From contig JBAWZH010000001.1 in the NCBI GenBank assembly GCA_037143135.1, positions 9,553 through 73,552 on the forward strand: 64,000 nucleotides of DNA, read 5' to 3'. The stretch's first letter is position 1, and each line of letters starts with the position of its first letter. Positions 1 to 64,000 of the stretch are shown here, one piece after another. Made by a program: the position numbers and the translations under genes. Origin of the DNA: a bacterium. Its GTDB lineage: Bacteria > Verrucomicrobiota > Kiritimatiellia > CAIKKV01 > CAITUY01. The notes below the pieces were generated by a model. The model was not told the origin of the DNA, did no database searches, and saw nothing but the letters and a program-made list of their open reading frames with translations.

Positions 1-1
1 C

Positions 2-1984
2 GAAAAAGGGATTGCCGAAAAACTTGATGAACAGCTGAACCTTCTTGCAAGATTTGACCGCCCTATTCCAGATCGTCTCGAAGAACGTGCCCACGCACTG
101 ATTGATGCCCATCATCTTGCACAAGAGAGGCGTCGCAAAAGATGGATGGTTACAGCTGCTGTCGGCATCGTTCTAATTGCGAGCGCAGTAGCATTCGTGT
201 TTATTCGGCACAGTCATAAAGAGATAAAAGCCCAACTGTTGAATAATTTGGCGAATGCATACAAGGTTGAGGACGTAGAACGCTTCAACATGTTGTTATC
301 CCGTACAGAACGAGACCAGTCATGGCTCATGCGAGACCCGGATGTTAGACTATGGGCACAGAAGAGTGCGCACTTAGCAGGTCTTTTAGCCAAGAAACAA
401 AGTTCATTCCTGCAGTCACTCTCACGGTTGGAGTCAATTCGAGATGGCGGGTTCAAGCAGGGATTAGACGGCATTGAAGATCTCATCACAGTTGCTAAAA
501 ATAATGTGACTCAAGGTGCTGACCGTGGACGTTTAGCAGTAATTCTTCAAGAGTGGGAGTCGCATAAGCTTGCAAATCAGGCTGAAATAGATCGTCAGGC
601 AGCAGCGTCTATTGACGAGATTACGTACTCCCTTGAAAAAATAGCAAGTCTCTGTGTTACCAATTGGGCGTCTGCTAAATCTGAACTGGCTGAGTTGCGG
701 TTCAAAGCCAAAGCGGTTGAAAATAAGATTGAAAGTGCATCTCCTGAACCGAAAGCAAGGATGGCATCGCAGATCAGCAGAATTGACGCGATCTGCAAGG
801 AAATAGAATGCAAGGAGCGGCAGCTTCAAGTAATTCGTGAAGCTTCAACATTGCGCGACTATTTGAATGGTGTTCAGACTTATGTTCGAGCTTTTCCAAA
901 TGATAAGAGCAGCAACTTGATGAAAGATGTTTTACGGGAACAGAGTGACTATCTATCATTCATTGAACCATCATTTAACTGCAATTCAAGCAATCCCTTC
1001 TGGTATTCCCTTTCTAAAGATCGTGCAGCGATAACCCAACTTACAACAGAGAAATGGCCAGAGGTTAAAACCCTTTTGATGGGCTTGAATCAAGAAACGA
1101 GATTAATGGAGCTCTGGGAATGCGACACGACCAAAGGGAAAGTATTCTTCGAAGGGAAGCCGAAGGAAGTCTACCTTAAAGGTTTCAGGGAATATGAGGG
1201 CTCTGCTTATACACCAGGTGAGTCCGACATTCAGCCTGAATTTAAATCTACTACAGTTGACGGGAATACCATTAAGTCAGCGCGAATTATGTCGCATTGT
1301 GACTTTGTAAAAGGAGTCATTAGCATGGCTAGGTTCTCGACGGCGAGCACAGCGCCAGACGATTTGATGAATAAAATGCAAGAACTTTATGAAACTAATG
1401 GGATATCACCCCTTTTGAAGATTCGCTTGATGGGTATACTTTTCGATAGCTTAACAACGTTGATCGGTCAAGATCAGATCCCCGGAGGCAGGTCACTAAC
1501 ACGTGATTTGAAATCTATTGATTCGGATCTCCATTGGTTGTGTATTCGGAATAGAGACGTATTGATTGCCAACAAAAAGGCAGAGACCATCATGCGGCCA
1601 TACTTTGATGGCGGATCTCTGTTCCGGCGAAACCGTTTTAATAACGATGTTCGAAACCTATGCCTGCAAAGGAGCATTAGGTGGCTCGGATATGCTGATT
1701 TGGAAGATTCTTCCAAGGTAATTTGGAAAACACAGTCTAAACCTGTAGAAATCTGGATCGTGAGATCATCAGGCAGTAATGGATTGCAGGTTATACTAGC
1801 CGCAGAACGAAAGGGCGAAGTTATGACTCAATATGTGCCGTACATTTGTGGAGAACCACTTTTTGCGCCGGCTGATGACATTGCAACACGAGTTCATATG
1901 ACTAAACTAAAAACCAAATATAACCTCACAGAAACTAAGACTTTAAAATGGCCATTGGTGTGGCCGGCAAATTTCCGGCAATGA
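2..1984 (+). CDS. Membrane-anchored protein of unknown function; 5' end lies outside the window
   Basis: The frame of ORF 146..1984 has no stop back to base 2 (48 sense codons before the ATG), so the gene probably starts upstream. RRRKRW is followed by TM helix VTAAVGIVLIASAVAFVFI. The stop overlaps the next start (ATGA at 1981). No family recognised. Confidence 0.55.
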   Translation, partial: EKGIAEKLDEQLNLLARFDRPIPDRLEERAHALIDAHHLAQERRRKRWMVTAAVGIVLIASAVAFVFIRHSHKEIKAQLLNNLANAYKVEDVERFNMLLSRTERDQSWLMRDPDVRLWAQKSAHLAGLLAKKQSSFLQSLSRLESIRDGGFKQGLDGIEDLITVAKNNVTQGADRGRLAVILQEWESHKLANQAEIDRQAAASIDEITYSLEKIASLCVTNWASAKSELAELRFKAKAVENKIESASPEPKARMASQISRIDAICKEIECKERQLQVIREASTLRDYLNGVQTYVRAFPNDKSSNLMKDVLREQSDYLSFIEPSFNCNSSNPFWYSLSKDRAAITQLTTEKWPEVKTLLMGLNQETRLMELWECDTTKGKVFFEGKPKEVYLKGFREYEGSAYTPGESDIQPEFKSTTVDGNTIKSARIMSHCDFVKGVISMARFSTASTAPDDLMNKMQELYETNGISPLLKIRLMGILFDSLTTLIGQDQIPGGRSLTRDLKSIDSDLHWLCIRNRDVLIANKKAETIMRPYFDGGSLFRRNRFNNDVRNLCLQRSIRWLGYADLEDSSKVIWKTQSKPVEIWIVRSSGSNGLQVILAAERKGEVMTQYVPYICGEPLFAPADDIATRVHMTKLKTKYNLTETKTLKWPLVWPANFRQ

Positions 1985-3180
1985 ATGATCGAGATTCAAT
2001 TGATACGCGGAACCACGGACTGATACATGTGAGGTGGCGTGGAGTTGTAACCGGGCCTTATCTTGAGCAGACAATTCTTCAAATGCTGCGCGACAATAGC
2101 ATCACAAAGCACCACGAAATATCGAGAGACAGTGTTCGTTGGAGTTCGATCGCTCGAAGTGACTTATTGTCGAAGGCGTTTAATCAAAGCAGTAATGCAA
2201 ATTCTCAGGCCAAAGGTATTGTTGTGAATCACTCGGCAACAAAATCAATGCACAATGCGATATCCTTACAGGATCGGCGAAGCGAGCACGGGACGGGTAT
2301 TGCGCCAAACCGTGAATGCGGCAATCAGGATCCCCTCGATATCAGCGTCTCATCTCATCCCCTAGCCATGGTTTTGTTTGAAATTAAATCCGTTCCCTGG
2401 ATTCTTGCATTTGGCCTGTCCCCGCTGTTGATTCTGTTTCTGCAATCACTTCTAGGGTTATACTTTGCTCAAATCGCATGGCTTTTTAGTGCATACTTTT
2501 GCGCTTTATGGGCCTATATAGTCGGGAGACTCGCAGATCGGAATACTGAGACATGGAAAACAGGCATTTTATATGCCGTATTTACTGCCTTTATTGGAAT
2601 CGCAATGTTGCTTATTTGGCGATTCATACCGGTTATCGGGTCACTTTATGGCGCTATTGAAAGCGCGAATCCTATTAAGCGTCTGTTGGGTTTTGTTTTT
2701 GGTGTCGGCATTTGTGAGGAACTATGCAAGGCAGCCCCTTTGCTGATATTTGGGCTACGTTCCAAAATACTGCAATCTCCAGTTGATGGGCTTTTCTTAG
2801 GTATGATGTCAGGATTGGGTTTCGCCATGAACGAAGGCGTTGGATATACGATACAATACTGGTCAGCCGCGTCTGATCTGGGAGCCACATCTTTTGAACA
2901 ATACGGACAGATATTAGTTGTTCAATTGGTTCGATTCATGTCTCTTCCTCTATTGCATGCTGCTTGGGCAGGATTAGTCGGCTATGGTATAGCTTATGCG
3001 TTTCTCAATGCCCGTTGGGAGTTTGTCTTCCTTAGCATTGGTGCTGCGGCAATATTACATGGTTTCTACAACTTTGCGTCTCCGACAGTGTATTCACTTT
3101 TGATTGCAGGGTTATCGATGTCATTGACTCTGAGTTTACTTGTCAGAGAAACTCAATCCCACAGGAGGTGTTTTTCGTGA
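1981..3180 (+). CDS. PrsW-family intramembrane protease with N-terminal GYF_2-like domain
   Basis: The multi-TM C-terminal half carries PrsW-type motifs: GICEELCKAAPLL (EExxK), GLGFAMNEGVGY, LLHAAWAGLVGYG and ILHGFYNF. The N-terminus IHVRWRGVVTGPYLEQTILQMLRDNSITKHHEISRDSVRWSSI resembles GYF_2. Start moved from 1948 to ATG 1981, which overlaps the upstream stop. Confidence 0.7.
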   Translation: MNDRDSIDTRNHGLIHVRWRGVVTGPYLEQTILQMLRDNSITKHHEISRDSVRWSSIARSDLLSKAFNQSSNANSQAKGIVVNHSATKSMHNAISLQDRRSEHGTGIAPNRECGNQDPLDISVSSHPLAMVLFEIKSVPWILAFGLSPLLILFLQSLLGLYFAQIAWLFSAYFCALWAYIVGRLADRNTETWKTGILYAVFTAFIGIAMLLIWRFIPVIGSLYGAIESANPIKRLLGFVFGVGICEELCKAAPLLIFGLRSKILQSPVDGLFLGMMSGLGFAMNEGVGYTIQYWSAASDLGATSFEQYGQILVVQLVRFMSLPLLHAAWAGLVGYGIAYAFLNARWEFVFLSIGAAAILHGFYNFASPTVYSLLIAGLSMSLTLSLLVRETQSHRRCFS

Positions 3181-4139
3181 GTGACACATATTATCTTCGT
3201 TGGAAATCCCAAGTCACTGGTCCTTACCAAGATGAGGACATAAGGACAATGCTTGAAGAAGCAAGGATTACAAAACACCATCAAGTCTCGACAGATCAAA
3301 CAACATGGATCTCCCTAATAGAATCAGAGGCTTTTCGAAACAATTGCCGTGTTACGCTTGCTCCTAACGTAATCCAAGGTGCCGCTCAGGTAATTAGCGC
3401 GACACCAGTACGCAATCCTGATTGGGAATCGAACACGGGCCGTCTTCGTGTTAAAACGGCTGAAGACATTGCCGATGAATCGATGTGGTATTATGTTGAT
3501 GGCAGTTCTTCAGCGGGACCCGTAAGTGGTGCTGAGTTACAACGACTTGCTGATGAAGGTGTAATAGCAGGTCAAAGTCCAATTTGCCGAGAAGGCGAGG
3601 AGCGCTGGGTCAAGGCAATAACTGTATTCCCCAGTTACTGGTCTGATCAGCCGCGCTCTGTAGATCGAAGTGGTCAAGGGTCTTTGGCTGAGTCTTCTGA
3701 TTTTAGATATGCAGGCTTTTGGATTCGTTTTTGTGCATTATTCATAGACTCAATAATTGTCGGTATTTTTGCGGTTATTACAGAATTTGTCGTTTGTTTT
3801 GCGCTGGGGCTTTCGCTCGGTGCCGCTGGCGCCAATATTGCCTCGATCACATCAAAAGCTGCCCTTCTAGCCATGGCCGTAGGTGCTACAGTCAATTGGC
3901 TCTACTATGCTGCTGGTGAATCTTCTATGGCTCAGGCTACTCTAGGAAAACGCGCTATGGGGATAATTGTCACCGATATGAACGGAAAACGAATCACGTT
4001 CGGACATGCCACTGGGCGATACATAGGGAAGTTTATCTCTAGTATTTTATTGTGCGTTGGGTATCTGATGGTGGCCTTTACTGAAAAGAAACAAGGATTG
4101 CATGACATTATGGCAGGCACATTAGTGCTTCGGAAATAG
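3177..4139 (+). CDS. RDD-family membrane protein with two N-terminal GYF_2-like modules
   Basis: RDD-type membrane domain (RYAGFWIRFCALFIDSIIVG ... QGLHDIMAGTLVL). Two GYF_2-like modules (YYLRWKSQVTGPY..., WYYVDGSSSAGPVSGAELQRLADEGVI...). AGGAGG at 3163-3168 lies 8 nt before GTG 3177, which overlaps the upstream stop (GTGA). The ORF-track start is 3168. Confidence 0.7.
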   Translation: MSDTYYLRWKSQVTGPYQDEDIRTMLEEARITKHHQVSTDQTTWISLIESEAFRNNCRVTLAPNVIQGAAQVISATPVRNPDWESNTGRLRVKTAEDIADESMWYYVDGSSSAGPVSGAELQRLADEGVIAGQSPICREGEERWVKAITVFPSYWSDQPRSVDRSGQGSLAESSDFRYAGFWIRFCALFIDSIIVGIFAVITEFVVCFALGLSLGAAGANIASITSKAALLAMAVGATVNWLYYAAGESSMAQATLGKRAMGIIVTDMNGKRITFGHATGRYIGKFISSILLCVGYLMVAFTEKKQGLHDIMAGTLVLRK

Positions 4140-4174
4140 GGTGCCTTTTTGAGCAATAAGAAAGGGAATGAACG

Positions 4175-5053
4175 ATGACGGAGACAAACCACGAGAAACT
4201 TATTCGCATTCTCGATTGGCGAAAAGAAGATATTGAGCAAAGGATGGGCTTCAAGGGGGGCAAATACACTGATGTTAATAATTTTCTGGCCTTTGGAATA
4301 GCCGCGCTTGTGACGATATTGTTTTATGGTGCGTTGATCGGAACCGGGGAGACTTTGCGTCGGGCGAGTTTCAGCCAAACCTTTTTAGACCGGGGGCCTA
4401 CCCCATACTTCATAATGTTCTTCACCTTTTGGTCACTGAGTACTTTAGCGCTCAAATGGCGAAAACTATTATTTCAGAAAAAAGCCCTTGATCTGGAAAT
4501 TGTACCTCACTCTCACGACTTCTCCCTAGCTCCTGCAACTGCGAGAGATGTTCTAGATCGTATGTACGGGCTTGTCGATGATCCCAAACATTTTGTCCTT
4601 TTCAATAGGATTGAACGCGCATTATTGAACTTGCACAACATAGGGATGATATCTGACGTATCTGAAATGCTTCGATCCCAGGCGCAAAATGATGAGGATC
4701 AGATGGAGTCGAGTTATGGTCTTATACGAGGCTTCATCTGGGGTGTCCCGATTCTCGGATTCATAGGCACAGTGCTCGGATTATCCATTGCCATTGGAAA
4801 GTTTGGAGCCGTACTGAGTGCTGGTGATGCCGTATTACAATTAAAGACATCCCTCACAGAAGTGACTTCCGGGCTTTCTGTTGCCTTCGACTGCACATTT
4901 CTGGCCCTTGTCTCGGCATTTGTGATGCAACTCATATTGACAGCCCTCAAGAAACAAGAGGAAGCCTTCTTTGATGATTGTAAGGACTATTGCCACCGGC
5001 ACATTATCAGCAAATTGCGGCTTAGTCACTTGCAGGGCGAGACTCAAGGGTAA
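4175..5053 (+). CDS. MotA/TolQ/ExbB-family ion-channel (stator-type) protein
   Basis: Two N-terminal TM helices, a cytoplasmic insert, then the family-typical TM pair GFIWGVPILGFIGTVLGLSIAIG ... GLSVAFDCTFLALVSAFVMQLIL. Confidence 0.7.
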   Translation: MTETNHEKLIRILDWRKEDIEQRMGFKGGKYTDVNNFLAFGIAALVTILFYGALIGTGETLRRASFSQTFLDRGPTPYFIMFFTFWSLSTLALKWRKLLFQKKALDLEIVPHSHDFSLAPATARDVLDRMYGLVDDPKHFVLFNRIERALLNLHNIGMISDVSEMLRSQAQNDEDQMESSYGLIRGFIWGVPILGFIGTVLGLSIAIGKFGAVLSAGDAVLQLKTSLTEVTSGLSVAFDCTFLALVSAFVMQLILTALKKQEEAFFDDCKDYCHRHIISKLRLSHLQGETQG

Positions 5054-5071
5054 TATTAGTCAGGTCAATTC

Positions 5072-5866
5072 ATGAGTCGAAGAAACAGAGAAGATAAAAC
5101 TCCCCCAATTTCGCTATTTGCATTTCAAGACGTCATTTCCACTCTTTCTGGAATATTTATCTTTATTGTTTTGATAATGGCCGTTGATCTTTCGATGCTC
5201 AAGCCTGTTGGGGCGGATGGCGACTCGATCAACGATAAAGCGGTCATAGATCAACTCAGGACCTCCGTCCAGGCACTCAAGCAGCGTATTGTTGCTTTGA
5301 AAAGCGCTATGACCACTTTGAGTTCGCAGGACTCTGTAAATATTGCCGAGAAATGTACTCAGACCGAAAACGAAAATGAACTATTGCTTCGCCGGCATCA
5401 ACAACTCGTTGACGCGAATGTGTTGCTCGAAAAGCGACTGAGTGATGTTAAGCACAAACAGCGTGAGTCTGAGGTTAGGATAAATCCGTTGAACCATGAA
5501 ATTCAACGTTTACAGGCTGCGCTTGCAAAGGCGGCAAAAGAGAAGCAACTCTTTTTCATCCCAGAACCCGGTATAACAAAAACACCCCTTATCGTTGAAT
5601 GTTCAAAGGATAAAATTCGCGCAGGCTTTATTGCGCGTGACGCTGAGCCTGTCGTTTTTGAAATTTCTAACCATGGTTATGAAGCTTTCGAGAAATATAT
5701 TGGGCATCTGTCAATTACCAGTGAATATCTTGTATTTATGATAAAACCTTCAGGCAGTATTCATCGCTCGCGCCTATATTCTATCGCAAAATCTGCCGGC
5801 TTTGACTTGGGATTCGATGCCCTCGAGGAGTCGAAAGCGATTAACTTTGGGAAGGCCACACAGTGA
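5072..5866 (+). CDS. ExbD/TolR-like single-TM protein with a long coiled-coil insert
   Basis: N-terminal PPISLFAFQDVISTLSGIFIFIVLIMAV resembles the ExbD/TolR TM helix with its membrane-edge Asp. About 110 aa of heptad-like Q/E/L/K-rich sequence follows. The C-terminal alpha/beta part (PLIVECSKDKIRAGF ... YLVFMIKPSG ... AKSAGFDLGF) is ExbD-periplasmic-domain-like. Confidence 0.45.
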   Translation: MSRRNREDKTPPISLFAFQDVISTLSGIFIFIVLIMAVDLSMLKPVGADGDSINDKAVIDQLRTSVQALKQRIVALKSAMTTLSSQDSVNIAEKCTQTENENELLLRRHQQLVDANVLLEKRLSDVKHKQRESEVRINPLNHEIQRLQAALAKAAKEKQLFFIPEPGITKTPLIVECSKDKIRAGFIARDAEPVVFEISNHGYEAFEKYIGHLSITSEYLVFMIKPSGSIHRSRLYSIAKSAGFDLGFDALEESKAINFGKATQ

Positions 5867-6768
5867 GGCAACGCGCTGAAAGTGATACAAGCAGTTTTTA
5901 CCTGCTGCTTGACATGATGTGCAACGCATTTGGTGGCATAGTATTCATAGGCTTGCTAATTGCTATCCTGTCTAGCTCCATGAGTCGTCAGGATGCAGAA
6001 AAAAAGAGTAACAGCAGTCGAAACCTCGACAAGGTTGAACAGAAATTAGAGGCTGAACGCCTTGCTAGAGAGCAACAAGAACTTACAGCAGCTCAGAGAC
6101 ATTTGGAAGAAACGTTAAGAAAGATTAAGGGGCCATCTGGGGCAAGTCCAGCAACTGATCTTGCTTCTTTGATCTGTAGCAATGGATTATTACAATCTGC
6201 CTGTGATGCTCTTGCCGCTTCTAACTCATTGATATCTGTTTCAATTTTCGACTCCGAAACATCGATTGAGTTAAATTCAACATCAGCAGCCGACGTTGAA
6301 AAGCAAATCACCCGACTTCGTGCGGATCTTTTACAAAAGCAGGAGGCGTCCAAGGAGACGTTGAGATTACCGCGAGAACATCCTGTTACAGGCAAAAACG
6401 CCGCGTTTATCGGAATTAAGGATGGAAAGTTATATGCGATAAGTAATGTGTCAGGATCTCGTCCGCGTAACTACGACCGTGAGGATGTTGATGTCGAAAG
6501 TGGCCCAGGACGGGACGTGGTCGAGTTACGTAAAAACAGAGGGCAGTTCATTAAGCGGGGTTGCGAAGATGAGGGTAAGTTCGCACAGGCGCTCGCAAGT
6601 TTGAATAGTCATTACGAATTTGTGTCATTTGCAGTGTCTACTAATTCATTTGCTGAGTTTAATTATGTGAAAGCTATTTTTGTCGGGCATGGATTCTTAT
6701 ACAACTGGGTCGTCACAGAGGGAGCCATTGAAATTGTGGTTCAGGATGAACCACTCCGTGTTCAGTGA
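5863..6768 (+). CDS. Second ExbD/TolR-like single-TM protein with coiled-coil insert
   Basis: GTG 5863 overlaps the upstream stop (GTGA), with GGGAAGG 8 nt upstream. The TM segment SFYLLLDMMCNAFGGIVFIGLLIAIL has an Asp at the helix edge. A coiled-coil-like region follows, then a C-terminal alpha/beta domain (AAFIGIKDGKLYAISN ... EFVSFAVSTNSF). Confidence 0.4.
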   Translation: MRQRAESDTSSFYLLLDMMCNAFGGIVFIGLLIAILSSSMSRQDAEKKSNSSRNLDKVEQKLEAERLAREQQELTAAQRHLEETLRKIKGPSGASPATDLASLICSNGLLQSACDALAASNSLISVSIFDSETSIELNSTSAADVEKQITRLRADLLQKQEASKETLRLPREHPVTGKNAAFIGIKDGKLYAISNVSGSRPRNYDREDVDVESGPGRDVVELRKNRGQFIKRGCEDEGKFAQALASLNSHYEFVSFAVSTNSFAEFNYVKAIFVGHGFLYNWVVTEGAIEIVVQDEPLRVQ

Positions 6769-6769
6769 G

Positions 6770-7903
6770 TTATTGATGGAAAGAGCGGGCGATCAACATC
6801 ATTAGGCGTAATTCCTCTTCGGTATAAGCGGCAAGTCGAATAAAAGAATTCGCGTTTTCGGTAAACGATTTCACGCGATCCGCCATAATACCTCTAATGA
6901 CTTGCTCATTTGACATACTTCGATCCCAAGCGCGCGCGGATCCCTCGAGAATTGCACAAAGTGATGCGTGTATAGATTCATTCTTGCGGACAATGTGTAG
7001 ATTGCTCTCCATAGTGATGTTCAGTGTGTGTTCGAGTTGATCCCAAGGTTGGGAATGACCCGTGGATCGTGTGCCTTTGCGCCCTATTAGCATAAATGCA
7101 CGTCCAGTCACATAAGCAGCATCACATGCGCCCTCAACATTGGATGGGCGAATGGCGGATAACTTATCAGCAAGGGAGGGAGATGCTGACATTTCACTTT
7201 CTGTCTGGGACGCGACTACAACCGTTACGTCTGCAAGGAGTCGACTGTAACTGGCTATTGCAGATGAATAGTACGGTGCATCTTCTTGTGCGTATATAAG
7301 TTCCATTTGTTTCTGTATTTTATTAGCCAGATTTGTTGAGTCGGCCACATTGGCGCTCTTCAAAAGAATTACCTGTACCTTTATGGATTGTTTGATTGCG
7401 TTCATAATGCGCTGATAAACACTAGTATCGGGCATCTCTAGATATGCGTTATGATCGTGCTCAATTCGCGTCAACTCTTCGATTCGTTCGCTATTGTCCA
7501 GATCTGATGTGTTTGAGGTGACCTTTCTTACTGCTGAGGCATTATCCATAGGTGTACGAACAGTTGAATTTGTGATGGATTCTACTCCATTAGGGAATTG
7601 ACTCGTCTCTGGGGAAACATTCTCAGGGTGCACTTCGGTCGATGTTTTGCCACTGGATGTGTTTGTTAGATTGGGGCTTGTATCTTTACTTGGATCGCTT
7701 GGTTCTTGCTTCCCTCCTGTGTAGTATTTGACACCTGTAAAGACAGCAAATAGAAGCCCTATAACGGTGATGATGATGATGCTGATGAGAAATAGGTTTG
7801 GAGCCGAGCTATTGCGATCCGGCTTCTTTGTGCTAAGCAGTTCTCTGGGAATACGTGGTGGCCTGGGTGGTGTCAGAGATTGGGTATATTTCTTGTCACT
7901 CAT
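6770..7903 (-). CDS. Hypothetical single-TM anchored protein
   Basis: 377-aa ORF with a basic/Pro-rich N-terminus, TM helix LFLISIIIITVIGLLFAVFTGV, an S/T/N-rich linker and a helical C-terminal domain. No family recognised. Confidence 0.5.
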   Translation of the reverse strand: MSDKKYTQSLTPPRPPRIPRELLSTKKPDRNSSAPNLFLISIIIITVIGLLFAVFTGVKYYTGGKQEPSDPSKDTSPNLTNTSSGKTSTEVHPENVSPETSQFPNGVESITNSTVRTPMDNASAVRKVTSNTSDLDNSERIEELTRIEHDHNAYLEMPDTSVYQRIMNAIKQSIKVQVILLKSANVADSTNLANKIQKQMELIYAQEDAPYYSSAIASYSRLLADVTVVVASQTESEMSASPSLADKLSAIRPSNVEGACDAAYVTGRAFMLIGRKGTRSTGHSQPWDQLEHTLNITMESNLHIVRKNESIHASLCAILEGSARAWDRSMSNEQVIRGIMADRVKSFTENANSFIRLAAYTEEELRLMMLIARSFHQ

Positions 7904-7966
7904 TCGAAACCTTTTGCCATCAAATTGTTGACGATCAGAAAATCGCGACCGTAGTGGGGTGGTGTC

Positions 7967-8506
7967 TCACTTTCGGATTGTCGACTTCTTCCCTTGATTT
8001 GGTTGCATCCTTGAGTTTCCCGTAAGTTTGCTCTCGCCGATTATTGGATAGAGAAATGCGGACACTTGAGCGGTTGTAGCAGTAGATGCGATGCCCGATG
8101 CTCGAATCGAAACTGGGGGTTGACCAGGCCTATCAACTGTGTAGTTCCCGCCGCTGGATTGCCGGACATAGATAGGCAGTTTCCCTGGCGTGTTGATAGT
8201 GGCACCACCACCAGATGACGGTCTAATGGTGACTGGTAGCTGCCCAGGCATCGACACCGTCGAGCCCCCTCCCGATACTGGCCTCACGTAGGTCGGCAAT
8301 TGCCCTGGGGTGCTGATTATTGCGCCTCCACCTTGATTAGGCCTTACAGAGATGGGTAGCTCACCCGGCCTATTGATCGTTACTCCACCTCCCTGTGCAG
8401 TCCTCACATAGGTCGGAAGCTTGCCGGGTTCTTGAATAATGTAGGATTGAGCTTCTACTGATAATGCGCAGACGAGAAGTGCCAGAATGAAAACTATATT
8501 TTTCAC
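7967..8506 (-). CDS. Secreted protein with tandem 20-aa PGxLPxxVR-x3-GGG repeats
   Basis: Signal peptide MKNIVFILALLVCALSVEA/QS. It has five full copies and one partial copy of PG(K/E/Q)LP(T/I/V)x(V/I)Rxxx(G/S)GGxx(I/V)xx. Confidence 0.6.
   Translation of the reverse strand: MKNIVFILALLVCALSVEAQSYIIQEPGKLPTYVRTAQGGGVTINRPGELPISVRPNQGGGAIISTPGQLPTYVRPVSGGGSTVSMPGQLPVTIRPSSGGGATINTPGKLPIYVRQSSGGNYTVDRPGQPPVSIRASGIASTATTAQVSAFLYPIIGESKLTGNSRMQPNQGKKSTIRK
8090..8428 (-). repeat. In-frame 60-bp tandem repeat array inside CDS 7967..8506
   Basis: Positions derived from protein residues 27 to about 139, which form consecutive 20-aa units. Boundaries are approximate. Confidence 0.6.
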
Positions 8507-8555
8507 AGGGAGGGAGCATCCTTCCGATTTAGGATTATGGATGATATTGACCCAG

Positions 8556-9095
8556 TTAGCTATTCAAATTCAGGCACACGGGGCAAGCACGGGGCAGATC
8601 CAGATCCTTAAACTGTTTGAAAACAATTCGAATGGATGCCTTGCTTTGTGGTGTGCGTTCCCTGTCGATCAAGGGATCTTGTTGCATTCGCCAGATTGAC
8701 TCATAACGCAGACTACCAAACCGAATTTCAAATGTTATGTCGGTGACGAAATGTAAACCGTTTGCGACATTCTCTAGCAATTGCTCGAGTCTATGTTTTT
8801 CTTTTGAGTTGGCGGTGGTGACTTTTCGCAACAGTTCCATGGCCTCTTGTTTTGCGATGTCATCTGCTACCATGTGTGAATTGTGACACAGCGCGGACAA
8901 TGGCGTTTCAGGAAGATCAACCTGTCCGCCACGACAACACATGACAAGATATGGCATCAAATCAGGGTTACTGTCTGCAATCGGTTGGAATAACCGTGAA
9001 GCTGTACGAATGGCGAGAGCCAATTCGTCCCAACATAAAACGTCCTTTTTCTCTTCTGATACCGGGATGATTTGTCCTGTATTCTCGTCATTCAT
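8556..9095 (-). CDS. Hypothetical protein
   Basis: 179-aa ORF with balanced composition. No motif recognised. Confidence 0.4.
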   Translation of the reverse strand: MNDENTGQIIPVSEEKKDVLCWDELALAIRTASRLFQPIADSNPDLMPYLVMCCRGGQVDLPETPLSALCHNSHMVADDIAKQEAMELLRKVTTANSKEKHRLEQLLENVANGLHFVTDITFEIRFGSLRYESIWRMQQDPLIDRERTPQSKASIRIVFKQFKDLDLPRACPVCLNLNS

Positions 9096-9169
9096 ATGAA
9101 TAGTCTAGGGGCTGCTGGTTCGCACGACCATGGGAGCATCAGGGAACAAACGGGATAATCTGGGATCAT

Positions 9170-9652
9170 TCATCGCGGTCTGTACGTGCGGATAAAATTC
9201 ACCAGATCAGATCCTGTCTTGACGATGACGCGCTTTACCGAGCGTCCAAATGCAATTTGCGCATTCGGAAATACTAGAACCGATACGATCCAGGGTTTCC
9301 TCCTGAATAACTGCTCAGTTATGCTCCGTATCCACCGGATGCCCCGGTTGATCTGTGAAATGGGGTTGGAGGAAAAGCGATGGCGGTTGATTAAAAGATG
9401 TTTTCCGTCCCAGGTAACATTCCCCTCATGCGACTTGGTTTCAATGAGGAATATGATGCCATCGGGACGAACAACTACATGATCCAGATTGCCATAAGGA
9501 TATGGCACATTATTCAGTATGAGGCAACCATCTGAGAGAAGGGGTGTCAGCAACCTGCAGATTTCTTGTTCTGCCACCACCCATCGGGCGTTCTCTGTGC
9601 GACTTTCTCGATCATAAGTGGTTTTGCCACGGACGGTGTCTTTCTGAACCAT
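9170..9652 (-). CDS. NERD (nuclease-related) domain protein
   Basis: The core GNLDHVVVRPDGIIFLIETKSHEGNV matches the NERD D...E-x-K pattern. Confidence 0.6.
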   Translation of the reverse strand: MVQKDTVRGKTTYDRESRTENARWVVAEQEICRLLTPLLSDGCLILNNVPYPYGNLDHVVVRPDGIIFLIETKSHEGNVTWDGKHLLINRHRFSSNPISQINRGIRWIRSITEQLFRRKPWIVSVLVFPNAQIAFGRSVKRVIVKTGSDLVNFIRTYRPR

Positions 9653-9743
9653 TTCTCATGAAGGAATCATCTACTTATAAAACTTTCGGATAAACAATCA
9701 GCATACCGAAACATTCAAATACTCCCCTTCGCATCCCTACGGG

Positions 9744-10133
9744 ATGAGTGATTATCATTATCAAACAGGCCGACGGCCTGAGTACAAATCTCGCATGGAA
9801 CGCCAAATCGGGGATTACTTGGCCAGCCGTCGCATTCCTTTCATCTATGAAAAACCGACGGCTGTTATAGATTCAGGCAAACTTAAAGTCTGGTATCCCG
9901 ACTTTAGTCTCAAATATGGCCTGATCATTGAATATTTTGGCATTACCGGAGACCCCCAATATCTCGCTAGTGCCCGGCACAAGCTTCGCGTCTATCATGA
10001 GAACCAGTTCGACGTGATCCCGCTATACCCCGCAGACATCGTGCCTGAATGGGAAAACAACCTTATGCATCGAATGGACACGGTGCTGGAGGGGCGGCTT
10101 CAGGATATTCGGTCGTGCTCCTTGATCGGCTGA
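9744..10133 (+). CDS. Hypothetical protein, possible PD-(D/E)XK-fold nuclease-like
   Basis: The VWYPDFSLKYGLIIEYFG arrangement (PD ... E) is reminiscent of restriction-endonuclease-fold cores, but the Lys of ExK is not evident. Confidence 0.35.
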   Translation: MSDYHYQTGRRPEYKSRMERQIGDYLASRRIPFIYEKPTAVIDSGKLKVWYPDFSLKYGLIIEYFGITGDPQYLASARHKLRVYHENQFDVIPLYPADIVPEWENNLMHRMDTVLEGRLQDIRSCSLIG

Positions 10134-10272
10134 ATAATGTCTCCCGATTTATCCCCGAGCATCCCATAAACCACCCATTAAATCCCTCATCCACCCATAT
10201 ATCGGAACTCATGTTTTGTGAGATCGTATTTCTGGGGAAGAGAAAGGTTGAATAGCAAAAAGGAGAGACAAT

Positions 10273-10986
10273 ATGAACACAATCAAAGACGACTTTAAGC
10301 TTGGGGTAATGGAGACTATAGCGGCCTCTTTTAACGGCGCATTTGCAATGAATGACATAACAACACTCGAGGACGACAGCAGGCTTATTGTTCCGATTTG
10401 CGGCTTAATCGAAGCATGCCTGCCAGTGCCCACGTTGCACATCGTCGAACGACCGTCTCTCATTCTTATTGAGGCGCATGCATTGGCGGTTCTTGGATCC
10501 CCTGGCAGCCTAATGAACTGCGTTCCCCAGGAACTTCTAGCGTTCTTTTTAAACGAAAAGGATCTGAAGGAGGGCGATGAACGCCTGAAGCTTAGCGCCA
10601 TGATCCTGCGGATGTGCGCTAACACATATCTTTCAAGTGTGCGCACTCAAGACGAACTGCTTGCCTCCGTCATCCAAGCCTCGAATATCAACGCCATGAT
10701 CACTAAGGCGGTCAAGGATCCGCTCGACGGGGAAATTTATGTCTCGGCGTATGTCTTTAGTGATTTTCTTTGTATCCCAAAGGAAGTTGACATGGTAGCG
10801 CAGGGTGTCTTGGATCACGCCAGTCGCATTCGTAAATTCATCCAGATCATGCGTCGCATGGTGCTTCCCGACACTACAAGGTGGGAAGATCTTGCGGCCG
10901 CCTTGTTGGTAGCAAATTCTGCACAGGCGTCTAGCGGGGAAGCCACTCCTTCGTCTTCCAACTCGTCGCCTCGTGCCACTCTGTAG
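10273..10986 (+). CDS. Hypothetical protein
   Basis: 237-aa ORF preceded by AAAGGAGAGA. Its composition is more protein-like than the antisense ORFs 10209..10646 and 10633..11376. Confidence 0.45.
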   Translation: MNTIKDDFKLGVMETIAASFNGAFAMNDITTLEDDSRLIVPICGLIEACLPVPTLHIVERPSLILIEAHALAVLGSPGSLMNCVPQELLAFFLNEKDLKEGDERLKLSAMILRMCANTYLSSVRTQDELLASVIQASNINAMITKAVKDPLDGEIYVSAYVFSDFLCIPKEVDMVAQGVLDHASRIRKFIQIMRRMVLPDTTRWEDLAAALLVANSAQASSGEATPSSSNSSPRATL

Positions 10987-11017
10987 ATTGAAATGACAAA
11001 TATGAGGAGATGCAGCC

Positions 11018-11962
11018 GTGAAACCTCGAACTCCAGAAAGCGCAGGCATCGCTAAGTCAATTGCTCTCACCAGGAAACTGGCCTTATCCCAGTTCTCGGG
11101 CCAAAATGTTGCTATTGGTCCTGAGTTTCTGGCAGCAGGAATATTGAAATCTCTCCCTGATGGTGGCGAGTATTTGAAGAGTTGCGGCCTGGCGCATATC
11201 GCTACGTTTATGTCCAGTATGCCTGATGCTTTAGAGTCAGAAATGGACAAGGTTCCGCCATTACAAGTTACCGATGAACTGAATCTGCTGCTGAACAGCA
11301 AACTTAGCGGGTTTAAGGATGGAACGCTATCGGCTAAAGATGCTTTACGTATCCTTCTGGAAATTCCGGGCATCACTGATCGACTGGTAACGCTTTCTGA
11401 GGATATACAAAATAGGCAGAATCCGGTTATTGGTGAACGTGAAATAATGGCGAGGGTAACAAGGCTGTTTCAGTATGGTTACAGGCTAGCCCTGACGTAC
11501 TATTCTCCGGATTCGAAAATAGGCATCTCTGAATTCGCGACTGAACAACCGACTCAGTCTTTTCTTAAGGCCGCTGACGAGTATCGAAAGGAACGTGATG
11601 CCGTGCGCAGCATGATGTACAGCGGCCCCCGAAAACAAAAAATGTCCGCTTATGAACGATACATGCGTACCTATGGTCCCTTTACGGCTGATGTCGCCAC
11701 GGCGGTCGTTGTCAACGAGTTAACTCCTTATGTTTGTGATGGGTCGCTGATAACGGTGCGTGACATCGCTTACACGATTGCGCCTTATGATTACCACCGA
11801 ATGGCTGGCAAAGTAATTGAGGCGGTACAAACCTTGAAAAAGGATGCCCTTGTCCGCCTTTTCCCGGAGCCGGATTATTGTCAAATGTTCTCTGGCGTTC
11901 TGCCCACCGAGGCTCTGATCAGCGATTATACTCAATATCTTGGTAGATCGGCTGATTGGTAA
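11018..11962 (+). CDS. Hypothetical protein with Clp_N-like N-terminal repeats
   Basis: IGPEFLAAGILKSLPDGG and LSAKDALRILLEIPG resemble the paired helical repeats of Clp N-terminal domains. The rest is unrecognised. Confidence 0.4.
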   Translation: MKPRTPESAGIAKSIALTRKLALSQFSGQNVAIGPEFLAAGILKSLPDGGEYLKSCGLAHIATFMSSMPDALESEMDKVPPLQVTDELNLLLNSKLSGFKDGTLSAKDALRILLEIPGITDRLVTLSEDIQNRQNPVIGEREIMARVTRLFQYGYRLALTYYSPDSKIGISEFATEQPTQSFLKAADEYRKERDAVRSMMYSGPRKQKMSAYERYMRTYGPFTADVATAVVVNELTPYVCDGSLITVRDIAYTIAPYDYHRMAGKVIEAVQTLKKDALVRLFPEPDYCQMFSGVLPTEALISDYTQYLGRSADW

Positions 11963-12117
11963 CTCTGGTGGATGACGCGCGGAGGGTGGCCGGTGCTCGA
12001 CCATCCGGCACCCACGAACAAAAATGGCCAGCATGAAAAATCTTCGAGTGATTCATTTCAGGATTGGATGTTTATATGGTGTCGGACCTGACGAAAGCCA
12101 TGTTTGAGGGAAGCCGC

Positions 12118-12152
12118 CGACCCAGTCACCGATCTAGTCGAGCGACCCAGTC
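12118..12152 (+). promoter_or_regulatory. Direct repeat CGACCCAGTC x2 (25-bp period) upstream of the XRE gene; possible operator
   Basis: Exact 10-mers at 12118-12127 and 12143-12152. Confidence 0.25.
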
Positions 12153-12181
12153 GTGAGGTGAAATAAGGTTAGAAATAGTGC

Positions 12182-12211
12182 TTGACTCAGAAAGCGTACG
12201 CATCGTAAGCT
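12182..12211 (+). promoter_or_regulatory. Candidate sigma70-type promoter giving a near-leaderless XRE transcript
   Basis: TTGACT (12182-12187), an 18-nt spacer containing the palindrome GCGTACGC (12194-12201), then TAAGCT (12206-12211). The ATG is at 12218, only 6 nt after the -10 element. Confidence 0.3.
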
Positions 12212-12217
12212 GACAGC

Positions 12218-12571
12218 ATGAACGATTCATTAGGCAAACGAATACGTGAGCTTCGAGAAGCCAAGGATCTGTCGCTGAGAGATCTGGCTAAGAAGATTAA
12301 CGTTTCAGCTGCATTCCTGTCAGATGTTGAGTTAGAACGGCGTTATCCCTCCGAGGATAAGCTCTTGCTGCTTGCTACGGAACTTGGTGTCCCGACCGAG
12401 GATCTTCGGCGTTTCGACACGCGGGTGCCAGTGAAAGCTTTGCAGGAGGCATCCCGCCGAGACCCGACGGTAGGAATGGCACTTCGTTCCATTCTAAAAT
12501 CTGGAATCTCGTTCGATGAATTGAATGAGATCGCTCAGAAGAAAAAGGCGGAGGAGGTTGACGAAAAGTGA
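12218..12571 (+). CDS. capH: XRE-family HTH regulator (CapH-like, by context)
   Basis: LGKRIRELREAKDLSLRDLAKKINVSAAFLSDVELERRYPS is a classic XRE/Cro-C1 HTH. The stop overlaps the start of a downstream ImmA/IrrE peptidase, and a CBASS core follows. Confidence 0.75.
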   Translation: MNDSLGKRIRELREAKDLSLRDLAKKINVSAAFLSDVELERRYPSEDKLLLLATELGVPTEDLRRFDTRVPVKALQEASRRDPTVGMALRSILKSGISFDELNEIAQKKKAEEVDEK

Positions 12572-13284
12572 GAACACGCCGATCACAATCAGGTCCCTTC
12601 AAGGAAAAGGTCTATTATCGGGACAGTGATTTCGAGGGTATCTGTCTCGATGCCCTGAAAGCATCAGCCTGCCTCCCCGCTTCACCATCTCCGGTGAGGA
12701 TAGATCGGTTTGTCGAGAAGCATTTCGCTAGTCTCCAGTTTGCGGATCTCGGGCCGAACATCCTTGGTTGTACCGAATTCTCGGCTAAGGGCGTTAGTGC
12801 GATCCTCATATCCTCTTCCTTGGAAGAGGAGCCAGGAAAGCCTGCGGAACGTAGGCTCCGATCCACGATTGCCCACGAAGCTGGCCATGGATTGCTTCAT
12901 GCACATCTGTTTGCCGACTTGGCTGCGGCACAGGCGCAATCGCAATTCGCGGATTGGACGAACCCCTCGAAGCCGCGGATCTTGTGCCGCGAGATTGAGG
13001 GGCTGTCTCCGTCCGTGAGGGTATCTTCATATGCTGGCCGTTGGTGGGAGTATCAGGCAAATAGGTGTATTGGGTCGCTGCTACTTCCTCAGAAACTCTT
13101 CACAGAGGCGATCAGGCCATACGGCCAGATGAAAGGCATGTTGGGAACCCTCGTTGTGCCATCTGACAAACGGCAAGTCGCTGCTGAGGGCTTGGCCGAG
13201 GTGTTTGATGTAAACCCTGCTGCAGTTAGGATTCGGATGGATCAGCTTTTCCCAGAAACTCAGGAGAATCAGCTTTCACTGTGA
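12568..13284 (+). CDS. capP: ImmA/IrrE-family zinc metallopeptidase (CapP-like, by context)
   Basis: HExxH motif in STIAHEAGHGLLHAHLF. GTGA overlap with the XRE gene. Confidence 0.75.
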   Translation: MRTRRSQSGPFKEKVYYRDSDFEGICLDALKASACLPASPSPVRIDRFVEKHFASLQFADLGPNILGCTEFSAKGVSAILISSSLEEEPGKPAERRLRSTIAHEAGHGLLHAHLFADLAAAQAQSQFADWTNPSKPRILCREIEGLSPSVRVSSYAGRWWEYQANRCIGSLLLPQKLFTEAIRPYGQMKGMLGTLVVPSDKRQVAAEGLAEVFDVNPAAVRIRMDQLFPETQENQLSL

Positions 13285-13359
13285 TTTTTTTTGGATTTAG
13301 TGTCCGCTTTGTCGGCTGACACTGTTGTTGTGAGAATACGTAAACTAGGAGACTGAAGA

Positions 13360-13881
13360 ATGACAGACATGACAAATGAGCAGAAATTCCAGGTTCTGAT
13401 GGCCGAGTTGCAGGAACGATACGATTCGTCTCATAAGATCCGGGACCGAAGCACACAGTTCACCTTATGGATTTCAGGTATGGCGATTGGCCTATCGTGG
13501 TTGTTAGTCAGCGAAGCTGTGCTATCCACACTACAAAAAGTCGCGATCACATTGTTGACTCTCGCGCTCTATTTTGGGGCAGTCTTCTTGATTCGTGCCC
13601 TTCATAAGGGTGCCCACGCAAACCGTGAAGCCATGATCAGAACAGAACGGGCGCTAGGCATGTATGAAAAGGGACTGTATTTGCAAGACGTTACATTGCT
13701 TCCTACTCAATATGGGCACACCGTTCCAAAGTGGAGTCACGATTCATGTACGCTCCCAATCTGGTTGACGGTGGTAGCCGTTGCCTTACTGATCCTGACC
13801 TGGACAACCCCATGTTCTCGAAAACAACAGAGTGAATCAACACAACCGCAACAACAGACAGGAGTACACAACCATGGCTGA
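13360..13881 (+). CDS. Small multi-TM protein, candidate CBASS membrane effector
   Basis: It has three predicted TM helices (FTLWISGMAIGLSWLLV, VAITLLTLALYFGAVFLI, LPIWLTVVAVALLILTW). AGGAGA RBS. The 3' end overlaps the CD-NTase start by 8 nt. Confidence 0.5.
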   Translation: MTDMTNEQKFQVLMAELQERYDSSHKIRDRSTQFTLWISGMAIGLSWLLVSEAVLSTLQKVAITLLTLALYFGAVFLIRALHKGAHANREAMIRTERALGMYEKGLYLQDVTLLPTQYGHTVPKWSHDSCTLPIWLTVVAVALLILTWTTPCSRKQQSESTQPQQQTGVHNHG

Positions 13882-14863
13882 CCTACACAGTGAATTCGGA
13901 ACATTCCACGATAAAGTCGCTCTTTCCTCAAGCAAGAAGGCGTCTTTACGCACATCGCGAGACGCCATTCGTGACCGTATTCGCAAACACTTTATTGAGG
14001 TTCTGAAAGTCGATCCTCCAAAGTTCCATGCCCAGGGCTCATTTACCATGGTAACGACAATGAACCCGCTCGACGGCGAGTTCGACATCGACGATGGTGT
14101 TTACCTGCAACACTTGGATCCTCATGACAGCAGCAAATGGCCGACGCCTGAAACCGTCCATGGATGGATCATCGACGCTATTGATGATCATACGGATGAG
14201 AAGCCGATAGACAAGCGCACGTGTGTTCGTGTTCAGTACGCAGGGCAGTATCATGTGGACCTCCCATCCTATGCCAAACTGAATGGCGATTACATGCTGG
14301 CAGTCAAAGGAGATGCCGGTTGGCATCGCAGCGATCCAAAAGCTATCACCGACTGGTTCAAGAAGCGCGTGAAACAGAACGGTGAGCAATTTCGGCGCAT
14401 CGTGCGTTATCTGAAGGCATGGACTGACTACCAGTCTGGGAAGCGTGGTAAGATGCCGAATGGACTGATCATGACCGTTCTGGCATCAGACTGTTTCTGC
14501 GCGGATGCACGAGATGATGTGTCTCTGGCAAATACCGCCGCCGCCATCAAGCGTGCCGTCACACCAGTCTTCTGTGTTCGCAACCCAACTGACACCTCAG
14601 AGGAGATCACACGACGCTTGACAGATGAGCAAAAGAGTCGTTTCCAGGCGGCAATAACGGACTTAGCGGCAGATGGTGCGGCTGCCGTCGCGGAGAAAAG
14701 CAGGAAGAAGGCGTCGAAGCTATGGCAGGGGCAACTGGGTGATCGTTTTCCTCTAATTGATGAAGAGGATAGTAAAGATGAAGACCGAAAGAAAGAGGAT
14801 GCCAACCGACTGGCGGCGTTCTTCGTGTCCACGAAGCCCCCAAAGCCATGGGCATTCCAATGA
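13874..14863 (+). CDS. CD-NTase / SMODS-family cyclic oligonucleotide synthase
   Basis: Pol-beta NTase core QGSFTMVTTMNPLDGEFDIDDGVYL (GS ... DxD). The N-terminal helix pattern (FHDKVALSSSKKASLRTSRDAIRDRIRKHF) is typical of CD-NTases. ATG 13874 has AGGAG upstream; the ORF-track start is 13832. Confidence 0.75.
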   Translation: MADLHSEFGTFHDKVALSSSKKASLRTSRDAIRDRIRKHFIEVLKVDPPKFHAQGSFTMVTTMNPLDGEFDIDDGVYLQHLDPHDSSKWPTPETVHGWIIDAIDDHTDEKPIDKRTCVRVQYAGQYHVDLPSYAKLNGDYMLAVKGDAGWHRSDPKAITDWFKKRVKQNGEQFRRIVRYLKAWTDYQSGKRGKMPNGLIMTVLASDCFCADARDDVSLANTAAAIKRAVTPVFCVRNPTDTSEEITRRLTDEQKSRFQAAITDLAADGAAAVAEKSRKKASKLWQGQLGDRFPLIDEEDSKDEDRKKEDANRLAAFFVSTKPPKPWAFQ

Positions 14864-15672
14864 CTGCCTGGTACCAGATCAACCAGCGGCTCTTTCGGAA
14901 GGAAAAGGCGGCACTAGAAACTGCTCAGCCAGGCATGAGCCTCGAAATACGAGAAACTGGTTTCAGGATCAATCGGGAGCTCAGTCTTAAACGGGAATGC
15001 GCTGTCGCCGCTGGCGTCTTCAGCCTCAAAGCTCCTGGGACGGGAGTCTATGACTATCGGATCGCCGTGCTCCCGCCGGATAACTACCCTGCATCTCCGT
15101 GCATAGTCTTCTGCGATGATCCACGATTACCGATCGGCAACATCGATCGTCACATTCTCTCCGATGGACAGGCATGCCTGGCGGTTCCTGGGGATCTTTG
15201 GCATCGCTGGAGGCCTGAAGACGGCATCGTCGGTTTTCTTGATGAATTCGTTGCGCCATTTCTGGCATGGCAGGTGTACTACGATGCACATGGGTGTCCG
15301 CCTCCTTGGGGACAGCGGGCTCATGGTCTCCTGGGCATAACCGAGTACTACACGGAAGTCTTGGGCATTCCAGCCGAATCCAACATTACCGCATTCATTC
15401 CGCTCATTGCCCGGAAGAATCCCCCACAAGGCCACGAAACATGCCCTTGTGGCTCAGGACTCCGTCTCCGGCATTGCCATATTAAAGAATTAAGAGAAGC
15501 TCGATCACGGATCCCCTGGCAGGCCGCAAAGCAGGATCTCTCCGCCGTATCTCGGATCGTGGGAAACAGGAACAATGGCAATAAACAACCTGGCTCACTC
15601 GCTTCAATAAAGGTGTCTAGTTTTGCAGAATCAAGATCAATGTCCACAACCGTCGCCGCAGGCGAAGGCTGA
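14860..15672 (+). CDS. Prokaryotic E2-like (UBC-fold) protein with C-terminal SEC-C zinc motif
   Basis: IDRHILSDGQACLAVPGD matches the E2 H-x-N/D ... G-x-x-C-L catalytic-Cys loop. C-terminal CPCGSGLRLRHCH is a SEC-C motif. ATG 14860 overlaps the CD-NTase stop (ATGA); the alternative start is 14848. Confidence 0.6.
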   Translation: MTAWYQINQRLFRKEKAALETAQPGMSLEIRETGFRINRELSLKRECAVAAGVFSLKAPGTGVYDYRIAVLPPDNYPASPCIVFCDDPRLPIGNIDRHILSDGQACLAVPGDLWHRWRPEDGIVGFLDEFVAPFLAWQVYYDAHGCPPPWGQRAHGLLGITEYYTEVLGIPAESNITAFIPLIARKNPPQGHETCPCGSGLRLRHCHIKELREARSRIPWQAAKQDLSAVSRIVGNRNNGNKQPGSLASIKVSSFAESRSMSTTVAAGEG

Positions 15673-15689
15673 ATCAGGACCGAAAGGAG

Positions 15690-15911
15690 GTGAAAAATAT
15701 GGCGAAAGATGCAGAAGGTATGCGGGGCTATCGGTCTCGGAACGAAAACGGTCACTTACGTGACACCCGAGATGATAAGCATGTCGGCACTCTGGAGAAG
15801 CAGTACAATCGTGACTTCGGGGTTCGGAAAGACATGCATGTTGGCACTCTCTTGAAGGAAACTGGAAAGGCGTCAGTCAATGACCTTGTTCACAGTAATA
15901 TCGGCAAGTAG
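15690..15911 (+). CDS. Small basic hypothetical protein with an internal repeat
   Basis: 73-aa ORF with AAAGGAGG just upstream. DKHVGTLEK and DMHVGTLLK are repeated 21 aa apart. Confidence 0.35.
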   Translation: MKNMAKDAEGMRGYRSRNENGHLRDTRDDKHVGTLEKQYNRDFGVRKDMHVGTLLKETGKASVNDLVHSNIGK

Positions 15912-15926
15912 TAGTGACCACCCGGG

Positions 15927-15977
15927 GAACACGCGCTAAGTCTAATGGGAGGCCCATAACCGGCGCGTGTTCTTTTT
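15927..15977 (+). terminator. Rho-independent terminator candidate closing the CBASS operon
   Basis: GAACACGCGC (15927-15936) pairs with GCGCGTGTTC (15963-15972) and is followed by TTTTT. The loop contains an inner TGGG-AGG-CCCA hairpin. Confidence 0.45.
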
Positions 15978-16006
15978 CCATAGCCCAATCATTCTTTCGT
16001 CCGTCC

Positions 16007-16480
16007 TTATTTGCGTATAAAGAATATGAGGCCCAGCAGAATGGCCATGCCAACAATGGCAACTCCGATAGATAAGAAGTTCCGTGGAGCGACACCTTCT
16101 CTCCTCATTAACAGCCGCCACCCTTGCTCGTATTCAACATATTTTCGCATCACTGGTCCCGGATCAGGGCCGAGTGATGAAACAAAGACAGTGCATGATT
16201 GAGCCATGATATCTCTTTGTCTTCTGTCTCCCGCCAGATGAGACCATGCTGAAATAAACGAGGATGCCAGCATGTATCGGTGCATTAAGGATAGCTCATC
16301 GAGAGAAAGGGACATCGAGCGCGACCAATCAGAATCAGTTGCCGTGCTTGCCCCCTCAATAAATGCTCTTAATCCATTCGTGTAGACCAAAGCTATCGCG
16401 GGCGGATGTCTATTAATTGCCTGTTCCTGTTGATCTGTGAGCTCTGCTATATGCTGAAGTGATTTTTGCTTCTCAGTCAT
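16007..16480 (-). CDS. Hypothetical protein with C-terminal TM anchor, coupled to the PLD nuclease
   Basis: Its start overlaps the PLD gene stop by 4 nt. C-terminal helix FLSIGVAIVGMAILLGLIFFI. Confidence 0.5.
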   Translation of the reverse strand: MTEKQKSLQHIAELTDQQEQAINRHPPAIALVYTNGLRAFIEGASTATDSDWSRSMSLSLDELSLMHRYMLASSFISAWSHLAGDRRQRDIMAQSCTVFVSSLGPDPGPVMRKYVEYEQGWRLLMRREGVAPRNFLSIGVAIVGMAILLGLIFFIRK

Positions 16481-17010
16481 TTTCCCTCGTAAATATCAGA
16501 ATGAGCTGCATGAGTTTTCCAGTTCTTAAGATACTTCTCTGCTAGAGTCGGATCCCTAATTACAAGGATGTTTTCAGCGTTATTACTTTCCGCCGCCTTG
16601 GTAAAGTTAAAACTCCCGGTGATCACAATATTTTCATCAATGACTATGACCTTGTTATGGGCAATGGCGTGCTGGGCATCTATCATCGTTTCGATCCCTG
16701 AGTGAGCAAAGAAGTCTGCCGAAGAATATTTCCCGGTTCGTTGGCTCTTGTCCAAAATAACGCTTACCTTAACACCCTGCTTATGGGCATTCAGGAGCGC
16801 CTTCGCGATGGTATCGGATGTGAATGAGTATGCCTGCACATGGATGGTGGTTCGTGCCTTTGCTATCTCAGCGACGATGGCTGCAGTACACCCGCCCTGC
16901 GGTGAGAAATAGACCGCCCAGGCCGGGTTTGTGCCGTTTGCCCAGACCGGGCCTGATAGTAGAGCAGCTAAGCAGACTGCAAAAAGCGATGAAAATCTAG
17001 ACCCAGTCAT
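16477..17010 (-). CDS. Secreted phospholipase-D-family endonuclease (Nuc-like)
   Basis: Signal peptide MTGSRFSSLFAVCLAALLSGPVWA. Single HKD motif HNKVIVIDENIVITGSFNFTKAAESNNAEN. The size (177 aa) is typical of Nuc. Confidence 0.8.
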   Translation of the reverse strand: MTGSRFSSLFAVCLAALLSGPVWANGTNPAWAVYFSPQGGCTAAIVAEIAKARTTIHVQAYSFTSDTIAKALLNAHKQGVKVSVILDKSQRTGKYSSADFFAHSGIETMIDAQHAIAHNKVIVIDENIVITGSFNFTKAAESNNAENILVIRDPTLAEKYLKNWKTHAAHSDIYEGK

Positions 17011-17269
17011 GCAGGGACATTAGCACCGTTCCTTCGTAATGAAAACCGTGATGACGAGCTGATGGAAGCGCATATGCCGGAAAAGGGTAAAATCCACCGC
17101 CAGAAACGGGGTTTACCCTCTTGATTGACAGCAGCAATCGTGTCGCCGACAGGTGAAAACTAGACAGAATATACCATGGTCTTGACATCTGGAGGCACCT
17201 AAGTTACAAGATTCAACTAGAGCAACGGCGAATAACTGTGATTCGATTGCGTCATTGAGGTTCACTGCA

Positions 17270-17500
17270 ATGCCACATGAAAAACAGATCAAGCATGATG
17301 ATGTATTGAACGCTGACGAGGCTTCCACCTGGCTTAAAATCCCTAAGTCCACCCTCTACAAGTTATGTAGCGAAGGTGAACTGCCGGCCGCAAAGGTGGG
17401 GCGTCATTGGCGATTCCACCGGGAAACGCTTGAGCAATGGTTGTTAGAGAAGACTCAGCGCCCCCAGGCCGATGACCCAGAAGCCAATTCAGAGGAATAA
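17270..17500 (+). CDS. Excisionase/MerR-superfamily HTH DNA-binding protein
   Basis: LNADEASTWLKIPKSTLYKLCSEGELPAAKVGRHWRFHRETLEQWL matches the excisionase-family HTH. ATG 17270 chosen; the ORF track uses TTG 17255. Confidence 0.7.
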   Translation: MPHEKQIKHDDVLNADEASTWLKIPKSTLYKLCSEGELPAAKVGRHWRFHRETLEQWLLEKTQRPQADDPEANSEE

Positions 17501-17501
17501 T

Positions 17502-18608
17502 ATGCCACTTCTCCAGGAAGGCTTAAATATACGAGGGACATACGAAGTGGAGAAATTCCTCGGCGAGGGCGCTTTTGCCGAGGTTTACCGCGTCCGGCAC
17601 CGGTTTCTTGGCCGACAGGCCATGAAGGTTTTCAAGCGCCTTAACATGACCGAAGAGGAAGTGCTCGATGCGCTGAATGAGGCGATTCTGCTGACGCACC
17701 TCAAACACCCCAATATTGTTAGTGTCCACGATGCAAACGTTTTTGAATTTCCCAAAGGTGTCTGCGGCTACTTCACAATGGAATTTGTGCCAGGGGGCAG
17801 TCTTGATAGGTTTTGGAGATCGCACGGCTCCACTCTTGTCCCGATTGAGACGACGGTCGACGTCATGCGTCAGGTATGCCGGGGTCTTTCCATTGCTCAT
17901 GCAGGAACCCCACCCATCATTCACCGTGACATAAAACCTCAAAATATTCTCGTGGGTTATGAGGCCGACGGGCTTCGCGCCCGAGTAAGCGATTTCGGAT
18001 TAGCCAAGAAGGTTAATCCGCTGACACTCCTTGCAACTGCTGCCGGGACGCTTCAATTCAAACCCCCGGAAACATTTCTGAAGTCGAAGGCAGATTCGTG
18101 TGCAGCTGACGTTTGGGCGCTTGGTGTGACGCTCTACCTCTTATTAACCGATCAATTTCCCTTCGAGCTTGATTCTGATTTGGGCTGGTCAAACAAGAAG
18201 GCATTTGAAAAGGAAATCACTCCTCCCAATTCATGGAACGTCGAAGTCGATCCTGCCCTTGAGAAAATTGTTTACAAATGTCTCAAGCCGAAACCAGAGG
18301 ATCGATATCCGACAGCCAAAGAATTGCTTGAAGCCTTGGAATCCTGGAAAAAGCCTTCACCCTCCAAAATCATCAAGCCGGCAAAAACAGTTTCTTCGGA
18401 AATGTCAAAAAGCATTCTTGGGGCACATTCACCTATCAATCAAGAAGAAGGTCATCGCCTAGTCAAGCAAGCCGTCAAGAAGGCTAAGGAAGAGGGGCGA
18501 TTGTTTGAGGCTGCTGATCTTATGGAAGAGGCTTTTAACAAGTCGCCATCACTTCGGCAGAAGTATGCGAACCAAGTCAAACTATGGCGTTGCGGCATCA
18601 GCATGTAA
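17502..18608 (+). CDS. Hanks-type Ser/Thr protein kinase
   Basis: LGEGAFAEVY (G-loop), QAMKVF (Lys), IIHRDIKPQNIL, VSDFGLAK and GTLQFKPPE are all present. ATG 17502 has GAGGA 5 nt upstream, directly after the HTH stop. Confidence 0.85.
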   Translation: MPLLQEGLNIRGTYEVEKFLGEGAFAEVYRVRHRFLGRQAMKVFKRLNMTEEEVLDALNEAILLTHLKHPNIVSVHDANVFEFPKGVCGYFTMEFVPGGSLDRFWRSHGSTLVPIETTVDVMRQVCRGLSIAHAGTPPIIHRDIKPQNILVGYEADGLRARVSDFGLAKKVNPLTLLATAAGTLQFKPPETFLKSKADSCAADVWALGVTLYLLLTDQFPFELDSDLGWSNKKAFEKEITPPNSWNVEVDPALEKIVYKCLKPKPEDRYPTAKELLEALESWKKPSPSKIIKPAKTVSSEMSKSILGAHSPINQEEGHRLVKQAVKKAKEEGRLFEAADLMEEAFNKSPSLRQKYANQVKLWRCGISM

Positions 18609-18612
18609 ACCA

Positions 18613-21420
18613 ATGAACACCAACGAAGATATATACGAATGTCGTTTGGCGGCAGAAGGTGGCGATGCCGAAGCCCAGTACCAGCTGGGCTTGAAGTTCG
18701 TTAACGGACAAGGTGTAGAAAAGGATGAGGCAGAAGCTGTAAGGTGGTATCGAAAAGCTGCCGAACAGGGGCATTCTACTTGTCAATATTTCCTTGGCTG
18801 GTATCTCGCCAACGGTCGGGGTGTTGAAAAGAATGAAGCGGAAGCCGTCACATGGTATCGAAAAGCTGCCACTCAGAATGTTTTAGGCGCACAATTTGAC
18901 CTTGGGGTTATGTATGCCAATGGTCGTGGCGTGACTAAGGATGCTGTTGAGGCGGCTAAATGGGCTCGCAAGGCAGCTGAACAGGGGCATGCAGAAGGTC
19001 AATATTATCTTGGGTGGTATCTCGCCCGTGGTCAGGGAGTGAATAAGGACGAAGTAGCGGCAGTCACATGGTATCGTAAGGCCGCTGAACAGGGTAATGC
19101 TGGCGCGCAGTGCGAAATGGGGATTATGTGTGCCGATGGGCGAGGTACGGGAAAAGATGCAGCAGAAGCCGCGATGTGGTTTCGCAAGGCCGCAGCTCAG
19201 GGAAACAAGAAAGCGCAGGAACTTCTATCCAATCTGCCTCAAGCAGCTCAAACAATACAAGCCCCAGCGGCTAAACCACGAGCCGCAAGTCGTGAAGCAA
19301 AAGCGGCTGCGCCAGAGTGCAAACCCCTATTGGATGCCAGTACACCCAGAGTTTACGTCCAAAACGCCTTCAGAATCACGGGACTTGCTGTTGATGCACA
19401 AACGCGAGACATCAAGCGTCGCATCGATGACCTAAAACACGCCGAAGAAAATGGGGAAGCAGAGGATGAGCATAATCATGCGTTTGCAATTGTTCCGCCC
19501 CCCTCAATTGAACATATCCGTGAAGCTGCACAGAGATTGCATGATCCGGAGCGTCGTCTAATCGAGGAGTTCTTTTGGTTTTGGCCTAGTGAATGGGGTA
19601 AAGGGAATTCAGATCCCTCATTACTTGCGATGAAGAATGGGGATAAAGACACCGCGTTTAAGAATTGGCTGGCATGTATCTCCGATGACGCCAAGAGTGG
19701 AGTCGTTTCGCGAAATGGAGGAATAGTAATCCGCGATCAGTCGGCTTTGGCAAGCCCTCGCGAAATTGCGGTTGCCAAGCATAATCTTGCAGTGATGTAT
19801 CAACTGGTTGCTCTCGACTCAGAGCATCACGTTCTGGAAAACGAATTTACTGCGGCACAACTTGAAACCATCGAGCAATATTGGCGTAAATGTTTCAAAT
19901 GGTGGGAAGAACTAACTGAGGACGAAACCTTTTGGAGCCTGATAACTGAGAGAATTCGCATGTATAACGAGCCGGAACGCCTCAAAACCGGATTTGCTCG
20001 ACAAATGCGTGCTTCTCTCCCGGAGGCGATGGACAAAATCAATGCCATGCTGGCAATTAGCTATTCTGAACGCGGGAAACTGGCGCTAGCGGAGAATCAC
20101 ATCCGTTATATGAAGGAGACGCATCAAGGTCAGGATGATATTGAGAAAACCTTAGCAATGGTGACGCAACCGCTTAAGGCTCGTGTCATAAGTTATGTGG
20201 AGAAAGCTACTGGCGTGGCGGATAGGCAACCACAGCAAGCCGCTAAATCGGCACGTGAATTGTTGCAGGCGGTTGCCGAACCAATGAAGATCATTCAGCA
20301 GATCCTGTCGCCAGAGGATCACGTGCGAATTGATCTATTCGACAGCGTCGCTGAAGCGTGCCTGACATGCCAACTTGCCTATGCGCGCGAAACGAAAGAT
20401 TGGTCAGCGAGCCTAGCAATTATCGAAGATGGCGCCAAGTACGCCGTCTCCAGTGAGACGAAAAAAAGACTTGCCGAGAATATTGCAAAAGTTACCAGAA
20501 ATAAACTTTTCGGGCAGTATATTGAACCTCTAGCAGAGTTAATTGAGAAGAGCCGAGCCAGAAGTTCAACAGCGGCGAAAGTGAGATCCGTTGAAGAGAA
20601 TCTGCTGCCCTACCTTAAGAAAATAGAGAGTGCCAAAGGCGTTAGCATTGATGTCTATAATGAGTGTGCGGATCTTGTTGCACTCTTTGTCCGGGGGGTA
20701 TCAATTTCTGCATATAATGAGGATAACGATTTGGCCGGCTCGATTAACATTTTAAATATTGCGCTAAACACAGCTCGAGGCCGAGAAGCACGTGAACAAT
20801 TGCAAAAAGATAAAGATCAGCTTAAAGGTTTTGAGGCTGAATCCACCAAACATAATCTTCGTATGCAGATTCGTGGTGACGACATTGAGATCACTCGCGA
20901 CTATGTTCGCTACAAACAGGATAAAATTCCAGTTTCTCAAATCCAAGGCGTTAAATTTGGTGTCTTTGTGCAGTACACAAACGGCGTGGAATCAAGTTCA
21001 TCGTATTTGATCGATATTACGGATGGCGGCAACATAAGAATCCACATTGAGTGCAAGCGAATATTTCGCGGTAAATCAGATGCCGAACAGGATTACAGAC
21101 GGATCCTCGACGCGATTTTTGAGCAGATCGCCACTCCGCTAGTTCAGAAGTTGGCTCAAAGCGTAGTCGCGGGGCGACCCTTGCAGATGGGGGGAGCTCG
21201 ATTAACGTCCGAAGGAGTCTATCTAACAACAGGATCTCTTTGGTGGCAAAAAGAAATAATGGTCCCGTGGTCAGACATCCGATACGGAAATCATCAAGGT
21301 TCGCTGAATCTGTCATCATCAAAGGATAAGAATATTTCTACTTCCATGGCATTACGTGACGCGTGGAATGCTGTTTTCTTTGAATATATTGCCAAAGCAG
21401 TAGTAAAGCTTAAAGGCTAA
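18613..21420 (+). CDS. Sel1-repeat protein with a degenerate J-like segment and a large C-terminal region
   Basis: About six Sel1 repeats (AEAVRWYRKAAEQGH ... AQYxLGxxYxxGxGVxKD). The J-like segment is NAFRITGLAVDAQTRDIKRRIDDLKH ... AAQRLHDPERRLIEEFFWFW, without HPD. ATG 18613 lies 4 nt after the kinase stop; the ORF-track start 18505 overlaps the kinase. Confidence 0.65.
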   Translation: MNTNEDIYECRLAAEGGDAEAQYQLGLKFVNGQGVEKDEAEAVRWYRKAAEQGHSTCQYFLGWYLANGRGVEKNEAEAVTWYRKAATQNVLGAQFDLGVMYANGRGVTKDAVEAAKWARKAAEQGHAEGQYYLGWYLARGQGVNKDEVAAVTWYRKAAEQGNAGAQCEMGIMCADGRGTGKDAAEAAMWFRKAAAQGNKKAQELLSNLPQAAQTIQAPAAKPRAASREAKAAAPECKPLLDASTPRVYVQNAFRITGLAVDAQTRDIKRRIDDLKHAEENGEAEDEHNHAFAIVPPPSIEHIREAAQRLHDPERRLIEEFFWFWPSEWGKGNSDPSLLAMKNGDKDTAFKNWLACISDDAKSGVVSRNGGIVIRDQSALASPREIAVAKHNLAVMYQLVALDSEHHVLENEFTAAQLETIEQYWRKCFKWWEELTEDETFWSLITERIRMYNEPERLKTGFARQMRASLPEAMDKINAMLAISYSERGKLALAENHIRYMKETHQGQDDIEKTLAMVTQPLKARVISYVEKATGVADRQPQQAAKSARELLQAVAEPMKIIQQILSPEDHVRIDLFDSVAEACLTCQLAYARETKDWSASLAIIEDGAKYAVSSETKKRLAENIAKVTRNKLFGQYIEPLAELIEKSRARSSTAAKVRSVEENLLPYLKKIESAKGVSIDVYNECADLVALFVRGVSISAYNEDNDLAGSINILNIALNTARGREAREQLQKDKDQLKGFEAESTKHNLRMQIRGDDIEITRDYVRYKQDKIPVSQIQGVKFGVFVQYTNGVESSSSYLIDITDGGNIRIHIECKRIFRGKSDAEQDYRRILDAIFEQIATPLVQKLAQSVVAGRPLQMGGARLTSEGVYLTTGSLWWQKEIMVPWSDIRYGNHQGSLNLSSSKDKNISTSMALRDAWNAVFFEYIAKAVVKLKG

Positions 21421-21470
21421 CCTGACAAAAACTGTCTGATTTTATGTAACACAACGAATAGGAAGCACCT

Positions 21471-22034
21471 ATGAGCAAACAGAAGCGTATGCAGGCGAGT
21501 CCGCCGAGTCGTGGTATTGTCCACATGTTTAACATGCTTAATCTCAAGCTCCCAAAGGAGCTGCGACTTCCTCCCCTCAATGACGCACCTAATTTAAACG
21601 CCCTTAAGACTCGCTTCAATGAGCTTGAAGCATTGTTGGCGCGGTCGAAGACTTCAACCCGAATCTCATCTTCTACCCCGGCTGCACCGAATCTTGATGA
21701 AAAAGCGATTGCGAACCTGGCCACTAATGCTTGGCGTGCTAAAACCAAGATGCTTGACCAGGATTCGGGTGAAGTTAAGGAAGAAATGAAGCGTGTGTAT
21801 CGGCACATTGAAGCTATCTTTGAAACGCTGAAAGGGCTGGGTGCTGAGATTCTTGACCCATGCGGTCGAAATTATGATTCCGGCATGGCGTTAAAGGTTA
21901 TCAGTTTTGAGCCGACCCCGGGAGTTTCAAAGGAAGAAATTAAGGAAACAATCAAACCATCTGTGATGTGGCAAGGACGCCTTATACAAATGGGTGAGGT
22001 AATTGTGGGTACTCCCAGCAAAGTAGATAAATGA
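21471..22034 (+). CDS. GrpE-like nucleotide-exchange-factor homologue
   Basis: The C-terminal part IEAIFETLKGLGAEILDPCGRNYDSGMALKVISFEP ... GRLIQMGEVIVG follows the GrpE four-helix/beta-domain pattern (G-x-E-x-I ... G-x-x-(F/Y)D ... V-x-V). It sits directly upstream of an Hsp70 gene with an ATGA overlap. Confidence 0.55.
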   Translation: MSKQKRMQASPPSRGIVHMFNMLNLKLPKELRLPPLNDAPNLNALKTRFNELEALLARSKTSTRISSSTPAAPNLDEKAIANLATNAWRAKTKMLDQDSGEVKEEMKRVYRHIEAIFETLKGLGAEILDPCGRNYDSGMALKVISFEPTPGVSKEEIKETIKPSVMWQGRLIQMGEVIVGTPSKVDK

Positions 22035-24529
22035 TTAATGAGGGAATGAATATGACAAGAACAACTATTGACTTCGGAATCGATCTTGGGACAACAAACA
22101 GCGCGATCGCTGTTCTAAATGGCACGCGGCCCGATGTCATTAAAAACAACGTGGATACTGATATTACTCCGTCGGCTGTGTTTATTGATAAGCGTGGATT
22201 GGTTCAAGTAGGTCAACGTGCAAAGAATCGCCAGGAGGATGAAAGCGCTGTAGACGACGTTTACATTGAGTTCAAACGCCGCATGGGTACTGACCACCGG
22301 TACGAGTTCAAAACAGCGGCGCGAACTATGCGGCCAGAAGAAGTTTCCGCCGAAGTCCTGAAAAGTTTACGTGGTGATGTTCAACAACGCCTGGGTGAGG
22401 ATGTCCAATCAGCCGTTATTACTGTGCCTGCTATATTTGAACAGAATCAATGTGCGGCAACTATTAAGGCTGGGCAACTTGCAGGGTTTGTTCAGTGTCC
22501 ACTGCTTCAAGAACCGGTTGCGGCAGCTCTTGCCTATGGTTTTCAATCTGATGTTACAAAAGAGTATTGGCTCATTTACGACTTCGGTGGCGGTACATTT
22601 GACGCTGCAATCATGAAGGCGGAAGACGGTGGTATTAGCGTGGTTAATCACGGTGGGGATAACTACCTTGGCGGCTCTGATATTGACTGGGCAATTATCG
22701 ATCAATTGATAATTCCAGACCTTAAGTCAAAGTTCAACCTGCCCGAGTTTTCGAGAAATAACAATAAATGGCGGACCGAATTTGCTCGCATTAAAAATGC
22801 AGTTGAAATTGCGAAAATTCAGCTTTCTCGCAGTGATACTGCCTTTTTGGAAGGGGGTGTGCTTAAAGATGCGGATGGGAAAAGGGTGGAACTGGATTTC
22901 AAGCTAACCAGAAATGCACTTGTTGGAGTTGCCGAGCCATTCATTATGCGCTCGGTCGAAATATGCAAAAGAGTTTTGAAGGAGAAGGGGCTATCGCCGA
23001 CTGCAATCGAGAAGGTTATTCTGGTTGGTGGGCCAACCCTTGCGCCATATTTCCGTGATATGCTGAAGTCCGGCTTAGGTATTCACCTTGATCATTCCGT
23101 AGATCCGCTGGTTGTTGTGGCGAAGGGTGCTGCTGTGTTTGCAGGAACTCAACGATTTGATACTGGTGCGGCGCCTCGACCCATTGCGGGCGAGTACAGC
23201 GTCGACCTGAAATACAAACCCGTTGGCGCTGATGAGGATCCGACTGTTCGAGGGGAAGTTACAGCAGATTCCGGCACAAGTATTGAGGGATTAACAATTG
23301 AGTTCGTCAATAATAAGAGCCTCTGGCGGAGCGGTAAAATTCCGCTAAAAACAGGAGGGAAATTTAAAGTCAACTTGTTGGCAGAGAAAGGCGGCCAAAA
23401 TGTATTCAGTATTGAGCTTGTAGACTCAAAAGGGCGCAAGCAGATTGTTAAACCGGATAATCTCTCCTACACAATCGGTATGGCGATATCTGAGCAGCCG
23501 TTTTGTAACGATGTTCGGTTAGCACTTGCAAATAACGATAGTGAGATATTCTTTAAAAAAGGTGATGCGTATCCCGCTACGCATTCATACCGGGGTTTCA
23601 AGACAACTCAAACGGTTCGCAAAGGCGAAAGTGGTGACATGCTCCGCATTCCAGTGGTTGAAGGTAATGAGGAGAAAGCAGACTGGAACCGCAAGTTGGG
23701 TGAACTAGTCATTTCCGGATCACAAATTAGACGCGACGTGCCTGCTGGCAGTGACCTTGAGGTTACTTTGCACGCAAAAGGTCCGGGAGCAATCCTCGCC
23801 AAAGCATATGTACCGTTGCTTGATGAGGAATTTGAGGCGATTATTGATTATGATAGGAAAGAACTGAATGTTAAGGATTTGCGCCGCCAATTTGAAGCCG
23901 AGTCAAAACGGCTTAAATCTTTAACTGCTAAAGCGAATGATGCAGAAGATGAGGGCGCTGGTAACTTGCTCGAAAGCGTGCCCGATATGGAAGTGATAGA
24001 CGGCCTCCTTGATACGGCAAAGGGGGATCCTGACTCGGCAAAAAAAGCGGAAAAGCGACTTATTGAATTGCGCATTCATTTGGATAAGGCCGAAGATTTA
24101 CTCAAATGGCCCGCGCTGGTGACGGAAGCCAAAACGGCGCTTGATGATTTAGATGAACTGATCGAGAAACACGGCGACGATACTCATCGCGATCAAAGTG
24201 CAAAATTCCGGGATCAGATTAAAGATCTAATTACCCAAAAACGCACTGAACCATTACGAAAGAAAGTCGCTCAAGTCTCAGATCTGCGTCTTGAAATACT
24301 TTTAGCACAACCAGGTTGGTGGGTGGGTTACCTTGAATATCTCATCGAACGACAGGGTAAGATGAATGATCAAGATAGCGCCGAGCGTCTTATCAATCAG
24401 GGAAGGCTTGCTATCAGCAAAAACAATCTTCAGGGGTTGCGTAGCGCCGTTGTCCAACTCTTAGACCTCTTGCCTAAGGAGGTTCAGGATGAAGTTCAGA
24501 GGGGATTTGGATCGGGAGTAATCAAGTAA
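22031..24529 (+). CDS. Non-canonical Hsp70 (DnaK-family) ATPase, 832 aa
   Basis: IDFGIDLGTTNSAIAVL, AVITVPAIFEQNQ, IYDFGGGTFDAAIMK and ILVGGPTLAPYFRDML are the actin-fold phosphate-1, connect, phosphate-2 and adenosine motifs. An SBD-beta-like part follows (LRIPVVEGNEEKADWNRKLGELVISG ... LEVTLHAKGPGAILAKAYV), then a long helical tail. Confidence 0.85.
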   Translation: MINEGMNMTRTTIDFGIDLGTTNSAIAVLNGTRPDVIKNNVDTDITPSAVFIDKRGLVQVGQRAKNRQEDESAVDDVYIEFKRRMGTDHRYEFKTAARTMRPEEVSAEVLKSLRGDVQQRLGEDVQSAVITVPAIFEQNQCAATIKAGQLAGFVQCPLLQEPVAAALAYGFQSDVTKEYWLIYDFGGGTFDAAIMKAEDGGISVVNHGGDNYLGGSDIDWAIIDQLIIPDLKSKFNLPEFSRNNNKWRTEFARIKNAVEIAKIQLSRSDTAFLEGGVLKDADGKRVELDFKLTRNALVGVAEPFIMRSVEICKRVLKEKGLSPTAIEKVILVGGPTLAPYFRDMLKSGLGIHLDHSVDPLVVVAKGAAVFAGTQRFDTGAAPRPIAGEYSVDLKYKPVGADEDPTVRGEVTADSGTSIEGLTIEFVNNKSLWRSGKIPLKTGGKFKVNLLAEKGGQNVFSIELVDSKGRKQIVKPDNLSYTIGMAISEQPFCNDVRLALANNDSEIFFKKGDAYPATHSYRGFKTTQTVRKGESGDMLRIPVVEGNEEKADWNRKLGELVISGSQIRRDVPAGSDLEVTLHAKGPGAILAKAYVPLLDEEFEAIIDYDRKELNVKDLRRQFEAESKRLKSLTAKANDAEDEGAGNLLESVPDMEVIDGLLDTAKGDPDSAKKAEKRLIELRIHLDKAEDLLKWPALVTEAKTALDDLDELIEKHGDDTHRDQSAKFRDQIKDLITQKRTEPLRKKVAQVSDLRLEILLAQPGWWVGYLEYLIERQGKMNDQDSAERLINQGRLAISKNNLQGLRSAVVQLLDLLPKEVQDEVQRGFGSGVIK

Positions 24530-24640
24530 GGACGGTACGTCTTACGACCATAATTAGGAGTTCTTTTTGTCAGTACCAAGGCATAAGAAACAGTGATGGA
24601 TTCCAGGGTTAGCGGTCAATGCAAGTGAACGGCGATCTTC

Positions 24641-25897
24641 ATGGCGAATGGGGAAATCAACTTCGACGAAATGCGAGCACCCGAGGTGGTTCGACCGCTT
24701 TCATTAAAGCAGGAAAAACCACCACGGGTGTCTACGCCCCCCCCGCCACTTAAGCAGCCCCCTCCGCCGCCCATTCCGCGTGCAGCCGCTCGCCCTCCAT
24801 CACCCCCGGCCGCAACACAAACTTCTCAAAAACAAAAACCAACTTCGATCGCACCAAAACCGCCAGAGACTAATAACGCATGGGTCGGCATCCTCGTTGT
24901 TGCGGGAATCATATTGTTGATCTGTTTCATGGTCGGGATTAGTTCGAGTCAGAACGGCGAAACTCCCAGGAATAATACCAGTGCGCCATCCGATCAAGTA
25001 CGCGTTCCGGAACAATCGATTATTCAACACATTCCCGAAACCGTAACAACAGTATTCCCGGAAACTCCAAAGGCGCCGATCCCGACACAAGTTGTACCTG
25101 ATATTCCGAAAACGACAGGTTCATGTCGGATTTCTGCTTTTGCAGTCGCTGGGAACGGAGAAAGACATTCTGTAACTGGAAATGCCGTTATTGCGTTCAG
25201 GCATGTTGATACAAGCGCGGCAATTTCGACGAATGTGATGATTCCGCGGATATGGCACGATATGCCAGCCGGGGAATACCACTTTGCCATTTTTATTTCT
25301 GGATTCACCCAGTCTTTTACAAATAAGATCAACATAACTGCGGATGATTACAATAATGTCGCTTTTTCATTGCAACCTCTCCCCGCTCGAGTGACCTTTG
25401 TCTGCCCATCAAATTCATTACCCTTCGCGATCTTTGATGATCACGGGTACCTGGGAAGCTCTGACAAAAGTTTTGAACTTTCGCCCTACCTCACCCATTT
25501 CTTGACGTTCAAAGCAGAAGGATGGCGTGACAAACCCATGAAGGTCAAGTTGGAGAAGCCAGGCGGGGCGTACCGATGTGCTGTTGAAATGGAACGTATC
25601 GCGTCAGGGCTTCGCATCACAGTTAGTGCAAATAAAGGGGAACCGCCGGTGGCCGGTGCTCTGATTGTGAATGGCGGGGAACCGGTAAAAGTGGCGTTCC
25701 CGTCCGAACAATCAAATTTGGCTTTCGCTGGCCCGTTGTCACTCGTTCTGGCGGTTGACGGGTATCAGGTCATTAACAACACCCAGCAAGTCACTCTCAT
25801 TGATAGAGAAATGGTTAACATTGAATTTCAGGTTGTGAAGAAATCATGGCTGTCGCGGATGCTTAACGGATCAGCTCGTAAGCAAATACAAAAGTAA
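24641..25897 (+). CDS. Pro-rich single-TM protein with PEGA/beta-sandwich-like extracytoplasmic repeats
   Basis: PPPPLKQPPPPPIPRAAARPPSPP tract, TM helix AWVGILVVAGIILLICFMVGI, then beta-rich segments with PEGA-like MPAGEYHFAIFISGF. Confidence 0.45.
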   Translation: MANGEINFDEMRAPEVVRPLSLKQEKPPRVSTPPPPLKQPPPPPIPRAAARPPSPPAATQTSQKQKPTSIAPKPPETNNAWVGILVVAGIILLICFMVGISSSQNGETPRNNTSAPSDQVRVPEQSIIQHIPETVTTVFPETPKAPIPTQVVPDIPKTTGSCRISAFAVAGNGERHSVTGNAVIAFRHVDTSAAISTNVMIPRIWHDMPAGEYHFAIFISGFTQSFTNKINITADDYNNVAFSLQPLPARVTFVCPSNSLPFAIFDDHGYLGSSDKSFELSPYLTHFLTFKAEGWRDKPMKVKLEKPGGAYRCAVEMERIASGLRITVSANKGEPPVAGALIVNGGEPVKVAFPSEQSNLAFAGPLSLVLAVDGYQVINNTQQVTLIDREMVNIEFQVVKKSWLSRMLNGSARKQIQK

Positions 25898-25945
25898 GTG
25901 CGACAATCCGCTTGTGACTGCGGTCATTGCGAGGAAGGTAAAGTA

Positions 25946-26959
25946 ATGAATAACGAAATCGAAACCGGCGAGGATAATTCAGGGTTATCCAATGATCTTG
26001 ATCTTCTTGAGGCTTCGCGCCTTATAACGGCTGGCGAAATCACTCAGGCGGAGGAAATCCTTCGGCGGATACATGCACGCATGCCCTCCTGTGAAGCATT
26101 AGACTTGATGGCGCGCATCTCAGTTTCAAAAGGGCAAATGTCCGAGGCGAGGCGCCTGTGGCAGGAGGTACTGGAAATTGATCGTTCCAATGTCTCGGCC
26201 AAATCTGCATTGGCGCGGCTCGACAGCCCATGGCTTGTTCCGGCAATTCTCGCGAGGTGTGGCTTTCTTGTCACAATTGCATTGCTGGCGAGTTTGGTGA
26301 TCGTTGGCGTTTTTGCTTTGTTCAACATTCAGCGTTTTATCGATTCAAATCATCCTGGTGGTTTTCAATCTTCAGAAACTGTAATTCATATTTCCAGTTC
26401 CGAATGCCCAACGAGAGATCAATCTCAGCCATCCACCACAGGAGATATCAAATCATCGAAAACAGTAGCGCAGGAAGACGCACCCATTCCGGTGCAACCT
26501 TTCAGCAACCCGCCTCCATTGTTTTCAATTCCTGCTTGTAGCGTCACCACGAATTTAACAGAAACCAGGATCATCTTTGAGGAGGGCATATTTGCGCGGC
26601 GATGCGAGTTAGTCAGCGATGCAAATGCGCGCCTCGATGCAGTCTCCCGAACCTTGTCTGAGCGCGGGACAGGTTGTTGGATCATAGTTGAGGGCTATAC
26701 GGATTCCGATCCGATTTCGGCTAATAGCATCTATCAGGATAATTTTGACTTGGGCATGCATCGCGGATTAGTAGTGGCTGAAGTACTGAAAATGTCGACG
26801 ACAATTCCTTCGCAAGATATTCTTGTCGGTTCAGCTGGGGATAATATCTCCCCATTGTTCCCGGGAGACGAGCCTGAGGTGAAAATGAAAAACAGAACGG
26901 TGGTCATTCATGTTATGCCGAAAGCATCAGCAACGACCACACTCGGAGAATCAAAATGA
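25946..26959 (+). CDS. TPR - TM - OmpA_C-like (peptidoglycan-binding) protein
   Basis: N-terminal TPR-like helices, TM helix FLVTIALLASLVIVGVFALF, and C-terminal IIVEGYTDSDPISANSIYQDNFDLGMHRGLVVAEVL (OmpA/MotB C-domain pattern). ATG 25946 has GAGGAAGG upstream; the ORF track uses GTG 25898. Confidence 0.65.
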   Translation: MNNEIETGEDNSGLSNDLDLLEASRLITAGEITQAEEILRRIHARMPSCEALDLMARISVSKGQMSEARRLWQEVLEIDRSNVSAKSALARLDSPWLVPAILARCGFLVTIALLASLVIVGVFALFNIQRFIDSNHPGGFQSSETVIHISSSECPTRDQSQPSTTGDIKSSKTVAQEDAPIPVQPFSNPPPLFSIPACSVTTNLTETRIIFEEGIFARRCELVSDANARLDAVSRTLSERGTGCWIIVEGYTDSDPISANSIYQDNFDLGMHRGLVVAEVLKMSTTIPSQDILVGSAGDNISPLFPGDEPEVKMKNRTVVIHVMPKASATTTLGESK

Positions 26960-28329
26960 GTTTGAACGCAGACCTTTCTATTCAACTTGTCTGGGCCATA
27001 GCGAACACTGAAGCTAATCTTTCAGGCGAGAAACGCATTCGACCAATTCACTTCTATTTAGGCATTCTCAAGTTGGTTGATCCAAGATTCCTGAAACAGT
27101 TGCATGGTGTGGATATACCGGAAGAGGAACAGCGCAGCCTCGGACAACTGTCCAAAGATGTCCGGCACTATCTTGAGATGACGGTTGATGAAATCACGAA
27201 ATTGCGCCGAGCCCTTAGAAGCGGGTTGCGAGAGGGAACGCCTGAAAAAGTCGAAATACACATGCTGCACAGATCAGATGATTCGAGAAAAGTCTTTCTG
27301 GAGGCTGGGAATAAAGTGATTCAAGCCGGGGGTAAGTCTTTGTCCGTCCTCCAGCTCGCAGAAGCTCTTTTCGAGTCTGGCGCCATCAGTCTAGATGGCC
27401 TTAAACGTCCCCATGGGCGTCCAAGTTCGAAAGGCGCGAAATGGGAGGTCGTTAATGACGGGAAGCCAGACAATCAAAAAAAGTATTCAGAATGGTTCGG
27501 GCGTAATCTGCTGAAAATGGCAATTGAGGGGACACTGCCACCTTTTGAGGGAAGAGAGCGGGAAATTAAAACCATCCTACGCGTTCTTTCCCGAACAAGA
27601 AAACGCCATATTGCCATCATCGGTGATCCTGGAGTTGGTAAAACGGCGCTAGTCGAAGGTCTGGCAAAGACTATTGCAGAGAAAAAGGTGCCTGTTGATT
27701 TGCATAATTCGGAAGTCCTTGAACTTCATGGCAGCGATATTTCAGCTGATTGTAAGAGCGAAGCAGAAATTAACCGGCGCATCTCGCATGTATTTCATGT
27801 TCTCGAGAACCATAAGCGGGCTGTACTTCTGCTCGATGATTTTCATGGTCTGTTCCCCAGCCATTTGAAGCATGATGCGACAGTTGACCTTCTTACAACT
27901 CTTCTGGCTGAGGATAATACTCCTGTGATTATTACAACCTTACCCGGGAAATGGGCGGGATTAACTGCCAGTGCGCCATCTCTTTTGAGGCATTTCGAGG
28001 TCATCAATATAACGGATCCGTCAGAAATGGAATGTAAGCGTGTTGCAGAGGCGTGGGTAAAGCGTATCGCAGAATCGCAAAGGATTAACTTCGCCCCAAA
28101 AGTGCTTGAGGCCATAATATCAGCGGCGGCTGGGTTATCGGCAGATCGGGCTTTAATTGATCGAATTGTGGATTTGATCGAGAATGCGGCAACATATGTA
28201 AAAGTGTCGGCGTTTTCATCAAATGATGCACGGCGCGACGTAACCACCGAGGTTATAGCGTCTGTCCTTACGGAGCATCACAAAGTTCGCTCAGTTAGAG
28301 CACCAAGAAGCATTGGTGAAAATCCATGA
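26956..28329 (+). CDS. Clp_N domain + single ClpA/ClpB-D1-like AAA+ module
   Basis: Clp_N-like N-terminus (IRPIHFYLGILKLVDP). FEGREREIKTILRVLSRTRKRHIAIIGDPGVGKTALVEGLA (Walker A). Walker B reads VLLLDDFH. ATGA overlap with the upstream gene. Confidence 0.75.
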   Translation: MSLNADLSIQLVWAIANTEANLSGEKRIRPIHFYLGILKLVDPRFLKQLHGVDIPEEEQRSLGQLSKDVRHYLEMTVDEITKLRRALRSGLREGTPEKVEIHMLHRSDDSRKVFLEAGNKVIQAGGKSLSVLQLAEALFESGAISLDGLKRPHGRPSSKGAKWEVVNDGKPDNQKKYSEWFGRNLLKMAIEGTLPPFEGREREIKTILRVLSRTRKRHIAIIGDPGVGKTALVEGLAKTIAEKKVPVDLHNSEVLELHGSDISADCKSEAEINRRISHVFHVLENHKRAVLLLDDFHGLFPSHLKHDATVDLLTTLLAEDNTPVIITTLPGKWAGLTASAPSLLRHFEVINITDPSEMECKRVAEAWVKRIAESQRINFAPKVLEAIISAAAGLSADRALIDRIVDLIENAATYVKVSAFSSNDARRDVTTEVIASVLTEHHKVRSVRAPRSIGENP

Positions 28330-28497
28330 AAGATGGCTATCAATTGGCAATATCATTCTCAAAGATGATATAGGTCAGCCAATACGTACTGTCCAAAAGT
28401 GAGACGCAACAACTTTATGTCTTGATCATCCTGGTATACCAAACGATAAACTGAACCATTCTTATCCTAATTCATCCGTCTTCATACCACTAGAAGC

Positions 28498-28526
28498 TTG
28501 ACAAGTGGCTTGATTTGGAGTCTAAT
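28498..28526 (+). promoter_or_regulatory. Candidate sigma70-type promoter for the HTH-SNF2 operon
   Basis: TTGACA (28498-28503), a 17-nt spacer, then TCTAAT (28521-28526), about 50 nt upstream of ATG 28575. Confidence 0.3.
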
Positions 28527-28574
28527 TACATAAGTTGTTGTCTCCGTGAATATTCCATAAAGGGGGGCATTGTT

Positions 28575-28754
28575 ATGGATGACCGATGGTTCTCTGTTGA
28601 AGACATAGCTGCATATCTGGGAGTCAAAAAAGACACCATCTATAAATGGGTGCGCCTTAAGGCAATGCCAGCTCACAAGGTAGGGCGGTTGGTGAAATTC
28701 AAGGTCACAGAAGTTGACCAGTGGATTAGGTCAGGCAAGGCTAGACAACAATAA
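28575..28754 (+). CDS. Excisionase/MerR-superfamily HTH DNA-binding protein
   Basis: FSVEDIAAYLGVKKDTIYKWVRLKAMPAHKVGRLVKFKVTEVDQWI. ATG 28575 has a G-rich RBS 8 nt upstream; the ORF-track start is 28515. Confidence 0.7.
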   Translation: MDDRWFSVEDIAAYLGVKKDTIYKWVRLKAMPAHKVGRLVKFKVTEVDQWIRSGKARQQ

Positions 28755-28757
28755 TGT

Positions 28758-31622
28758 ATGAAGATTACCGACTACCATGCCAAATACTACGCTTGTGAGT
28801 TGACCAAACGGTGTCCATCCGACAGCGTTGAGAAACTTGCGGCTTCGCTGGTTGATGCCCAGGTCGATCTGAACCCCCATCAAGTTGAAGCGGCCCTCTT
28901 TGCGTTCAAATCCCCATTTTCAACCGGGGCAATTCTCGCCGATGAAGTGGGCTTGGGTAAAACCATTGAAGCGGGACTCGTTCTGTCCCAGATATGGGCT
29001 GAAAAGAAACGCAAGATACTCATCGTTGTCCCATCAAGCTTGCGTAAACAATGGAACCAGGAACTCGCTGAAAAGTTCTTTCTTCCCTCCGAAATCCTGG
29101 AATCCAAGCCATTCAATGATTACGTCAAGGCCGGGCATCCGAATCCATTCCAGCAAGACAAGATCGTTATCTGTTCCTATCATTTCGCCCGGAACAAGGC
29201 AGATTACGCCGGTAAGGTTAGTTGGGATCTTGTGATTTTCGATGAAGCGCATCGTTTGCGCAACGTATATAAGCCGGAAAACAAGATAGCAAGGACCCTC
29301 AAAGAATCGCTAGGTCATTGCCCGAAATTGCTTCTAACAGCCACCCCTCTCCAAAACTCTTTGCTGGAGCTCTATGGGCTTGTGAGTTTCATTGATGAAT
29401 ACAGTTTCGGTGATCTGAAAAGTTTCAAGAATCAGTATGCTCGGATCAATACGCAGGAGACGTTTATCGAACTCAAAGCCCGCCTTGCGCCGATCTGTAA
29501 GAGAACCTTGCGACGGCAAGTCCTTGAGTATGTCAAATATACGAACCGCATTCCCATAACCCAAGAGTTTGTGCCGACGAAGGACGAAGAAAGACTTTAC
29601 GATCTCGTCTCCGACTACTTGCAGAGGCCTAATCTTCAGGCGCTCCCAGCCAGTCAACGTTCTCTTATGACGCTGGTGCTCCGCAAACTGCTTGCTTCCT
29701 CTACATTTGCAATTGCAGGGGCTTTGAACACGCTCATACACCGCCTCGAAGCCCGCATGAAGAACTCCAAAGTCGTTGATGCCAGCGCAGAGTTGTCCAT
29801 TGACTTTGAGGGGCTGGACGAAATCAAAGATGAATGGAATGACGAAGATAGTGATGCTGATGGGCCTGAGCAGATTACCAAAGAGGATGCGGATGCCATT
29901 GCGCAGGAGATCAGGGAACTTAAGGATTTCAGGATGTTGGCTGAATCCATTGCTCAGAATGCCAAAGGGAAAGCCCTCATCAAGGCTTTGAAAGCGGGAT
30001 TTGATAAGGCCACGACCCTTGGCGCAAGCAAAAAGGCTGTGATATTCACCGAATCCTGCCGCACCCAGGAATACCTGATTCGCCTCCTTTCCAATACCGA
30101 GTATGCGAATGGTATTGTGTTATTCAATGGCCAGAATAATCATCCGCAAGCCAAGCAGATTTATGGCGAGTGGCTCAAGAAGCATGAAGGCACCGATTTA
30201 ATCACGGGTTCAAGGACCGCCGATCTTCGCGCGTCTCTCATTGATAATTTCCGCGACGATGCACAGATCCTCATTGCGACTGAAGCCGCGGCAGAAGGTA
30301 TAAACCTGCAATTCTGTTCCCTAGTCGTGAATTATGATCTGCCATGGAATCCCCAACGCATTGAACAGCGCATTGGCCGTTGTCACCGATACGGGCAGAA
30401 ACATGATGTAGTTGTCGTCAATTTCCTGAATAAGAAGAATGCCGCCGATCAGCGGGTTTACCAGCTACTTGCCGAGAAGTTTCAGTTGTTTAGCGGCGTA
30501 TTCGGTGCCAGCGACGAAGTTCTGGGCAGTATTGAGTCCGGCGTGGATTTTGAAAAGCGTATTGTGGCCATCTATCAGACCTGCCGAACACCGGAGGAAA
30601 TTGAGGCCTCATTCGACCTTCTTCAGAAAGAGCTTTCTGGTCAAATTGATGAGACCATGAAAGTCACCCGGCAGCAGCTTCTGGATAACTTTGACGAAGA
30701 AGTCCATGAGAAGCTTCGGGTGAACCTGCAAGCCAGCAAGGATTACTTGAATCGGTATGAATCGCTTCTCTGGCGCCTCACATCACATGCCCTTACTAAC
30801 TTTGCGAAAATAGATGATTCAGCGTTAACATTTGACCTAACGGCCAATCCTTTCCCAACAAATAGCATTCCCTTAGGCCATTATCGCTTTGGCAGAGAGG
30901 TGGCTGATGCGCATCATTATCGGTTTGCCCACCCTCTTGCTCAACAGATCCTGCACGATTCCAAGGGTCTGAAACTACCGGCCGCAGAGGTTTGTTTCGA
31001 CTACTCTGCAAATCAGGCGCAGATCACGGCGATCATGCCTTTATTGAAGAAATCCGGGTGGATACGGCTTTGTCAGCTCACAGTCTCGTCATTTGAGGCC
31101 GCCGATTACCTTCTGTGGGCCGGGATCACAGATGATGGGGCGGCGCTCTCCGATGAACAATGCAAAAGACTATTCAACCTCCCTGCCGTTTCTGGGAAAA
31201 CTTGCTATTCAGCGCCTTCCGAGGATTCTTCCCTGAATAGCATTCTTAAGGGGGGTGAGAAGTCTATTCTCCAGAGCAATGCAGAGCGTGACGCTGGATT
31301 GTTTGACGCAGAAATGGGTAAGCTCGAACATTGGTCTGAAGACATGAAGACCAGCTTGGAAATCAAATTGAAGCAATTGGATATGGACATCAAAATGCGC
31401 AAAGCCGAAGCGCGTAAGATCACCAACCTTGAAGATAAGGTCAAAGCCCACCGCGAAATTAAAGACCTTGAGAAATCCCGTAACGATATGCGTCTCAACC
31501 TCTACCAAGCTCAGGATGACGTAGAGAACCAGAAAGAACGTTTGATAGAAAAGATTGAGGCAAGACTGAAGCAAAACGTAAATAAAACCGACATCTTTAC
31601 CATTCGCTGGAGGGTAGTATGA
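28758..31622 (+). CDS. SNF2-family helicase/translocase with unassigned ~350-aa C-terminal region
   Basis: ILADEVGLGKTIEAG (I), DLVIFDEAHRLRN (II), LLLTATPLQNSLLELYGL (III), NYDLPWNPQRIEQRIGRCHRYGQ (VI). The C-terminus ends in a K/E-rich coiled coil. Confidence 0.85.
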   Translation: MKITDYHAKYYACELTKRCPSDSVEKLAASLVDAQVDLNPHQVEAALFAFKSPFSTGAILADEVGLGKTIEAGLVLSQIWAEKKRKILIVVPSSLRKQWNQELAEKFFLPSEILESKPFNDYVKAGHPNPFQQDKIVICSYHFARNKADYAGKVSWDLVIFDEAHRLRNVYKPENKIARTLKESLGHCPKLLLTATPLQNSLLELYGLVSFIDEYSFGDLKSFKNQYARINTQETFIELKARLAPICKRTLRRQVLEYVKYTNRIPITQEFVPTKDEERLYDLVSDYLQRPNLQALPASQRSLMTLVLRKLLASSTFAIAGALNTLIHRLEARMKNSKVVDASAELSIDFEGLDEIKDEWNDEDSDADGPEQITKEDADAIAQEIRELKDFRMLAESIAQNAKGKALIKALKAGFDKATTLGASKKAVIFTESCRTQEYLIRLLSNTEYANGIVLFNGQNNHPQAKQIYGEWLKKHEGTDLITGSRTADLRASLIDNFRDDAQILIATEAAAEGINLQFCSLVVNYDLPWNPQRIEQRIGRCHRYGQKHDVVVVNFLNKKNAADQRVYQLLAEKFQLFSGVFGASDEVLGSIESGVDFEKRIVAIYQTCRTPEEIEASFDLLQKELSGQIDETMKVTRQQLLDNFDEEVHEKLRVNLQASKDYLNRYESLLWRLTSHALTNFAKIDDSALTFDLTANPFPTNSIPLGHYRFGREVADAHHYRFAHPLAQQILHDSKGLKLPAAEVCFDYSANQAQITAIMPLLKKSGWIRLCQLTVSSFEAADYLLWAGITDDGAALSDEQCKRLFNLPAVSGKTCYSAPSEDSSLNSILKGGEKSILQSNAERDAGLFDAEMGKLEHWSEDMKTSLEIKLKQLDMDIKMRKAEARKITNLEDKVKAHREIKDLEKSRNDMRLNLYQAQDDVENQKERLIEKIEARLKQNVNKTDIFTIRWRVV

Positions 31623-31719
31623 GTGAGCCGAACATCATCTGTCCAAAGTGCAAGGCGGAAATCAGGCTGTCCGAATCAATATGCTATTGTTTGCATTTTC
31701 GTTATGGAGAACCACTGAA

Positions 31720-33009
31720 ATGACCGTCATGAAATCTACAACTCACGACCCGCGCGAACACATTCGCGGCATTCACCAGATATTAATCTCCGACAAGAAA
31801 CGCATAGGCTTTCTTTTTGGAGCAGGCACTTCATTTGCAACGGGACTTGCCACAGTCAACGTGCCCACCATCGCGAAGATGACAGAATTGATCGTCTCCG
31901 AGTTGAAGAAACTCCCTCCTCCGATACCTAACGCCATAGACGAAATAGAGAAAGAAATTGGCGCCGACCATTTCACTGTTGAGTCGCTCCTATCAACAAT
32001 CGAAGCGAAGCGAGCCGTGATCGCATCTGGAAAACTGAATGGTCTCACAGCCGAGAAATTCTCAGAACTCTCAAAGGCTATGAAGAGTCATGTGAAAACA
32101 TTGGTATCAATTCACAGTGCCATTAAACCCGACGAGACTCGAAACCTTTCACACTTCAAGCTTGCGAGTTGGGTGTCAAAGGCGAGGCGAAGCTTTCCCG
32201 CCGAGTTATTCACAACAAACTATGACTACCTTTTCGAAATTGCACTAGAAACTCTGGGCATTCCCTACTTTGATGGATTCTCTGGAAGTTATGAACCCTT
32301 CTTTTGTCCAGAAGCTGTAGAAGACATTAAATGTTACCCTCAGCTCGTGAAGTTATGGAAACTTCACGGATCACTGGGTTGGATATACCGTGACGCAGAT
32401 AAGTCTGTGCGCAGAATCAACTCAGCAACGGATGACGACATTCTTATCTATCCATCACACCTCAAATACAACACCTCAAAGAAGCAGCCTTACGTCGGTC
32501 TAATTGATCGTTTGTGCGACTTCCTCCAACAAGACGACTCCGTCTTAATCACTTGCGGATATTCTTTCGGCGACAATCACATAAACGAACGCATTGGGAC
32601 ATCATTGAGACGCGGTGCCAATTCGCAGGTTATTGCCATGTACTACGACGAAGTATGCTGCAAAAATAATGAGCGCGAGTATGCATTGGCGAAGCCTGAC
32701 AATCATGTGCGAAGCATGGCAACGCACGAGACAGGTGGGAAAATGTCAGCATATGGAATGCGTCACGCGGTGATTGGTGGTAAATTCGGGGAATGGCAAC
32801 TGCGCGATGAGCCAAGAGCAGATGAAGCGATTCGTGTCAGCCAATACTTTGATGAGGACGCATCGATTCCGTCAGATAATGCTGGCGAGCAAACAGGTAA
32901 TGAAAGATGGGAAGGAACAGGCCGTTTCATTCTGCCGGATTTCTGCAAGCTCGCCGAATTCCTAAATTCTCTTTCAACGAGCGAGCAGAGCTTCGCGCCG
33001 GTGCAGTAA
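31720..33009 (+). CDS. SIR2-like protein (SIR2-HerA defence system)
   Basis: RIGFLFGAGTSFATGL, LFTTNYDYLFE and LWKLHGSLGW are SIR2_2-type motifs. A HerA gene lies immediately downstream. ATG 31720 has GGAGA upstream; the ORF track uses 31648. Confidence 0.75.
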   Translation: MTVMKSTTHDPREHIRGIHQILISDKKRIGFLFGAGTSFATGLATVNVPTIAKMTELIVSELKKLPPPIPNAIDEIEKEIGADHFTVESLLSTIEAKRAVIASGKLNGLTAEKFSELSKAMKSHVKTLVSIHSAIKPDETRNLSHFKLASWVSKARRSFPAELFTTNYDYLFEIALETLGIPYFDGFSGSYEPFFCPEAVEDIKCYPQLVKLWKLHGSLGWIYRDADKSVRRINSATDDDILIYPSHLKYNTSKKQPYVGLIDRLCDFLQQDDSVLITCGYSFGDNHINERIGTSLRRGANSQVIAMYYDEVCCKNNEREYALAKPDNHVRSMATHETGGKMSAYGMRHAVIGGKFGEWQLRDEPRADEAIRVSQYFDEDASIPSDNAGEQTGNERWEGTGRFILPDFCKLAEFLNSLSTSEQSFAPVQ

Positions 33010-33011
33010 CC

Positions 33012-34784
33012 ATGAAACACAATCCCACACTCATTGGTGAAGTCGAGAGCGTCAGCGGAAATGTGGTATCCGTAAGAATGTCGCAATCGTATCCGTCGAA
33101 TATGCCTATTGTCGATGGTACGGTTTATCGTATCGGTCAAATCGGTTCGTTTCTTAAAATTCCTTTGGGCTATGCCAATCTCTATGGAATCATAACGCAA
33201 GCGGGTGTCTTGGCCATGCCAGAGACCCTTGCGCAGGCATACAGGGATAACCCTTCACTCGCCGATGCACACCGATGGCTGAGAATGATCCTCATCGGTG
33301 AGCAAGTGGGATCGTCCTTTGAGAGAGGAGTGTTACAATCGCCAACGTCTGGCGATCAGGTTCATTTGGTCACAAATGAAGATCTTCGTATCGTTTACGG
33401 TGGATATCATTCTGAATCTTCCATTGTGGTTGGCAACCAGAGTGCTTCTGAGGGTCTGGCGGCTCAGTTTGACCTCGATAAGCTGCTCTCACGTCATTGC
33501 GCGATCCTTGGGGCAACCGGAAGTGGAAAATCAAACGCAGTCAGTGTCATAATAAGAGCAATTTCAGAAAAACCTTTCAAAAGTGCTCGCATATTGATGA
33601 TTGACCCACACGGCGAGTATGCAAATGCTCTTAGAGACAAGTGCCGAGTATTCAAAGTTGGAGCGGTGAATGCCAACGCTGAATTCGAGCTTTGCGTTCC
33701 GTATTGGGCTTTGCCCTTCAAAGAGCTTCTTTCAATATTTCCTGGCAAATTAAATGACCAGAATGAGGACTATGTTCGCGGTAAAGTCTTGGAAAAGAAA
33801 AGGGCTTCTGCAAAGAAGATTACTAATCTTCGGGAAGAAGCAATAACGGCCGACAGTCCAATTCCCTTTTCACTTAAACAGCTCTGGTATGAACTTGACG
33901 AGTTCGAAAGAATGACGCTGAAGGCTGACCGAGTGACACCAGAGAACAAGACGCCGGGTGATGCCGACAAGCTTGCGTCCTGCCAGTATCCTGTCGCAGG
34001 TCTTGGCTCGTCCGCGCCGTTCTTAAACAACAAGGCGAAAGGCATATTAGGGTTCTTGGATGGTATGCGTTCGCGCATGTTGGATCAACGATACGGCTTC
34101 CTGTTTGACCCTGCCGGATACAGCCCGAATCTTAAAGGCGAAATATCCAACGACCTTCCGGAACTCCTGGCAAGCTGGTTTTCCCACGGCGCGCCGATTT
34201 CTATTCTTGATCTGTCTGACGTGCCCGCTTCAATTACGCAAGAAATTTCAGGTTCAATTCTGAAGTTGATCTACGATGCACTGTTTTGGGGGCAGGAAAC
34301 GCCTGTTGGTGGCAAGAGACAACCCTTGCTCGTCGTGCTGGATGAGGCTCACGCCTATCTCAAGGCTGGAGAGGACTCTATCTCCTCTCGGACAGTACAG
34401 GCAATTGCCAAGGAAGGACGGAAACACGGAGTTGGACTCTTGTTAGTGACACAGCGGCCATCTGAACTAGATGAAACCGTGCTAAGCCAATGTGGCTCGG
34501 TTGTGGCTCTTCGCATGACGAACTCGAATGACAAGGGGCATGTGTCTGCTGCAATGCAAGATGAACTGCGCGAAATGGCGGACGTGCTTTCAAGTTTACG
34601 CACTGGAGAGGCGATAGTCAGTGGAGAAATGGTTCGAATTCCGTCTCGAATCAAGTTCTTTCAATCCACTAAATCAACGAAGAGTGCAGATCCAGTTGCA
34701 TCAAAACTATGGTCGAAGGACGCGCCAAATGGTACGGAATATGAAACCTCTATCCGAAAATGGAGAAATCAGTCATTCAATTAG
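33012..34784 (+). CDS. herA: HerA-like (DUF87/FtsK-HerA superfamily) ATPase of SIR2-HerA
   Basis: Walker A AILGATGSGKSNAVSVII and Walker B LLVVLDEAHAYL. N-terminal barrel-like LIGEVESVSGNVVSVRM. ATG 33012 lies 2 nt after the SIR2 stop. Confidence 0.8.
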   Translation: MKHNPTLIGEVESVSGNVVSVRMSQSYPSNMPIVDGTVYRIGQIGSFLKIPLGYANLYGIITQAGVLAMPETLAQAYRDNPSLADAHRWLRMILIGEQVGSSFERGVLQSPTSGDQVHLVTNEDLRIVYGGYHSESSIVVGNQSASEGLAAQFDLDKLLSRHCAILGATGSGKSNAVSVIIRAISEKPFKSARILMIDPHGEYANALRDKCRVFKVGAVNANAEFELCVPYWALPFKELLSIFPGKLNDQNEDYVRGKVLEKKRASAKKITNLREEAITADSPIPFSLKQLWYELDEFERMTLKADRVTPENKTPGDADKLASCQYPVAGLGSSAPFLNNKAKGILGFLDGMRSRMLDQRYGFLFDPAGYSPNLKGEISNDLPELLASWFSHGAPISILDLSDVPASITQEISGSILKLIYDALFWGQETPVGGKRQPLLVVLDEAHAYLKAGEDSISSRTVQAIAKEGRKHGVGLLLVTQRPSELDETVLSQCGSVVALRMTNSNDKGHVSAAMQDELREMADVLSSLRTGEAIVSGEMVRIPSRIKFFQSTKSTKSADPVASKLWSKDAPNGTEYETSIRKWRNQSFN

Positions 34785-34795
34785 GGAGAATTCAA

Positions 34796-35017
34796 ATGTC
34801 TATGCCCGAAATGCAACCTGTATCGTCTTCAAATATTACAGCAATTGGATACGATGTTGAGAATCAAGTCGTCTACGTGCAATTCCTGAACGGTTCAACA
34901 TATGCCTATAAAGGAGTTCCAGAGCACGAGTTTGAGAACCTAAAAACAGCGTCATCTATCGGATCATATCTGAATCGAAACTTCAAAAATGTTTATCCGT
35001 ACGAACGAGCATCCTAA
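34796..35017 (+). CDS. KTSC-domain protein
   Basis: ITAIGYDVENQVVYVQFLNGSTYAYKGVPEHEFENLKTASSIGSYLNRNFK matches the KTSC domain pattern. AGGGAGA RBS before ATG 34796. Confidence 0.6.
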   Translation: MSMPEMQPVSSSNITAIGYDVENQVVYVQFLNGSTYAYKGVPEHEFENLKTASSIGSYLNRNFKNVYPYERAS

Positions 35018-35061
35018 TTTATCGGACAAGACTGCTGTCGCAAGGTGGCAAGGATTTAGCA

Positions 35062-36789
35062 ATGAGTAACAAACCCAAACTTGAACTGACGTGGATTGGC
35101 AAGGACAAGCAGCCACAACTTGAGCCGCGGATTCTGATTGAGGATGCGGGTAAATCATATGGCGACAGGAATGCCGGCAACATGCTTATCCACGCCGACA
35201 ATCTTCTCGCGGTCAAGGCGCTGGAACAGGATTTCGCGGGAAAGATTAAATGCGAATTCATTGATCCGCCATACAATACCGGCTCGGCATTTTCGCACTA
35301 TGATGACGGAGTGGAACATTCCATCTGGTTATCGCTAATGCGAGATCGGCTTGTGTTGCTAAGGAGGTTGCTTTCGAATGATGGATCTCTCTGGATCACC
35401 ATTGATGACACTGAGTGCCACTATCTGAAGGTGCTTTGCGATGAAGTGTTTGGCCGGCAGAATTTTGTAGCAAACTGTGTTTGGCAGAAGAAATCATCCC
35501 CACAACCGAATGCAGTTTGGCTGTCCGATAGTCACGATCACATTCTTGTCTATGCGAAGAATAAAAGCATCTGGCGCCCCGGCCGGTTAGAGCGCACGGA
35601 AGAGCACAATTCGATCTATAAACATTCAGATGAGTGGGACGGCGTAGCAAAAGATGGCAAAAGTTATGGTCGCGGCACCTGGTTTCCGGGTGACGCAACC
35701 GCTAGTCTACGAGGTGGTCAGCGTGGCGCTCAATTTGCACGCACGGGATATTCAGCGAATGCGTACGAGATTACTACGCCTTCCGGACGCAAGATATCAC
35801 CACCCTCCGGCACGTGTTGGAGATTCAGCAAGGAACGTATGGTGGAAATGATTGCTGATCACCGTATTACTTTCGGCAAAGCCGGGAATAATCGCCCCTG
35901 CGTGAAGCGGTTCCTTTCTGAACTCGAAGGGAAAGGGGTAGTGCCAATGACGGTTTGGCATTATGAAGATGTTGGTGAAAATCGTGTTGCTGCTCAAGAA
36001 GTTAAGGAATTCAACCCTATAAACCCTTTTGCAACACCCAAGCCAGAAAGATTAATTCATAGAGTCATTTCCCTCGCTTCCAATCCCGGTGATCTTGTTC
36101 TTGATTCGTTCGGTGGTTCAGGCACAACGGGCGCAGTGGCGCACAAGATGGGTCGTAGATGGATCATGGTTGAGCTAGGTGAACAATGTGAAACGCATTG
36201 TCTTCCTAGGCTTAAAATGGTTTGTGATGGCACGGATCAAGGTGGCATTTCCGAGGATGTTGAATGGAAAGGTGGCGGTGGATTCAAATATTATGAGCTA
36301 GCGCCAAGCCTTCTCTCAAAAGATAAGTACGGAAACTGGGTTATTAGCGAAGGTTACAATGCTAATATGCTTGCAGCGGCCATGGCTAAACATGAGGGAT
36401 TCAAGTATTCGCCACACCCAGAGATTTATTGGAAGCACGGCAATTCTTCGGAAAAAGATTTCATATTCACGACGACAGCTTTCGTGCAAGCCGCATTCAT
36501 TGACAGTATTCACGAGGAAATGGCAAAAGATGAACACTTGCTGATTTGCTGTAAAAAGTATTCGTCCGCATGCAAGGGGCGATATCCAAATATAGAGATC
36601 AAAAAGATTCCATCGATGCTTCTTGGCCGATGTGAATTTGGGCGGGACGATTACAGCCTCAATATTGTCAATATGCCGGAAGATCCAGATGAGTCTGATT
36701 TCGTGCCAGTCGGCCCAACAAAAGTGAAGGCAAAAACCAAAGACAATCCTGCACAGCCGGGTCTTTTTGACAATGAGGAGGTCGAATGA
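35062..36789 (+). CDS. mod: Type III restriction-modification methyltransferase (Mod)
   Basis: Motif IV FIDPPYNTG precedes motif I VLDSFGGSGTTGAVA (beta-class order). Its 3' end overlaps a Res helicase-nuclease gene. Confidence 0.85.
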   Translation: MSNKPKLELTWIGKDKQPQLEPRILIEDAGKSYGDRNAGNMLIHADNLLAVKALEQDFAGKIKCEFIDPPYNTGSAFSHYDDGVEHSIWLSLMRDRLVLLRRLLSNDGSLWITIDDTECHYLKVLCDEVFGRQNFVANCVWQKKSSPQPNAVWLSDSHDHILVYAKNKSIWRPGRLERTEEHNSIYKHSDEWDGVAKDGKSYGRGTWFPGDATASLRGGQRGAQFARTGYSANAYEITTPSGRKISPPSGTCWRFSKERMVEMIADHRITFGKAGNNRPCVKRFLSELEGKGVVPMTVWHYEDVGENRVAAQEVKEFNPINPFATPKPERLIHRVISLASNPGDLVLDSFGGSGTTGAVAHKMGRRWIMVELGEQCETHCLPRLKMVCDGTDQGGISEDVEWKGGGGFKYYELAPSLLSKDKYGNWVISEGYNANMLAAAMAKHEGFKYSPHPEIYWKHGNSSEKDFIFTTTAFVQAAFIDSIHEEMAKDEHLLICCKKYSSACKGRYPNIEIKKIPSMLLGRCEFGRDDYSLNIVNMPEDPDESDFVPVGPTKVKAKTKDNPAQPGLFDNEEVE

Positions 36790-39467
36790 TGAATAGCACG
36801 GCACTATATGTCAGGAATCGGCTCAGTTTGCGCCCTCCTCAGGAGGAAAGCCTGCGGATTCTTTCCGAGTTAGCGACAGAATTGACGCTTAAGAAGGGAT
36901 GTGATCTAAGTTCAGAACTGACGAAGGTGAAGGCAAAATATCCGACCTGTTCGGACTTCGAGAGAAACTTCCCCTCCATGTGTTTCGCCTTGGCAACAGG
37001 TGTTGGCAAGACGCGTCTTATGGGTGCTTTCATCGCATATCTTTATCTTGAGAAGAAGATTCGCAATTTCTTTGTTTTGGCCCCGAACCTGACGGTCTAC
37101 ACGAAATTGATCGAGGACTTCTCGAATCCACTGAATCCGAAGTACGTTTTTCCGGGTATTGGCGTACTAGCCCAGAATGCACCCAATATCATCACTGGCG
37201 ACAACTATGATGACGCTCGGCATGGAAATTTATACACAGATTTGAATATCAATGTGTTCAATATCTCGAAAATCAATGCCGAAGCGAGAGGTGGCGCAGA
37301 ACCTCGAATTAAACGAATGGTTGAATACTTAGGCGAGCCGTATTTCAACTATCTCTCGAATCTCGATGACCTTGTTATTCTCATGGATGAATCCCATCAC
37401 TATCGGGCTGATCGCGGTATGGCTGTAATCAATGAGCTGAACCCGATTCTCGGACTGGAACTAACCGCGACGCCACAGGTCGAACGAGGAAGTAACACGC
37501 TCAAATTCAAGAATGTGGTCTACGAATACTCGCTAAAAAAAGCCATAGACGGCGGGTTTGTGAAGATTCCGGCGGTTGCCACTCGAAAGGACTTTAACCC
37601 GGCACAATATAGCGATGATGATCTTGATCGGATCAAACTTGAGGATGGTATTCGTATTCACGAAGACACGAAAGTTGCCCTTCAAATCTATTCCAGGGAT
37701 TCACGAAAGCGGCTGGTCAAGCCCTTCGTTCTTGTCGTGGCTAAAGATACACAGCACGCCGGGCAATTGAAGGAACTTATTGAATCACCGTCGTTCTTCA
37801 AGGGACAGTATGCTGGAAAAGTCATGGAGATCCATTCTGGCCAAAGCGGTTCAGAGAAAGACGAGAATATCGCCAAGTTGCTTTTGCTAGAGCATCCTGA
37901 AAACACAATAGAGATCGTCATTCACGTCAACATGCTTAAAGAAGGCTGGGACGTGACGAACCTTTACACAATCATCCCTCTCCGGACGGCCGCATCCACA
38001 ACTTTGCGCGAACAGACAATTGGTAGAGGTCTTCGCTTGCCTTATAACGGCGAAAAGACGGGCGACCCCAAGGTAGACAAGCTAACTATTGTATCACATG
38101 ACCGGTTCCAGGAGATCCTTGACGCCGCTAATTTGTCCGGCTCAATCTTCCGGCGGGAAAACATCATTGAGATTGACGAAGAACTCACGGCACAGAAAGA
38201 GACCCTCACGGCCACCTCACCAATGACGCGGGGATTGCAGGACGAGCAGAAACGAATTGAGACACTTGCCGATCCAGTGGAGAAACAAAAAGCGCAACTT
38301 ACCCTTGAGACGAAGAAACAGATCGTTTCAACCCTTAATGACCTCAATACCGAGATCAAATCCGTTCAAGAACTGAGTCGGCCTGAAATCAAACAGAGGG
38401 CCATGGATAAATTCAAGGAGCGCATTCAGTCAGCATCCCAGCAATCGCTCTTTGTGAACGAAATGGTCAAGGAGGCCGAGTCGCATTACGACGAAGTTGC
38501 CAGGGAATTCGTGCTCAATATTATTGAAATACCGCGAATTATTATTCAGCAGTCGGATAAGGTCCGCTCCGGTTTTCATGGCTTTACTCTCGACACAATC
38601 GGCTTGAGCTATCGCCCGGTCTCTGAGGCGATTCTTCGGCGGTCCTTGATGGACAACAAGGAGGAAATCATTCATGGCGTTGGCCGGATCACTCCGGAAA
38701 GTCTCGGCAATCTGATTGTGAGTGAATTAATAAACTACCCTGAAATTGACTACGATGAACAATCAGCGCTGCTTTTCAGTCTCGCGAATGATGCCTTGTC
38801 CAAACTAAAGGGTGATCTTACCGGGGATGAACTGATCAACGTTGTGCAGTATCACAAGCGCGAAATCGGAGCATTCATTTATGCCCAGATGATGTCATCC
38901 GAGCATTTCTATTGTGATACTCCGGTATATGACGAGCCCATTGTCAAACCATTCACGGTAATTGAGGAGCATAATTATTCCAAGTTTACCGCCGATAACG
39001 TACATGACTACTCAGAGACCATTACACCAACCCGTCTCATTCCGACCAAGATTTTCAGCGGGTTCAAGAAAGCGTGCCATACGCTCTATAAGTTCGACTC
39101 AAAAACAGAAAAGGATTTCGCGGCGATCCTTGAGAATCCCAATAACGAAGTTCTGAAATGGCTTCGCCCGGCGAAGAATCAGTTTCAAATATACTGGAAA
39201 CACAATTCCAGCCGGTATATTCCCGATTTTGTTGTTGAGACGCCCGACACCATTTACATGGTGGAAACTAAAAAAGAGGGGGATATTGACACCGGCGAGG
39301 TACAAGAAAAGGCGACAGCGGCCGATGAGTACTGCAAACATGCCACCGACTTCACCACAAAGCACAAAGGCAAACCTTGGAAATACGTCATCATTCCGCA
39401 CAACGCTGTGTTGGCGAATATGAGTTTCCGCACGCTTGCTGTAAAATACGAGTACAAGGGTGTGTGA
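36786..39467 (+). CDS. res: Type III restriction enzyme Res subunit (helicase + PD-ExK nuclease)
   Basis: LATGVGKTRLM (Walker A), VILMDESHHY (DEAH-type), TIGRGLRLP (motif VI), and C-terminal YIPDFVVETPDTIYMVETKKEGD (PD ... ExK). Confidence 0.85.
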   Translation: MMNSTALYVRNRLSLRPPQEESLRILSELATELTLKKGCDLSSELTKVKAKYPTCSDFERNFPSMCFALATGVGKTRLMGAFIAYLYLEKKIRNFFVLAPNLTVYTKLIEDFSNPLNPKYVFPGIGVLAQNAPNIITGDNYDDARHGNLYTDLNINVFNISKINAEARGGAEPRIKRMVEYLGEPYFNYLSNLDDLVILMDESHHYRADRGMAVINELNPILGLELTATPQVERGSNTLKFKNVVYEYSLKKAIDGGFVKIPAVATRKDFNPAQYSDDDLDRIKLEDGIRIHEDTKVALQIYSRDSRKRLVKPFVLVVAKDTQHAGQLKELIESPSFFKGQYAGKVMEIHSGQSGSEKDENIAKLLLLEHPENTIEIVIHVNMLKEGWDVTNLYTIIPLRTAASTTLREQTIGRGLRLPYNGEKTGDPKVDKLTIVSHDRFQEILDAANLSGSIFRRENIIEIDEELTAQKETLTATSPMTRGLQDEQKRIETLADPVEKQKAQLTLETKKQIVSTLNDLNTEIKSVQELSRPEIKQRAMDKFKERIQSASQQSLFVNEMVKEAESHYDEVAREFVLNIIEIPRIIIQQSDKVRSGFHGFTLDTIGLSYRPVSEAILRRSLMDNKEEIIHGVGRITPESLGNLIVSELINYPEIDYDEQSALLFSLANDALSKLKGDLTGDELINVVQYHKREIGAFIYAQMMSSEHFYCDTPVYDEPIVKPFTVIEEHNYSKFTADNVHDYSETITPTRLIPTKIFSGFKKACHTLYKFDSKTEKDFAAILENPNNEVLKWLRPAKNQFQIYWKHNSSRYIPDFVVETPDTIYMVETKKEGDIDTGEVQEKATAADEYCKHATDFTTKHKGKPWKYVIIPHNAVLANMSFRTLAVKYEYKGV

Positions 39468-39713
39468 CTTTCGACATTTATGTTTGAGGTACGACGAATT
39501 CCAATTCCTAGTAAAGTATGAACTTCTTGCCCTTCTCAACAGTATATGATCCTGCGGAAGACCCTCCGGTTACCCATGGCGGCTGGGGCATGGTTTTGTT
39601 CAGAATAGGTCGAATATCATCGATCTGGTAATCTGTGGAAGCGAAGAGTATCCGGTGTAGCCTAGAATTGGGAATATGGTGTCGTCCTTAGACCGAAACA
39701 AGGAGATTAAGAG

Positions 39714-41582
39714 ATGTGGCATGACGTAGAGACAACCAGAGACCTACTCAATTTCACCGTCGTTGCCGAAACTGCTGCGCAGCTTGTACGGGAGTCCGCT
39801 GGGCAGCCCCTCTCGATCGGTGTCTCTGGTAACTGGGGTACCGGGAAATCATCCCTGGTCAAGATGATCGGGTCCTCCTTGAAGACGGCAGACGCTCATG
39901 AGGGCAAGTATGTATTCCTTGAGTTCAATGCGTGGCTTTACCAAGGGTACGACGATGCTCGAATGGCTTTGCTCCAATCTGTTGCGGACAAGCTTCTCGC
40001 TGAAGCAGAGCGACGTAAGACCCATCTTGACAAGGCCACTGAGTTCGCCAAGCGGGTGAACTGGCTTCGCGTGGGAAAGCTCCTTGCACCAACCGTTTCC
40101 GGGGCGCTAATTGGTGGCACACTGGCAGGACCGGTTGGGGCCATTATCGGCGCCGTCGGGGGACTATGCAAAGCGGGGGTGCCCCCAAGCCCAGAGGATA
40201 TCGAAAAGGTTAAAGACGCTTACGCCACACTCCAGCCTGAGTTGGCGAGTTTGCTCAAGGAAAGAGAAGCAAAATCCCTTCCCAGGGAAATTGCTGAGTT
40301 ACGCGCTGCTTTTGAGGACATACTGACGTCCCTTGACGTTACGCTTATTGTGCTGGTCGATGACCTCGACCGTTGTTTGCCTGACACAGCCATCTCCACT
40401 CTTGAAGCAATGCGGCTACTGCTTTTTCTTCCCCGTACCGCTTTTATTATTGCCGCAGATGAGCAGATGATTCGGGGCGCCGTCCGCGTGCATTTCAGGG
40501 ATGTTGATTTGGACGACGACCTTGTGACGAGCTACTTCGACAAGCTTATTCAAGTGCCGTTGAGAGTTCCGAGGTTAGGCATCACAGAGGTTAAATGTTA
40601 CCTCATTCTACTTCTCGCCGAGTTATCTGAACGTAGAGGTGACATCACCAAAGAGGCACGCACCCGTGCCGAGACAACCATTCTGATTGCTGTGCGTCAG
40701 TCGTGGGCAGGCGGTCTCACGCGCAAGAAAATGGAAGAGGCGTTCGGCGCTGATGCCGCGAAAGTCAGCACGGCGATCGATATTGCCGATCAACTCGCGA
40801 GCATCATGGTCTCGGCTGACCGTATCGCAGGTAACCCGCGACTAATCAAACGGTTTCTCAATAATTTGATGATTCGTGACGCCGTTGCGAGAGCCCAGGG
40901 ATTGACAATTGCATTCGACCAACTCGTGAAACTGCAACTCTTTGAGCGCTGCGCACCAGCGGCAGCATTCGAGTATCTCGTGAAGCAGGTTGCAGATCGA
41001 GAAGACGGCAAGGCGGCGTTTCTAATTGAAATTGAGGCTTTCTTGGCAAAGGGCGAATCGTTTGGCATTCCTGATCCAAGCTGGGATGTGCCTTTCGTCG
41101 CTGATTGGCTCAAGCTCAACCCAAGACTCGGGGACGTAGACCTACGTCCGTTGCTCTATCTGAGCCGGGATCGTGCTCTCTCTCTGGCCAGTTTTGATGA
41201 ACTCTCGCCGGAAGGACGGGCATTGCTGGAGGGGCTTCTGGAGGCGAATAGCATTATGTCACCACTCGTGGATCAACTGAAGTCACTGGGCGAAGCTGAA
41301 AGTGAACGAATACTGAGTCGCATTCGGCGGCGGGCTAGGTCAAACCAATGGGATCGAGTCACGCTGACTCAAGCTCTGCACGTCCCGAAAGCCTTTCCGA
41401 ACTTGGGGCCATCATTCGTCAACCTTCTGAATGAGATCCCAGCATCCAAACGGCCTGCCCCGTTAATTCCACTGATTCGCAACGAAGCCTGGGCAAGAGA
41501 GATGTTGGAGCGATGGGGCGCTGACGAGAAGTCGCCCCAGCCTGTGAAGAATGCTGTTACTGGTTTAGGAAGGAAATCGTAG
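39714..41582 (+). CDS. qatA: KAP-family P-loop NTPase (QatA)
   Basis: IGVSGNWGTGKSSLVKMI and LIVLVDDLDRCLPD. It is the first gene of a four-gene set with QatABCD order. Confidence 0.8.
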   Translation: MWHDVETTRDLLNFTVVAETAAQLVRESAGQPLSIGVSGNWGTGKSSLVKMIGSSLKTADAHEGKYVFLEFNAWLYQGYDDARMALLQSVADKLLAEAERRKTHLDKATEFAKRVNWLRVGKLLAPTVSGALIGGTLAGPVGAIIGAVGGLCKAGVPPSPEDIEKVKDAYATLQPELASLLKEREAKSLPREIAELRAAFEDILTSLDVTLIVLVDDLDRCLPDTAISTLEAMRLLLFLPRTAFIIAADEQMIRGAVRVHFRDVDLDDDLVTSYFDKLIQVPLRVPRLGITEVKCYLILLLAELSERRGDITKEARTRAETTILIAVRQSWAGGLTRKKMEEAFGADAAKVSTAIDIADQLASIMVSADRIAGNPRLIKRFLNNLMIRDAVARAQGLTIAFDQLVKLQLFERCAPAAAFEYLVKQVADREDGKAAFLIEIEAFLAKGESFGIPDPSWDVPFVADWLKLNPRLGDVDLRPLLYLSRDRALSLASFDELSPEGRALLEGLLEANSIMSPLVDQLKSLGEAESERILSRIRRRARSNQWDRVTLTQALHVPKAFPNLGPSFVNLLNEIPASKRPAPLIPLIRNEAWAREMLERWGADEKSPQPVKNAVTGLGRKS

Positions 41583-42446
41583 ATGGGAACTTCCGCATCA
41601 AGCAATGGTCCCGGCGGTGGCGTCCCCTTCGATCCCCCTTGGTTGGACGATATCCCATCACCATCGCCCGGAAACGACTCGCCTCCTGACGACCAGGAAG
41701 CAGATGATAGCGATTCAGGCGATGACCAGTCAGCGCCGCCACAGGAACCACCCCGAAAACCATTGGACACTGCGCCGCAGCGGCGTTTTGCCAATGCTCG
41801 CCGTGCACTTGGGGAGTTTGCGCGCACAGGTAAGGAAGACGCATTCAGGAGGGCAGTCGGACACTACTCCCGTACCGGCATGGGTGGTGCACGCGGCATG
41901 GCGCACCGTATGCGGGCATCCACAAAGACCGGGGCACAAGTATTTAGCATTCTTCAGTCGGCTCGTGAAGGGATCGACCCCGCAGTCAACGAGTGGGTTG
42001 CTTCGCTTACTGGAAGAAACGCAAGCGCACAGGAGATCGCCGACGAAATCATACAGCGAGCAACGCCTAGTGGCGGACGCCAAGACGAAGTGGCCTGCCA
42101 AGAATCGATCGCTCAGGCGATGGAAGACCTACTTGCGGACGACCCTGCAGTCGACCTTCTACATTTAGACGATGACCATATCTGGTCACTCATAGAATCG
42201 TTTCTTGGTTATGAAGCCTTTCATCGTATGTGTCTAGACATCGGCCAGGTATTTGAAAAGTCCACACTAAGCCCTCGTGACCGGGTTGCGCGAATGAACG
42301 AGATGCAGGATTACCTTAAGGCCGAAATCCGGGCACAAATCGAGGCGGTGAGGGCAAAGACCCCGAATGCCGGATCAGGCCAACTTCAGTTTGTTTTGCA
42401 AACCGCACTACAGAACACATTCGCCGTGTATGAGGGATCCATATGA
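41583..42446 (+). CDS. qatB: QatB-position protein (no recognisable domain)
   Basis: It starts directly after the qatA stop. The N-terminus is P/D/S-rich and low in complexity, and the rest is helical. Assignment is by position only. Confidence 0.55.
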   Translation: MGTSASSNGPGGGVPFDPPWLDDIPSPSPGNDSPPDDQEADDSDSGDDQSAPPQEPPRKPLDTAPQRRFANARRALGEFARTGKEDAFRRAVGHYSRTGMGGARGMAHRMRASTKTGAQVFSILQSAREGIDPAVNEWVASLTGRNASAQEIADEIIQRATPSGGRQDEVACQESIAQAMEDLLADDPAVDLLHLDDDHIWSLIESFLGYEAFHRMCLDIGQVFEKSTLSPRDRVARMNEMQDYLKAEIRAQIEAVRAKTPNAGSGQLQFVLQTALQNTFAVYEGSI

Positions 42447-43711
42447 AAAAGGTCATGTGTTGCCCGGAGTCCCTTTTGCCAGATCCCATCGATCCCGATA
42501 TCTTGTATTTCACCACGTTTTATTCCACAGGACGTGAGGGCATAGGACACATCGCTGTTGATCTGCCGACTGCCATCCGTAGAGACGGGCTTGAGCCTTC
42601 GGTGCGCGCTTGGGACTTCGCCGCTATTGCCTCAGCCGTTGCTGCCTCCGACAAGGCCATTCTTCGTCAGGACAGCGCAGACGGCTGGACCCGCATGATC
42701 GAACTTAGCATTTGCCTGTGCGAACCTGCTCCTTGGGACGCCAAGCGTGCTGAATTGGAGTCGCTTCTCGGCTTCCTCACAGGTGACTTCTGGACGCTGC
42801 GCCTTCTGCCGGGTGGCAAGGAAGTTCCGAAGGCGAAGAAACCAATGAATCGGAGCGCCGACTGTGTTTGTCTTCTGTCTGGTGGAATTGACAGTCTTGT
42901 AGGAGCAATCGACCAGACAGCGGCGGGCAAGAAGCCACTTTTCGTTTCGCAAGTTGTCAGAGGAGACCGAGATGCCCAGGCGAGATTCTCGTCAACACTT
43001 GGCAGCTCTAACTGCCACTGTCAGTGGAGTTTTGCCGTCGGCCATCCTGGCTCTTCAGAGAAATCAACAAGAGCTAGATCGATTGTGTTTTTTGCGTTTG
43101 CGGCGCTCGCAGCGTCCGCAGTTTTCTCAAGCAAGAAACAACCTGTCGAGATTATCGTTCCCGAAAATGGTTTCATCAGTCTGAACGTGCCGCTCGGACC
43201 TGGGCGACTGGGAAGCCTGAGCACCAAGACAACGCATCCTGTGTATATGACTGGCATCCAAGCTCTGTGGGATGCGGTTGGCATCCATGCGAGTCTGTCC
43301 TTCCCATACCGAGAAAGAACTAAGGGCGAGTTGCTCTTACAATGCGCCGATCAGAAACAGCTAGCGGCCTTGATCGGGGACTCAACGAGCTGTGGTAAGT
43401 TCCAGCGGCACAACCTGAGACACTGCGGCGAGTGCGTTCCGTGTATGGTGCGCCGCGCAGCATTTTTACGGGCACAGTTACCTGATATCACTGCCAAAGG
43501 TTACTGCCGCCAGTGTCTCAAAACCTCCGAATCGAAGGATGTGGCCGCAGCTGCAGCTGCGTATCTTCGCTATCGGGACAAGGGTATACGTCGTTTTGTG
43601 GGCGGCGCGCTCGCCTTCGCTTCCCAAGGCGAACGCGGGCGGTATGAAGCCCTTGTATCGCGCGGAATGGACGAACTGGGGCAGCTTCTTATTGGTCACG
43701 GCGTCATATGA
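42443..43711 (+). CDS. qatC: QueC-like PP-loop ATPase (QatC)
   Basis: CLLSGGIDSLVGA (SGGxDS PP-loop). C-terminal Cys cluster CGKFQRHNLRHCGECVPCMVRR. Confidence 0.8.
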   Translation: MKKVMCCPESLLPDPIDPDILYFTTFYSTGREGIGHIAVDLPTAIRRDGLEPSVRAWDFAAIASAVAASDKAILRQDSADGWTRMIELSICLCEPAPWDAKRAELESLLGFLTGDFWTLRLLPGGKEVPKAKKPMNRSADCVCLLSGGIDSLVGAIDQTAAGKKPLFVSQVVRGDRDAQARFSSTLGSSNCHCQWSFAVGHPGSSEKSTRARSIVFFAFAALAASAVFSSKKQPVEIIVPENGFISLNVPLGPGRLGSLSTKTTHPVYMTGIQALWDAVGIHASLSFPYRERTKGELLLQCADQKQLAALIGDSTSCGKFQRHNLRHCGECVPCMVRRAAFLRAQLPDITAKGYCRQCLKTSESKDVAAAAAAYLRYRDKGIRRFVGGALAFASQGERGRYEALVSRGMDELGQLLIGHGVI

Positions 43712-44436
43712 TCGATTTCCACTGCCATCTTGACTTGTATCCAGATGCGCTGAAGCTCCTGCCAGAAGTCGTCGCCCGGAACAGATTCACCCTCGTGGTT
43801 ACGACAAGCCCCCGTGCATGGCTGGCAACTTCACGCATATTCTCCGGGTATGACAACATTAAGGTCGCTTTGGGCATGCACCCTGAGATCGTCGAAAAGA
43901 AGGCCAACGAACGCGCGCTGCTGATGTCTAGCATTTCTAGCGCCAAATTCTTGGGCGAAGTCGGTCTTGACGGGTCAGTTCAGCACACGGACACCATGCC
44001 TCTCCAGCAGTCTATTCTAAGTGAAGTGCTGACTGAATGCGAACGGGTTGGAGGAAGGATCCTCAGCATCCATTCGAAAAATGCTGCAACCCACGTTCTT
44101 AACCTCCTCGAGCGCCATTGTCACAGAAGTGTACCCGTTTTGCACTGGTTCTCGGGTACGATTCAAGAGACACGTCGTGCTGTTGCTATGGGGTGTTGGT
44201 TCAGTGTTGGGCCTGCCATGTTACGGGGCGCAACAGGCCGGGCAATACTTCAAGAGTTACCGATAGATAAAGTTCTGCCGGAGACGGACGGACCATTCGC
44301 TAAGAATCGCTCTGTTCCGCTCATGCCGTGGGACGCCATGACAATTGTGGATACAGTCGCGTCCACTTGGCAAATGCCGAAAGTTAGTGTGTGTCGACAG
44401 CTTGAACAAAACCTTCTTGCGTTATTGGCATGCTGA
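43708..44436 (+). CDS. qatD: TatD-family metal-dependent hydrolase/DNase (QatD)
   Basis: MIDFHCHLD (HxH), ALGMHPE, GEVGLD, SIHS, and LPETDGP near the C-terminus. Confidence 0.85.
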   Translation: MIDFHCHLDLYPDALKLLPEVVARNRFTLVVTTSPRAWLATSRIFSGYDNIKVALGMHPEIVEKKANERALLMSSISSAKFLGEVGLDGSVQHTDTMPLQQSILSEVLTECERVGGRILSIHSKNAATHVLNLLERHCHRSVPVLHWFSGTIQETRRAVAMGCWFSVGPAMLRGATGRAILQELPIDKVLPETDGPFAKNRSVPLMPWDAMTIVDTVASTWQMPKVSVCRQLEQNLLALLAC

Positions 44437-44585
44437 TAGCCTGCCTGGCCGACGACTTGGCCAAGGCAATCCAAAAATACCAGCGCGCCAAGGCCGTTGA
44501 GGGAGATCGACTGGTGACATCTCAGAAAATGATCCTGGGCCAAATATAGGGTCAAGAGTGTATTGATTGTGATTTATCGAGAGTC

Positions 44586-44870
44586 TTATACTCGTTTCAG
44601 TGTCTTTTTGGCTTTTCGTATGAATTCATCTTCATTTTTACAAATGTCGGCTCGAACCCCTGTTATTTCCTGCATATCTGCTGCTAAGTCTTGCATTATT
44701 TCATCATTATCAAAGCTGAAGAAGGCAACACCCTTGTGAATTGCAAAACTCCGCATTTTACAGTCATAGGCTTGAGCACAATTCTGCAGGAGATTCATGA
44801 ACTCCTTAACCTGTGGATCATCCAGTGAGTCAACTGTGGCTTCAAACAGATTCATTGTCATTACGCTCAT
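44586..44870 (-). CDS. Hypothetical small protein
   Basis: 94-aa ORF with AGGGGAAACC upstream on the minus strand. No family recognised. Confidence 0.4.
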   Translation of the reverse strand: MSVMTMNLFEATVDSLDDPQVKEFMNLLQNCAQAYDCKMRSFAIHKGVAFFSFDNDEIMQDLAADMQEITGVRADICKNEDEFIRKAKKTLKRV

Positions 44871-45040
44871 TAGGTTTCCCCTCCCAGTCTGAACGTCCGA
44901 AGATCGCAGGGCCCTTCGACGAATCAGCCAAAACAGTCCTGAAAAGAATATTTAAGGTACCAGTAGCTTTTCATTATTATTATGTCAATACCCATCAGTG
45001 AAGCGCCATCAAAAAAAGCTACCGCTAGGCAGAGAAAGAA

Positions 45041-45065
45041 GCCCGGATCAGAAAAAGATCCGGGC
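45041..45065 (-). terminator. Rho-independent terminator candidate downstream of 45085..45420
   Basis: GCCCGGATC / GATCCGGGC form a 9-bp stem with a 7-nt loop. On the minus strand it is followed by TTCTTTCTCT. Confidence 0.4.
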
Positions 45066-45084
45066 AAGGAAAAAGAAGTAAGAA

Positions 45085-45420
45085 TCAGGCTATCTGGAGT
45101 TCAGCTTCGTCTTCTTGAATAATCACTGGCTCAAGATTCCTGGTATATTCTCTGGCTTCCACCTCGACATGGCATATGCCGCCATTCGCCCGCCATACGG
45201 CCTGCTCTATTCGCTTAATAATCCAACTTGCATCCTCAAACTCGTAGAGCGTGCCCATGGATGACGCGTGGAGCAATCTTCTGCGCCCGTATGCCGGCTT
45301 CATAAAGCCAAAGTCATACTTCTTAAAGCACCATTCCACCATACAGGCGGAGATGATGCTCTTTGTCCTGAGCGCGTTGTAGTTGCCAATCGTTACCCTC
45401 AATTCGCATAACCTCTCCAT
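45085..45420 (-). CDS. Hypothetical protein
   Basis: 111-aa ORF with GGAGACTGAA upstream on the minus strand. Confidence 0.45.
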   Translation of the reverse strand: MERLCELRVTIGNYNALRTKSIISACMVEWCFKKYDFGFMKPAYGRRRLLHASSMGTLYEFEDASWIIKRIEQAVWRANGGICHVEVEAREYTRNLEPVIIQEDEAELQIA

Positions 45421-45491
45421 TTCAGTCTCCTTCCGATAAAAAGGGCGGACCCTTTGTTGGTGAGCCCTCCCTCATGGTTTGCCGTCAATGT

Positions 45492-47036
45492 TTATGCCGC
45501 GGCTTCACTCGAAGCCTGGCTTGTCGTTTCCGGTGGAGTGGCCGCTATCACCTTCCGGCCTGTTCGCTCCTGTTCCTGCGTGGTCGCCGGTCTGGCCCTG
45601 CCTTTGGCCCATTTGCGCAGCGCCGATATCTGGTCGCCCATCAACTTGCTGAGGGGCACCAAATCGTTCAACACCATGCTGATGGTGAGATCTGACGGCT
45701 CCTTGCCCTGACTGAACGCCGTATAGAGTGCGTCAATAAACGCCTGCTCAATCTCTGCGCCGGTCAGTCCTTCCGTAGCTTTTGCCAATTGGGTGACATC
45801 AAACCGTTCCGGCTTGCGGCCATACTTGACGATTTGAATCCGCCAAATGGCTACCCGTTCCTCATAAGTAGGCAAATCCACAAAGATCGTCTCATCAAAA
45901 CGCCCCTTTCTGAGGAATTCCGGTGGCAGTTGCGTCACATCATTGGCTGTAGCCACGACGAATACCGGCGCTGACCGTTCCTGCATCCAGGAAAGAAATG
46001 TCCCGAATACCCGGCTGGCGGTCCCGCCATCAGATGCTCCTGAACTTTTGGATCCGCTGAAACCCTTCTCGATCTCGTCAATCCAAACTACGGCGGGCGC
46101 AATGGCCTCCGCCGTTTGAATGACTGACCGAAGATTGGATTCCGACTGGCCCACAAGCCCGCCGAACAACCGCCCGGCATCTAACTTGAGCAAAGGCCGC
46201 TGAAATACGCTCGCAGTAGCCTTTGCCGTTAGTGACTTGCCGGTTCCCGGAATGCCTATAATGAGCAACCCTTTTGGCGAGGGGAGCCCATACTCCCGTG
46301 CTTTCGGACCAAAGGCGTCCTTGCGTTGTACAAGCCACGCCTTGAGCAGATCCAGCCCGCCAATATCATCCAGTGAACGCGCAGTGGAGCAGACCTCCAA
46401 GAGCCCGTTCTTCTTCACCGCCTGCGACTTTTCCCGCGATACCACCGACGGGGAAAGCTCTCCGCTCTCAACCAGTGACAGTGCAAACGCATTCTCCGCC
46501 TCAATGGAGGTGAGCCCTGATGCTGAATCCAGCAACAGCTCCCGCCGGTCTTTCTTCGGCTTCGCTTTGCCTGCCGACTCAGCGATGTTGTCGAGTACGT
46601 CACCAAGTTCATCTTTTCCTGGTAGCGCAAACTCAACCATCACAAACTCCCGCTCCAGTTCTGGCGGCAAAATTGTCCGGCACCCGACAATAATCAGCGC
46701 CTTGCCCCTGGTCTTGGCAACCCTGAGCACGTCCTTCACCGTGCGAATCAACACCGGATTGCCGTTTTCCAGGAACTGGTGAAAGTCCCGGAGGAAAACA
46801 ACGGTATTTTCCGGCAGTTCCAGCACATGGAGCAGCATTTCCTGGGGATCCTGCCCCCCTTGACTGCTTCCATCTGATGTGTCCACCAATCCTTCCGTAA
46901 TGGACCAGGCATAAAGACCGTGGCCCAATTCCTTTGCCACCGTCTTGATCTCACCTTCAATCCGTGATTCCTCGCTCGATACTATATAAATTCCGGGGTA
47001 TCCCGCCCGGATGTAGTTCATAATTGCAGTTTTCAT
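45492..47036 (-). CDS. AAA+ ATPase (classic-clade, single module)
   Basis: [19 protein letters not shown] (Walker A), [12 protein letters not shown] (Walker B), and second-region-of-homology-like [25 protein letters not shown]. Confidence 0.8.
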
Positions 47037-47064
47037 TCCTATTCTTTTCCTTTCATGATTTCAG

Positions 47065-47388
47065 TTATTCAGCCCCACTGGCGGCTTTTGCCAATGTTTC
47101 GCGGATCAGTTTGAAATCCGTGTCCGCGTAGCGGTGCGGGATGTCATTGAGCCGCCTCTGTGCATGCTCAAGGGCATGTATAAGTTCACGAATCAAATCC
47201 GAGGCGCGATTCTTGGGAAGGTGTCGAGCTATGCCGTCCGACAGGTCAACCCTGACCATCTTCCCCCGGTATTGAACGTCAAACACCGTCGCGATGGACG
47301 CCGGATCCCGCTGAATGGCCAGCGCCTTGCGCGCCGCCTCCATGGGGGTCCTAGCATCTACATCTATTTCCCAACATACACGGATCAT
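47065..47388 (-). CDS. Hypothetical protein
   Basis: 107-aa ORF. Its start overlaps the upstream gene's stop. Confidence 0.45.
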   Translation of the reverse strand: MIRVCWEIDVDARTPMEAARKALAIQRDPASIATVFDVQYRGKMVRVDLSDGIARHLPKNRASDLIRELIHALEHAQRRLNDIPHRYADTDFKLIRETLAKAASGAE

Positions 47389-47612
47389 CGGTACACCTCC
47401 GGGGTTAAATCGTCATGCCAGCCTTCCAATGTAATCAGCGGGTGATAATCAATGGACTCAAGATCGAGGTCGTCGATCTTGGCCACTTCCGCCTGTGCCG
47501 CCAAAACAGCAGCCGAAACGGAATCCGCCTCCACTTGAGCCAGGTATGTGTCGGTCCCAAAACCATCAGCCACATAGTCTGGCCGTAACAAAAGCACTGT
47601 ATATTTCTTCAT
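47385..47612 (-). CDS. Hypothetical protein
   Basis: 75-aa ORF in the operon string. Confidence 0.4.
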   Translation of the reverse strand: MKKYTVLLLRPDYVADGFGTDTYLAQVEADSVSAAVLAAQAEVAKIDDLDLESIDYHPLITLEGWHDDLTPEVYR

Positions 47613-47625
47613 GTCTTGCCTCTCA

Positions 47626-47910
47626 TCATGTTGTTTGTCCTTTTATTGGATCGAACCACGGCACAATCTGCCCAATGGCTTCCGGATCGCTGTTGCTAAT
47701 GGTGAAATCCCCATAGAGGACGCCGTCGTAGTACAGCAGATCGCCGACGAACTTCAGAAAATGCCAATCCTCGTCAGCCAGTTTCACCCGGTAGGTAGAC
47801 AGATAGGTGACGTGAAGTCCTCCGATTGCCAATAGCGGCCCATCGGATCCCCAGTCATTCATCTGCTCCTCCGGATTCTTACGCCCGTGATACAGCTTGA
47901 TTGTCAGCAT
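47626..47910 (-). CDS. Hypothetical protein
   Basis: 94-aa ORF that overlaps the upstream gene by 7 nt. Confidence 0.4.
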   Translation of the reverse strand: MLTIKLYHGRKNPEEQMNDWGSDGPLLAIGGLHVTYLSTYRVKLADEDWHFLKFVGDLLYYDGVLYGDFTISNSDPEAIGQIVPWFDPIKGQTT

Positions 47911-48368
47911 GACAGCATTCCCTCCCCAGCGCTAAAGTCCCTTGTTTCCCAGTGGGTGCCACTATGCTTGCCGTACGCCCCCACATAAACTTCGGTATCG
48001 GTGATGGTGAGGTGCATACAGTCAACACGCGTCACACTGTCATCCTCGATGGCGAACAACCGTTCGGCCTCCTCATGCCCGATTCTGGTTGCTGTTCCGC
48101 CATCTAGCCCTTCCCGCAGTCCCTCGACGTCATCCACCCAATCCGGTAGATAATTGAGGAATTGTACGCGCGGACCGGGCCCGGTCTTTACCGAGTACCA
48201 CCGGCCGCCTGTGTCCATTATCTTTAATTGCCGCCGCACCATCTCAACTACGCACTCTTCAGCCTTCGTCCACTGAAAAACCAAATACCGTGTGTCCTCC
48301 ATGGAATTCCCTGTAGCTGGCGCCTCGGCGATGTAATAGCCTTCTTTCAATTTATTTTTCATGCTCAT
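47904..48368 (-). CDS. Hypothetical protein
   Basis: 154-aa ORF. Confidence 0.45.
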   Translation of the reverse strand: MSMKNKLKEGYYIAEAPATGNSMEDTRYLVFQWTKAEECVVEMVRRQLKIMDTGGRWYSVKTGPGPRVQFLNYLPDWVDDVEGLREGLDGGTATRIGHEEAERLFAIEDDSVTRVDCMHLTITDTEVYVGAYGKHSGTHWETRDFSAGEGMLSC

Positions 48369-48418
48369 GATTCCTTCCCGGAAACCCGGCCTTGTTTGAG
48401 GCCTGGCTCCATTACTTG

Positions 48419-48703
48419 TTATGCTGCTTTCTCCTTCATGAGCCCTGCTAGTGCATCTGCGACCCTTTGCAGGTCATCAGCCGCTGTCTGCATGGCTTTC
48501 ACCGCATTGGTGATTTGTTCCGTATCGGAAGCGTTGACGTCATAGATGTCGTGAATCTCCTGGGCAATGAACTGGGCCAGGGTGTCGCCACCCATCCTGT
48601 TCTCCCGGGGTTCCGACGCTTCCTTGTCCCAATACTCCAGGATGAAGGCTTCGGGATAAACCGATGCCGCGCTGGAGATCAGTTGATTCAATGTCATTCT
48701 CAC
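48419..48703 (-). CDS. Hypothetical protein
   Basis: 94-aa ORF. Confidence 0.4.
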   Translation of the reverse strand: MRMTLNQLISSAASVYPEAFILEYWDKEASEPRENRMGGDTLAQFIAQEIHDIYDVNASDTEQITNAVKAMQTAADDLQRVADALAGLMKEKAA

Positions 48704-48769
48704 TCCTTAATAGAAAGGCCCGCTCGACCAAAATAGGCAAAGCGGGCTGGTTGTTTTGATGTTTGTTAA

Positions 48770-49483
48770 CTATGCCGCGAAACCGGGTAGCTCCTGTTGC
48801 CCGTTACGGATCACCACATCAGGAACGGCGTCCGGGATCACATCGGGAATGGCCTCTTGGCTTGTCGCGGAAACTTGCCCCGCCAACAGCCCGGCCATCC
48901 TGCCGAAATAATCCAGTCCATTCATCCTGAGTTGAATCCGGCACATGTTCACGCACCGGATATCCATGTCGGTTCCGTAGAGCCTGAGCTTGCCGGTCCC
49001 CCAGCGTCCCAACGCCTGATGTACAACTTTGGCGAAGGATAGGAGCATGACTCCCGACCCGACCGCCGGATCACACACCGTGACAACGCCTTTCTCTTCA
49101 ACCAGTTGCTTGAATGTTTCCTGGTCAAATTGCATGCGCGCCATCATTTCGGCGATTGGCTCTGGAGTGAAGAACTGTCCGGAACGCACTGAGTTGACGT
49201 CCAGCCGCATGAAGAGTTCCCCCAGGATATCCCGGAATGGATCTTGTTCAACGGCGTCAACGTACAATCCCAGCAACCGGCTAAATTCTGCACCCTCGGC
49301 CCCGCTATACCGATCCAGGCACTGCTTGAACCCAGCAGGATCCTTCACGGCATCGAGAAATGCCCACATGGCTTCGAGCCAATTCCGGTAAAGGTCATAC
49401 GAATGCATATGACCAAACACAGGATTATTTTCAAAGCTACGGGCAAGCTCCTCGAACGCCGATCGCGTTACTGCGCTACCCAT
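48770..49483 (-). CDS. N6-DNA-methyltransferase-like SAM-binding protein lacking catalytic motif IV
   Basis: SGQFFTPEPIAEMMARM (motif X), VCDPAVGSGVMLLSF (motif I), LYGTDMD (motif II/III). No (D/N)PP(Y/F) follows before the stop. Confidence 0.55.
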   Translation of the reverse strand: MGSAVTRSAFEELARSFENNPVFGHMHSYDLYRNWLEAMWAFLDAVKDPAGFKQCLDRYSGAEGAEFSRLLGLYVDAVEQDPFRDILGELFMRLDVNSVRSGQFFTPEPIAEMMARMQFDQETFKQLVEEKGVVTVCDPAVGSGVMLLSFAKVVHQALGRWGTGKLRLYGTDMDIRCVNMCRIQLRMNGLDYFGRMAGLLAGQVSATSQEAIPDVIPDAVPDVVIRNGQQELPGFAA

Positions 49484-49531
49484 TCTTTTCCCGCCTTTCC
49501 AGCTTTACGCGATTGCATCGATAATCTGATG

Positions 49532-49786
49532 TCATGCATGTTTCATGTCCTCCTTTCGCTCCAGGTACCGGCGTTCCCAGTCTAGGCATTCCTGACGGGA
49601 AGGCGCAGTGAAGAGGGGTTGCCCCTTCATGTCCTTGACCCGCCATGACTGCTTGACGTTATCGAACTCGATGCGGGTCGCCCGGCTGATCTTGAGTCGG
49701 CCCAGGCAGGCGAGATCAATGACCTCGCTATAGGTGCCCCGAATCATGCCTTTGGGTGTGAAGATGAGTGAAGCCACCGCATTCAT
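49532..49786 (-). CDS. Hypothetical protein
   Basis: 84-aa ORF with a 4-nt overlap to the upstream gene. Confidence 0.4.
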   Translation of the reverse strand: MNAVASLIFTPKGMIRGTYSEVIDLACLGRLKISRATRIEFDNVKQSWRVKDMKGQPLFTAPSRQECLDWERRYLERKEDMKHA

Positions 49787-49980
49787 TGTCCCACCTTCTG
49801 TTCCTGGCGTTGTGTGTTGCGGATGAAGTAGTCCGCCTTCTTGGTTTTCCGGCCTGTCACCCCCAGCGCTTTCTCCAGAAAGGCTGTTGCCTTTTCACAG
49901 TCCGCGCCCTGAAACCCCATGGCCTCAATGCGAATGGTGCCGTCCGGCGCCACCACCACTTCAATGGTTTTCTGTGTCAT
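49783..49980 (-). CDS. DUF2997-like small protein
   Basis: MTQKTIEVVVAPDGTIRIEAMGFQGADCEKATAFLEKALG resembles DUF2997. The internal ATG at 49980 overlaps the upstream stop (ATGA). The ORF-track start 50151 would overlap the neighbouring gene by 175 nt. Confidence 0.5.
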   Translation of the reverse strand: MTQKTIEVVVAPDGTIRIEAMGFQGADCEKATAFLEKALGVTGRKTKKADYFIRNTQRQEQKVGQ

Positions 49981-50363
49981 TGGCGGGGCCCTCCTGAAAG
50001 AAGCACTTTGATGCTTCCATTCTTGAGACCTTGCCGCGTGACCATGTAGCCTTTGCGGGTGGCTTCCATGGCGGTTTTCCACACGCCATAAAGCTGGAGC
50101 AGTTTTCCGTAGTTTGCTCCGACTTCCTTTTCCACATGGCCGTCCCACCAATCGGTGGTAAGACCATAGGTGCCGTCGGGCTGCCGGTTGACGGCAATGT
50201 CATAGGGCCCTTTGAGCACAATAATGTGCTCACCAATATGGCGGTTGGCGCCATACCCCCTTGCTTCGATTCCCTGCCTGAGTGAAAGGCCTATCTCCTC
50301 ACAGGCCTTGCGTAGCGCCTCAATGTCCTTGATTTGTGTCGTTATCGTTGTGAAATGACTCAC
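49977..50363 (-). CDS. DUF1257-like protein
   Basis: VSHFTTITTQIKDIEALRKACEEIGL resembles the DUF1257 N-terminus. GTG 50363 has AAAGGAGAA 7 nt upstream; the ORF-track start is 50447. Confidence 0.55.
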   Translation of the reverse strand: MSHFTTITTQIKDIEALRKACEEIGLSLRQGIEARGYGANRHIGEHIIVLKGPYDIAVNRQPDGTYGLTTDWWDGHVEKEVGANYGKLLQLYGVWKTAMEATRKGYMVTRQGLKNGSIKVLLSGGPRQ

Positions 50364-50443
50364 TTTGGTTCTCCTTTTATTAATGAAAAAGCCCACGCCC
50401 CGGTAAAGGGCAGTGGGCCTTATTGTTTGCTGTAGGTATTGGA

Positions 50444-51517
50444 TCAACCGGCTTTCATCATGGGCGCTTCATCCTGGCGTTCCACGAAACCGGGTTCTGC
50501 CAGAGGGGCGGTCGCGATATGGAGCTTTCTGTGGCCCAACTGGCCAAACTGCTCCACAAGTTGACGGTTATCCTGCCGGGTCATCTCCCGCGCTGTATCC
50601 GCCAGTGACTGCAACCCCGTCTGGAGTTTGCCCCGGTAGAACGCGCTGTCCCGGTATTGTTCAGCCGGCCGGGTCAGGAATTCCTGCCTCACCCGGTTCA
50701 ACTGTGCCTCAAGCTCAACGTCGCCGACAAAGTTCAAAGATTTGAACTCATCAATGAACTTCACCAGCCGGTTGAGCGTTTTCTGGTGTACCCCGGTCTT
50801 TCCGGACTTCATGCTATCCAGCATTTCCTCGCAGAGTTTTGCTGTCTGCTCCCGCAGGGATGCCACACAATCCGAGACAAAGCCCTCCACACCCTTGTGG
50901 ATTTGTTCGGCTGCCTCCCGGACCGCCTGGTCCCTGGCATTGATGATATCCTGCTGTTCCCCAAGGCTGATCTGATCCATCGTGAACCCATCCGGCACAC
51001 TGATCTGGAAGAGTTGGGTCGTGAACCCAAAGGACCGCTCCATCCTTTCCGGTGTGGGGAAGGCTTCCTCGATCTTTTCGACCAATCTTTCCGGGTTGCC
51101 GCCGAGTCGCCCTGCGGCTTCCCGCCATTCGGCAAGACCCAGTGCGCGCATTTCGGCGTACCGGCCCAGGAAAACATCCTTTTCAGCCATGAATTCCTGT
51201 TCCAGTTTCGCTAGCTTGCCCATGGTTTCCTCCAGCCGGGTATTGGGCAGAAAATGCCCGAGTCCGTTAAGGAATGGAAACGTACACGTATCCACCAGCG
51301 CATGGGTTCGGCTCTCAATCAGGGCAAAGGCCTGCAATGATCCCCGTGGAATCAGGTTCTTATGCCCCAGGCTGAAAAGCCGCTTTTCCACGCTCTCCGG
51401 ATCCAGACCCAGATCCTCAGCGGTCAGTTTCTTGGTAGCCCGCCAGTAGCGAACCGATACATTCAAAAGCACGCCTTTGCGGGTGAGTACGTCCAATATA
51501 TGATTATTATCCTGCAT
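50444..51517 (-). CDS. Conserved mobile-element protein, possibly DUF3150-like
   Basis: 357-aa ORF. The N-terminus LLNVSVRYWRATKKLTAEDLGLD is reminiscent of DUF3150. The family name is recalled from memory and not verified. Confidence 0.45.
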   Translation of the reverse strand: MQDNNHILDVLTRKGVLLNVSVRYWRATKKLTAEDLGLDPESVEKRLFSLGHKNLIPRGSLQAFALIESRTHALVDTCTFPFLNGLGHFLPNTRLEETMGKLAKLEQEFMAEKDVFLGRYAEMRALGLAEWREAAGRLGGNPERLVEKIEEAFPTPERMERSFGFTTQLFQISVPDGFTMDQISLGEQQDIINARDQAVREAAEQIHKGVEGFVSDCVASLREQTAKLCEEMLDSMKSGKTGVHQKTLNRLVKFIDEFKSLNFVGDVELEAQLNRVRQEFLTRPAEQYRDSAFYRGKLQTGLQSLADTAREMTRQDNRQLVEQFGQLGHRKLHIATAPLAEPGFVERQDEAPMMKAG

Positions 51518-51568
51518 TGTTATTCTCCTGTTTTGTGTTGTTTTCTTATCCTGCCAGCTTGTCCGCCA

Positions 51569-52243
51569 TCAGGGCGTCAGTCGGCATTTTGTTTTCATAC
51601 TGTTCGATTTCATCTCTGCCGGGGTCGCCATCCTGAGCCTTACGGTTCGAGCCAAGGCAACACCCATAACACTCCGGGCACCTGCTTCACGCAGAACCCT
51701 CGCGCATTCCCGCATTGTGGCCCCAGAGGTCAGCACATCATCCACCAGGATGACATGACACCCTTCCACCGCTAACTTGTCGGATACTGCGTAAAGACCG
51801 GTCACATTGGCCTTTCGTTCCTTCATACCCGCACACTGATGCTGTTTCTTGCCCTTGGGGCGCAATTGCACGAGCAGTGTGTCCAAGTGAACGTTCACCC
51901 GGCGGCCCAGATGCCGATAGATGCTTTCTGCCAACATTTCCGGAGCGCCGTGTCCATAAGCGTTGAACAGGTATTGCACCGGTTCAGGCTCAGCGGGCAC
52001 ATGCGTAACCACATAGGACACATCATTCCCAAGCCAGCGCTCCAGCCGTTCTGCAATCATGACCCCAAATTGGTCTATGATCTCAGTGGCCCGCCGCTTG
52101 GCCAGGATGACAGCCCTGCTCCAATCAGAATGTTGGTGTTCAACAGCCTGATGGCGGGGGTAATACACACCAAAAGCATGTATCCAACCTGAATCCACTA
52201 TCTCTCTTGGAACTAAATGCAGAAAACCAAACCGGTTTTCCAT
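51569..52243 (-). CDS. ComF-like phosphoribosyltransferase-domain protein
   Basis: PRPP-binding loop HVILVDDVLTSGATMRECARVL. Confidence 0.7.
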   Translation of the reverse strand: MENRFGFLHLVPREIVDSGWIHAFGVYYPRHQAVEHQHSDWSRAVILAKRRATEIIDQFGVMIAERLERWLGNDVSYVVTHVPAEPEPVQYLFNAYGHGAPEMLAESIYRHLGRRVNVHLDTLLVQLRPKGKKQHQCAGMKERKANVTGLYAVSDKLAVEGCHVILVDDVLTSGATMRECARVLREAGARSVMGVALARTVRLRMATPAEMKSNSMKTKCRLTP

Positions 52244-52421
52244 ATAACCTTCCTTTCAATGAAAAAAGCGGCCCTGTCATGGGGACCGCCCGTTACTGTC
52301 TGATCCACCGACCCCTCTACAACAGAATCCTGCCACCAGGGCAGAGCTCCGCCATAAAAGGGTGTCGGTGGGTTATTATTCTTCAATCAACCGCATTGCA
52401 CGGTTGCGATTCATGCGCGGT

Positions 52422-52904
52422 TCAGTCGAACTCGCATAGGCCTGATTCACGCATGGACAGAAATTCCCGGCTGACGGTCGCCATGTTGTCGCCGTGCTTT
52501 CGCCCGACGATGACATGATCCAGCACCTTGATGCCGAGAATCTGACCACCCTGAATCATCTGTTTGGTCAACTTGACGTCTTCCGCGCTCGGGGAGGGAT
52601 CGCCGGAGGGATGGTTGTGCACGAGTATGACGGCCGACGCGCTTTCGCTGATCGCCCGCCGAAACACCTCTCGCGCATGAACGAGGCAGGAATCCACCAC
52701 GCCCATGCCAATCATCCGTTTGTCCAATAACCGGTTCCTTGTGTTCAAGGCCAGTACCACAAAGGTCTCCTGGCCCAGATCACGCATTTCCCGGCATTCT
52801 ACCCAGGTATCTTCCGGGGTGCGGATCATGGTGGTTCCGTCCCTCGCCAAAGGCAACTCGCACATGAACGAGATTGCCCGGTATTCAGGTTTTTTCATCA
52901 CCAC
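52422..52904 (-). CDS. radC: RadC-like JAB/MPN-domain protein
   Basis: JAMM motif AVILVHNHPSGDPSPSAEDVKLT. Confidence 0.8.
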   Translation of the reverse strand: MVMKKPEYRAISFMCELPLARDGTTMIRTPEDTWVECREMRDLGQETFVVLALNTRNRLLDKRMIGMGVVDSCLVHAREVFRRAISESASAVILVHNHPSGDPSPSAEDVKLTKQMIQGGQILGIKVLDHVIVGRKHGDNMATVSREFLSMRESGLCEFD

Positions 52905-53269
52905 TCCGATCCGTTTCCATCACCTGAAGCTTCAACAATTCCCTGTAACTCCAGCACTTCAAGGCTGCGTTCATCCACAATAACCTCTGTGCTGTACTTG
53001 GTCTGCCCATCCTTGGTCTCGAACTTGGACGTGTTAACCCGGCCTTCCAGCCCGATCAACACACCTTTCGGATCCCCGGTCAGCAGGCTGATGGCGAGTT
53101 CGGACGGACTGAACACCACGCAAGGCACAAAGGCCTTGTGAGGCTTTTTGTCCTTTCCCCCATGACCATTCTTTGTGGCCAGCGTAAACCTGAGAACCTT
53201 CTTCTCATTACCATTCAATGTGCCGCTGCGCGGCAGGGTTCCAACTCCTATGAACTTATTCATGATCAT
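52898..53269 (-). CDS. ssb: Single-stranded DNA-binding protein (OB fold)
   Basis: MNKFIGVGTLPRSGTLNGNEKKVLRFTLA ... FVPCVVFS ... LIGLEGRVNTSKFETKDGQTKYSTEVIV follows the SSB OB-fold pattern. Confidence 0.7.
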   Translation of the reverse strand: MIMNKFIGVGTLPRSGTLNGNEKKVLRFTLATKNGHGGKDKKPHKAFVPCVVFSPSELAISLLTGDPKGVLIGLEGRVNTSKFETKDGQTKYSTEVIVDERSLEVLELQGIVEASGDGNGSEW

Positions 53270-53723
53270 TTCCTTTCAGTTCGGTTGATTGTCATTATTT
53301 TCAATTACAGACATGCTTTCCTCATAAACACCTTCTTCCGCGTTAGCGGAACATCATGGAATAGCCTCCTTTCAATTGATTTCCTCGTAGAGGACACTGG
53401 AGCTACCGCTCCTGTGATTATTGCCGTTTCCAGAAATATGGACGCCCGAATCCGGCTTGATTCAGTCGCATCACGCAGACACTTGCCCGCGATTTCAATA
53501 ACGAACGAATTTCTCCGCTCATGAACTATTGGTTCAACAGGAGAAGGTGAATAGAGTTTATAAATCTTGCCCTGGCAGATGGCGGAAGTTGTGCAAAGGC
53601 GTTACTACTTCACAAAGGCAAAAGCTTTAAATAGATTCGTGCGTTTATAGTGGGGTATCAGTTTGCCCGGAAGGGCCCCTTCTTTACGTACCAATACGTG
53701 TACTTATATGTAGGTAAGACTGA

Positions 53724-53975
53724 TTGCTCTGGAATATGCGGAATACCTCACCCGAAAAAATCATCATGGTTGGCTCATGTAGAGTCTCTATATTTCGGAA
53801 TCTCGTCTGGATAGATGGAAAAGAAATCGAGATCCCAAAACTGGTTCTGGAAGTACGGTACAAGGACAAGCAGGGCCGCTGGTGCGGGACGCCGGCCATC
53901 AGTTTAAGAGAATTGCCCAAAGCCATTCTGGCTTTACAACAGGCTTTTGAATATCTGACTTCTAATGAGAAATGA
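53724..53975 (+). CDS. Small hypothetical protein, possibly PC4/YdbC-like
   Basis: RVSIFRNLVWIDGKEI ... YKDKQGRWCGTPAISLRELPKAILALQQAFEYL loosely resembles PC4-like ssDNA-binding folds. Weak. Confidence 0.3.
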   Translation: MLWNMRNTSPEKIIMVGSCRVSIFRNLVWIDGKEIEIPKLVLEVRYKDKQGRWCGTPAISLRELPKAILALQQAFEYLTSNEK

Positions 53976-53979
53976 GTAC

Positions 53980-54234
53980 TTACCGTGCCGCCGCGATTCT
54001 TCGGTCGATTTCAGATCCGAGGGCATCGGATAATACCACTGCAATGAATGCCAGCAGGACAATCATGAAACCCATTTCCATAGCAATTAAGAGGGTCATC
54101 GTTCCCGCAAAGAACATGATGCCAAAACTGACTGCGATGAGGGCAAGAAAGGATAAAAGGCGTCCGCAGATATAGATGACGACGCTACGGATTGAGTTAT
54201 TTCTGTTTCTCATATTTGACCCTCCACATGTCAA
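53980..54234 (-). CDS. Small two-TM membrane protein
   Basis: 84-aa ORF with two hydrophobic helices (VVIYICGRLLSFLALIAVSFGIMFF, LLIAMEMGFMIVLLAFIAVVL). Confidence 0.35.
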   Translation of the reverse strand: MTCGGSNMRNRNNSIRSVVIYICGRLLSFLALIAVSFGIMFFAGTMTLLIAMEMGFMIVLLAFIAVVLSDALGSEIDRRIAAAR

Positions 54235-54254
54235 TAATGGGGCGTATCAACTAT

Positions 54255-54995
54255 TTAAAGCTTTCGGGCGAAATCATCCGTGATCTCGTTATACGCCGCG
54301 CGTACAGCTTCCTCTGATGGATTGAGGTAAACGCTGGTGGCCCGGAGTGTTCTATGGCCAACCTGTTTCTGAACAATCGGCAGAGGTAGCTTGTAGCTGT
54401 GGATATGATGCATGATATGCGAGTGGCGCATGGAATGAACCGTGATCTGGCGCAGTTTTCGGCCTTTGGAGTCCTGGCCATACTCCCGGTTGAATCCGGC
54501 TTTAATGACATAGCGCTGGAATATCTGCCGTATTCGATTCTCACTGTAATGCCTGGCGGATCGAGTGGATCGCCGGAATAGATATTCATCCGGGCTGGTC
54601 ACACTTTCCGTTCGTTTCAACATCCGACCTTCCCTCCTGAGGAGGCTTTTGATCTCATTGATGACACCTTCCGGAAGGTGACTGGTCCGCTTGTGGCCCG
54701 TCTTGGTGTTGTCTGCTGGGATAAAGACGCTGTTCCGGCTGAAATCAAGGTGTTTGACCTGGATCCTGACAAACTCACCTACACGGCATCCAAGGTGGTA
54801 AATCACTCTGAACATGAGTTTGTGCCGGTAATCCTCTATACCATCAAGGAGTTTCTGCCATTCATCCAAGGTCAGGTACCGAATGGTCTCCCCAAAACGC
54901 TCATATTTCGGGGAATGTTTCACATTTGACGCTTTTGGGCCGATTCCGGCCTGTTTCACGCTTGGGAATGATTCGTTTTCTGTCATTTTCTTCAC
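54255..54995 (-). CDS. Tyrosine recombinase / integrase (short form, 246 aa)
   Basis: YHLGCRVGEFVRIQVKHLD (box I Arg), VHSMRHSHIMHHI (H-x-x-R), GHRTLRATSVYL (catalytic Tyr). Confidence 0.8.
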   Translation of the reverse strand: MKKMTENESFPSVKQAGIGPKASNVKHSPKYERFGETIRYLTLDEWQKLLDGIEDYRHKLMFRVIYHLGCRVGEFVRIQVKHLDFSRNSVFIPADNTKTGHKRTSHLPEGVINEIKSLLRREGRMLKRTESVTSPDEYLFRRSTRSARHYSENRIRQIFQRYVIKAGFNREYGQDSKGRKLRQITVHSMRHSHIMHHIHSYKLPLPIVQKQVGHRTLRATSVYLNPSEEAVRAAYNEITDDFARKL

Positions 54996-55139
54996 ACTGG
55001 GTCACAAATGTGAAGTTCGCCCCCTATTTATAGTTTGCGGAGAAAGCCTGAATAGTGAGAGACGTTACTTTTTGCCACCAACCGGCGGGGTTTTGAGTAT
55101 GCAAAGGTATATAAACCCTGATTGCGTTGTCATCCCAGA

Positions 55140-55361
55140 ATGACAACACATAATAAATACACCGAGAACACAAAGCTGTACCGGATGCTTGAAAGCATGG
55201 ATCGGGACATCAAAGGGATCGGCGTCGCCGTGCGAGGCATGAATGACACGGTCAGCGAGTTGCTGGCTAGAACTGAATGCATCTACGATGCCGTCTCCCA
55301 GCAACCTGAAAGTCGCATCGCCGGCATGACCGACGATAGCTTTTTGGATGAACTGGAATAG
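55140..55361 (+). CDS. Small hypothetical protein
   Basis: 73 aa from ATG 55140, embedded in the inverted repeat GTTGTCAT-N6-ATGACAAC (55127-55148). The ORF track uses TTG 55122. Confidence 0.3.
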   Translation: MTTHNKYTENTKLYRMLESMDRDIKGIGVAVRGMNDTVSELLARTECIYDAVSQQPESRIAGMTDDSFLDELE

Positions 55362-55905
55362 TAGGGATTCAGCGCGCGAGCAAAGAATGAATCGCCGTTC
55401 ATAGCGTCAGACGCGTCCAATCAGGGAGAACGGCAAACACTGATCCCCTGCGATTCTAGCAAGATCTGTAACGATCCCCGCATGTCCTGGATGATGAACC
55501 CTGCCGTAACAAACGTATTACCCCCGGCGAAAATCGTGCCCTATGGTCGGTAAATGCTCCTTATGACACGTGGGGAGGTGCGGATCCAACGGCTGCGGCA
55601 ACTTCATGGTCGGCGTGGCGGCGCGAAGTCCGCCTCTGCTGTTCAGCCAATGCAACCTCTAATCTCTCGTTAAAGGGAAAATCCCTGCGAACGACGATCT
55701 TCCACAAATAATTGTGGAATGCCCCCGTATCGGGAAGTATAGTCTAGACAAAGGGTGGCGGAATGGTCATTGAGCCGTGTCTCACAATGATGAATGAGAA
55801 AGTCTATATACATTATCGGGATGTTTTCCGTGGATAACAGGCAGGACTTTCGACTTTATCAAGATAATCGGGATCGGAATTAATAATTGTTGGGCATGAA
55901 ATATT

Positions 55906-56622
55906 GTGAGCAGTGCAATCAAATACGTCCTCAGCAACAAAGAGTGGATATTCTCCGGCTGTGGCTTGTTAGTTGTTAGTGCGATCGTATGGCTACTGCG
56001 CAGCTTGTTTTTCAGAACAAAAGAGGGAAGGCGCAGCGATGTACGGAGCGCATCAAATGCCGAGACGGAAAGCGTGCGCACGAAGAAAAGCCAGAACGAA
56101 GTGCCGCAACATTGGCATGGGATAATGCCTCCCGACAGCAAGTACAGCTTCTCGACAACAGAAGAGAGTTCATTCCCGATTGGCGAACAAACAATTTCGC
56201 TGGAATATGGTCCACGTGGGCACGCTTATCCCTTGCAGATGAAGGGATCACTCGTCAGCGCGCATATCGCCTTTACATGCCGAATCGTCAATGTTTCTCA
56301 GGCAATAGCCGGAGCAGACGGTTACGCATTGAATATCCTCCCGCCCATGTTCCTGACAGCAGCGAGATCTGTGCTTGAGTCTGCAACACTGTCACAACTC
56401 CGAAACGGGAGGGAGCGATACGCTACAGATGTCGTGAACAAGCTCAAACCACTCTTCAGCAAGCATGGCTTTCATCTTGAATCCGTGACTATTGGCGCAC
56501 TTGAGAGACTTGAACGGCCGGCGGCTGACAAGCGCAAATCAACAACTCTGATTAACGTGAACGTGACCCATCAAGTGCCCAACAATCGACCGGAGGTTAT
56601 TCGCCCGAAGACAGGCGAATAA
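55906..56622 (+). CDS. N-terminally TM-anchored protein with SPFH/band-7-like C-terminal half
   Basis: TM helix WIFSGCGLLVVSAIVWLL. AHIAFTCRIVNVSQAIAG ... LTAARSVLESATLSQLRNGRERYATDVVNKLKPLFSKHGFHLESVTIGALE resembles the SPFH pattern. Confidence 0.4.
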   Translation: MSSAIKYVLSNKEWIFSGCGLLVVSAIVWLLRSLFFRTKEGRRSDVRSASNAETESVRTKKSQNEVPQHWHGIMPPDSKYSFSTTEESSFPIGEQTISLEYGPRGHAYPLQMKGSLVSAHIAFTCRIVNVSQAIAGADGYALNILPPMFLTAARSVLESATLSQLRNGRERYATDVVNKLKPLFSKHGFHLESVTIGALERLERPAADKRKSTTLINVNVTHQVPNNRPEVIRPKTGE

Positions 56623-56677
56623 CCTCAGCCGTAACGTTAGGCCACCAAATTGAGATTGTGGAAACAAAGGAGCGGGA

Positions 56678-57427
56678 TTGAGACCTGAGACGCATTTTGC
56701 CGATTGGAGGGAGTTCGAGGACTACGTCTATGGCTTACTTCTTACCGCCAAGCCTGCGCTCGCACATCGCAATCTCGCTGTCCACAAACACAGACGGATG
56801 CGCGGGAACCGCACAACATGGACGATTGACGTGGAGTACGAACTTGATGTGCTTGGCATCAGGCATGTCGTCTTGGTTGAGTGCAAGTACTTCGCTCGCA
56901 AGGTCACACGACGGGAAGCCTCCTATCTCCTCGCGTGTGTGCAGGATGTCGGAGCGGCCAAAGGCATTCTCGTTAGCAATCAAGGGTTCACGGCTGGGGC
57001 TAGGGAAGTCGTTGCCGCCTCGCCCGTTCTTCTCCTTCAAGTCCCGGAGTTGTTCGGGATCTTGGAGGCTGATTTGCTTGTGTCCCTGAAGAAACGGCTC
57101 TTCCGCGACATAATCGACATGCGCGACGAGGCAATCTGGGTGCCAAAGGTTCGCGGCTTTGGCGGTGACCACGGGAGGTTCGTCGAGATTCAGAGTGAAC
57201 TGAGTCAGTACGTGGACTTCCCCCATCGCTTCCCTTTGCCCCTCGCCTTCAGCCGCCTCCAACTCGATGGACAGGATTCTGCGCCCATCAAGATCAGCAG
57301 CAAACTTGAATACGTCCTAACAGTGATTGACAACATCGCCGAGGTCAGGAAGCAGTACGGCGATAGGTACGGCTTCGCTGGATGTGAATACACGCAACAG
57401 CAGGAAGCACAAGAGCAGAGAGCCTAA
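56678..57427 (+). CDS. Mrr-like (restriction endonuclease fold) protein
   Basis: WTIDVEYELDVLGIRHVVLVECKYFARKVTRREASYLLACVQDVGAAKGILVSNQGFT shows the D ... E-x-K core of the Mrr_cat type. TTG start. Confidence 0.6.
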   Translation: MRPETHFADWREFEDYVYGLLLTAKPALAHRNLAVHKHRRMRGNRTTWTIDVEYELDVLGIRHVVLVECKYFARKVTRREASYLLACVQDVGAAKGILVSNQGFTAGAREVVAASPVLLLQVPELFGILEADLLVSLKKRLFRDIIDMRDEAIWVPKVRGFGGDHGRFVEIQSELSQYVDFPHRFPLPLAFSRLQLDGQDSAPIKISSKLEYVLTVIDNIAEVRKQYGDRYGFAGCEYTQQQEAQEQRA

Positions 57428-57694
57428 CAAAAGTACGGAAGGTATGGCGCTCCCCTGCGCTCCACGCCAACCTTCACGCTATTTGTACCTCGCCCACTCA
57501 GGTTATAAGGAGCATTTGCCGATCGTGAGGACACTGATTCCTGAGTTAATGATGTTAGAGGTTTTGCCCAACTATATTATCCTGATCCTGGCGATTCCTT
57601 CTTGATGCTCCCACCCGGCGGTGACACTCATGTGGGTTCGGTTCATGGAAACCTTTATATACTGCTCCACCTTCTCTACCCCGAGGTGAAGCCA

Positions 57695-57886
57695 ATGGGA
57701 AAAGGAAGACCGTCGAAATGTCCACACTGCAAGAAATCCGCAAGAAGTATATCCAAGGGGTTCAAATACCGTGCTCATGGAAAAGCTAAGGATCGGAAAT
57801 GTTGCAACTGCGGTAAAAGATATCTGGTTGAAGTGAAGCCGGGCATACATCGTGTGTGCCCGTCTCACGACTGTATGTCCGATTGA
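57695..57886 (+). CDS. Small zinc-ribbon protein
   Basis: CPHCKK ... CCNCGKRY gives two CxxC pairs. GAGGTG RBS before ATG 57695; the ORF-track start is 57602. Confidence 0.4.
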   Translation: MGKGRPSKCPHCKKSARSISKGFKYRAHGKAKDRKCCNCGKRYLVEVKPGIHRVCPSHDCMSD

Positions 57887-57898
57887 GAATACCTCTGG

Positions 57899-58219
57899 GT
57901 GGTGTCATGTCAGATGAAGAAAAACGATGAAGGGATCCAGAAGTTAATCGCAGAATTGCGTTTGTTATACGGAAAAGTTCGGGGGGAACGCGAGTTCCTC
58001 GCGCTTAAAAAGTCAGAGCTCCGGCCGGGTGATGAAATCTCGTTCTTTGGTTTCATACAAGCGCGGGAGCAGTTGGCGTGTGAGACATCATTACTGACCG
58101 GCCATGCGATCCTGGTCCAGGAGATCATTGCCAGGAAGAAGATCGTGGTTCCTGCGGCTGATCAGCGTTTTCTAAAGGAGATCAACGCCCTTTCTTGGAT
58201 GTATATATCCCGCATCTAA
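57899..58219 (+). CDS. Hypothetical protein
   Basis: 106-aa ORF with helical composition. Confidence 0.35.
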   Translation: MVSCQMKKNDEGIQKLIAELRLLYGKVRGEREFLALKKSELRPGDEISFFGFIQAREQLACETSLLTGHAILVQEIIARKKIVVPAADQRFLKEINALSWMYISRI

Positions 58220-58299
58220 CCCGGCGGGTTTCTGCCAATGCAAAGATATATAAAGGGGCTTTGTGTCTTATCACTGTACTACTCAGGAATGACAACAAC

Positions 58300-58887
58300 A
58301 TGGCAAACTATTCATTTATGACCGATCAAGGTTGGCGGGTTACGGAATACCGTCCATTCAGCCCAAGCTATGCGGTTTTGCATACGCCGGGAATGAAGGA
58401 GGAACGCAAATCCGCCTATGCAACTGCATTGTATTCTCATAGTGAGACAACCAATCTGGCGCCGGATGAAAACTCATCAGGGGACTTGCTCAAAACTCTC
58501 ACAGGCCAACAATTGAAGTTCGATTATTTCTCGGAGGATGTGCTGAAACAATTGCTCAAAGAGCGGGTGACTATACGCGACAGGAACCGTGCCGCGATCC
58601 AAGGCCGGCTTTCGGATCTTTCGGGCGAAATATACGGAGCAGTAATACTCAAAACACCCGATGGGGATAAACGCAGGCAGGGCTTGGAAAAGACCAAGAT
58701 GGATCTTGAAAAACAACTTCGCGACGAAGATGTTACGCTCTGGAAGGATGCCGTCGAACTTAGACGGGAACTCATTATTGCTGCCAAGAAATATGAAGGC
58801 ACAAAACTCAGGACCGGACTATTTGCTATGCCGCTGACTCAGGATGACCAACATAAAATCGAAGGATACGGTAACTTTTCAGGATAG
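58300..58887 (+). CDS. Hypothetical protein with coiled-coil C-terminal half
   Basis: ATG 58300 chosen because ORF-track start 58195 overlaps the previous ORF. Its 3' end overlaps the ATPase gene by 44 nt. Confidence 0.4.
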   Translation: MANYSFMTDQGWRVTEYRPFSPSYAVLHTPGMKEERKSAYATALYSHSETTNLAPDENSSGDLLKTLTGQQLKFDYFSEDVLKQLLKERVTIRDRNRAAIQGRLSDLSGEIYGAVILKTPDGDKRRQGLEKTKMDLEKQLRDEDVTLWKDAVELRRELIIAAKKYEGTKLRTGLFAMPLTQDDQHKIEGYGNFSG

Positions 58888-60514
58888 ATGCATCGCGCTT
58901 CGCCCAATTCTGGGGAAACAGGTCGATCAGATATGGCAATGCTACCTTTTTCAGGATGAAGATGGAAAATTCGAACTAGAGCAACAGCTTGAGCTCATGG
59001 TCAATTCGGCACTGAATACCGATGTGCAGGATAAAGCCCCAGTCTTTCCGCCGCCAACCGCCGAGGTTGCCGCCGGGGAGATTGCCCTCGGTGATGTCGA
59101 ATATAATCATAAGCCATATTGTCCCTTCGGGCTCAGGAAAGACGAACTGATGAAGCACGTCGGGCTCTTTGGTCAAACCGGTACCGGTAAAACCAATGCC
59201 GCCCATCTTCTGGCCTCCCAAATTCACAAACTGGGCACTCCGATCTGGGTGCTTGAATTCAAAAGGGGTTGGAGGGAATTGCGAGCATTGCCGGAATTCC
59301 AGGATTTATTGGTATTTACCGTCGGGCGTAATGACATTGCCCCCATTTCTTTCAACCCGCTCATCCCGGTGGAGGGCGTGGACCCGCATACATGGATAAA
59401 GAAGATCTCCCACACAATTTCCAACGCGTTCTTTCTCGGGCAGGGAGTTCTCTATTTGCTGGAGGTTGTTTTGGCAAAGCTATACGAGGAATATGGGATC
59501 TTTGAGGGTAAACCGGAGCGATATCCCACATTTCGGGATGTCTTGCGAATGCTGCAGAATTACCCGATCCGAAGTGGTAGGGAAACCCTTTGGCTGTCCT
59601 CAGCGCTAAGGGCGATACATTCGCTGTGTTTTGGCCAGATGGACCGGATTGTTAATGCCCAGGGAAATGACAGTCTCAAATCCCTGATCAATCATTCTGT
59701 CGTTTTTGAAATGGACTCCCTTGGCCATGAGGACAAGGTTTTCTTCACCGAATGTGTCATGCTCTGGGCCTATGAATATTACCAGGCGAGGCCGGTTAGG
59801 GAACAACTCCAACTGGTGATGTTCCTTGAGGAGGCCCATAACATCGCCGGGCGACAGGGACGGGATGATTCCGGGTCTAAGATCATTGTGGATCAGATGT
59901 TCCGTCAGAGCCGTGAATATGGGATTGGATTGGTCATCATAGACCAGATGCCCTCCGCCATCTCGCGTACGGCCCTGGCCAATGTGCATTGCCTCATCGC
60001 TATGGGTGTAAAAGAGAAGGCGGATGCCGTGGCTTTGACAGGTTCCATGCTGTTGGATCGGGAGCAGGGCGACATGCTCGGGCGACTCAGTCTGGGATCC
60101 GCGATTGTTAAGTTGCAGCGAAAGGGGCTGATTGATCCCTTTATCTTGAAGACCCCCTTGATGCCAGTGAAGAAGGGAACTATGTCGGATGATATGATCC
60201 GGGATATGATGCAGGTATATGTCCGGCCCGTTGAACATTCTGGAGAGGCATCCCATTCGACTTCTCAGCCGAAACTCTCGGAATCAGAAATGGCACTATT
60301 GGTGGATGTGGCGATCATGCCCGACTCCGGCGTGGTGGCGCGATATACAAGATGCAAACTGTCCGGCCGACAGGGCGACAAGGCCAAACGATCCCTGATA
60401 GAAATGGGATTCATCGAGGAAGTTGAACAGCTTACCCCAAGGGGGCGTTCAAAAATGATTCGGCTTACCGAAAAAGGAACGAGTTTTCTGGAAGCCAGGC
60501 CATCTGAAATATAA
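58844..60514 (+). CDS. HerA/FtsK-superfamily (DUF87-like) P-loop ATPase with C-terminal winged-helix
   Basis: VGLFGQTGTGKTNAAHLLA (Walker A), LVMFLEEAHNIAG (Walker B), and C-terminal wHTH-like LSGRQGDKAKRSLIEMGFIEEVEQLTPRGRSKMIRLTEKG. Confidence 0.7.
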   Translation: MTNIKSKDTVTFQDRCIALRPILGKQVDQIWQCYLFQDEDGKFELEQQLELMVNSALNTDVQDKAPVFPPPTAEVAAGEIALGDVEYNHKPYCPFGLRKDELMKHVGLFGQTGTGKTNAAHLLASQIHKLGTPIWVLEFKRGWRELRALPEFQDLLVFTVGRNDIAPISFNPLIPVEGVDPHTWIKKISHTISNAFFLGQGVLYLLEVVLAKLYEEYGIFEGKPERYPTFRDVLRMLQNYPIRSGRETLWLSSALRAIHSLCFGQMDRIVNAQGNDSLKSLINHSVVFEMDSLGHEDKVFFTECVMLWAYEYYQARPVREQLQLVMFLEEAHNIAGRQGRDDSGSKIIVDQMFRQSREYGIGLVIIDQMPSAISRTALANVHCLIAMGVKEKADAVALTGSMLLDREQGDMLGRLSLGSAIVKLQRKGLIDPFILKTPLMPVKKGTMSDDMIRDMMQVYVRPVEHSGEASHSTSQPKLSESEMALLVDVAIMPDSGVVARYTRCKLSGRQGDKAKRSLIEMGFIEEVEQLTPRGRSKMIRLTEKGTSFLEARPSEI

Positions 60515-60698
60515 CAGGCCGGCGAAGAGAGAGTGCGCCGTTTACGTCGAGGTGTTAATGCCTTCACATCAGGATTCATCATTGTTGTCACGCAACAACA
60601 ACAACAAAAACTTTTTAAAGAAAAGAAGAAGAAGAGAAGAGGTTCACTGCTCACATTACTGGATGATCTGACTCATCTGACGCGTTCAGCGCACTCTC

Positions 60699-61796
60699 TT
60701 ACTGGAACCGGGCGGAAAAGACGGCGCTCAGTTCCTCGGGTGAGACTAATGGCTCAATCCTGTTTGTAAAGGTCCGATCTACTTTGGCGCTGACCAGCAG
60801 GATCAGGCCAAGGGATGCCAAGTATCCCAGGGTTGAATAGAATTGTGTGTAACCGTAGGGTTCCTCCCCGCAAGCCCGACTCAGGGTGCTATAATGCTGA
60901 TACACCGACTTCACCAGTTTTGAAGACTCTTCCATGCTTGCCTTAAGAATGAGGAGCGCCTTGTCATTGGTACCCACCAGGACATCTTTCACCACATCTT
61001 CCCGTGCCTTGGCAAAACACTCATCCACGGTTGGAGCCTCCCCGGTGGAACAGTAAAGGAGGGCCTTGATGGCGACCCTGACATCGCCGTTTGTATTCTT
61101 GGCCGTCATGGCGGCGATTTCTTCCAACAACCCAGGAGCAACCCTCTTTAGGCCTGTCTCTGCCCGGTCTTTCAGGATGTCTAGGATCTCACTGGCTGAG
61201 TAGGTTCTGAATGATATGACTTCTGGCTGGAGTGAGGAGCGAGTGCTCTCATCCAGTTGCTTAAGGTAGCGGTGGTTATTGCTGAGGAGGACCAGGGAAT
61301 AGCGGTTGGGGCTTCGGCTCAGGAAGTACAGGATATCCCGCTTGAGGTCATTTTCGACCAGCATGTCGGCCTCGTCGAGGACGATGACCGCCGGGCCGGG
61401 GATTTCCTTCTCGAATCGTTCGCATAGCTCGGAATAGGCGTACCCCCGCGGCTTGGCTTTCAAGATGGCGGCCAATGCCTTAAAGCTGGAATTATGGATC
61501 CGGCAATTCACGCCAAAGAAGGGGAGTTTTAGCTTTTCAGAAAAGGCTTTTTCAAGGTACCGAAATGTCAGGGTTTTCCCGCAACCCCTGGCACCGAATA
61601 CCATCATGTTTCGGGCAATCCCGCTACCCTGATAGCGGACCAGGCAGTCCACAATCCGTTTAACTTCAGGCCGAATGACCGGCCGGTCCGGGATGTGGTC
61701 GAAGCTGAAAACCCGGAAGTCCTTTACACTGGATGCGACGCGTTCAGCCTCCTGACGCGACTGCTCAATGTATGCCAATAACTCTTCCTGACCCAT
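60699..61796 (-). CDS. Orc1/Cdc6-type AAA+ protein with C-terminal winged helix
   Basis: FDHIPDRPVIRPEVKRIVDCL, MMVFGARGCGKTLTFRYL (Walker A), AVIVLDEADML (Walker B), ISFRTYSASEILDILKDRA, TNGDVRVAIKALL, and the wH-like YTQFYSTLGYLASLGLILLV. Confidence 0.8.
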   Translation of the reverse strand: MGQEELLAYIEQSRQEAERVASSVKDFRVFSFDHIPDRPVIRPEVKRIVDCLVRYQGSGIARNMMVFGARGCGKTLTFRYLEKAFSEKLKLPFFGVNCRIHNSSFKALAAILKAKPRGYAYSELCERFEKEIPGPAVIVLDEADMLVENDLKRDILYFLSRSPNRYSLVLLSNNHRYLKQLDESTRSSLQPEVISFRTYSASEILDILKDRAETGLKRVAPGLLEEIAAMTAKNTNGDVRVAIKALLYCSTGEAPTVDECFAKAREDVVKDVLVGTNDKALLILKASMEESSKLVKSVYQHYSTLSRACGEEPYGYTQFYSTLGYLASLGLILLVSAKVDRTFTNRIEPLVSPEELSAVFSARFQ

Positions 61797-62145
61797 TCTC
61801 TTTTGACGTATTCACCTCACTCTTCAAGATGAATCGAAGTTAATAAACCTTTCGCTTTCTTGCTGAAATGGTGGCCAAAATAATTAATTTCCATACTTCT
61901 CATTATCCCCCCTCTCTCCTCAAAATTAATTAATCTCATTACAAATCAACAACTTACACAACAAAATCAATTCACATCATAAAATCAATACTCGTCGTCA
62001 CACGTCGTCGTCCCGTCGTCACGCGAACGCCAAAGCGACCGCGCACTCCCTTACTTCCACACCCTATCTTTCATCTCCCTGCCCCCAGAAATCATTACCA
62101 ATAACATCCCCAGATTCCCATCATTACACATCATAACTTCAATAC

Positions 62146-62294
62146 TCGTCGTCGTCCGTCGTCGTCCGTCGTCGTCCGTCCGTTCGTCCGTCCGTTCGTC
62201 CGTCCGTTCGTCCGTCGTCCGTTCGTCCGTCCGTTCGTCCGTCCGTTCGTCCGTCGTTCGTCCGTCCGTCGTCCGTCGTCCGTCCGTCGTCCGT
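62146..62294. repeat. Tandem 10-mer/12-mer repeat tract (CGTCGTCCGT x3, then CCGTTCGTCCGT x3 + CGT + x3, then degenerate copies)
   Basis: Read directly from 62146-62294. A related CTCGTCGTC...CGTCGTCGTC...CGTCGTC patch lies at about 61990-62020, and TCAATACTCGTCGTC occurs at about 61985 and about 62139. Confidence 0.85.
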
Positions 62295-62448
62295 TACTAT
62301 AAATATGGCACCCGCAGGTGCCCTTTACTTTCGTCTCCGTTATATCATCCATCCGTAGGCGTATCCGAGGCCTCCATCAGCGCGCCGTAGCGCGCCTATC
62401 TCCATTTGCCCAAAGTTGGCCCCGCCAACCTGATATTTGGACAAGCTG

Positions 62449-62607
62449 TTATCCGCTAACAGCGATTCTTCCGCTTGCCTCCAATACCTCTCTTGCTCGA
62501 TTAACGAGCCAAAGATTATCTGTTTTCTTCACTGAAGCCGCTTCGGCTTCCTGAATCATATCTTTGACAAGCTTCAAGAGCTCTTTGAGTCGCTTTGTGT
62601 CTTCCAT
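62449..62607 (-). CDS. Small helical hypothetical protein (52 aa)
   Basis: ATG at 62607 has AAAGGAGGTG 8 nt upstream, which favours this start over ORF-track start 62640. A hairpin GTTGGC-GGG-GCCAAC followed by TTT lies just downstream (62415-62429). Confidence 0.4.
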   Translation of the reverse strand: MEDTKRLKELLKLVKDMIQEAEAASVKKTDNLWLVNRAREVLEASGRIAVSG

Positions 62608-62640
62608 TCTCTGAGCACCTCCTTTTACTGATTTTTCCAT

Positions 62641-63289
62641 GCCGGAGGCCGCGGGCTTCGATAGATAAATTTTTCGGTTACCGCAGTGACCGAAAGATTT
62701 ACTGAGCGAAGCCTGCTTCGTTCGGGAAAAATCAGGGAGGTGCGAAGCCAGAAATCACACAATGCGGCAAACGAGCGCCGCTTGTCTTTTCGGCTTCCTT
62801 GCCTTCCTGGTTCCCTTATAGATAGTTGCCCGCGCGCGTATTCATAACCGCCCGCAGGCGGCTAACGTTAGGGGTGGGCGAAGCCCCCTCGCATTAGCGT
62901 GCCGCAGCACGCCTAGATTTCGTCGTCAGTCGTCATATGCGCGCCGCAGCGCGTCTATCATTTCCCCTTCGGTCGAAGACCGAAATCCGGGTCCCGTTCC
63001 CTGACACGGGCTCACAATGCCATTCAAATGACCGTGTCATTTCATAAGCGCCCTCTGGAGCCAGATTCAGAGCGGTACCTCGAATCTGGTGACGAGCGGC
63101 AGCGGATCACCGAACGGACCGAAAGCCATTGGGTTGAGGTTGAGTGTCCGTTACCCTCCCACGAAACCTCCCCTTGGGTTTCGTGTCCGGAGGACAATTC
63201 GTCCCCCATCTTCCCTTCATCCATCTCTCGCTATATCCCTAAACAAGACAACGCCCCGACGGGGGCCCGTCAAGGCGTCGCTTGTTTCC
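62641..63289 (-). ncRNA. Candidate large structured RNA or structured leader (strand uncertain)
   Basis: A roughly 650-nt stretch without a credible ORF contains at least 10 stable hairpins, several with conserved CGCA loops on different stems. See findings. No Rfam family recognised by eye. Confidence 0.3.
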
Positions 63290-63811
63290 TTACCAGCTTA
63301 TGCAAGGGTAGGGCTTCAGCCCCTCTTTCTGTTTCCTGATTCCCAATTCAAAGAAACTGTACACAGAATCCAACCACGATACCGCCCACCTGAACTCGTC
63401 AATTTCGCTGGTTTTTATCCAGCCACCTTCCGGGACTGTATTCCTGATAACCTGCAAAATGGCTTCTGCCGTTGTTTTCTGGTTCTGAAGCACCTCCTGC
63501 TGCTGACTTTCACTTTCAAAGGGTTCATTTCTGGCCACACTTACCAGATACCGGCATCCAATTTCGTTTAGCCGTTCAAAGTTTCCCTCAAAGTCATATT
63601 CATCCGTAGACCCCTCGGCCCAATACTTTTCGGGGAATAGCACTCTCAAGATATGCTCCTCAAGAACCATACTGATACTTGTTCTCAAATACCCATCTTC
63701 GCCAGCATCAATAGCCCATCCGGTAAACTGAGCTTTCTGCTCCTCCTCTGTCTTTGTATCCCATTCGAGATAAACATCCGTTCCCATTTTTTCATTCAAA
63801 CCTCCTTTCAA
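63290..63811 (-). CDS. Hypothetical acidic protein
   Basis: 173-aa ORF with protein-like composition. TTG 63811 overlaps the upstream stop (TTGA). The alternative in-frame ATG at 63787 lies 13 nt after GGAGG. Confidence 0.45.
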   Translation of the reverse strand: MKGGLNEKMGTDVYLEWDTKTEEEQKAQFTGWAIDAGEDGYLRTSISMVLEEHILRVLFPEKYWAEGSTDEYDFEGNFERLNEIGCRYLVSVARNEPFESESQQQEVLQNQKTTAEAILQVIRNTVPEGGWIKTSEIDEFRWAVSWLDSVYSFFELGIRKQKEGLKPYPCISW

Positions 63812-63987
63812 TATTTATGCCAGGCCATCAGCCGATTGCATCTCAAGCAGAGATACACTGCCAGCCCTTCTTTATCCTGAACCCGGATTTGGCCCTTGGG
63901 TTCACCACATACAGCGCAAGCTATCACCGGTTTATTCGGTTTACCGATAAACTGCCGTGAAGCCCCTTCTGTCCTATTTTCCTCCAT
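63808..63987 (-). CDS. Unlisted 59-aa zinc-ribbon ORF
   Basis: My own translation of the minus strand gives MEENRTEGASRQFIGKPNKPVIACAVCGEPKGQIRVQDKEGLAVYLCLRCNRLMAWHKY, with CxxC ... CxxC. It falls below the track's length cutoff. Confidence 0.35.
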   Translation of the reverse strand: MEENRTEGASRQFIGKPNKPVIACAVCGEPKGQIRVQDKEGLAVYLCLRCNRLMAWHKY

Positions 63988-64000
63988 TGTTCTTCATCAC

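Follow-up and report, generated by a model that had tools for sequence, protein, structure and literature searches.

Five kinds of ion-driven 5:2 motor are well established (MotAB, ExbBD, TolQR, GldLM and ZorAB), and each new one has revealed another way of turning membrane potential into work. One of them, ZorAB, senses phage invasion (PMC11946911). A set of predicted "GTPase-centric" conflict systems has been described by Kaur et al. 2020 (PMC7159879); in planctomycetes, the GAP1-N2 systems among them include paired GYF domains fused to a trypsin or to a TM-rich region. The text and legends of that paper and its available supplement do not mention MotA, ExbB, TolQ, PrsW or RDD. Bacterial GYF domains bind proline-rich sequences, and in Myxococcus the GYF protein GltJ serves as the link between MglA, a GTPase, and the Agl-Glt gliding machinery (PMC11135422). 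No experiments on GAP1-N2 systems were found in the literature searched, and these systems are so far purely computational predictions.

The operon analysed here is a member of the GAP1-N2/DO-GTPase2 systems of Kaur et al. 2020. It encodes a MotA-like protein and two further subunits, CC-A and CC-B, and we consider, with moderate confidence, that these three proteins form an ion-driven stator-type unit which is the constant engine of the PVC branch of such conflict systems.

Organisation and distribution of the operon

The window (the whole stretch of bacterial DNA that was analysed, 64,000 nucleotides) begins with six genes in positions 1-6768. Their description as co-directional, with junctions ATGA at 1981, GTGA at 3177 and GTGA at 5863, was confirmed, all six open reading frames lying on the + strand. 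The first is a fragment of g3 (1..1984), whose full-length product is a bitopic membrane protein of 958 aa; the fragment covers its C-terminal 660 residues. As already supposed in the preliminary description, the operon is cut by the window edge, since g3 has no in-frame stop back to base 2. It is followed by a gene for an intramembrane metalloprotease of the PrsW family that has a divergent GYF-like domain at its N-terminus (1948..3180; likely start ATG 1981, overlapping the g3 stop) and by a gene for a GYF-GYF-RDD membrane protein (3168..4139; likely start GTG 3177, overlapping the PrsW stop). A spacer of 35 bp leads to the MotA-like gene (4175..5053) and another of 18 bp to CC-A (5072..5866), which overlaps CC-B (5863..6768) at the third of these junctions. 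A convergent gene on the - strand (6770..7903) encodes a bitopic protein of 377 aa whose N-terminal part bears the proline-rich motif TPPRPPRIP. It is kept only in the closest relatives (L001-L005) and is absent from the 80 genome loci described below, and its membership of the system is doubtful; the proline-rich stretch could conceivably be a GYF ligand.

Of the eight genes in the operon, the window has the last five in full and part of the one before them. Two contigs, L001 and L002, are 98-100% identical to the window and extend past its upstream edge, where they encode an FHA-GYF-DO-GTPase2 protein and then GAP1-N2/M. L001 also supplies the sequence that completes g3, the window fragment being 98.5% identical to residues 299-958 of its gene. 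The GTPase, outside the window, reaches 36.2 bits with DO-GTPase2 (PF19993, cut-off 27 bits) in L001 and L002; it carries FHA and GYF_2 domains and the Walker A motif GAPSSGKS, and its Cys pairs are read as a putative zinc ribbon. GAP1 is encoded downstream of the GTPase, in conserved gene order, and matches GAP1-N2 (PF20013, 68.7 bits) and GAP1-M (PF20014, 51.2 bits) in L001. A proline-rich stretch follows GAP1-M in 27 of 48 GAP1 orthologues, against 2 of 65 g3 and 3 of 83 MotA proteins. The third protein, g3, is fast-evolving (about 24% identity) and lies at the position expected for an FNIII-repeat protein; it matches no Pfam family, FNIII included. Its N-terminus is cytoplasmic, its TM helix falls at about nt 149-205 and some 590 aa are periplasmic; in the orthologues, the only TM lies close to residue 350 and follows Arg/Lys.

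The system was followed in 80 genome loci, most of which come from the PVC phyla (Planctomycetota, Verrucomicrobiota, Lentisphaerota). The gene order GTPase-GAP1-g3-variable GYF module-MotA-CC-A-CC-B is almost invariant among them, and co-occurrence is strict: GTPase, GAP1 and g3 are all present in 39 of the 42 loci with enough upstream sequence, and CC-A and CC-B follow the MotA-like gene in 53 of the 54 with enough downstream sequence. Carriers represented by isolate genomes, not MAGs, include Victivallis vadensis DSM 14823, Planctomicrobium sp. SH664, Botrimarina colliarenosi Pla108 and Neorhodopirellula pilleata Pla100.

The MotA-like subunit

The MotA_ExbB identity first proposed for 4175..5053 holds (PF01618, E = 2.7e-10, 40.5 bits against a cut-off of 22.9 bits, residues 159-264), and its 292-aa product is a channel subunit of the MotA/TolQ/ExbB family. 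The sequence is read as having four TM segments; its cytoplasmic N-terminus, TM2-TM3 loop and C-tail are conserved. Two threonines, T199 (GFIGTV, TM3; nt 4769-4771) and T241 (AFDTT, TM4; nt 4895-4897), are invariant among 14 sequences of 51-77% identity. TM4 aligns to the TolQ segment ALIATAIGL, with T241 against TolQ T178; the register of TM3 is set by motif only. Weak PADLOC ZorA matches cover TM3/TM4 only (E = 3.6e-05 and weaker). The protein has 1275 homologues, and its median identity over the 80 loci is 48.7%, compared with 39% for the GTPase and about 25% for CC-A, CC-B and g3.

CC-A and CC-B

CC-A (264 aa) and CC-B (301 aa) are paralogues and TolR-like B-type subunits. Each has the single N-terminal TM helix and the Asp originally pointed out: D20 of CC-A (FQDVIS; nt 5129-5131) is invariant in 62 of 62 aligned orthologues (84 ORFs read), and D17 of CC-B (LLDMMC; nt 5911-5913) is at least 90% conserved among 69 aligned, two CC-B variants without it carrying D13, one turn away. 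In AlphaFold2 models based on shallow alignments (10 and 18 sequences), the CC-A TM helix (15-41) is followed by a single helix forming the stalk (55-157, nt 5234-5542) and by a beta-beta-beta-alpha-beta-alpha-beta head (171-250, nt 5582-5821; pLDDT about 90), in agreement with the alpha/beta C-terminal domain first noticed, and CC-B has a helical stalk with a Gly/Pro break and a larger TolR-fold domain at about 165-290 (nt 6355-6732).

The two stalks are matched in length, which favours their pairing as a heterodimer. The median distance from Asp to head is 157 residues in CC-A and 155 in CC-B, differing by at most 7 residues in 59 of 68 loci (range 135-192), and the stalk lengths are correlated (Spearman 0.78, against 0.24-0.35 for control lengths). 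At family level, a hydrophobic periodicity of 3.5 residues is significant for both proteins (mean z of 2.7 and 2.06, with controls near 0); the stalks encoded in the window do not reach significance (z of 1.05 and 0.36), so that the term "heptad-like" of the preliminary description is true of the family and weak for the window copy.

Judged by sequence profiles, CC-A and CC-B are unrecognisable as ExbD family members. The full-length proteins gave no ExbD, TolR, MotB, ZorB or OmpA match in Pfam, NCBIfam and PADLOC, 30 coil-deleted constructs gave no ExbD match (PF02472) at E up to 10, and the CC profile found no ExbD, TolR, MotB or ZorB among PDB sequences; E. coli ExbD and TolR queries against all locus and window ORFs found nothing. 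Alignment by hhalign to 42 TolR/ExbD sequences gave P = 0.0046 for CC-A (probability 7.6%) and P = 0.023 for CC-B. Profile searches recovered the MotA_ExbB, PrsW, RDD and GYF_2 families that had been expected in the operon, and not ExbD. The periplasmic domain does have the TolR/ExbD fold, the fold search returning TolR and not OmpA-like domains.

A stalk-less natural orthologue exists in cyanobacteria. This protein, B1 of Anabaena and Microcystis, is 153 aa long and aligns with the coil-deleted CC-A profile over the full length (56 bits), and it alone reaches Pfam ExbD, collinearly (E = 0.0036, 17.8 bits against a cut-off of 25.4 bits); it is without the Asp. In these sister triads, the B subunits are short and the A subunit bears a helical cytoplasmic tail of about 200 aa. 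The tail-bearing triad is found in Anabaena cylindrica PCC 7122 and Microcystis aeruginosa NIES-2481, and the cyanobacterial triads adjoin type III-B CRISPR and viperin, or SLATT, a methylase and nucleases.

Variable GYF modules

The PrsW protein matches Pfam PrsW-protease (8.7e-27), and phmmer pairs its N-terminus with the GYF portion of the RDD protein (1e-08), which itself matches Pfam RDD (1.8e-24) and, in two stretches, GYF_2 (3.1e-14). It had been suggested that the motor may feed PrsW or the RDD protein. A specific link of this kind is not supported by the 80 genome loci, where the gene or genes between g3 and MotA vary, combining GYF with PrsW, RDD, TM2, trypsin or unclassified modules. 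An RDD domain was detected here in only three of the classified distinct loci (L001, L003 and L040), and in many Verrucomicrobial loci nothing was recognised there with GYF, PrsW, RDD, TM2 and trypsin probes. PrsW and RDD are interchangeable GYF-tethered modules, not a fixed motor client; the constant partners are DO-GTPase2, GAP1-N2/M and the g3 protein of about 960 aa, partly beyond the window edge.

Proposed mode of action and alternatives

The MotA_ExbB protein and the two TM-Asp proteins look like the stator-like unit with extended periplasmic stalks that had been put forward, and the best reading is a 5:2-type unit with a heterodimeric B pair that couples the envelope to a GTPase switch. 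A ring of A subunits would surround one CC-A/CC-B heterodimer, each B subunit being TolR/ExbD-like, with a putative ion-binding Asp in the TM helix, a TolR-fold periplasmic head and, inserted between the two, a helix of about 100 residues (about 15 nm). The two helices would pair to form a stalk that holds the heads deep within the wide periplasm of PVC bacteria, perhaps as far out as the peptidoglycan. An envelope disturbance, for example phage attack, may release the heads or a plug; ions would then pass the Asp residues and the A ring would turn or change conformation. Through its cytoplasmic face, which is highly conserved, the A subunit could in this way signal to membrane-anchored GAP1 and to the GTPase switch with its ZnR, FHA and GYF domains, and the proline-rich linker of GAP1 would recruit lineage-variable, GYF-tagged effectors (PrsW, trypsin, RDD, TM2). 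The data themselves establish homology, architecture, co-occurrence and the match in stalk length; the stoichiometry, the ion flow, the direction in which signals pass and a role in defence are inferred.

More tentatively, the portable A, B1 and B2 engine might represent a distinct, undescribed branch of the 5:2 motors, acting as an envelope-spanning sensor and transducer in immunity. It would be wired to GTPase-GAP1 and extended outward by a 15-nm stalk in PVC bacteria, and would have short B subunits and an inward, Zorya-like A tail in cyanobacteria.

The triad could instead be a killing effector, although this seems unlikely. The GTPase-GAP1 pair would detect the invader and open the MotA-type channel, and PMF collapse would lead to death or dormancy (abortive infection), rotation and stalk serving only as plug or anchor. 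The Asp-lined channel is intact, and GAP1-N2 membrane components are treated as effectors by Kaur et al. 2020, SLATT pores being fused to GAP1 (PMC7159879). The triad is also portable across different conflict contexts, as effectors are, but effectors vary between relatives, whereas the triad is the most constant part of the system, MotA being best conserved, and it is the GYF-fused modules that vary. Moreover, TolR-like heads that evolve rapidly, carried on 15-nm stalks of matching length, seem made to reach and bind, not to plug.

Genomic context bears on another alternative, which we regard as improbable: a housekeeping, PVC-specific Tol/Ton-like machine with no conflict role. The motor would energise g3 and/or GAP1 as TolA/TonB analogues in outer-membrane maintenance, division or uptake, and the GTPase would be a spatial regulator, as MglA is for Agl-Glt. 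Both g3 and GAP1 are bitopic, with the N-terminus inside and 430-600 residues in the periplasm, but the g3 TM helix is unconserved and without a TolA/TonB-type motif. No tonB/pal/gliding set lies directly upstream, where the genes are GTPase, GAP1 and g3, and the operon contains no TonB, TolA, Pal, TonB-dependent receptor, Glt or GldK/N genes. In having one A subunit and two B paralogues together with a GTPase and a GYF adaptor, the system resembles AglRQS with MglA and GltJ; however, the families to which the core GTPase-GAP1 pair belongs are defined as conflict systems, the periplasmic parts diverge rapidly (about 25% identity) and one relative often has other middle genes than the next. A housekeeping role would suit a MotA-like gene present in at least 482 species-level genomes, with flanks in the 80 loci that are heterogeneous and mostly ordinary, non-defence genes. 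These flanks are nevertheless unconserved (143 families in 103 flank ORFs), and the operon (GC 44-46%) lies here within a low-GC defence-gene island of about 40 kb, the whole window being a defence island with CD-NTase, SIR2-HerA, restriction-modification, STAND, NERD and KAP genes. Because of the mixed flanks elsewhere, the island context is strong here and in cyanobacteria, not general.

It is highly improbable that the MotA-like protein is a degenerate scaffold and CC-A and CC-B structural coiled-coil tethers, with heads merely convergent on an RNase H-like or TolR-like topology.

Comparison with known systems

With a MotA/TolQ-type channel and its two long-stalked TolR-like partners constantly found beside a predicted GTPase switch, the stator-type engine preferred here may be the second recruitment, after Zorya, into a probable immune system. 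If the more tentative reading of a portable engine is true, the recruitment of stator units into defence would have been an independent one, and this would be the first rotary motor coupled to a GTPase. To the 5:2 motors, the family would add a B pair that is necessarily a heterodimer, a TolR scaffold lengthened by a long helical insert that forms a periplasmic stalk, and a fixed coupling to GYF adaptors and a GTPase switch, and it would give the first mechanistic handle on GAP1-N2 GTPase-centric systems. Since several carriers are isolate (strain) genome records and not MAGs, the predictions are probably directly testable.

TolQ-TolR and ExbB-ExbD have a three-TM A subunit and a B homodimer, whereas the A subunit of the window is read as having four TM segments, as in MotA, and its two diverged B paralogues carry a helix of about 100 residues between TM helix and head and lack a profile-level ExbD/TolR match. 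TolA, TonB and Pal of the Tol-Pal and Ton systems are replaced as partners by GTPase, GAP1 and g3. GldLM is likewise a 5:2 motor, with GldM as a long dimeric shaft across the periplasm; this shaft is built of globular domains, not of a helical stalk with a TolR head, and no sequence or domain match to the window proteins was found. The AglRQS/GltJ/MglA machinery also has one TolQ-like A and two TolR-like B paralogues, with a GYF/ZnR membrane adaptor and a GTPase, but the window system is without Glt envelope proteins or a motility context, its DO-GTPase is not a Ras-like MglA and its B stalks are long.

As in ZorAB, a MotAB-type unit occurs in a conflict system and is coupled to cytoplasmic partners. 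The resemblance to ZorA extends to the tail of about 200 aa on the cyanobacterial sister A subunits; the A subunit of the window has no tail, the long helix being periplasmic and on the B subunits. Unlike ZorB, these are two paralogues with TolR-like heads, not OmpA-like peptidoglycan binders. The window system is without ZorB and ZorC, D, E, F and G, its partners being DO-GTPase2, GAP1 and GYF-linked modules.

The likeness to the GAP1-N2 systems lies in DO-GTPase2 with a zinc ribbon, GAP1-N2 with GAP1-M, TM-rich components, GYF domains that occur in pairs and are joined to trypsin or to TM-rich regions, and a planctomycete and verrucomicrobial distribution (Kaur, Burroughs, Iyer and Aravind 2020, PMC7159879). 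The expected FNIII-repeat protein is not recognisable in g3, and in the branch described here a MotA-like gene and two TolR-like genes are constant members.

Operon structure and its missing upstream part

An ORF reading of the window gives six genes, all in one direction, at positions 1-6768 (+), and the overlaps of the preliminary description (ATGA at 1981, GTGA at 3177 and 5863) are exact. The frame of gene 1 is open as far back as base 2, and the gene is therefore truncated by the window edge, as had been supposed. It encodes g3, a bitopic membrane protein, and is followed by genes for a GYF-PrsW protein, a GYF-GYF-RDD protein, a MotA-like protein (4175-5053, between spacers of 35 and 18 bp) and two single-TM proteins, CC-A (5072-5866, 264 aa) and CC-B (5863-6768, 301 aa). 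Pfam recognises PrsW (8.7e-27), RDD (1.8e-24) with GYF_2 (3.1e-14) and, in the MotA-like protein, MotA_ExbB (2.7e-10; 40.5 bits against a cut-off of 22.9).

A word-indexed search with CC-A retrieved 10 close relatives, on whose contigs the operon is conserved. Two of these contigs, L001 and L002, match the window at 98-100% identity and contain the missing upstream part: a protein with FHA, GYF_2 and DO-GTPase2 domains (the GTPase; 36.2 bits, cut-off 27) and a protein combining GAP1-N2 (68.7 bits) and GAP1-M (51.2 bits), hereafter GAP1. The real frame of the operon is a GAP1-N2/DO-GTPase2 system. Full-length g3 has 958 aa in L001 and L002. It is an N-in protein with about 350 helical cytoplasmic residues, one TM helix and about 600 periplasmic residues. 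A role as a TolA/TonB analogue was considered and is left as speculation because the TM helix is not conserved.

GAP1 of L001 has a predicted TM helix (residues 333-351), with a Pro/Lys-rich stretch before it and about 430 residues after it; the Pro-rich linker reads RPRPPKKDVPKRK. A Pro-rich stretch just past GAP1-M occurs in 27 of 48 GAP1 orthologues, compared with 2/65 g3 and 3/83 MotA-like proteins. Proline-rich sequences of this kind are ligands of bacterial GYF domains (PMC11135422). From the sequences we infer that GAP1 may recruit the GYF-tagged modules.

Two minus-strand genes lie beyond the operon. The convergent ORF 6770-7903 encodes a 377-aa bitopic protein whose cytoplasmic N-terminus contains TPPRPPRIP, a possible GYF ligand; it was rejected as a member of the system, being conserved in the closest relatives (L001-L005) only. 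The protein encoded by the next, 7967-8506, has 179 aa, an N-terminus resembling a signal peptide and about six tandem 20-residue repeats (PGxLPxxVRxxxGGGxxxxx). It matches no family and, among the loci, is found only in L001 and L002, the contigs nearly identical to the window.

Distribution and gene order

Conservation of the MotA-like protein is high: it has 1275 homologues, of which the best 120 are at 50-77% identity. When one genome per species was scanned, its gene turned up in at least 482, and the best 80 of these belong nearly all to Planctomycetota, Verrucomicrobiota and Lentisphaerota and include several isolate (strain) records. The CC-A family is large and divergent: a full HMMER search returned 452 representatives (50% identity) at E<1e-30 and 1640 at E<1e-10. 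Classification of the ORFs of all loci by phmmer reveals a recurring order, GTPase - GAP1 - g3 - [variable] - MotA - CC-A - CC-B. Where at least 9 kb of upstream sequence is available, the first three genes occur together in 39 of 42 loci; both CC-A and CC-B are present in 53 of the 54 with enough downstream sequence. The remaining one, L047 (473-1363, a Thermoguttaceae MAG), has large unrelated ORFs instead.

The slot between g3 and MotA is variable. It holds GYF domains fused to PrsW, RDD, TM2, trypsin or unclassified modules and, in many verrucomicrobial loci, nothing matched by the probes used. This makes PrsW and RDD exchangeable modules, with neither serving as the motor's fixed client, contrary to the earlier proposal that the motor feeds one or the other. 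Median identity is 48.7% for MotA and 39% for the GTPase, against about 25% for CC-A, CC-B and g3; a constant cytoplasmic core contrasts with rapidly evolving periplasmic parts.

The order shows local departures. Eleven planctomycete loci (L011, L017, L021, L023, L024, L025, L030, L033, L051, L054 and L066) have an extra 1.1-3.0 kb between MotA and CC-A (about 1.1-1.4 kb except in L023), and the ORF inserted in L054 is weakly GYF-like. The CC-A and CC-B genes are inverted relative to MotA in L013 and L015. Among Verrucomicrobia, CC-A has a C-terminal extension of about 185 residues beyond the TolR-like head in L078, L080 and L084, and is likewise extended in L086 (ORF of 603 aa), while CC-B stays at about 310 aa in all four.

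CC-A and CC-B as candidate B subunits

The preliminary description had called the two coiled-coil proteins ExbD-like. The part of this claim that stands concerns the TM helix, paralogy and a stalk-less orthologue. The TM Asp of CC-A (D20 in the window) is invariant within the motif F-x-F-[QA]-D-I-I (62 sequences aligned, 84 read), and that of CC-B (D17) is at least 90% conserved within L-L-L-D-T-x-C-N-x-F-G-G. The two proteins are paralogues (hhalign 96.5%, E 9.4e-10), and one stalk-less natural orthologue reaches Pfam ExbD (E 0.0036), collinear over residues 8-118.

Profile membership is the part that does not stand. Full-length CC-A and CC-B gave weak sub-threshold matches, mostly to coiled-coil families, or none against Pfam, NCBIfam and PADLOC, and 30 orthologue constructs with the helical stalk deleted in silico had no Pfam match linking them to ExbD, TolR, MotB or ZorB. 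Family profiles compared with PDB sequences returned coiled-coil noise plus a "MotB-related" chain at an E-value of 0.24. Alignments by hhalign to single E. coli TolR (the sequence used is a 100% match to L088) and ExbD were collinear and not significant; against a 42-sequence TolR/ExbD alignment drawn from a metagenome scan, P was 0.0046 for CC-A, whose alignment is collinear from TM helix to C-terminus, and 0.023 for CC-B. Membership of ExbD, TolR, MotB or ZorB was accordingly set aside at the sequence level, with collinear alignments short of significance. In structure models built on alignments of 10 and 18 sequences, the heads share their topology with RNase H-like folds, which score similarly. 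No canonical ExbD or TolR gene was found in the window or in any locus flank searched. CC-A and CC-B are predicted to work like TolR/ExbD-type B subunits, from which they very probably derive.

The stalks appear to be matched in length, which favours a CC-A/CC-B heterodimer. From TM Asp to head start the median is 157 residues in CC-A and 155 in CC-B (range 135-192 over 68 loci), with a difference of at most 7 residues in 59 of the 68. The two distances correlate (Spearman 0.78), and shared ancestry alone is insufficient to explain this match because control correlations (g3 length, GTPase length, MotA loop) reach only 0.24-0.35. The heptad-like character proposed for the stalks holds across the families, where 3.5-residue hydrophobic periodicity has mean z of 2.7 and 2.06 (control periods about 0), but is weak and not significant in the window's own copies.

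A sister triad in Cyanobacteria

A tblastn search of plasmids gave two matches at 27% identity, on pANACY.03 of Anabaena cylindrica PCC 7122 (L168, 8950-11529) and p1 of Microcystis aeruginosa NIES-2481 (L169, 8950-11550), each with a counterpart of the triad (MotA-like A subunit, CC-A and CC-B). Here the MotA-like protein has 466 or 470 aa, of which about 200 form a helical tail at the C-terminus. The CC-A orthologue (153 aa; 56 bits end to end against the coil-deleted profile) has neither stalk nor Asp, and the CC-B orthologue (231 or 236 aa; 79 bits) keeps the Asp. In both cases the flanks of about 9 kb carry no annotated GTPase or GAP1. A 510-aa gene lies upstream of the tail-bearing triad. 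The Anabaena triad directly follows type III-B cmr genes and precedes viperin; its Microcystis counterpart neighbours a methylase, a nucleotidyltransferase with SLATT, a large helicase and nucleases. The triad occurs in two conflict-type contexts and is thus a portable unit. Alternatively to the mechanism favoured below, it could itself be a killing effector whose channel opens to collapse the PMF, a reading that we consider unlikely.

Genomic setting

Across its full 64 kb the window forms a defence island. A gene for a NERD nuclease-related domain protein (9170-9652, -; 3.2e-17) closely follows the operon region, and after it comes that for a DncV-like/SMODS nucleotidyltransferase, a CBASS-type cyclic-nucleotide synthase (CD-NTase; 13832-14863, +; 1.3e-21), whose neighbouring ORFs (12568-13881 and 14848-15672) have no Pfam match except a SEC-C motif in one. 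A run at 17472-28329 (+), comprising a Ser/Thr kinase, a Sel1-repeat protein (971 aa), an HSP70-like ATPase (832 aa), a TPR+OmpA protein and a STAND/NACHT NTPase, is a candidate for a further multi-gene conflict system. Kaur et al. (PMC7159879) also have HSP70 as a theme of GAP1-N2 systems, yet no GAP1 was found in this run. An SNF2-family helicase (28758-31622) precedes a SIR2_2 gene overlapping that of a HerA (DUF87/HerA_C) ATPase (31648-34784, +), the gene pair of the SIR2-HerA defence system. At 35062-39467 (+), an N6_N4 DNA methylase and a ResIII/Helicase_C protein with a C-terminal TnsA-like endonuclease domain look like a type III-like restriction-modification pair. The stretches 39714-44436 (+) and 45492-61796 hold a KAP-family NTPase and a QueC-like protein adjoining a TatD DNase; within 39714-61796 the minus strand encodes an AAA ATPase, an additional N-6 methylase, DUF3150, a phosphoribosyltransferase and a Cdc6/Orc-like AAA protein, and a second HerA-like ATPase lies at 58844-60514 (+). 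GC content is 44-49% to about 40 kb and mostly 50-55% past that, and the window reads as a defence or mobile island.

Around the 80 genome loci, flanks are heterogeneous, with mostly ordinary genes. Enrichment in defence genes was not seen there, the PADLOC matches listed being mostly of protein-kinase type (e.g. PD-T4-6). Guilt by association is thus strong at the window and not general. A housekeeping envelope machine without conflict function, for which such ordinary flanks would speak, is quite improbable.

Relation to known systems

The DO-GTPase2 and GAP1 Pfam families originate from Kaur, Burroughs, Iyer and Aravind (2020; PMC7159879), whose text describes a "GTPase-centric" conflict system of DO-GTPase, GAP1, an FNIII-repeat protein and variable effectors, coupled in some planctomycetes to paired GYF domains fused to trypsin or a TM-rich region. 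MotA, ExbB, PrsW and RDD do not appear in the text, legends and supplement searched; a label within Figure 6B could still name MotA or ExbB. In the literature searched, no paper ties MotA or ExbB to DO-GTPase or GAP1 systems, and none besides Kaur et al. treats GAP1-N2 systems.

Membership of Zorya was rejected, since PADLOC gives only weak ZorA matches to the MotA-like protein, over TM3/TM4. The proposal of a new stator-type machine survives in its architecture and structural similarity, and loses PrsW and RDD as conserved partners. The best mechanism, and one slightly more probable than not, is drawn by analogy with ZorAB (PMC11946911): a PMF-driven A-ring with a CC-A/CC-B heterodimer would couple the envelope to the GTPase switch.

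Follow-up and report, generated by a model that had tools for sequence, protein, structure and literature searches.

The eight genes at positions 17270-28329 of the window, the whole 64,000-nucleotide stretch of DNA analyzed here, form a cassette around a non-canonical Hsp70. We tentatively favor the view, with somewhat less than even confidence, that this is a conflict module, horizontally mobile and most likely anti-phage, built on a private Hsp70 cycle; in its most likely form, the cassette would be a membrane-tethered, chaperone-gated kinase switch for conflict. An earlier note had read the genes as a dedicated chaperone and unfoldase machine linked to phosphorylation, the envelope and defense, and that interpretation is partly supported.

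Gene order and the conserved core

All eight ORFs (g1 to g8) were found co-directional on the + strand and almost without gaps, as the earlier note had described, and its claims for the junctions were borne out base by base. The TAA of g1 (17498-17500) is followed by the ATG of g2 at 17502, the TAA of g2 (18606-18608) is separated by 4 nt (ACCA) from the ATG of g3 at 18613, and ATGA overlaps lie at 22031 and 26956. The g6 gene ends at 25897 and the g7 ORF opens directly at 25898 with GTG; ATG 25946, with GAGGAAGG just upstream, is a better start for g7. Translation of g5 probably begins at ATG 22052 and not at 22031, because the Hsp70 homologues are 825 aa.

A set of 82 non-redundant loci (81 fetched loci plus the window) was clustered, and genes for Hsp70 were present in 66, g4 in 53, g3 in 52, g7 in 40 and the kinase in 30. 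The g4 gene adjoins that of the Hsp70 in 53 loci, and TPR-TM homologues of g7 come after the Hsp70 in 40. The order kinase-g3-g4-Hsp70-g7 is kept in dozens of loci from at least eight phyla with otherwise unrelated flanks; the same order was seen in L001, L002, L004, L088, L091, L095-L097 and the P0109 contigs. Unrelated systems are packed closely in defense islands, and g6 and the form of the AAA+ protein vary, as might fit a chance collection of independent genes in a densely occupied island rather than one system. However, the overlapping or coupled start and stop codons and the order conserved between phyla already contradict this explanation, which we consider extremely improbable, and the earlier claim of one operon-like set is upheld by its recurrence in dozens of unrelated contigs.

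The invariant core consists of the J-like adaptor, the GrpE-like protein, the Hsp70 and the TPR-TM anchor, and the kinase, the Clp_N/AAA+ protein and the regulator gene are frequent add-ons to these four genes. The eight-gene unit proposed earlier stands as a conserved set, but it resolves into a four-gene core plus modules, with g6 confined to the nearest relatives. In the window's branch, all three of these add-ons accompany the core, the kinase being of the Hanks type and the regulator gene small. The kinase is missing from about 40 relatives, mostly Opitutaceae, and therefore the core does not require it; the ancestral role of the core may have been non-immune. Few species carry the cassette (165 of 185,579), in a patchy pattern; they are from Verrucomicrobiota and Planctomycetota, where it is abundant, and from Lentisphaerota, Acidobacteriota, Chloroflexota, Bacteroidota, Actinomycetota, syntrophic Deltaproteobacteria, Myxococcales and several candidate phyla. 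The cassette was not found in sequenced plasmids, phages or IMG/VR contigs.

The chaperone proteins and their membrane partners

The g5 product (22031..24529, +) matched the Pfam HSP70 family at 1.5e-73 and scored 256 bits against a DnaK equivalog cut-off of 822, in agreement with its earlier description as a non-housekeeping Hsp70. The NBD (~22073-23146), which accounts for the HSP70 match, has every phosphate-binding and catalytic motif, as had been claimed, and the ATPase motifs are retained in ~90% of 66 Hsp70 homologues. It is followed by a beta-rich insert of ~110 aa (~23177-23509), an SBD-beta (~23510-23935) that matched that of Hsc70/DnaK at 1e-4, and a long helical C-terminal region that closes with a conserved tail, LLP...RG(Y/F)(G/Q)SG(V/L)(I/L)K. 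More than 120 full-length homologues share 55-79% identity with g5. By its motifs and its SBD-beta match, g5 is an Hsp70 that has a substrate-binding domain and looks competent as an ATPase. Immediately upstream, g4 (21471..22034, +) encodes a GrpE-fold, nucleotide-exchange-factor-like protein. The fold region spans ~21588-22016, and the C-terminal 110 aa were modeled by AF2 at a pLDDT of ~90. The earlier GrpE-like call had been accompanied by a proposal to run Foldseek, and the top 12 Foldseek matches were indeed all GrpE (E 4e-6 to 2.6e-3). A g4 HMM gave a marginal GrpE match in the PDB (E 0.11); g4 itself had no Pfam match, and PF01025 was detected in one g4 homologue.

The g3 protein lacks a signal peptide and begins with five Sel1 repeats (18613..19227, +; Pfam Sel1 6e-46), which are confined to its N-terminus. 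Among homologues this head is swapped for Gly-zipper, Toprim_Crpt, zf-RanBP, REC or tRNA_bind domains, or for none. A J-like domain with helix I-IV topology follows (19369..19578, +), identified by hhalign against J-domains (Prob 89%, E 2.2e-6), conservation and AF2 helices that agree, and after it comes an invariant EFFWFWP motif. The HPD motif is the defining feature of J-domains. In g3 that position holds E-x-G/ELG instead, and the Pfam domain search gave no DnaJ match; the J-like segment reported earlier is thus recovered by profile comparison but lacks the defining HPD. The body of the protein is a TPR-like alpha-solenoid (19756..20850, +; AF2 pLDDT 93.5) whose matches were restricted to generic TPR and designed repeats. 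At the C-terminus, AF2 secondary structure indicates a pair of beta-sheet-plus-helix modules (20857..21417, +) with no Pfam match, which occur in part of the family only; many members end at approximately profile position 510. The adaptor family has no Pfam model and comprises 2,408 clusters at 50% identity (E<=1e-10), and a second g3 paralogue is present in L001, L009, L016, L019, L022 and L025. Overall, g3 is a large solenoid adaptor bearing a J-like domain and is a candidate co-chaperone for the Hsp70. The swapped heads and second paralogues suggest a client-adaptor logic and a conflict signature.

The last gene, g8 (26956..28329, +), encodes a Clp_N-like domain (26956-27450) and a single Clp/Hsp100 D1 AAA+ module (~27490-28254; ClpA 1.3e-39, ClpC D1 1.6e-29). 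A profile built from the g8 N-terminus and its stand-alone homologues matched the N-domains of Hsp104 and ClpC at 1.5e-5. Both domains had been called earlier. However, the term unfoldase is doubtful: with a KSEA pore loop in place of KYRG, a Walker B of DD beside an intact Walker A, and no second ring, a threading unfoldase is unwarranted for the g8 of the window. Clp_N was found only where the kinase occurs (8/14 loci, versus 0/22 loci without a kinase; Fisher 1e-4). These details bear on the idea that the cassette is a direct anti-phage remodeling machine, in which the Hsp70, with Clp, would be the effector in place of a kinase gate, and the g3 head would recruit it to dismantle phage assemblies, for example lattices (capsid or scaffold), replication complexes and shells, much as clathrin cages are uncoated in eukaryotes by Hsc70 that is recruited by auxilin/GAK, which combines a kinase with a J-domain. 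The large adaptor with its exchangeable binding heads, the adjacency of the kinase and adaptor genes, the complete NBD and SBD of the Hsp70, and the full two-ring, KYRG-bearing Clp ATPases that replace g8 in L004, L020 and L085 are all in keeping with such a role. We nevertheless consider it quite unlikely, given the missing pore loop and second ring in g8, the many copies that carry a Clp_N domain alone or none, the J-like domain without HPD, and a membrane tether for which this role has no obvious need.

That tether is g7 (25898..26959, +, likely start 25946), for which the earlier TPR-TM-OmpA_C architecture was recovered: a cytoplasmic TPR (~26021-26221; TPR_19 1.6e-5), a TM helix (~26234-26323) and a predicted periplasmic OmpA/MotB-like peptidoglycan-binding domain (~26618-26896). 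Matches to the last were 7e-5 for OmpA (3e-5 for the C-terminal fragment), under the Pfam cut-off, and 5e-10 and 1e-8 for the MotB and ZorB3 models. Among the loci, TPR-TM proteins are repeatedly found with an OmpA-like or LysM domain; the L070 counterpart combines TPR with LysM. The fourth core gene is predicted to encode a peptidoglycan-facing membrane protein. In the g6 product (24641..25897, +), a single TM helix (~24878-24943) separates a Pro-rich, cytoplasmic N-terminal part from a ~300-aa periplasmic domain with no recognized fold. The protein had no match in Pfam, NCBIfam, PADLOC or the PDB, and the PEGA-like domains ascribed to it earlier were not borne out. Its homologues are limited to L001 and L088-L090, the nearest relatives; g6 is a clade-specific accessory.

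The kinase, its regulators and the genomic neighborhood

The first gene of the cassette, g1 (17270..17500, +), encodes a small DNA-binding protein of the excisionase/MerR type (Pfam HTH_17, 2e-16), as had been proposed. It is translationally coupled to the kinase gene and is probably the regulator of the operon; its orthologues (64-78% identical) head the cassettes in L001, L011 and L088-L090. Its score against the MAD1 model fell under the cut-off. The kinase, g2 (17502..18608, +), is of the Hanks Ser/Thr type (Pkinase 2e-45), with the kinase domain at ~17541-18332 and, after it, a helical tail of 90 aa. The Gly-loop, Lys, HRD and DFG are all present, consistent with the earlier description, and among kinase homologues HRD is kept in 28/31 and DFG in 31/31; from these motifs g2 looks catalytically active. 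Its best matches among PADLOC defense models were mad6 (7e-63) and PD-T4-6 (3.5e-57).

Regulators vary, with HTH_17 in the window and an FHA-wHTH (ahead of the kinase in L023, L062 and L082) or an ECF sigma factor elsewhere. Such variety might suit a signaling or developmental module in which a kinase-regulated Hsp70 controls surface, motility, exopolysaccharide or a social trait, with precedents in the DnaK paralogues of Myxococcus, which have GrpE-like genes next to them (SglK/GrpS, StkA), or in PilZ-DnaK proteins. The abundance in Verrucomicrobiota and Planctomycetota, the occurrence in Myxococcales and actinomycetes, the polysaccharide genes adjoining L004-L007, and the documented existence of specialized DnaK paralogues that promote the death of stressed cells (PMC10313047) point the same way. 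This explanation is unlikely, however, since flanks are non-syntenic between lineages, recombinases and IS elements bracket copies, linkage to motility or EPS genes is not consistent, and the window cassette lies between CBASS/PLD and SIR2-HerA/R-M/Qat.

The flanks in the window are those of the dense defense island described earlier, with NERD, CD-NTase (CBASS) and PLD upstream and SNF2, SIR2, HerA, type III R-M and a QatABCD-like set downstream. A small PLD-family nuclease gene (16477..17010, -; PLDc_2 5e-27), divergent from g1, is a possible, uncertain accessory: the L022 cassette is preceded by an orthologue of 50% identity, and the P0109 cassettes have a co-directional PLDc_2 gene upstream. 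The window cassette itself lacks a classical toxic effector (nuclease, NADase or pore-former), this PLD being a possible exception. In the window's clade, 7-8 of 10 independent contexts contain defense or mobile-element genes. Other copies adjoin RT+SNF2/PLD, TIR with type I R-M, Cap4/SLFN/MTase or SIR2+SNF2, and also serine recombinases, IS110/IS21 and an integrase; neighbors in genome loci matched Drt1a (3e-141), SngC (1e-236), BrxH, AbiEii and DrmD. Housekeeping genes, for acetyl-CoA carboxylase, DnaG and glycosyltransferases, are also among the ORFs of >=200 aa that neighbor the kinase-bearing genome loci, and ~13% of neighbor ORFs matched PADLOC in both groups, a rate counted from top-25 family lists and without a background control. 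The neighborhood survey suggested in the earlier note showed that the gene set co-occurs across loci. Core-genome, non-island settings would, in the view of that note, count against a conflict role; the mixed chromosomal contexts of the distant kinase-less branch partly agree with this, and defense or mobile-element neighbors recur in the window's clade. The anti-phage role, which is drawn from gene neighborhood only, is putative.

The mixed chromosomal contexts of the kinase-less relatives, mainly Opitutaceae, include sugar and glycosyltransferase genes and are consistent with a non-immune alternative: a mobile, dedicated chaperone set for envelope or proteostasis stress, which would insert, fold or extract envelope proteins (g6, g7) or raise heat or envelope-stress tolerance. 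It would resemble transmissible protein-quality-control/heat-resistance islands, or eukaryotic membrane targeting by Hsp70 and TPR receptors (Tom70, Sec72). The recognizable catalytic parts counted for it are all chaperone-type (Hsp70, GrpE-fold, Clp), the TPR-TM-peptidoglycan-binding protein belongs to the core, and small M50 intramembrane proteases and ECF sigma factors, typical of envelope-stress signaling, lie beside some copies. In contrast, the window lacks small heat-shock proteins, FtsH and a two-ring ClpK/ClpG, the g8 AAA+ has no pore-loop Tyr, the swapped heads include nucleic-acid-binding types (Toprim_Crpt, tRNA_bind), defense and mobile-element genes repeatedly adjoin copies in the window's clade, and occurrence across phyla is rare and patchy. 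We regard this alternative as possible but doubtful.

A proposed chaperone-gated switch and known systems

For the conflict module that we favor, we hypothesize that g3 acts as a client-specifying co-chaperone whose variable head, Sel1 here, would choose what the Hsp70 holds, with g4 resetting the Hsp70. The g7 TPR may dock the conserved C-terminal tail of the Hsp70, which would place the machine at the inner membrane beneath the cell wall. In the resting cell, the chaperone cycle would hold the kinase, or the adaptor, silent. A flood of phage-made clients, phage factors that hijack DnaK/GrpE, or envelope damage could divert or block the cycle and set the kinase free, and the freed kinase would phosphorylate host or phage proteins, arresting infection. 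Clp_N(-AAA+) may read or process the phospho-marked proteins, and expression would be set by the regulator gene.

Neither the PADLOC models nor a literature search returned a system of this composition, in line with the earlier note, which knew of no described defense system so composed. The cassette is recurrent, often lies among anti-phage genes and matches no described system, which makes it a good candidate for an immune or stress switch of a new, chaperone-based kind. Hsp70-type proteins have precedent in predicted immune systems. The kinase resembles MAD6 of MADS and the PD-T4-6 kinase by profile match, its proposed release follows the titration logic of sigma-32/DnaK or BiP/PERK-IRE1, and the arrest that it would drive is comparable to kinase defenses of the Stk2/PD-T4-6 type.

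A gene string with its own predicted Hsp70 cycle

A tightly packed string of eight co-directional genes had been claimed in the earlier note, and eight ORFs (g1 to g8) are indeed present on the + strand at 17270-28329. Direct reading of the junctions confirmed the spacing: the stop TAA of g1 occupies 17498-17500 and the ATG of g2 lies at 17502, the ATG of g3 at 18613 follows a 4-nt spacer (ACCA), and ATGA overlaps are found at 22031 and 26956. The g6 stop at 25897 is followed by the opening of the g7 ORF at 25898, but the start of g7 is more likely the ATG at 25946, which is preceded by a Shine-Dalgarno sequence. Because the Hsp70 homologues are 825 aa long, the real start of the Hsp70 is probably the ATG at 22052. 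The only sizeable gaps in the cassette are the 50 nt ahead of g4 and the 111 nt ahead of g6. In a simple scan promoter-like sites were fewer than in shuffled sequences and terminator-like sites were at chance level, with no operon boundary callable, and no tRNA was found in the window.

The product of g5 (22031-24529) contains an Hsp70 nucleotide-binding domain (NBD; PF00012, 1.5e-73) with the motifs DLGTTNS, FKRxMG, QEPxAA and DFGGGTFD, and its phosphate-1 and phosphate-2 loops, catalytic Lys and Glu are kept in 59 to 63 of 66 homologues. A beta-rich insert of approximately 110 aa separates the NBD from the substrate-binding domain (SBD), whose beta part was recognized through a family profile aligning with the Hsc70 and DnaK SBDs (E 1.2e-4 to 7e-4). 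The C-terminal helical region of approximately 200 aa ends in a family-conserved tail, LLP…RG(Y/F)(G/Q)SG(L/V)(L/I)x. Orthology to DnaK or HscA was rejected on the best NCBIfam scores (256 against a cut-off of 822 and 221 against 708, respectively), as was orthology to HscC, since identity to the E. coli protein is 30% over the NBD alone. These data agree with the earlier description of a non-canonical Hsp70 with intact ATPase motifs. In the actinomycete relatives L075 (Spirillospora) and L083 (Actinomadura), the Hsp70 is approximately 1,050 aa long with a Pro-rich C-terminal tail (…PSPPPPPDPFSTVRRSR), and this branch has a rearranged gene order, its g3-like gene being downstream of the Hsp70 instead of upstream.

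The g4 protein (21471-22034) has no Pfam match, PF01025 included, and no NCBIfam match. Its AF2 model, with a pLDDT of approximately 90 over the C-terminal 110 residues, consists of a long helix, a helical bundle and a C-terminal beta domain. When this model was searched with Foldseek, the top 12 PDB matches were all GrpE or GrpEL1 at probability 1.0, and the next match had an E value of 1.0. A g4 profile compared with the PDB found GrpE in the equivalent region at a marginal E value of 0.11, and a precomputed PF01025 match exists for 1 of 120 homologues. The GrpE-like label proposed for g4 is therefore supported at the level of fold, by the model and its Foldseek matches, for a protein that Pfam does not recognize.

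In the g3 protein (from 18613), Sel1 repeats are confined to the first approximately 200 residues, and the conserved family core begins at approximately residue 236. The AF2 model of this core, from a 52-sequence alignment (pLDDT 93.5, pTM 0.70), comprises a short domain of helices, then a long alpha-solenoid and finally a pair of modules, each a beta-sheet plus a helix. Profile-profile comparison matched the short helical domain to J-domains with 89% probability (E 2.2e-6), covering helices I to IV. In place of the HPD motif, considered essential to the working of J-domains, g3 has E-N-G and the consensus has E-L-G, and none of 29 g3 homologues carries HPD. The Sel1 protein with a J-like segment described earlier thus retains its repeats and a profile match to J-type helices but lacks the HPD tripeptide. 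Because this tripeptide is absent despite the J-type helix match, "J-like" is a fair label for g3 and "J-domain protein" is not.

The head that precedes the g3 core is swapped among homologues, being Sel1, Gly-zipper, Toprim_Crpt, zf-RanBP, REC, tRNA_bind or absent, and several loci contain two g3 genes. The adaptors seem to be added as plug-in units. The related locus L001 has, upstream of its main cassette, a second paralogue (2573-5754) whose head is of the tRNA_bind (OB-fold) type and which follows an HTH_17 gene of its own, 78% identical to g1. In the window, the 954-aa ORF that comes after the cassette was considered as a similar g3 paralogue and rejected; it has no BLASTP similarity to g3 and is an SNF2 helicase. 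Cluster representatives of the g3 core family number 3,840, 2,408 and 1,146 at E<=1e-3, 1e-10 and 1e-30, respectively, among 1.84 billion, or some 2,400 clusters at 50% identity, and the family has no Pfam, NCBIfam or PADLOC model. Pfam searches at E<=1 yielded nothing usable for the J-like region, the g3 C terminus, the Hsp70 insert and tail, g6, the g8 N terminus or the kinase tail.

Conserved core and exchangeable parts

When genomes were scanned with the profile of the Hsp70 C terminus, relatives turned up in 165 of 185,579 species, from which 80 loci were kept. Most belong to Verrucomicrobiota (Opitutaceae, Chthoniobacter), and other carriers are Planctomycetota, Lentisphaerota, Acidobacteriota, Chloroflexota, Syntrophaceae/Smithella, Bacteroidia, Myxococcales and actinomycetes. 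We clustered the ORFs of 82 non-redundant loci, the window included, and ran tblastn with the window proteins. The genes that stay constant are the g3 core (52 loci), g4 (53), the Hsp70 (66) and, in most cases, a TPR-TM protein (40). A kinase lies upstream in 30 loci, and in approximately 20 the downstream gene encodes a complete Clp ATPase, one D1 module or a stand-alone Clp_N (approximately 180 aa), whereas g6 and the g1-type HTH are limited to the nearest relatives. Clp_N occurs only together with the kinase, in 8 of 14 loci with enough flank compared with 0 of 22 (Fisher 1e-4, not corrected for phylogeny). The set that had been proposed as conserved is thus conserved as a unit of core genes, not as eight genes. 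These data show that g3, g4, the Hsp70 and the membrane TPR protein are inherited as a unit, and that the machine is real, conserved and uncharacterized.

At the upstream edge, g1 (17270-17500) encodes an HTH_17 protein (Pfam, 2e-16) and g2 (17502-18608) a Hanks kinase (Pkinase, 2e-45) in which the Gly-loop, Lys, HRD and DFG motifs were read, as had been proposed for both genes. The kinase motifs (Gly-loop, VAIK Lys, HRD, DFG and APE-like) are kept in 26 to 31 of 31 homologues. The best defence-model matches of g2 in PADLOC are mad6 (7e-63) and PD-T4-6 (3.5e-57). Against the NCBIfam equivalogs, g2 scores 147 for MAD6 (cut-off 460) and g1 resembles MAD1 below threshold (51 against 80). Among the neighbours of kinase-less Hsp70 triads (alignment A9), PADLOC matches to mad2 (three), mad3 and mad8 (two) were observed.

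Several edge modules recur. The HTH_17 gene can be replaced by an FHA protein plus an OmpR-type winged-helix regulator (L023, 844-1614; L062; L082) or by an ECF sigma factor plus a GYF/coiled-coil protein (L013, 3814-5309; L019; L022), and the TPR-TM-OmpA protein by a TPR plus LysM protein. A protein with an FGE-sulfatase domain recurs as well, and lies in or beside the L023 and L082 cassettes. A small M50 gene after Clp_N is a further such module; in two relatives a site-2-protease-like Peptidase_M50 of 221 to 227 aa follows Clp_N or the Hsp70 (L095, 8293-8958; L096, 14249-14932). Together with the ECF sigma genes elsewhere, the M50 genes hint at regulated intramembrane proteolysis in some variants.

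Two cassette genes encode membrane proteins. The g6 protein (24641-25897) has a Pro-rich N terminus, one TM helix and a periplasmic part of approximately 300 aa, and it has no family match even at E<=1 and no PDB sequence match. The "PEGA-like" description was not upheld, as no PEGA or transthyretin-like model matched at E<=1. The protein opens with a long proline-rich cytoplasmic stretch (24641-24877). GYF domains bind proline-rich peptides; a GYF_2-RDD protein is encoded 14 kb upstream of g6 (3168-4139), and GYF-domain proteins lie just before the kinase in L013 (4482-5309) and L019. The g7 protein (25898-26959) consists of a TPR, a TM helix and a candidate OmpA/MotB-like domain. Its predicted TPR and TM parts were found as described, and its OmpA match (PF00691, 23.5 to 24.6 bits) falls under the gathering score of 27.2, with supportive matches to MotB (NF006508, 5e-10) and ZorB3 (1e-8).

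The last gene, g8 (26956-28329), encodes a protein of 457 aa with a D1 AAA+ module that matches TIGR ClpA (1.3e-39) and, over residues 179-433, ClpC (1.6e-29). Pfam did not detect Clp_N on the window protein alone, but PF02861 matched the L013 homologue at 5e-8, and a profile built with the stand-alone homologues matched the Hsp104 and ClpC N-domains at 1.5e-5. A Clp_N plus a single AAA+ module, as first read, is thus the correct composition; the term "unfoldase" is doubtful for this copy. Alignment to ClpC revealed KSEA where the KYRG pore loop is expected and LLLDD as Walker B, and the protein has one module and no second ring, so that the pore-loop Tyr, the Walker B Glu and the second ring are all absent. 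These features bear on the alternative that the cassette is a direct Hsp70/Clp disassembly effector, similar to auxilin/GAK: all three are missing from g8, and all three are present in the two-ring homologues of L004, L020 and L085. The Clp_N-like family has invariant arginines at R84, R85, R88 and R106 (g8 numbering; 26956-27450, alignment A10). The ClpC N-domain reads phosphorylated (pArg) substrates, and by analogy the Clp_N-like domain could be a phospho-Ser/Thr reader.

Genomic setting and candidate role

The window looks like a defence and mobile region throughout, in keeping with the island setting proposed for the cassette. At its left, a block at 1948-6768 combines an intramembrane protease of the PrsW family and a GYF_2-RDD membrane protein with a channel protein similar to MotA/ExbB and two ORFs without assignment; this block may be another, unclassified membrane-based system. 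NERD and CD-NTase genes follow. A PLDc_2 nuclease (177 aa) and a 157-aa partner then lie on the minus strand at 16007-17010, divergent from g1. A PLD gene 50% identical is found upstream of the L022 cassette (1133-1669), and in the P0109 contigs, which also carry a related cassette, a 207-aa PLDc_2 gene is co-directional with and upstream of the cassette. The PLDc_2 gene could be an optional effector of the system.

To the right of the cassette, a second HTH_17 gene (28575-28754) is followed by SNF2 helicase (954 aa), SIR2 and HerA genes (together 28575-34784). In L096 (1-5521), an SNF2 gene 59% identical to that of the window stands directly beside the Hsp70 cassette in divergent orientation, with SIR2_2 and DUF2130; SNF2-SIR2 either recurs as a mere neighbour of the cassette or is linked to it in function. 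Next come a type III R-M pair (Mod, 35062-36789; Res, 36786-39467, with a TnsA-like endonuclease at the Res C terminus) and a QatABCD-like set in the QatABCD gene order (KAP-family NTPase, 287-aa product without assignment, QueC-like protein and TatD DNase; 39714-44436). An AAA+ ATPase (514 aa), DUF3150, a HerA-like ATPase (556 aa) and an Orc1/Cdc6-like AAA+ protein (365 aa) are encoded at 45492-47036 and 58844-61796, in the higher-GC right part. The GC content of the island is 46 to 49%, compared with 52 to 55% farther right, and no tRNA or integrase marks an island border in the right part of the window.

Ten independent contexts were taken from relatives with an Hsp70 at least 55% identical. 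They include a reverse transcriptase plus an SNF2/PLD helicase (L002), IS21 (L004), a serine recombinase, PLD, methyltransferase (MTase), SLFN/AlbA and Cap4 (P0109 contigs), IS110 and two serine recombinases flanking a full eight-gene copy (L088), TIR, type I R-M and an integrase (L091), the SIR2, DUF2130 and SNF2 genes of L096, and AAA_14/DUF4143 and RadC (L097); L001 and L095 were uninformative. Among the genome loci that are more distant, hardly any flanking gene family is common to different lineages. Pooled flanking ORFs were scored by PADLOC and Pfam, and the top 25 families were listed. Strong matches to Drt1a, SngC, BrxH, AbiEii and DrmD were found near kinase-bearing loci, and DpdF, SspH and PsyrT near kinase-less loci. 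The difference between 142 families (kinase-bearing) and 34 (kinase-less) was set aside because redundant models largely explain it. Searches of sequenced plasmids and phages and of IMG/VR with the adaptor and the Hsp70 C terminus returned nothing.

Defence genes are common nearby, which is suggestive as occurrence rather than as measured enrichment. On the basis of this neighbourhood, a defence role is plausible in the kinase-bearing clade of the window and less evident where the core lacks a kinase. Alternatively, the cassette may serve the envelope or proteostasis and have no part in immunity; the pooled neighbours also include ordinary metabolic and cell-envelope genes beside the defence matches. 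A further alternative is a module for development or surface signalling, as with the DnaK paralogues of Myxococcus; Myxococcales are among its carriers, and several of the closer relatives lie beside recombinases, insertion sequences or R-M genes.

The window-branch add-ons are all signalling parts (kinase, Clp_N, HTH/FHA-wHTH/ECF sigma and M50), with no obvious toxin. Because of this, we consider a chaperone-gated switch the most likely reading, by analogy with sigma-32/DnaK and BiP/PERK-IRE1. J-proteins diversify Hsp70 function, and g3, whose head exchange and paralogues mirror that diversification, would be a client-specifying co-chaperone, while g4 would reset the Hsp70 cycle. TPR receptors dock EEVD tails; similarly, the g7 TPR may dock the conserved Hsp70 tail, which would place the machine at the inner membrane under the peptidoglycan. 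The Hsp70 cycle would hold the kinase or the adaptor inactive until clients or hijackers divert it, and the freed kinase would arrest infection, with Clp_N serving as reader. We advance only tentatively, as a somewhat doubtful proposal, the full version in which a complete private Hsp70 cycle is an immune sensor and switch that restrains a eukaryote-like Ser/Thr kinase, phage proteins that load or hijack the chaperone free the kinase, and Clp_N reads its phospho-mark. In this version the divergent Hsp70, its GrpE-type exchange factor and the HPD-less J-like adaptor with its exchangeable recognition heads would be tethered under the wall by the TPR-TM protein acting as a peptidoglycan-binding receptor. 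If true, this would be the first immune system with an Hsp70 cycle as sensor and switch, a bacterial counterpart of BiP-PERK/IRE1 or of HSF1/sigma-32 titration.

Few protein machines have been studied as thoroughly as Hsp70, yet the textbook bacterial Hsp70 systems number three, namely DnaK, HscA and HscC. The cassette defines a fourth, self-contained and widespread, with its own GrpE-fold, putative exchange factor and a putative co-chaperone without HPD, which raises a question about how chaperones work that can be put to the test. Should the island association be a sign of function, no earlier defence system would have had a chaperone cycle as its basis. The cassette would then bear on how infection can be sensed through proteostatic or assembly load, with no specific viral molecule recognized, and would tie bacterial immunity to the principles behind the unfolded-protein and heat-shock responses of eukaryotes. 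At present, the Hsp70 is annotated as "molecular chaperone DnaK", g3 as "TPR repeat protein" and g4 as "hypothetical", and PADLOC would at most flag the kinase as PD-T4-6. A widespread, unannotated fourth Hsp70 system with such a co-chaperone and a testable immune hypothesis makes the locus of high interest.

Relation to known systems

The earlier note knew of no described defence system of this composition, and our literature search likewise turned up kindred concepts but no paper that describes these genes as a set. PADLOC v2, run on the cassette, has no model for g4, g5 or g6 and gave g3 a marginal PtuA match (E 0.009). The remaining matches were those of the kinase and HTH (mad6/PD-T4-6 and mad1) and generic P-loop and MotB matches. 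In MADS, the MAD1 HTH gene directly precedes the MAD6 kinase gene, as in g1-g2; however, the cassette lacks the methyltransferase and every other gene of the MAD1-MAD8 set. The kinase-based phage defences PD-T4-6 and Stk2 are single-gene systems, whereas g2 sits in a multi-gene cassette.

The closest described counterparts are the DnaK-DnaJ-GrpE cycle and the E. coli hscC cluster. With DnaK-DnaJ-GrpE the cassette shares an Hsp70 NBD and SBD-beta, an adjacent GrpE-fold gene and a putative co-chaperone whose helices resemble those of J-domains by profile. In contrast, its Hsp70 falls far below the DnaK, HscA and other equivalog cut-offs and has the 110-aa insert and 200-aa helical tail, its J-like domain lacks HPD and is carried on a 700-aa solenoid adaptor, its GrpE-like protein is missed by Pfam, and the set is tied to a kinase, a membrane TPR protein and Clp_N. 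The E. coli hscC cluster (ybeQ-ybeR-djlB-ybeT-ybeU-djlC-hscC) also combines a specialized Hsp70 with membrane-associated J-type co-chaperones and Sel1 proteins, and the g3 Sel1 head matches YbeQ (1e-38) and YbeT (5e-21). However, the similarity is confined to generic Sel1 repeats and the NBD (30% identity); a GrpE-like gene, a kinase, Clp_N and a TPR-TM-OmpA protein are all missing from that cluster, and DjlB and DjlC keep an HPE/HPD-type motif. Homology of the g3 core to DjlC was rejected (hhalign probability 0.1%). As with ClpB/ClpC-type Hsp100 partners, a Clp_N plus D1 AAA+ protein is encoded with the Hsp70, but g8 is limited to one ring, lacks both an M-domain and the pore-loop Tyr and has DD as Walker B, and many relatives keep Clp_N alone. 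In sigma-32/DnaK, HSF1/Hsp70 and BiP/PERK-IRE1, the resemblance is one of working only: the cassette encodes an Hsp70, a J-type adaptor and a putative exchange factor together with a signalling kinase or transcription regulator that the Hsp70 could hold inactive, and the regulated parts are not homologous.

Hsp70-type proteins also occur in three other kinds of system. In the GTPase-centric conflict systems of Kaur, Burroughs, Iyer & Aravind 2020 (PMC7159879), an Hsp70, GrpE and a DnaJ- or TPR-fused partner are proposed as an NTP-driven threshold in predicted immunity; a kinase appears as a separate theme, and Sel1, PEGA and OmpA as envelope-facing domains. Actinobacteria and firmicutes are the main carriers of those systems, whose defining component is a TRAFAC GTPase of the GAP1-N2 or DO type (tubulin may be present or absent) and whose partner is an FNIII-repeat protein, whereas none of the eight cassette proteins has a GTPase or tubulin domain. 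Type III CoCoNuTs (PMC11090510), McrBC derivatives with HEPN RNases in predicted defence operons, encode CnuD, an Hsp70-like NBD/SBD protein with helical repeats, degenerate Walker motifs and predicted RNA binding, and some have Ser/Thr kinase extensions. The cassette has no McrB-like NxD GTPase, McrC, CnuC or HEPN, and its Hsp70 ATPase motifs are intact. A DnaK-like domain fused to an EACC1 protease has been proposed as the sensor of an antiviral or stress death module (PMC12642450); it lacks the lid, is approximately 50% identical to DnaK and comes with a protease-activated pore effector, whereas g5 is divergent, is not fused to another protein and is accompanied by a kinase and by putative co-chaperones of its own. 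The locus is akin both to specialized Hsp70 systems and to chaperone-NTPase conflict systems, and is a member of none of them.

Follow-up and report, generated by a model that had tools for sequence, protein, structure and literature searches.

HTH_17 winged-helix leader genes as candidate regulators of two long defence-type operons in a verrucomicrobial genome

Introduction

Several groups of small DNA-binding proteins resemble the products of the two genes considered here. BldC of Streptomyces, a global developmental regulator encoded alone, binds head-to-tail to variable numbers of direct repeats, and the excisionases or recombination directionality factors (RDFs) also bind phased direct repeats. 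AlpA (PF05930), a prophage regulator with a related small helix-turn-helix (HTH) domain of the same fold group, is an antiterminator. In restriction-modification (R-M) systems, C proteins of the Xre type (HTH_3) bind palindromic C-boxes as dimers. These small HTH proteins head R-M operons, autoregulate and delay restriction after transfer (summarised in bioRxiv 10.1101/2025.09.30.679545). Three reports place the WYL-domain proteins BrxR/CapW upstream of many differing defence systems and islands, BREX among them (PMC9122589, PMC9122601, PMC9122588). In the methylation-associated defence system (MADS), a long operon likewise opens with the gene for a small HTH_17 protein, MAD1. MAD1 is counted as a component of the eight-gene MADS operon and proteins of its type were termed 'widespread regulators' by the authors, in whose model MAD6, MAD7 and MAD8 are obligatory, while deletion of mad1 little affected defence (bioRxiv 10.1101/2023.03.30.534895). 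In our search of the literature, HTH_17 leaders of BREX, DISARM or R-M operons were not described in any paper.

Two leader genes of this kind, HTH1 and HTH2, lie in the 64,000-nucleotide stretch of DNA analysed here (the window), and a profile search of all its open reading frames (ORFs) of at least 40 aa returned no further HTH_17 copies.

The leader proteins

HTH1 (17270..17500, plus strand; 76 aa) and HTH2 (28575..28754, plus strand; 59 aa) are both first cistrons, and domain profiles and AF2 models identify them as winged-helix proteins of the HTH_17/excisionase family and of the HTH_17, MAD1-like type, respectively. The Pfam profile HTH_17 (PF12728; cut-off 27) is matched by HTH1 with E 2e-16 and 60.4 bits and by HTH2 with E 5.8e-15 and 55.7 bits, and TIGR01764, 'excisionase family DNA-binding' (cut-off 28.8), with 56.0 and 62.7 bits. 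The AF2 models (pLDDT 73.6 and 87.6) have in common a MerR-like winged helix of beta-alpha-alpha-beta-beta-alpha order, and HTH1 has in addition a disordered acidic tail. Among the relatives of HTH1 the core WLKIPKSTLYKLC..GELPAAKVGRHWRFHR is near-invariant. Translation, both profiles and the models thus bear out the initial annotation, which had quoted peptides of one fold from two ORFs at these positions and called the genes paralogous. The latter term holds for the common family and fold and fails for recent descent: HTH1 and HTH2 are 30% identical over 54 aa, against 64-98% identity of each to proteins from unrelated contigs, and they therefore belong to distinct subfamilies. By sequence comparison, each came in with its own cassette rather than by duplication in situ.

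According to profiles and models each protein is a single small domain without sensor, effector or dimerisation domain. This distinguishes them from BrxR/CapW, which are larger and carry a ligand-sensing WYL domain; neither HTH1 nor HTH2, with 76 and 59 aa too short for it, matches WYL. They differ from the C proteins in being HTH_17 rather than HTH_3, for which no match was obtained, and in being associated with direct rather than inverted repeats: no convincing inverted repeat was found in either intergenic region, where the palindromes are short and unconserved. To MAD1 they are closer. Both match the PADLOC mad1 model (1.2e-8 and 1.6e-10), and both stay below the cut-off of 80 of the NCBIfam equivalog antiphage_MADS1 (NF047737), HTH2 with 74.2 bits and HTH1 with 51.3. 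Phage_AlpA gave 19.6 bits with HTH2, below its cut-off of 21, and no match with HTH1.

The best structural matches were RdfS of ICEMlSym (8dgl), Pukovnik Xis (4j2n) and Tn916 Xis (1y6u), with E values from 1e-3 to 3e-2 and TM ~0.7, together with RacA, BldC-DNA complexes (PDB 6ama, 6amk; TM 0.64-0.78) and the DNA-binding domains of the MerR family. A PDB sequence search with the HTH proteins gave marginal matches only. BldC is a similar winged helix of ~60-70 aa without effector domain, although its sequence identity to the window proteins is only 13-20%. Since the top matches contain RDFs as well as transcription factors, the fold cannot tell one kind from the other.

The operons headed by HTH1 and HTH2

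HTH1 ends at 17500 and the ATG of the next gene, for a Ser/Thr kinase, lies at 17502, so that HTH1 is indeed situated directly 5' of the kinase/Hsp70 operon, as first annotated, with a gap of 1 nt. The cargo consists of seven closely packed genes on the plus strand (17502..28329), called with Pfam, PADLOC and NCBIfam: the kinase (17502-18608; PADLOC mad6 match, 7e-63), a Sel1-repeat protein (likely start 18613, to 21420), a gene of unassigned family (21471-22034), an Hsp70-like nucleotide-binding-domain (NBD) protein (22031-24529), a second gene of unassigned family (24641-25897), a TPR and OmpA/MotB-like protein (25898-26959) and a ClpA/ClpB-like AAA+ protein (26956-28329). As a kinase/Hsp70-like/Clp-like cassette it matches no named PADLOC system, and it is unlike the published Hsp70 conflict systems, which are GTPase/tubulin-centred or of the CoCoNuT/McrBC type. 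The same gene order was found at loci L009-L014, L105 and L117. Relatives of HTH1 with at least 64% identity are the first gene of this same cassette, and those with 43-62% identity precede operons outside defence, namely PilM..PilQ, hybrid His-kinase, periplasmic-binding-protein and ketosynthase operons.

HTH2 ends at 28754, 3 nt before the ATG of the SNF2 helicase gene (28758..31622, plus strand), which has the Pfam domains SNF2-rel_dom and Helicase_C and matches PADLOC DrmD (1.3e-212). SIR2 (31648-33009; PADLOC 2.7e-101), HerA (likely start 33012, to 34784; PADLOC 6.2e-148), a KTSC-domain gene (34796-35017; KTSC 4.2e-23) and the Mod (35062-36789; Pfam/PADLOC MTase_III 3.3e-186) and Res (36786-39467; Pfam/PADLOC REase_III 3.3e-173) genes of a type III R-M system follow on the same strand. 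The initial annotation was thus right in placing HTH2 at the head of the SNF2/SIR2-HerA genes, although the operon runs further, through KTSC, Mod and Res to its distal end at 39467. A complete type III R-M pair and an adjacent SIR2-HerA pair are therefore contained in it. It is not a DISARM system: between 28758 and 39467 the DrmD-like SNF2 stands alone, with no DrmA, DrmB, DrmC or DrmMI. Neither operon holds the MAD2-8 set. According to PADLOC the HTH1 operon, which opens with the mad6-like kinase, has a marginal mad8 match (1.6e-5) and no mad7, and the HTH2 operon has a mad8-like HerA (2.7e-27) and neither mad6 nor mad7.

The order HTH-SNF2-X-Mod-Res recurs at L161, L077, L079, L088 and L089, and SNF2 is the conserved partner of HTH2 and the type III Mod/Res frame; the window SNF2 gene is 63% identical to L088_D1 and shares 95% DNA identity with L161. 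In L161 the stretch corresponding to 31678-35048 is exchanged for DUF2130 and an SMC/AAA_15-like ATPase. As read from this alignment, SIR2, HerA and KTSC (31648..35017) are a swapped-in insert relative to L161.

At least 548 species genomes, belonging to ~15 phyla, contain relatives of HTH2, and annotated plasmids carry additional leader loci of this type. A co-oriented ORF follows at 76 of 80 loci, at a median distance of 9 nt, and at 45 of these 76 the cargo is BREX, DrmMII-SNF2-DrmMI (DISARM-like), SNF2-first, HsdM-first or DUF499. The systems headed by the subfamily comprise BREX, DISARM-like, type I and type III R-M and DUF499 systems. Much of this cargo is methylation-based, a point of resemblance to the C proteins. 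A P-type ATPase gene lies ~220 nt downstream of some relatives, and some members of the family therefore head no defence operon.

Strict co-orientation, translational coupling to the first enzyme and the listing of MAD1 among the eight components of the MADS operon would be expected if the HTH protein were itself part of the defence machinery, as the DNA-binding subunit of, for example, a SNF2/Mod/Res or kinase/Hsp70 complex that it serves in DNA targeting or sensing. However, members of one subfamily with 59-84% identity head mechanistically unrelated systems and relatives of HTH1 precede pilus and signalling operons; cis repeats are conserved at the HTH gene's own promoter, and the effect of mad1 deletion on defence was limited (bioRxiv 10.1101/2023.03.30.534895). 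A subunit role is accordingly regarded as quite improbable. Because the cargo varies behind one HTH subfamily, a regulator fits better than a subunit. The specificity of such a regulator would be for the promoter module that accompanies it and not for the cargo.

Promoters and phased repeats

A predicted sigma70-type promoter of the HTH1 operon was read by hand at 17182..17210 (plus strand), with a -35 box TTGACA at 17182-17187, a 17-nt spacer and a -10 box TACAAG at 17205-17210; transcription would start at ~17217. Fourteen relatives of HTH1 keep the skeleton TTGAC-N17-TACA(A/C)G, equally far from the ATG, and a stricter consensus promoter scan left this hand-read promoter out. Three direct repeats on the same strand (17214..17241), CAACTAGAG at 17214, CAACGGCGA at 17223 and TAACTGTGA at 17233, form a candidate HTH1 operator. 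Their starts are 9 and 10 nt apart and they overlap the predicted region from +1 to ~+25. In the 27 non-redundant upstream regions of the family the motif [TC]AACTG is present in 18 (shuffle mean 1.9, maximum 7), and on the opposite strand in one; its modal position is -37 from the ATG. TAACTGTG occurs in eight of the 27, against 0.1 expected, and the 4-mer autocorrelation of these regions has maxima at d = 9-10, with z ~4, and at d = 19, with z 7.2. The repeat unit can be written YAACTGTG, or more loosely YAACNRNNG. YAACTGTG occurs seven times in the window, which against 3.05 expected is not significant, and the copy at 17233 is the only one at a promoter.

The variant of the motif co-varies with the wing sequence of the protein (Fisher p = 1.8e-4). 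This co-variation bears on a reading in which the HTHs are functionless hitch-hikers, remnants of mobile elements that supply just a promoter. The very small size of proteins without a sensor domain and the weak phenotype of the mad1 deletion (bioRxiv 10.1101/2023.03.30.534895) would fit such remnants, whereas a repeat motif that changes together with the wing, a DNA-binding core kept over ~15 phyla with many invariant helix and wing positions in the family alignments, and an HTH2 ORF that is intact and provided with a good ribosome-binding site (RBS) at all 80 loci make them highly implausible.

For HTH2 the predicted promoter, also hand-read and also left out by a strict consensus scan, lies at 28498..28526 (plus strand), with -35 TTGACA at 28498-28503, a 17-nt spacer and -10 TCTAAT at 28521-28526; transcription would start at ~28533, and the RBS AAGGGGGG follows at 28560-28567. 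An alignment of six loci has TTGAC invariant and the -10 block conserved, and TTGAC is found in 53 of 87 upstream regions of the family (shuffle mean 15.5). The conserved promoter block TTGATTTGGAGTSTNATT also gave 16 matches on viral contigs, none of them near an HTH gene, and these were set aside as chance.

Adjoining the -35 box on its upstream side are four units phased by 10 bp (28453..28488, plus strand), GAACC at 28453, TATCC at 28463, CATCC at 28473 and CATACC at 28483, which constitute a candidate HTH2 binding array; the NAWCC units would lie from ~-35 to -80 relative to the predicted transcription start. ATNC at 28464-67 and 28474-77 (ATNC-N6-ATNC) is invariant across six loci with three cargo types. 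The upstream regions of the family show a periodicity of 10, 20 and 30 bp (z = 11.1, 9.3 and 6.8), and the 10-bp periodicity is missing from 162 control intergenic regions. The repeat unit itself varies among subgroups, and for this reason an UP-like element or intrinsic curvature of the DNA could account for part of the periodicity. The AWYCS half-site explains a minority of loci; no universal half-site is established, as phased AWYCS/AANCC pairs, ~20-fold over control, occur in few loci. TTATCC-type motifs showed no clear enrichment in the upstream regions of the family. TATTGGACA is strongly enriched in one HTH2 subgroup (16/87, at ~-92) and is missing from the window copy. Arrays lie upstream of the -35 box at some loci of the family and downstream of the -10 box at others, so that no single regulatory logic applies. 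In an nhmmer comparison with 84 upstream regions of the family, the HTH2 upstream region of the window had extended similarity with L001 only, and there is therefore no leader sequence conserved family-wide. At the RNA level, folding of both leaders was no better than that of shuffles (z ~0), and an Rfam search of the window returned no family.

An array that abuts the -35 box from upstream is in the typical position of an activator, and together with the sub-threshold Phage_AlpA match of HTH2 it recalls positive control of the AlpA or Q type, in which the HTH would activate the promoter or, loaded onto the polymerase, act as a processive antiterminator and allow read-through of 11 kb. The length of both tightly packed operons (~11 kb each, with internal gaps of 50-111 nt) would suit such a mechanism. 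On the other hand, HTH1 lacks an AlpA match and has its sites over the predicted transcription start, a repressor-like position, and no outstanding intrinsic terminators are present inside the operons; in consensus scans over both operons the numbers of promoters and terminators were those expected by chance, and operon boundaries could not be drawn from them. MADS defence moreover survives deletion of mad1 (bioRxiv 10.1101/2023.03.30.534895), which argues against MAD1 as an essential activator. Positive control of this type is considered unlikely. Under it the HTH protein would still be an operon-specific transcription factor, with a mechanism other than autorepression.

Module borders and integrases

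Comparison by blastn delimits a block of 12.5 kb (15979..28453) that is missing in L161/L162 and contains the entire HTH1 operon and, divergent on the minus strand, the genes for a 157-aa protein and a PLD protein (16007-17010). Positions 1-937 of L162 correspond to 15043-15978 of the window and positions 1081-1541 to 28454-28913, with 143 nt between them in L162. The left edge of the indel is a T-run after a stem-like sequence and the right edge is the HTH2 promoter array, with which the portable module begins on its left side: similarity to L001 is restricted to 28464-28742, and the junction with L161/L162 lies at 28454.

Among the ORFs scanned, those from 9 to ~57.5 kb of the window, only the minus-strand ORF 54255..54995 belongs to an integrase family; its distance is 25.5 kb to HTH2 and 37 kb to HTH1. 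The absence of an integrase next to either HTH gene, which had been pointed out at the outset, is thus confirmed. Mobile-element genes of the island include this integrase, RadC, DUF3150 and DUF1257.

These island genes would accord with an excisionase role, in which HTH1 and HTH2 act as RDFs with a distant tyrosine recombinase, such as 54255..54995, and excise the island or its cassettes. The domain that both have in common with excisionases in Pfam and TIGRFAM, including the TIGR01764 match, the leading structural matches to RdfS and a mycobacteriophage Xis, the behaviour of the HTH1 block as an indel and an integrase fragment ~0.8 kb upstream in L007/L008 point in the same direction. Against it, the nearest scanned integrase is more than 25 kb away, and in the 4 kb upstream of the HTH2 relatives only two of the 115 ORFs encode integrases. 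In the window neither the blocks nor the island are bordered by att-like direct repeats, the indel junctions are without repeats, and the block edges lie at a T-run and a promoter array; relatives also keep their place as first cistron of a long operon. Unlike RDFs, then, the window proteins and their relatives are without the context of a cognate integrase and att sites, and the candidate arrays stand at their own promoters. An RDF function is held to be very unlikely.

Regulatory interpretation

The initial annotation had proposed operon-specific transcriptional regulators rather than RDFs, and this proposal is supported by the leader position, the variable cargo, the rarity of integrases and the linked cis elements. 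The combination of leader position, own promoter and phased repeats makes it most likely that the HTH leaders are self-contained regulator cassettes, swapped before many defence systems, and not excision factors. A small winged helix with phased direct repeats (17214-17241 and 28453-28488) has the features of a head-to-tail binder of the BldC/Xis type, and the direct-repeat binding of BldC agrees with the phased repeats of both families, although BldC is a solitary global regulator and the window proteins are leaders of operons on mobile defence cassettes. The best reading on these computational grounds, and one we consider probable, is that HTH1 and HTH2 bind DNA head-to-tail in the manner of Xis and BldC, that each autoregulates the operon it heads, and that they form portable modules of promoter, operator and regulator.

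In this autoregulatory model a sensor-less winged helix of the Xis/BldC/RdfS type would be produced from the promoter-proximal cistron, translationally coupled to the next gene, and each HTH gene would move with its own sigma70-type promoter and three to four direct repeats phased by 9-10 bp. Bound head-to-tail along a single face of the DNA helix, the protein would occupy the array and feed back on its own promoter. For HTH1, negative autoregulation is predicted because the sites cover the transcription start and the early leader; for HTH2, with sites abutting the -35 box, autoregulation could be of either sign. Such feedback would hold a costly or toxic defence operon at a controlled, copy-number-buffered level, above all after horizontal transfer, and recombination would put the module of repeat array, promoter and HTH gene before unrelated cargo.

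More tentatively, and with somewhat less than even confidence, the HTH_17 leader, promoter and 10-bp-phased array may be a previously undescribed plug-and-play control cassette which, through filament-like head-to-tail binding, would serve as an establishment or dosage governor for toxic, mostly methylation-dependent immunity. Such a cassette, on the same tentative footing, may have spread over BREX, DISARM-like, type I and type III R-M, DUF499/DUF1156 and kinase-Hsp70 systems in ~15 phyla, as an excisionase-fold analogue of C proteins and BrxR.

Conclusions

Were the HTH leaders not regulators, the observations made here would amount to an ordinary annotation remark. For the control and safe establishment of large defence systems such as BREX, DISARM and type III R-M, few regulator families are known, namely the C proteins and the WYL proteins. 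If the leaders are autoregulators, thousands of 'excisionase family' annotations in defence islands would be wrong, and a compact module of promoter, operator and regulator, whose candidate operators are defined, would become available for experiments and for the heterologous expression of defence systems. The leader gene would then also flag new defence cargo, for example the uncharacterised kinase/Hsp70-like/Clp-like cassette.

The two HTH genes and their surroundings

The two ORFs of shared fold described in the initial annotation are real, with translations identical to those quoted: HTH1 (17270..17500, + strand, 76 aa) and HTH2 (28575..28754, + strand, 59 aa). Both match Pfam HTH_17 well over threshold (E 2e-16 and 5.8e-15, respectively) and TIGR01764 'excisionase family DNA-binding protein', and a beta-alpha-alpha-beta-beta-alpha winged helix is common to their AF2 models. 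No third copy was found by profile search among all window ORFs of at least 40 aa. The top fold matches in the PDB are the RdfS excisionase, Pukovnik Xis, RacA, BldC-DNA complexes and MerR-family DNA-binding domains, sequence-level matches being marginal; the fold is thus no discriminator of excisionase versus transcription factor. Their designation as paralogues stands as regards fold and a 30% pairwise identity over 54 aligned residues (E 1e-9), but not as in-situ paralogy, since HTH1 and HTH2 represent separate, strongly conserved subfamilies, each with many relatives elsewhere at 64-98% identity. Because mutual identity is far below that within each subfamily, the sequences evidently speak for each gene having come in with its own cassette.

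The window, part of a MAG contig, represents a defence island. The defence-type genes 5' of the HTH1 operon comprise a NERD protein (9170-9652, - strand) and a CD-NTase/DncV-like (CBASS-like) gene (13832-14863), right after which lies a SEC-C-motif protein (14848-15672). A PLD-like gene and a 157-aa ORF (16007-17010, - strand) are transcribed divergently from HTH1, with which they share a 259-nt intergenic region; the PLD gene also adjoins the HTH1 homologue in the related loci L015/L097. A complete QatABCD system (39714-44436, + strand; QatA 2.6e-121, QatB 4.4e-34, QatC 5.6e-95, QatD 2.4e-80) has no HTH_17 leader. A mobile-element or anti-restriction-like stretch (45492-57427) encodes an AAA ATPase, an N6_Mtase fragment, DUF1257, DUF3150, PRTase, RadC, Band_7 and an Mrr-like nuclease. 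Farther on, a dense tandem array (61966-62300) is built of TCGTCCG / CGTCCGTT-type short units at 8-15-nt spacing, together with a pair of 48-nt repeats (61966, 62120).

As annotated, each HTH gene lies immediately 5' of a multi-gene string: the HTH1 stop at 17500 precedes the kinase ATG at 17502, and the HTH2 stop at 28754 the SNF2 ATG at 28758. When the Sel1 and HerA gene starts are re-read, their gaps shrink to just 2-4 nt. As regards excision as an alternative role, no att-like repeats were found in the window. Nor is an integrase adjacent to either gene, as had been noted: the single integrase-family member among the window ORFs scanned (~9-57.5 kb) is a short tyrosine-recombinase ORF (54255..54995, - strand, 246 aa) inside the mobile-element stretch. 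ARAGORN detected no tRNA gene in the window, and among 115 ORFs lying up to 4 kb 5' of HTH2-family leaders only 2 are integrases.

Cargo of the HTH1 subfamily

Operon A (17502-28329, + strand) encodes a Ser/Thr kinase, a Sel1-repeat protein, an unknown protein, an Hsp70-like NBD, a second unknown protein, a TPR + OmpA/MotB-like protein and a ClpA/ClpB-like AAA+ protein. PADLOC assigned it to no named system, recognising the kinase alone (mad6 / PD-T4-6 models). On many contigs the same cassette is headed by HTH1 relatives 64-98% identical, usually across a 1-nt gap, in the order kinase, Sel1-like gene (639-977 aa, variable), ~195-aa gene, Hsp70-like gene, ~450-aa gene, TPR/OmpA and AAA+. The Sel1-like second gene is the most variable (32-63% identity vs 65-86% for the kinase), a pattern that suggests a sensor. 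The cassette matches none of the published Hsp70-containing conflict systems compared (GTPase/tubulin-centred, CoCoNuT) and is a candidate for a defence system not yet characterised.

Variants of this arrangement were observed. Locus L009 (9001-18234) carries two HTH1-family leaders in tandem on one contig, 3.4 kb apart, the first preceding a 952-aa tRNA_bind-domain protein 47% similar to the Sel1-like gene and the second the kinase/Hsp70 cassette. In L015/L097 an HTH1 homologue (98% identity over the first 59 aa) leads a cassette with an internal deletion from kinase to Hsp70 (window 17447-24166 missing). These loci also have, on the opposite strand, a further and divergent HTH_17 gene that leads a type I R-M operon including DUF3800 and a QueC-like gene.

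HTH1 relatives at 43-62% identity (L113-L116, L123, L127, L128, L131, L132, L125, L136, L142, L145, L152) head non-defence operons, which include PilM..PilQ (pilMNOPQ-like), FHA-GAF-PAS hybrid histidine kinases, a periplasmic binding protein and ketosynthases. Since near relatives head the kinase cassette and distant ones non-defence operons, the HTH1 subfamily is a general operon leader, with the kinase/Hsp70 cassette as the dedicated cargo of its closest clade. TAACGR-type repeats occur in the leaders of several of the distant relatives.

Operon B and the cargo of HTH2 relatives

The operon annotated as SNF2/SIR2-HerA does contain these three genes, but its extent is greater: from 28758 (+ strand) it encodes a DrmD-like SNF2 helicase, SIR2, HerA, a KTSC-domain protein, type III Mod and Res. 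The 73-aa KTSC gene (34796-35017, + strand; Pfam E 4.2e-23) occupies an apparent 277-nt gap from HerA to Mod. A related locus, L161, carries a 98%-identical HTH2, the same SNF2, DUF2130 with a 1110-aa SMC/AAA_15-like ATPase, Mod and Res. Its DNA is 95% identical to the window over 28454-31677 and 82% from 35049 on, and window SIR2-HerA-KTSC (31648-35048) corresponds to L161 3528-8385 (DUF2130 + ATPase). Because L161 matches both flanks and carries other genes between them, SIR2-HerA-KTSC (31678-35048) is an alternative, swappable insert within an HTH-SNF2-X-Mod-Res frame, found again in L077, L079, L088 and L089. Both inserts sit between the same SNF2 and Mod/Res, so that one defence pair is nested in the operon of another system.

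In L161/L162 the match to window 15043-15978 is joined via 143 unrelated nt to the match from 28454 on; window 15979-28453 (12.5 kb), containing the PLD pair and the entire HTH1 operon, is therefore a presence/absence block relative to these loci. On the left the block begins after a T-run (…GTGTTCTTTTTC), on the right its edge is formed by the first repeat of the HTH2 array, and no repeats flank it. In L001, where the cargo is an unannotated 633-aa protein, similarity to the window is confined to 28464-28742, that is, array, promoter and HTH ORF. These boundaries are the grounds on which array, promoter and HTH gene are taken to form one portable module.

With each species represented by a single genome, a scan gave at least 548 genomes with an HTH2 relative. 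The best 80 are 59-77% identical and cover ~15 phyla by record titles, plasmid matches adding Chloroflexota and Actinomycetota. A co-oriented ORF follows in 76 of these 80 loci (median gap 9 nt), and cargo clustering with PADLOC recognised DNA-modification-based systems in 45 of the 76. The HTH gene is followed by BrxA-BrxB-BrxC-PglX (BREX) in 19 loci, DrmMII-SNF2-DrmMI in 10, SNF2 first in 8 (4 of them also with type III Mod), type I HsdM first in 5 and DUF499 in 3; the remaining cargo includes DUF6079 (BrxC-like) proteins and a P-type ATPase, the latter set off by a ~220-nt gap. Single-relative look-ups agree with this census. Examples from cultured organisms come from the annotated plasmids of D. 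autotrophicum (pHRM2a: HTH, helicase, DUF4391, methyltransferase) and V. campbellii (p1: HTH, HsdR, HsdM, HsdS).

Phased repeats at the predicted leader promoters

Upstream regions of 14 HTH1 relatives, aligned on the start codon, have TTGAC(A)-N17-TACA(A/C)G followed by 2-3 direct repeats, the last of them, TAACTGTG, at ~-37 from the ATG. The HTH1 promoter predicted from the window sequence (-35 17182-17187, -10 17205-17210, + strand) precedes CAACTAGAG (17214), CAACGGCGA (17223) and TAACTGTGA (17233), direct repeats on the + strand that form a candidate operator. [TC]AACTG is present in 18 of 27 non-redundant HTH1-family upstream regions (shuffle mean 1.9, max 7; opposite strand 1/27), and TAACTGTG in 8 of 27 vs 0.1 expected. 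The motif variant tracks the protein wing (Fisher p = 1.8e-4): YAACTG occurs in 15/16 members of the AKVGRHWRFH clade and in 1/8 of the KIGKHWRFD clade (non-defence cargo), where TAACGR is found instead in 5/8.

In the HTH2 family, identical 4-mers in the 160-nt upstream regions of 69 non-redundant genes were subjected to unbiased autocorrelation, which peaks exactly at 10, 20 and 30 nt (z = 11.1, 9.3, 6.8); HTH1-family peaks fall at 9-10 and 19. No periodicity was seen in 162 other intergenic upstream regions of the same loci (5.3 vs 15.1 per 1000 at d = 10; control maximum 7.3 in 200 subsamples). In the window the array GAACC (28453), TATCC (28463), CATCC (28473) and CATACC (28483) adjoins the -35 of a predicted promoter on the same + strand (TTGACA 28498-28503, TCTAAT 28521-28526). 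Across 6 loci with 3 cargo kinds, a pair of ATNC units 10 nt apart stays unchanged. The repeat unit varies by subgroup (AAYCS types; TTTAGT/TATTGGACA type), few loci being explained by any single half-site, and the array lies 5' of the -35 in some loci and 3' of the -10 in others.

A conserved TATTGGACA(A/G) element characterises one subgroup (16/87 loci vs 0.1 expected, among them L018, L021, L023, L026, L030, L047, L049, L058, L080 and L085); it is located at ~-92 relative to the start of the HTH gene and ~25 nt 3' of a TAGTATGAT-like -10. In L018 the element is a perfect TTGGAC-N5-GTCCAA palindrome, and the window HTH2 copy lacks it.

An RNA element at the leaders is an unlikely alternative, as Rfam yields no match in the window and leader folding gives z ~0.

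Probable regulatory role of the leaders

HTH1 and HTH2 are probably regulators of their own operons. They are tightly coupled first cistrons that keep their position while the cargo changes, in contexts with few integrases, and on the cis side they have phased, family-specific direct repeats linked to the promoter and definable module boundaries. The proposal in the initial annotation of operon-specific regulators rather than directionality factors thus gains computational support. Head-to-tail DNA binding is a property of Xis, BldC and RdfS; by analogy, the HTH proteins may bind their own phased repeats in this manner and would autoregulate the promoter of their operon. HTH1 would repress, since its candidate sites span +1 to +25; HTH2 might activate or repress.

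The closest named relative is MAD1, under whose equivalog cut-off both proteins score; unlike the operon of MAD1, operons A and B are not MADS. Deletion of mad1, the homologous leader, had a limited effect on MADS defence, and its authors regard MAD1 as homologous to 'widespread regulators' (bioRxiv 10.1101/2023.03.30.534895). This deletion is the sole experimental hint on this leader type. C proteins (bioRxiv 10.1101/2025.09.30.679545) and the WYL regulators BrxR/CapW (PMC9122589, PMC9122601, PMC9122588) are functional analogues that differ in fold and operator logic. A literature search of limited coverage, which leaves novelty unproven, returned no description of HTH_17 leaders of BREX, DISARM or R-M operons or of their phased repeats. 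Small HTH autoregulators heading defence operons are known already; what this analysis adds is the picture of a putative portable module, a set of candidate operators and a correction of how far operon B reaches.
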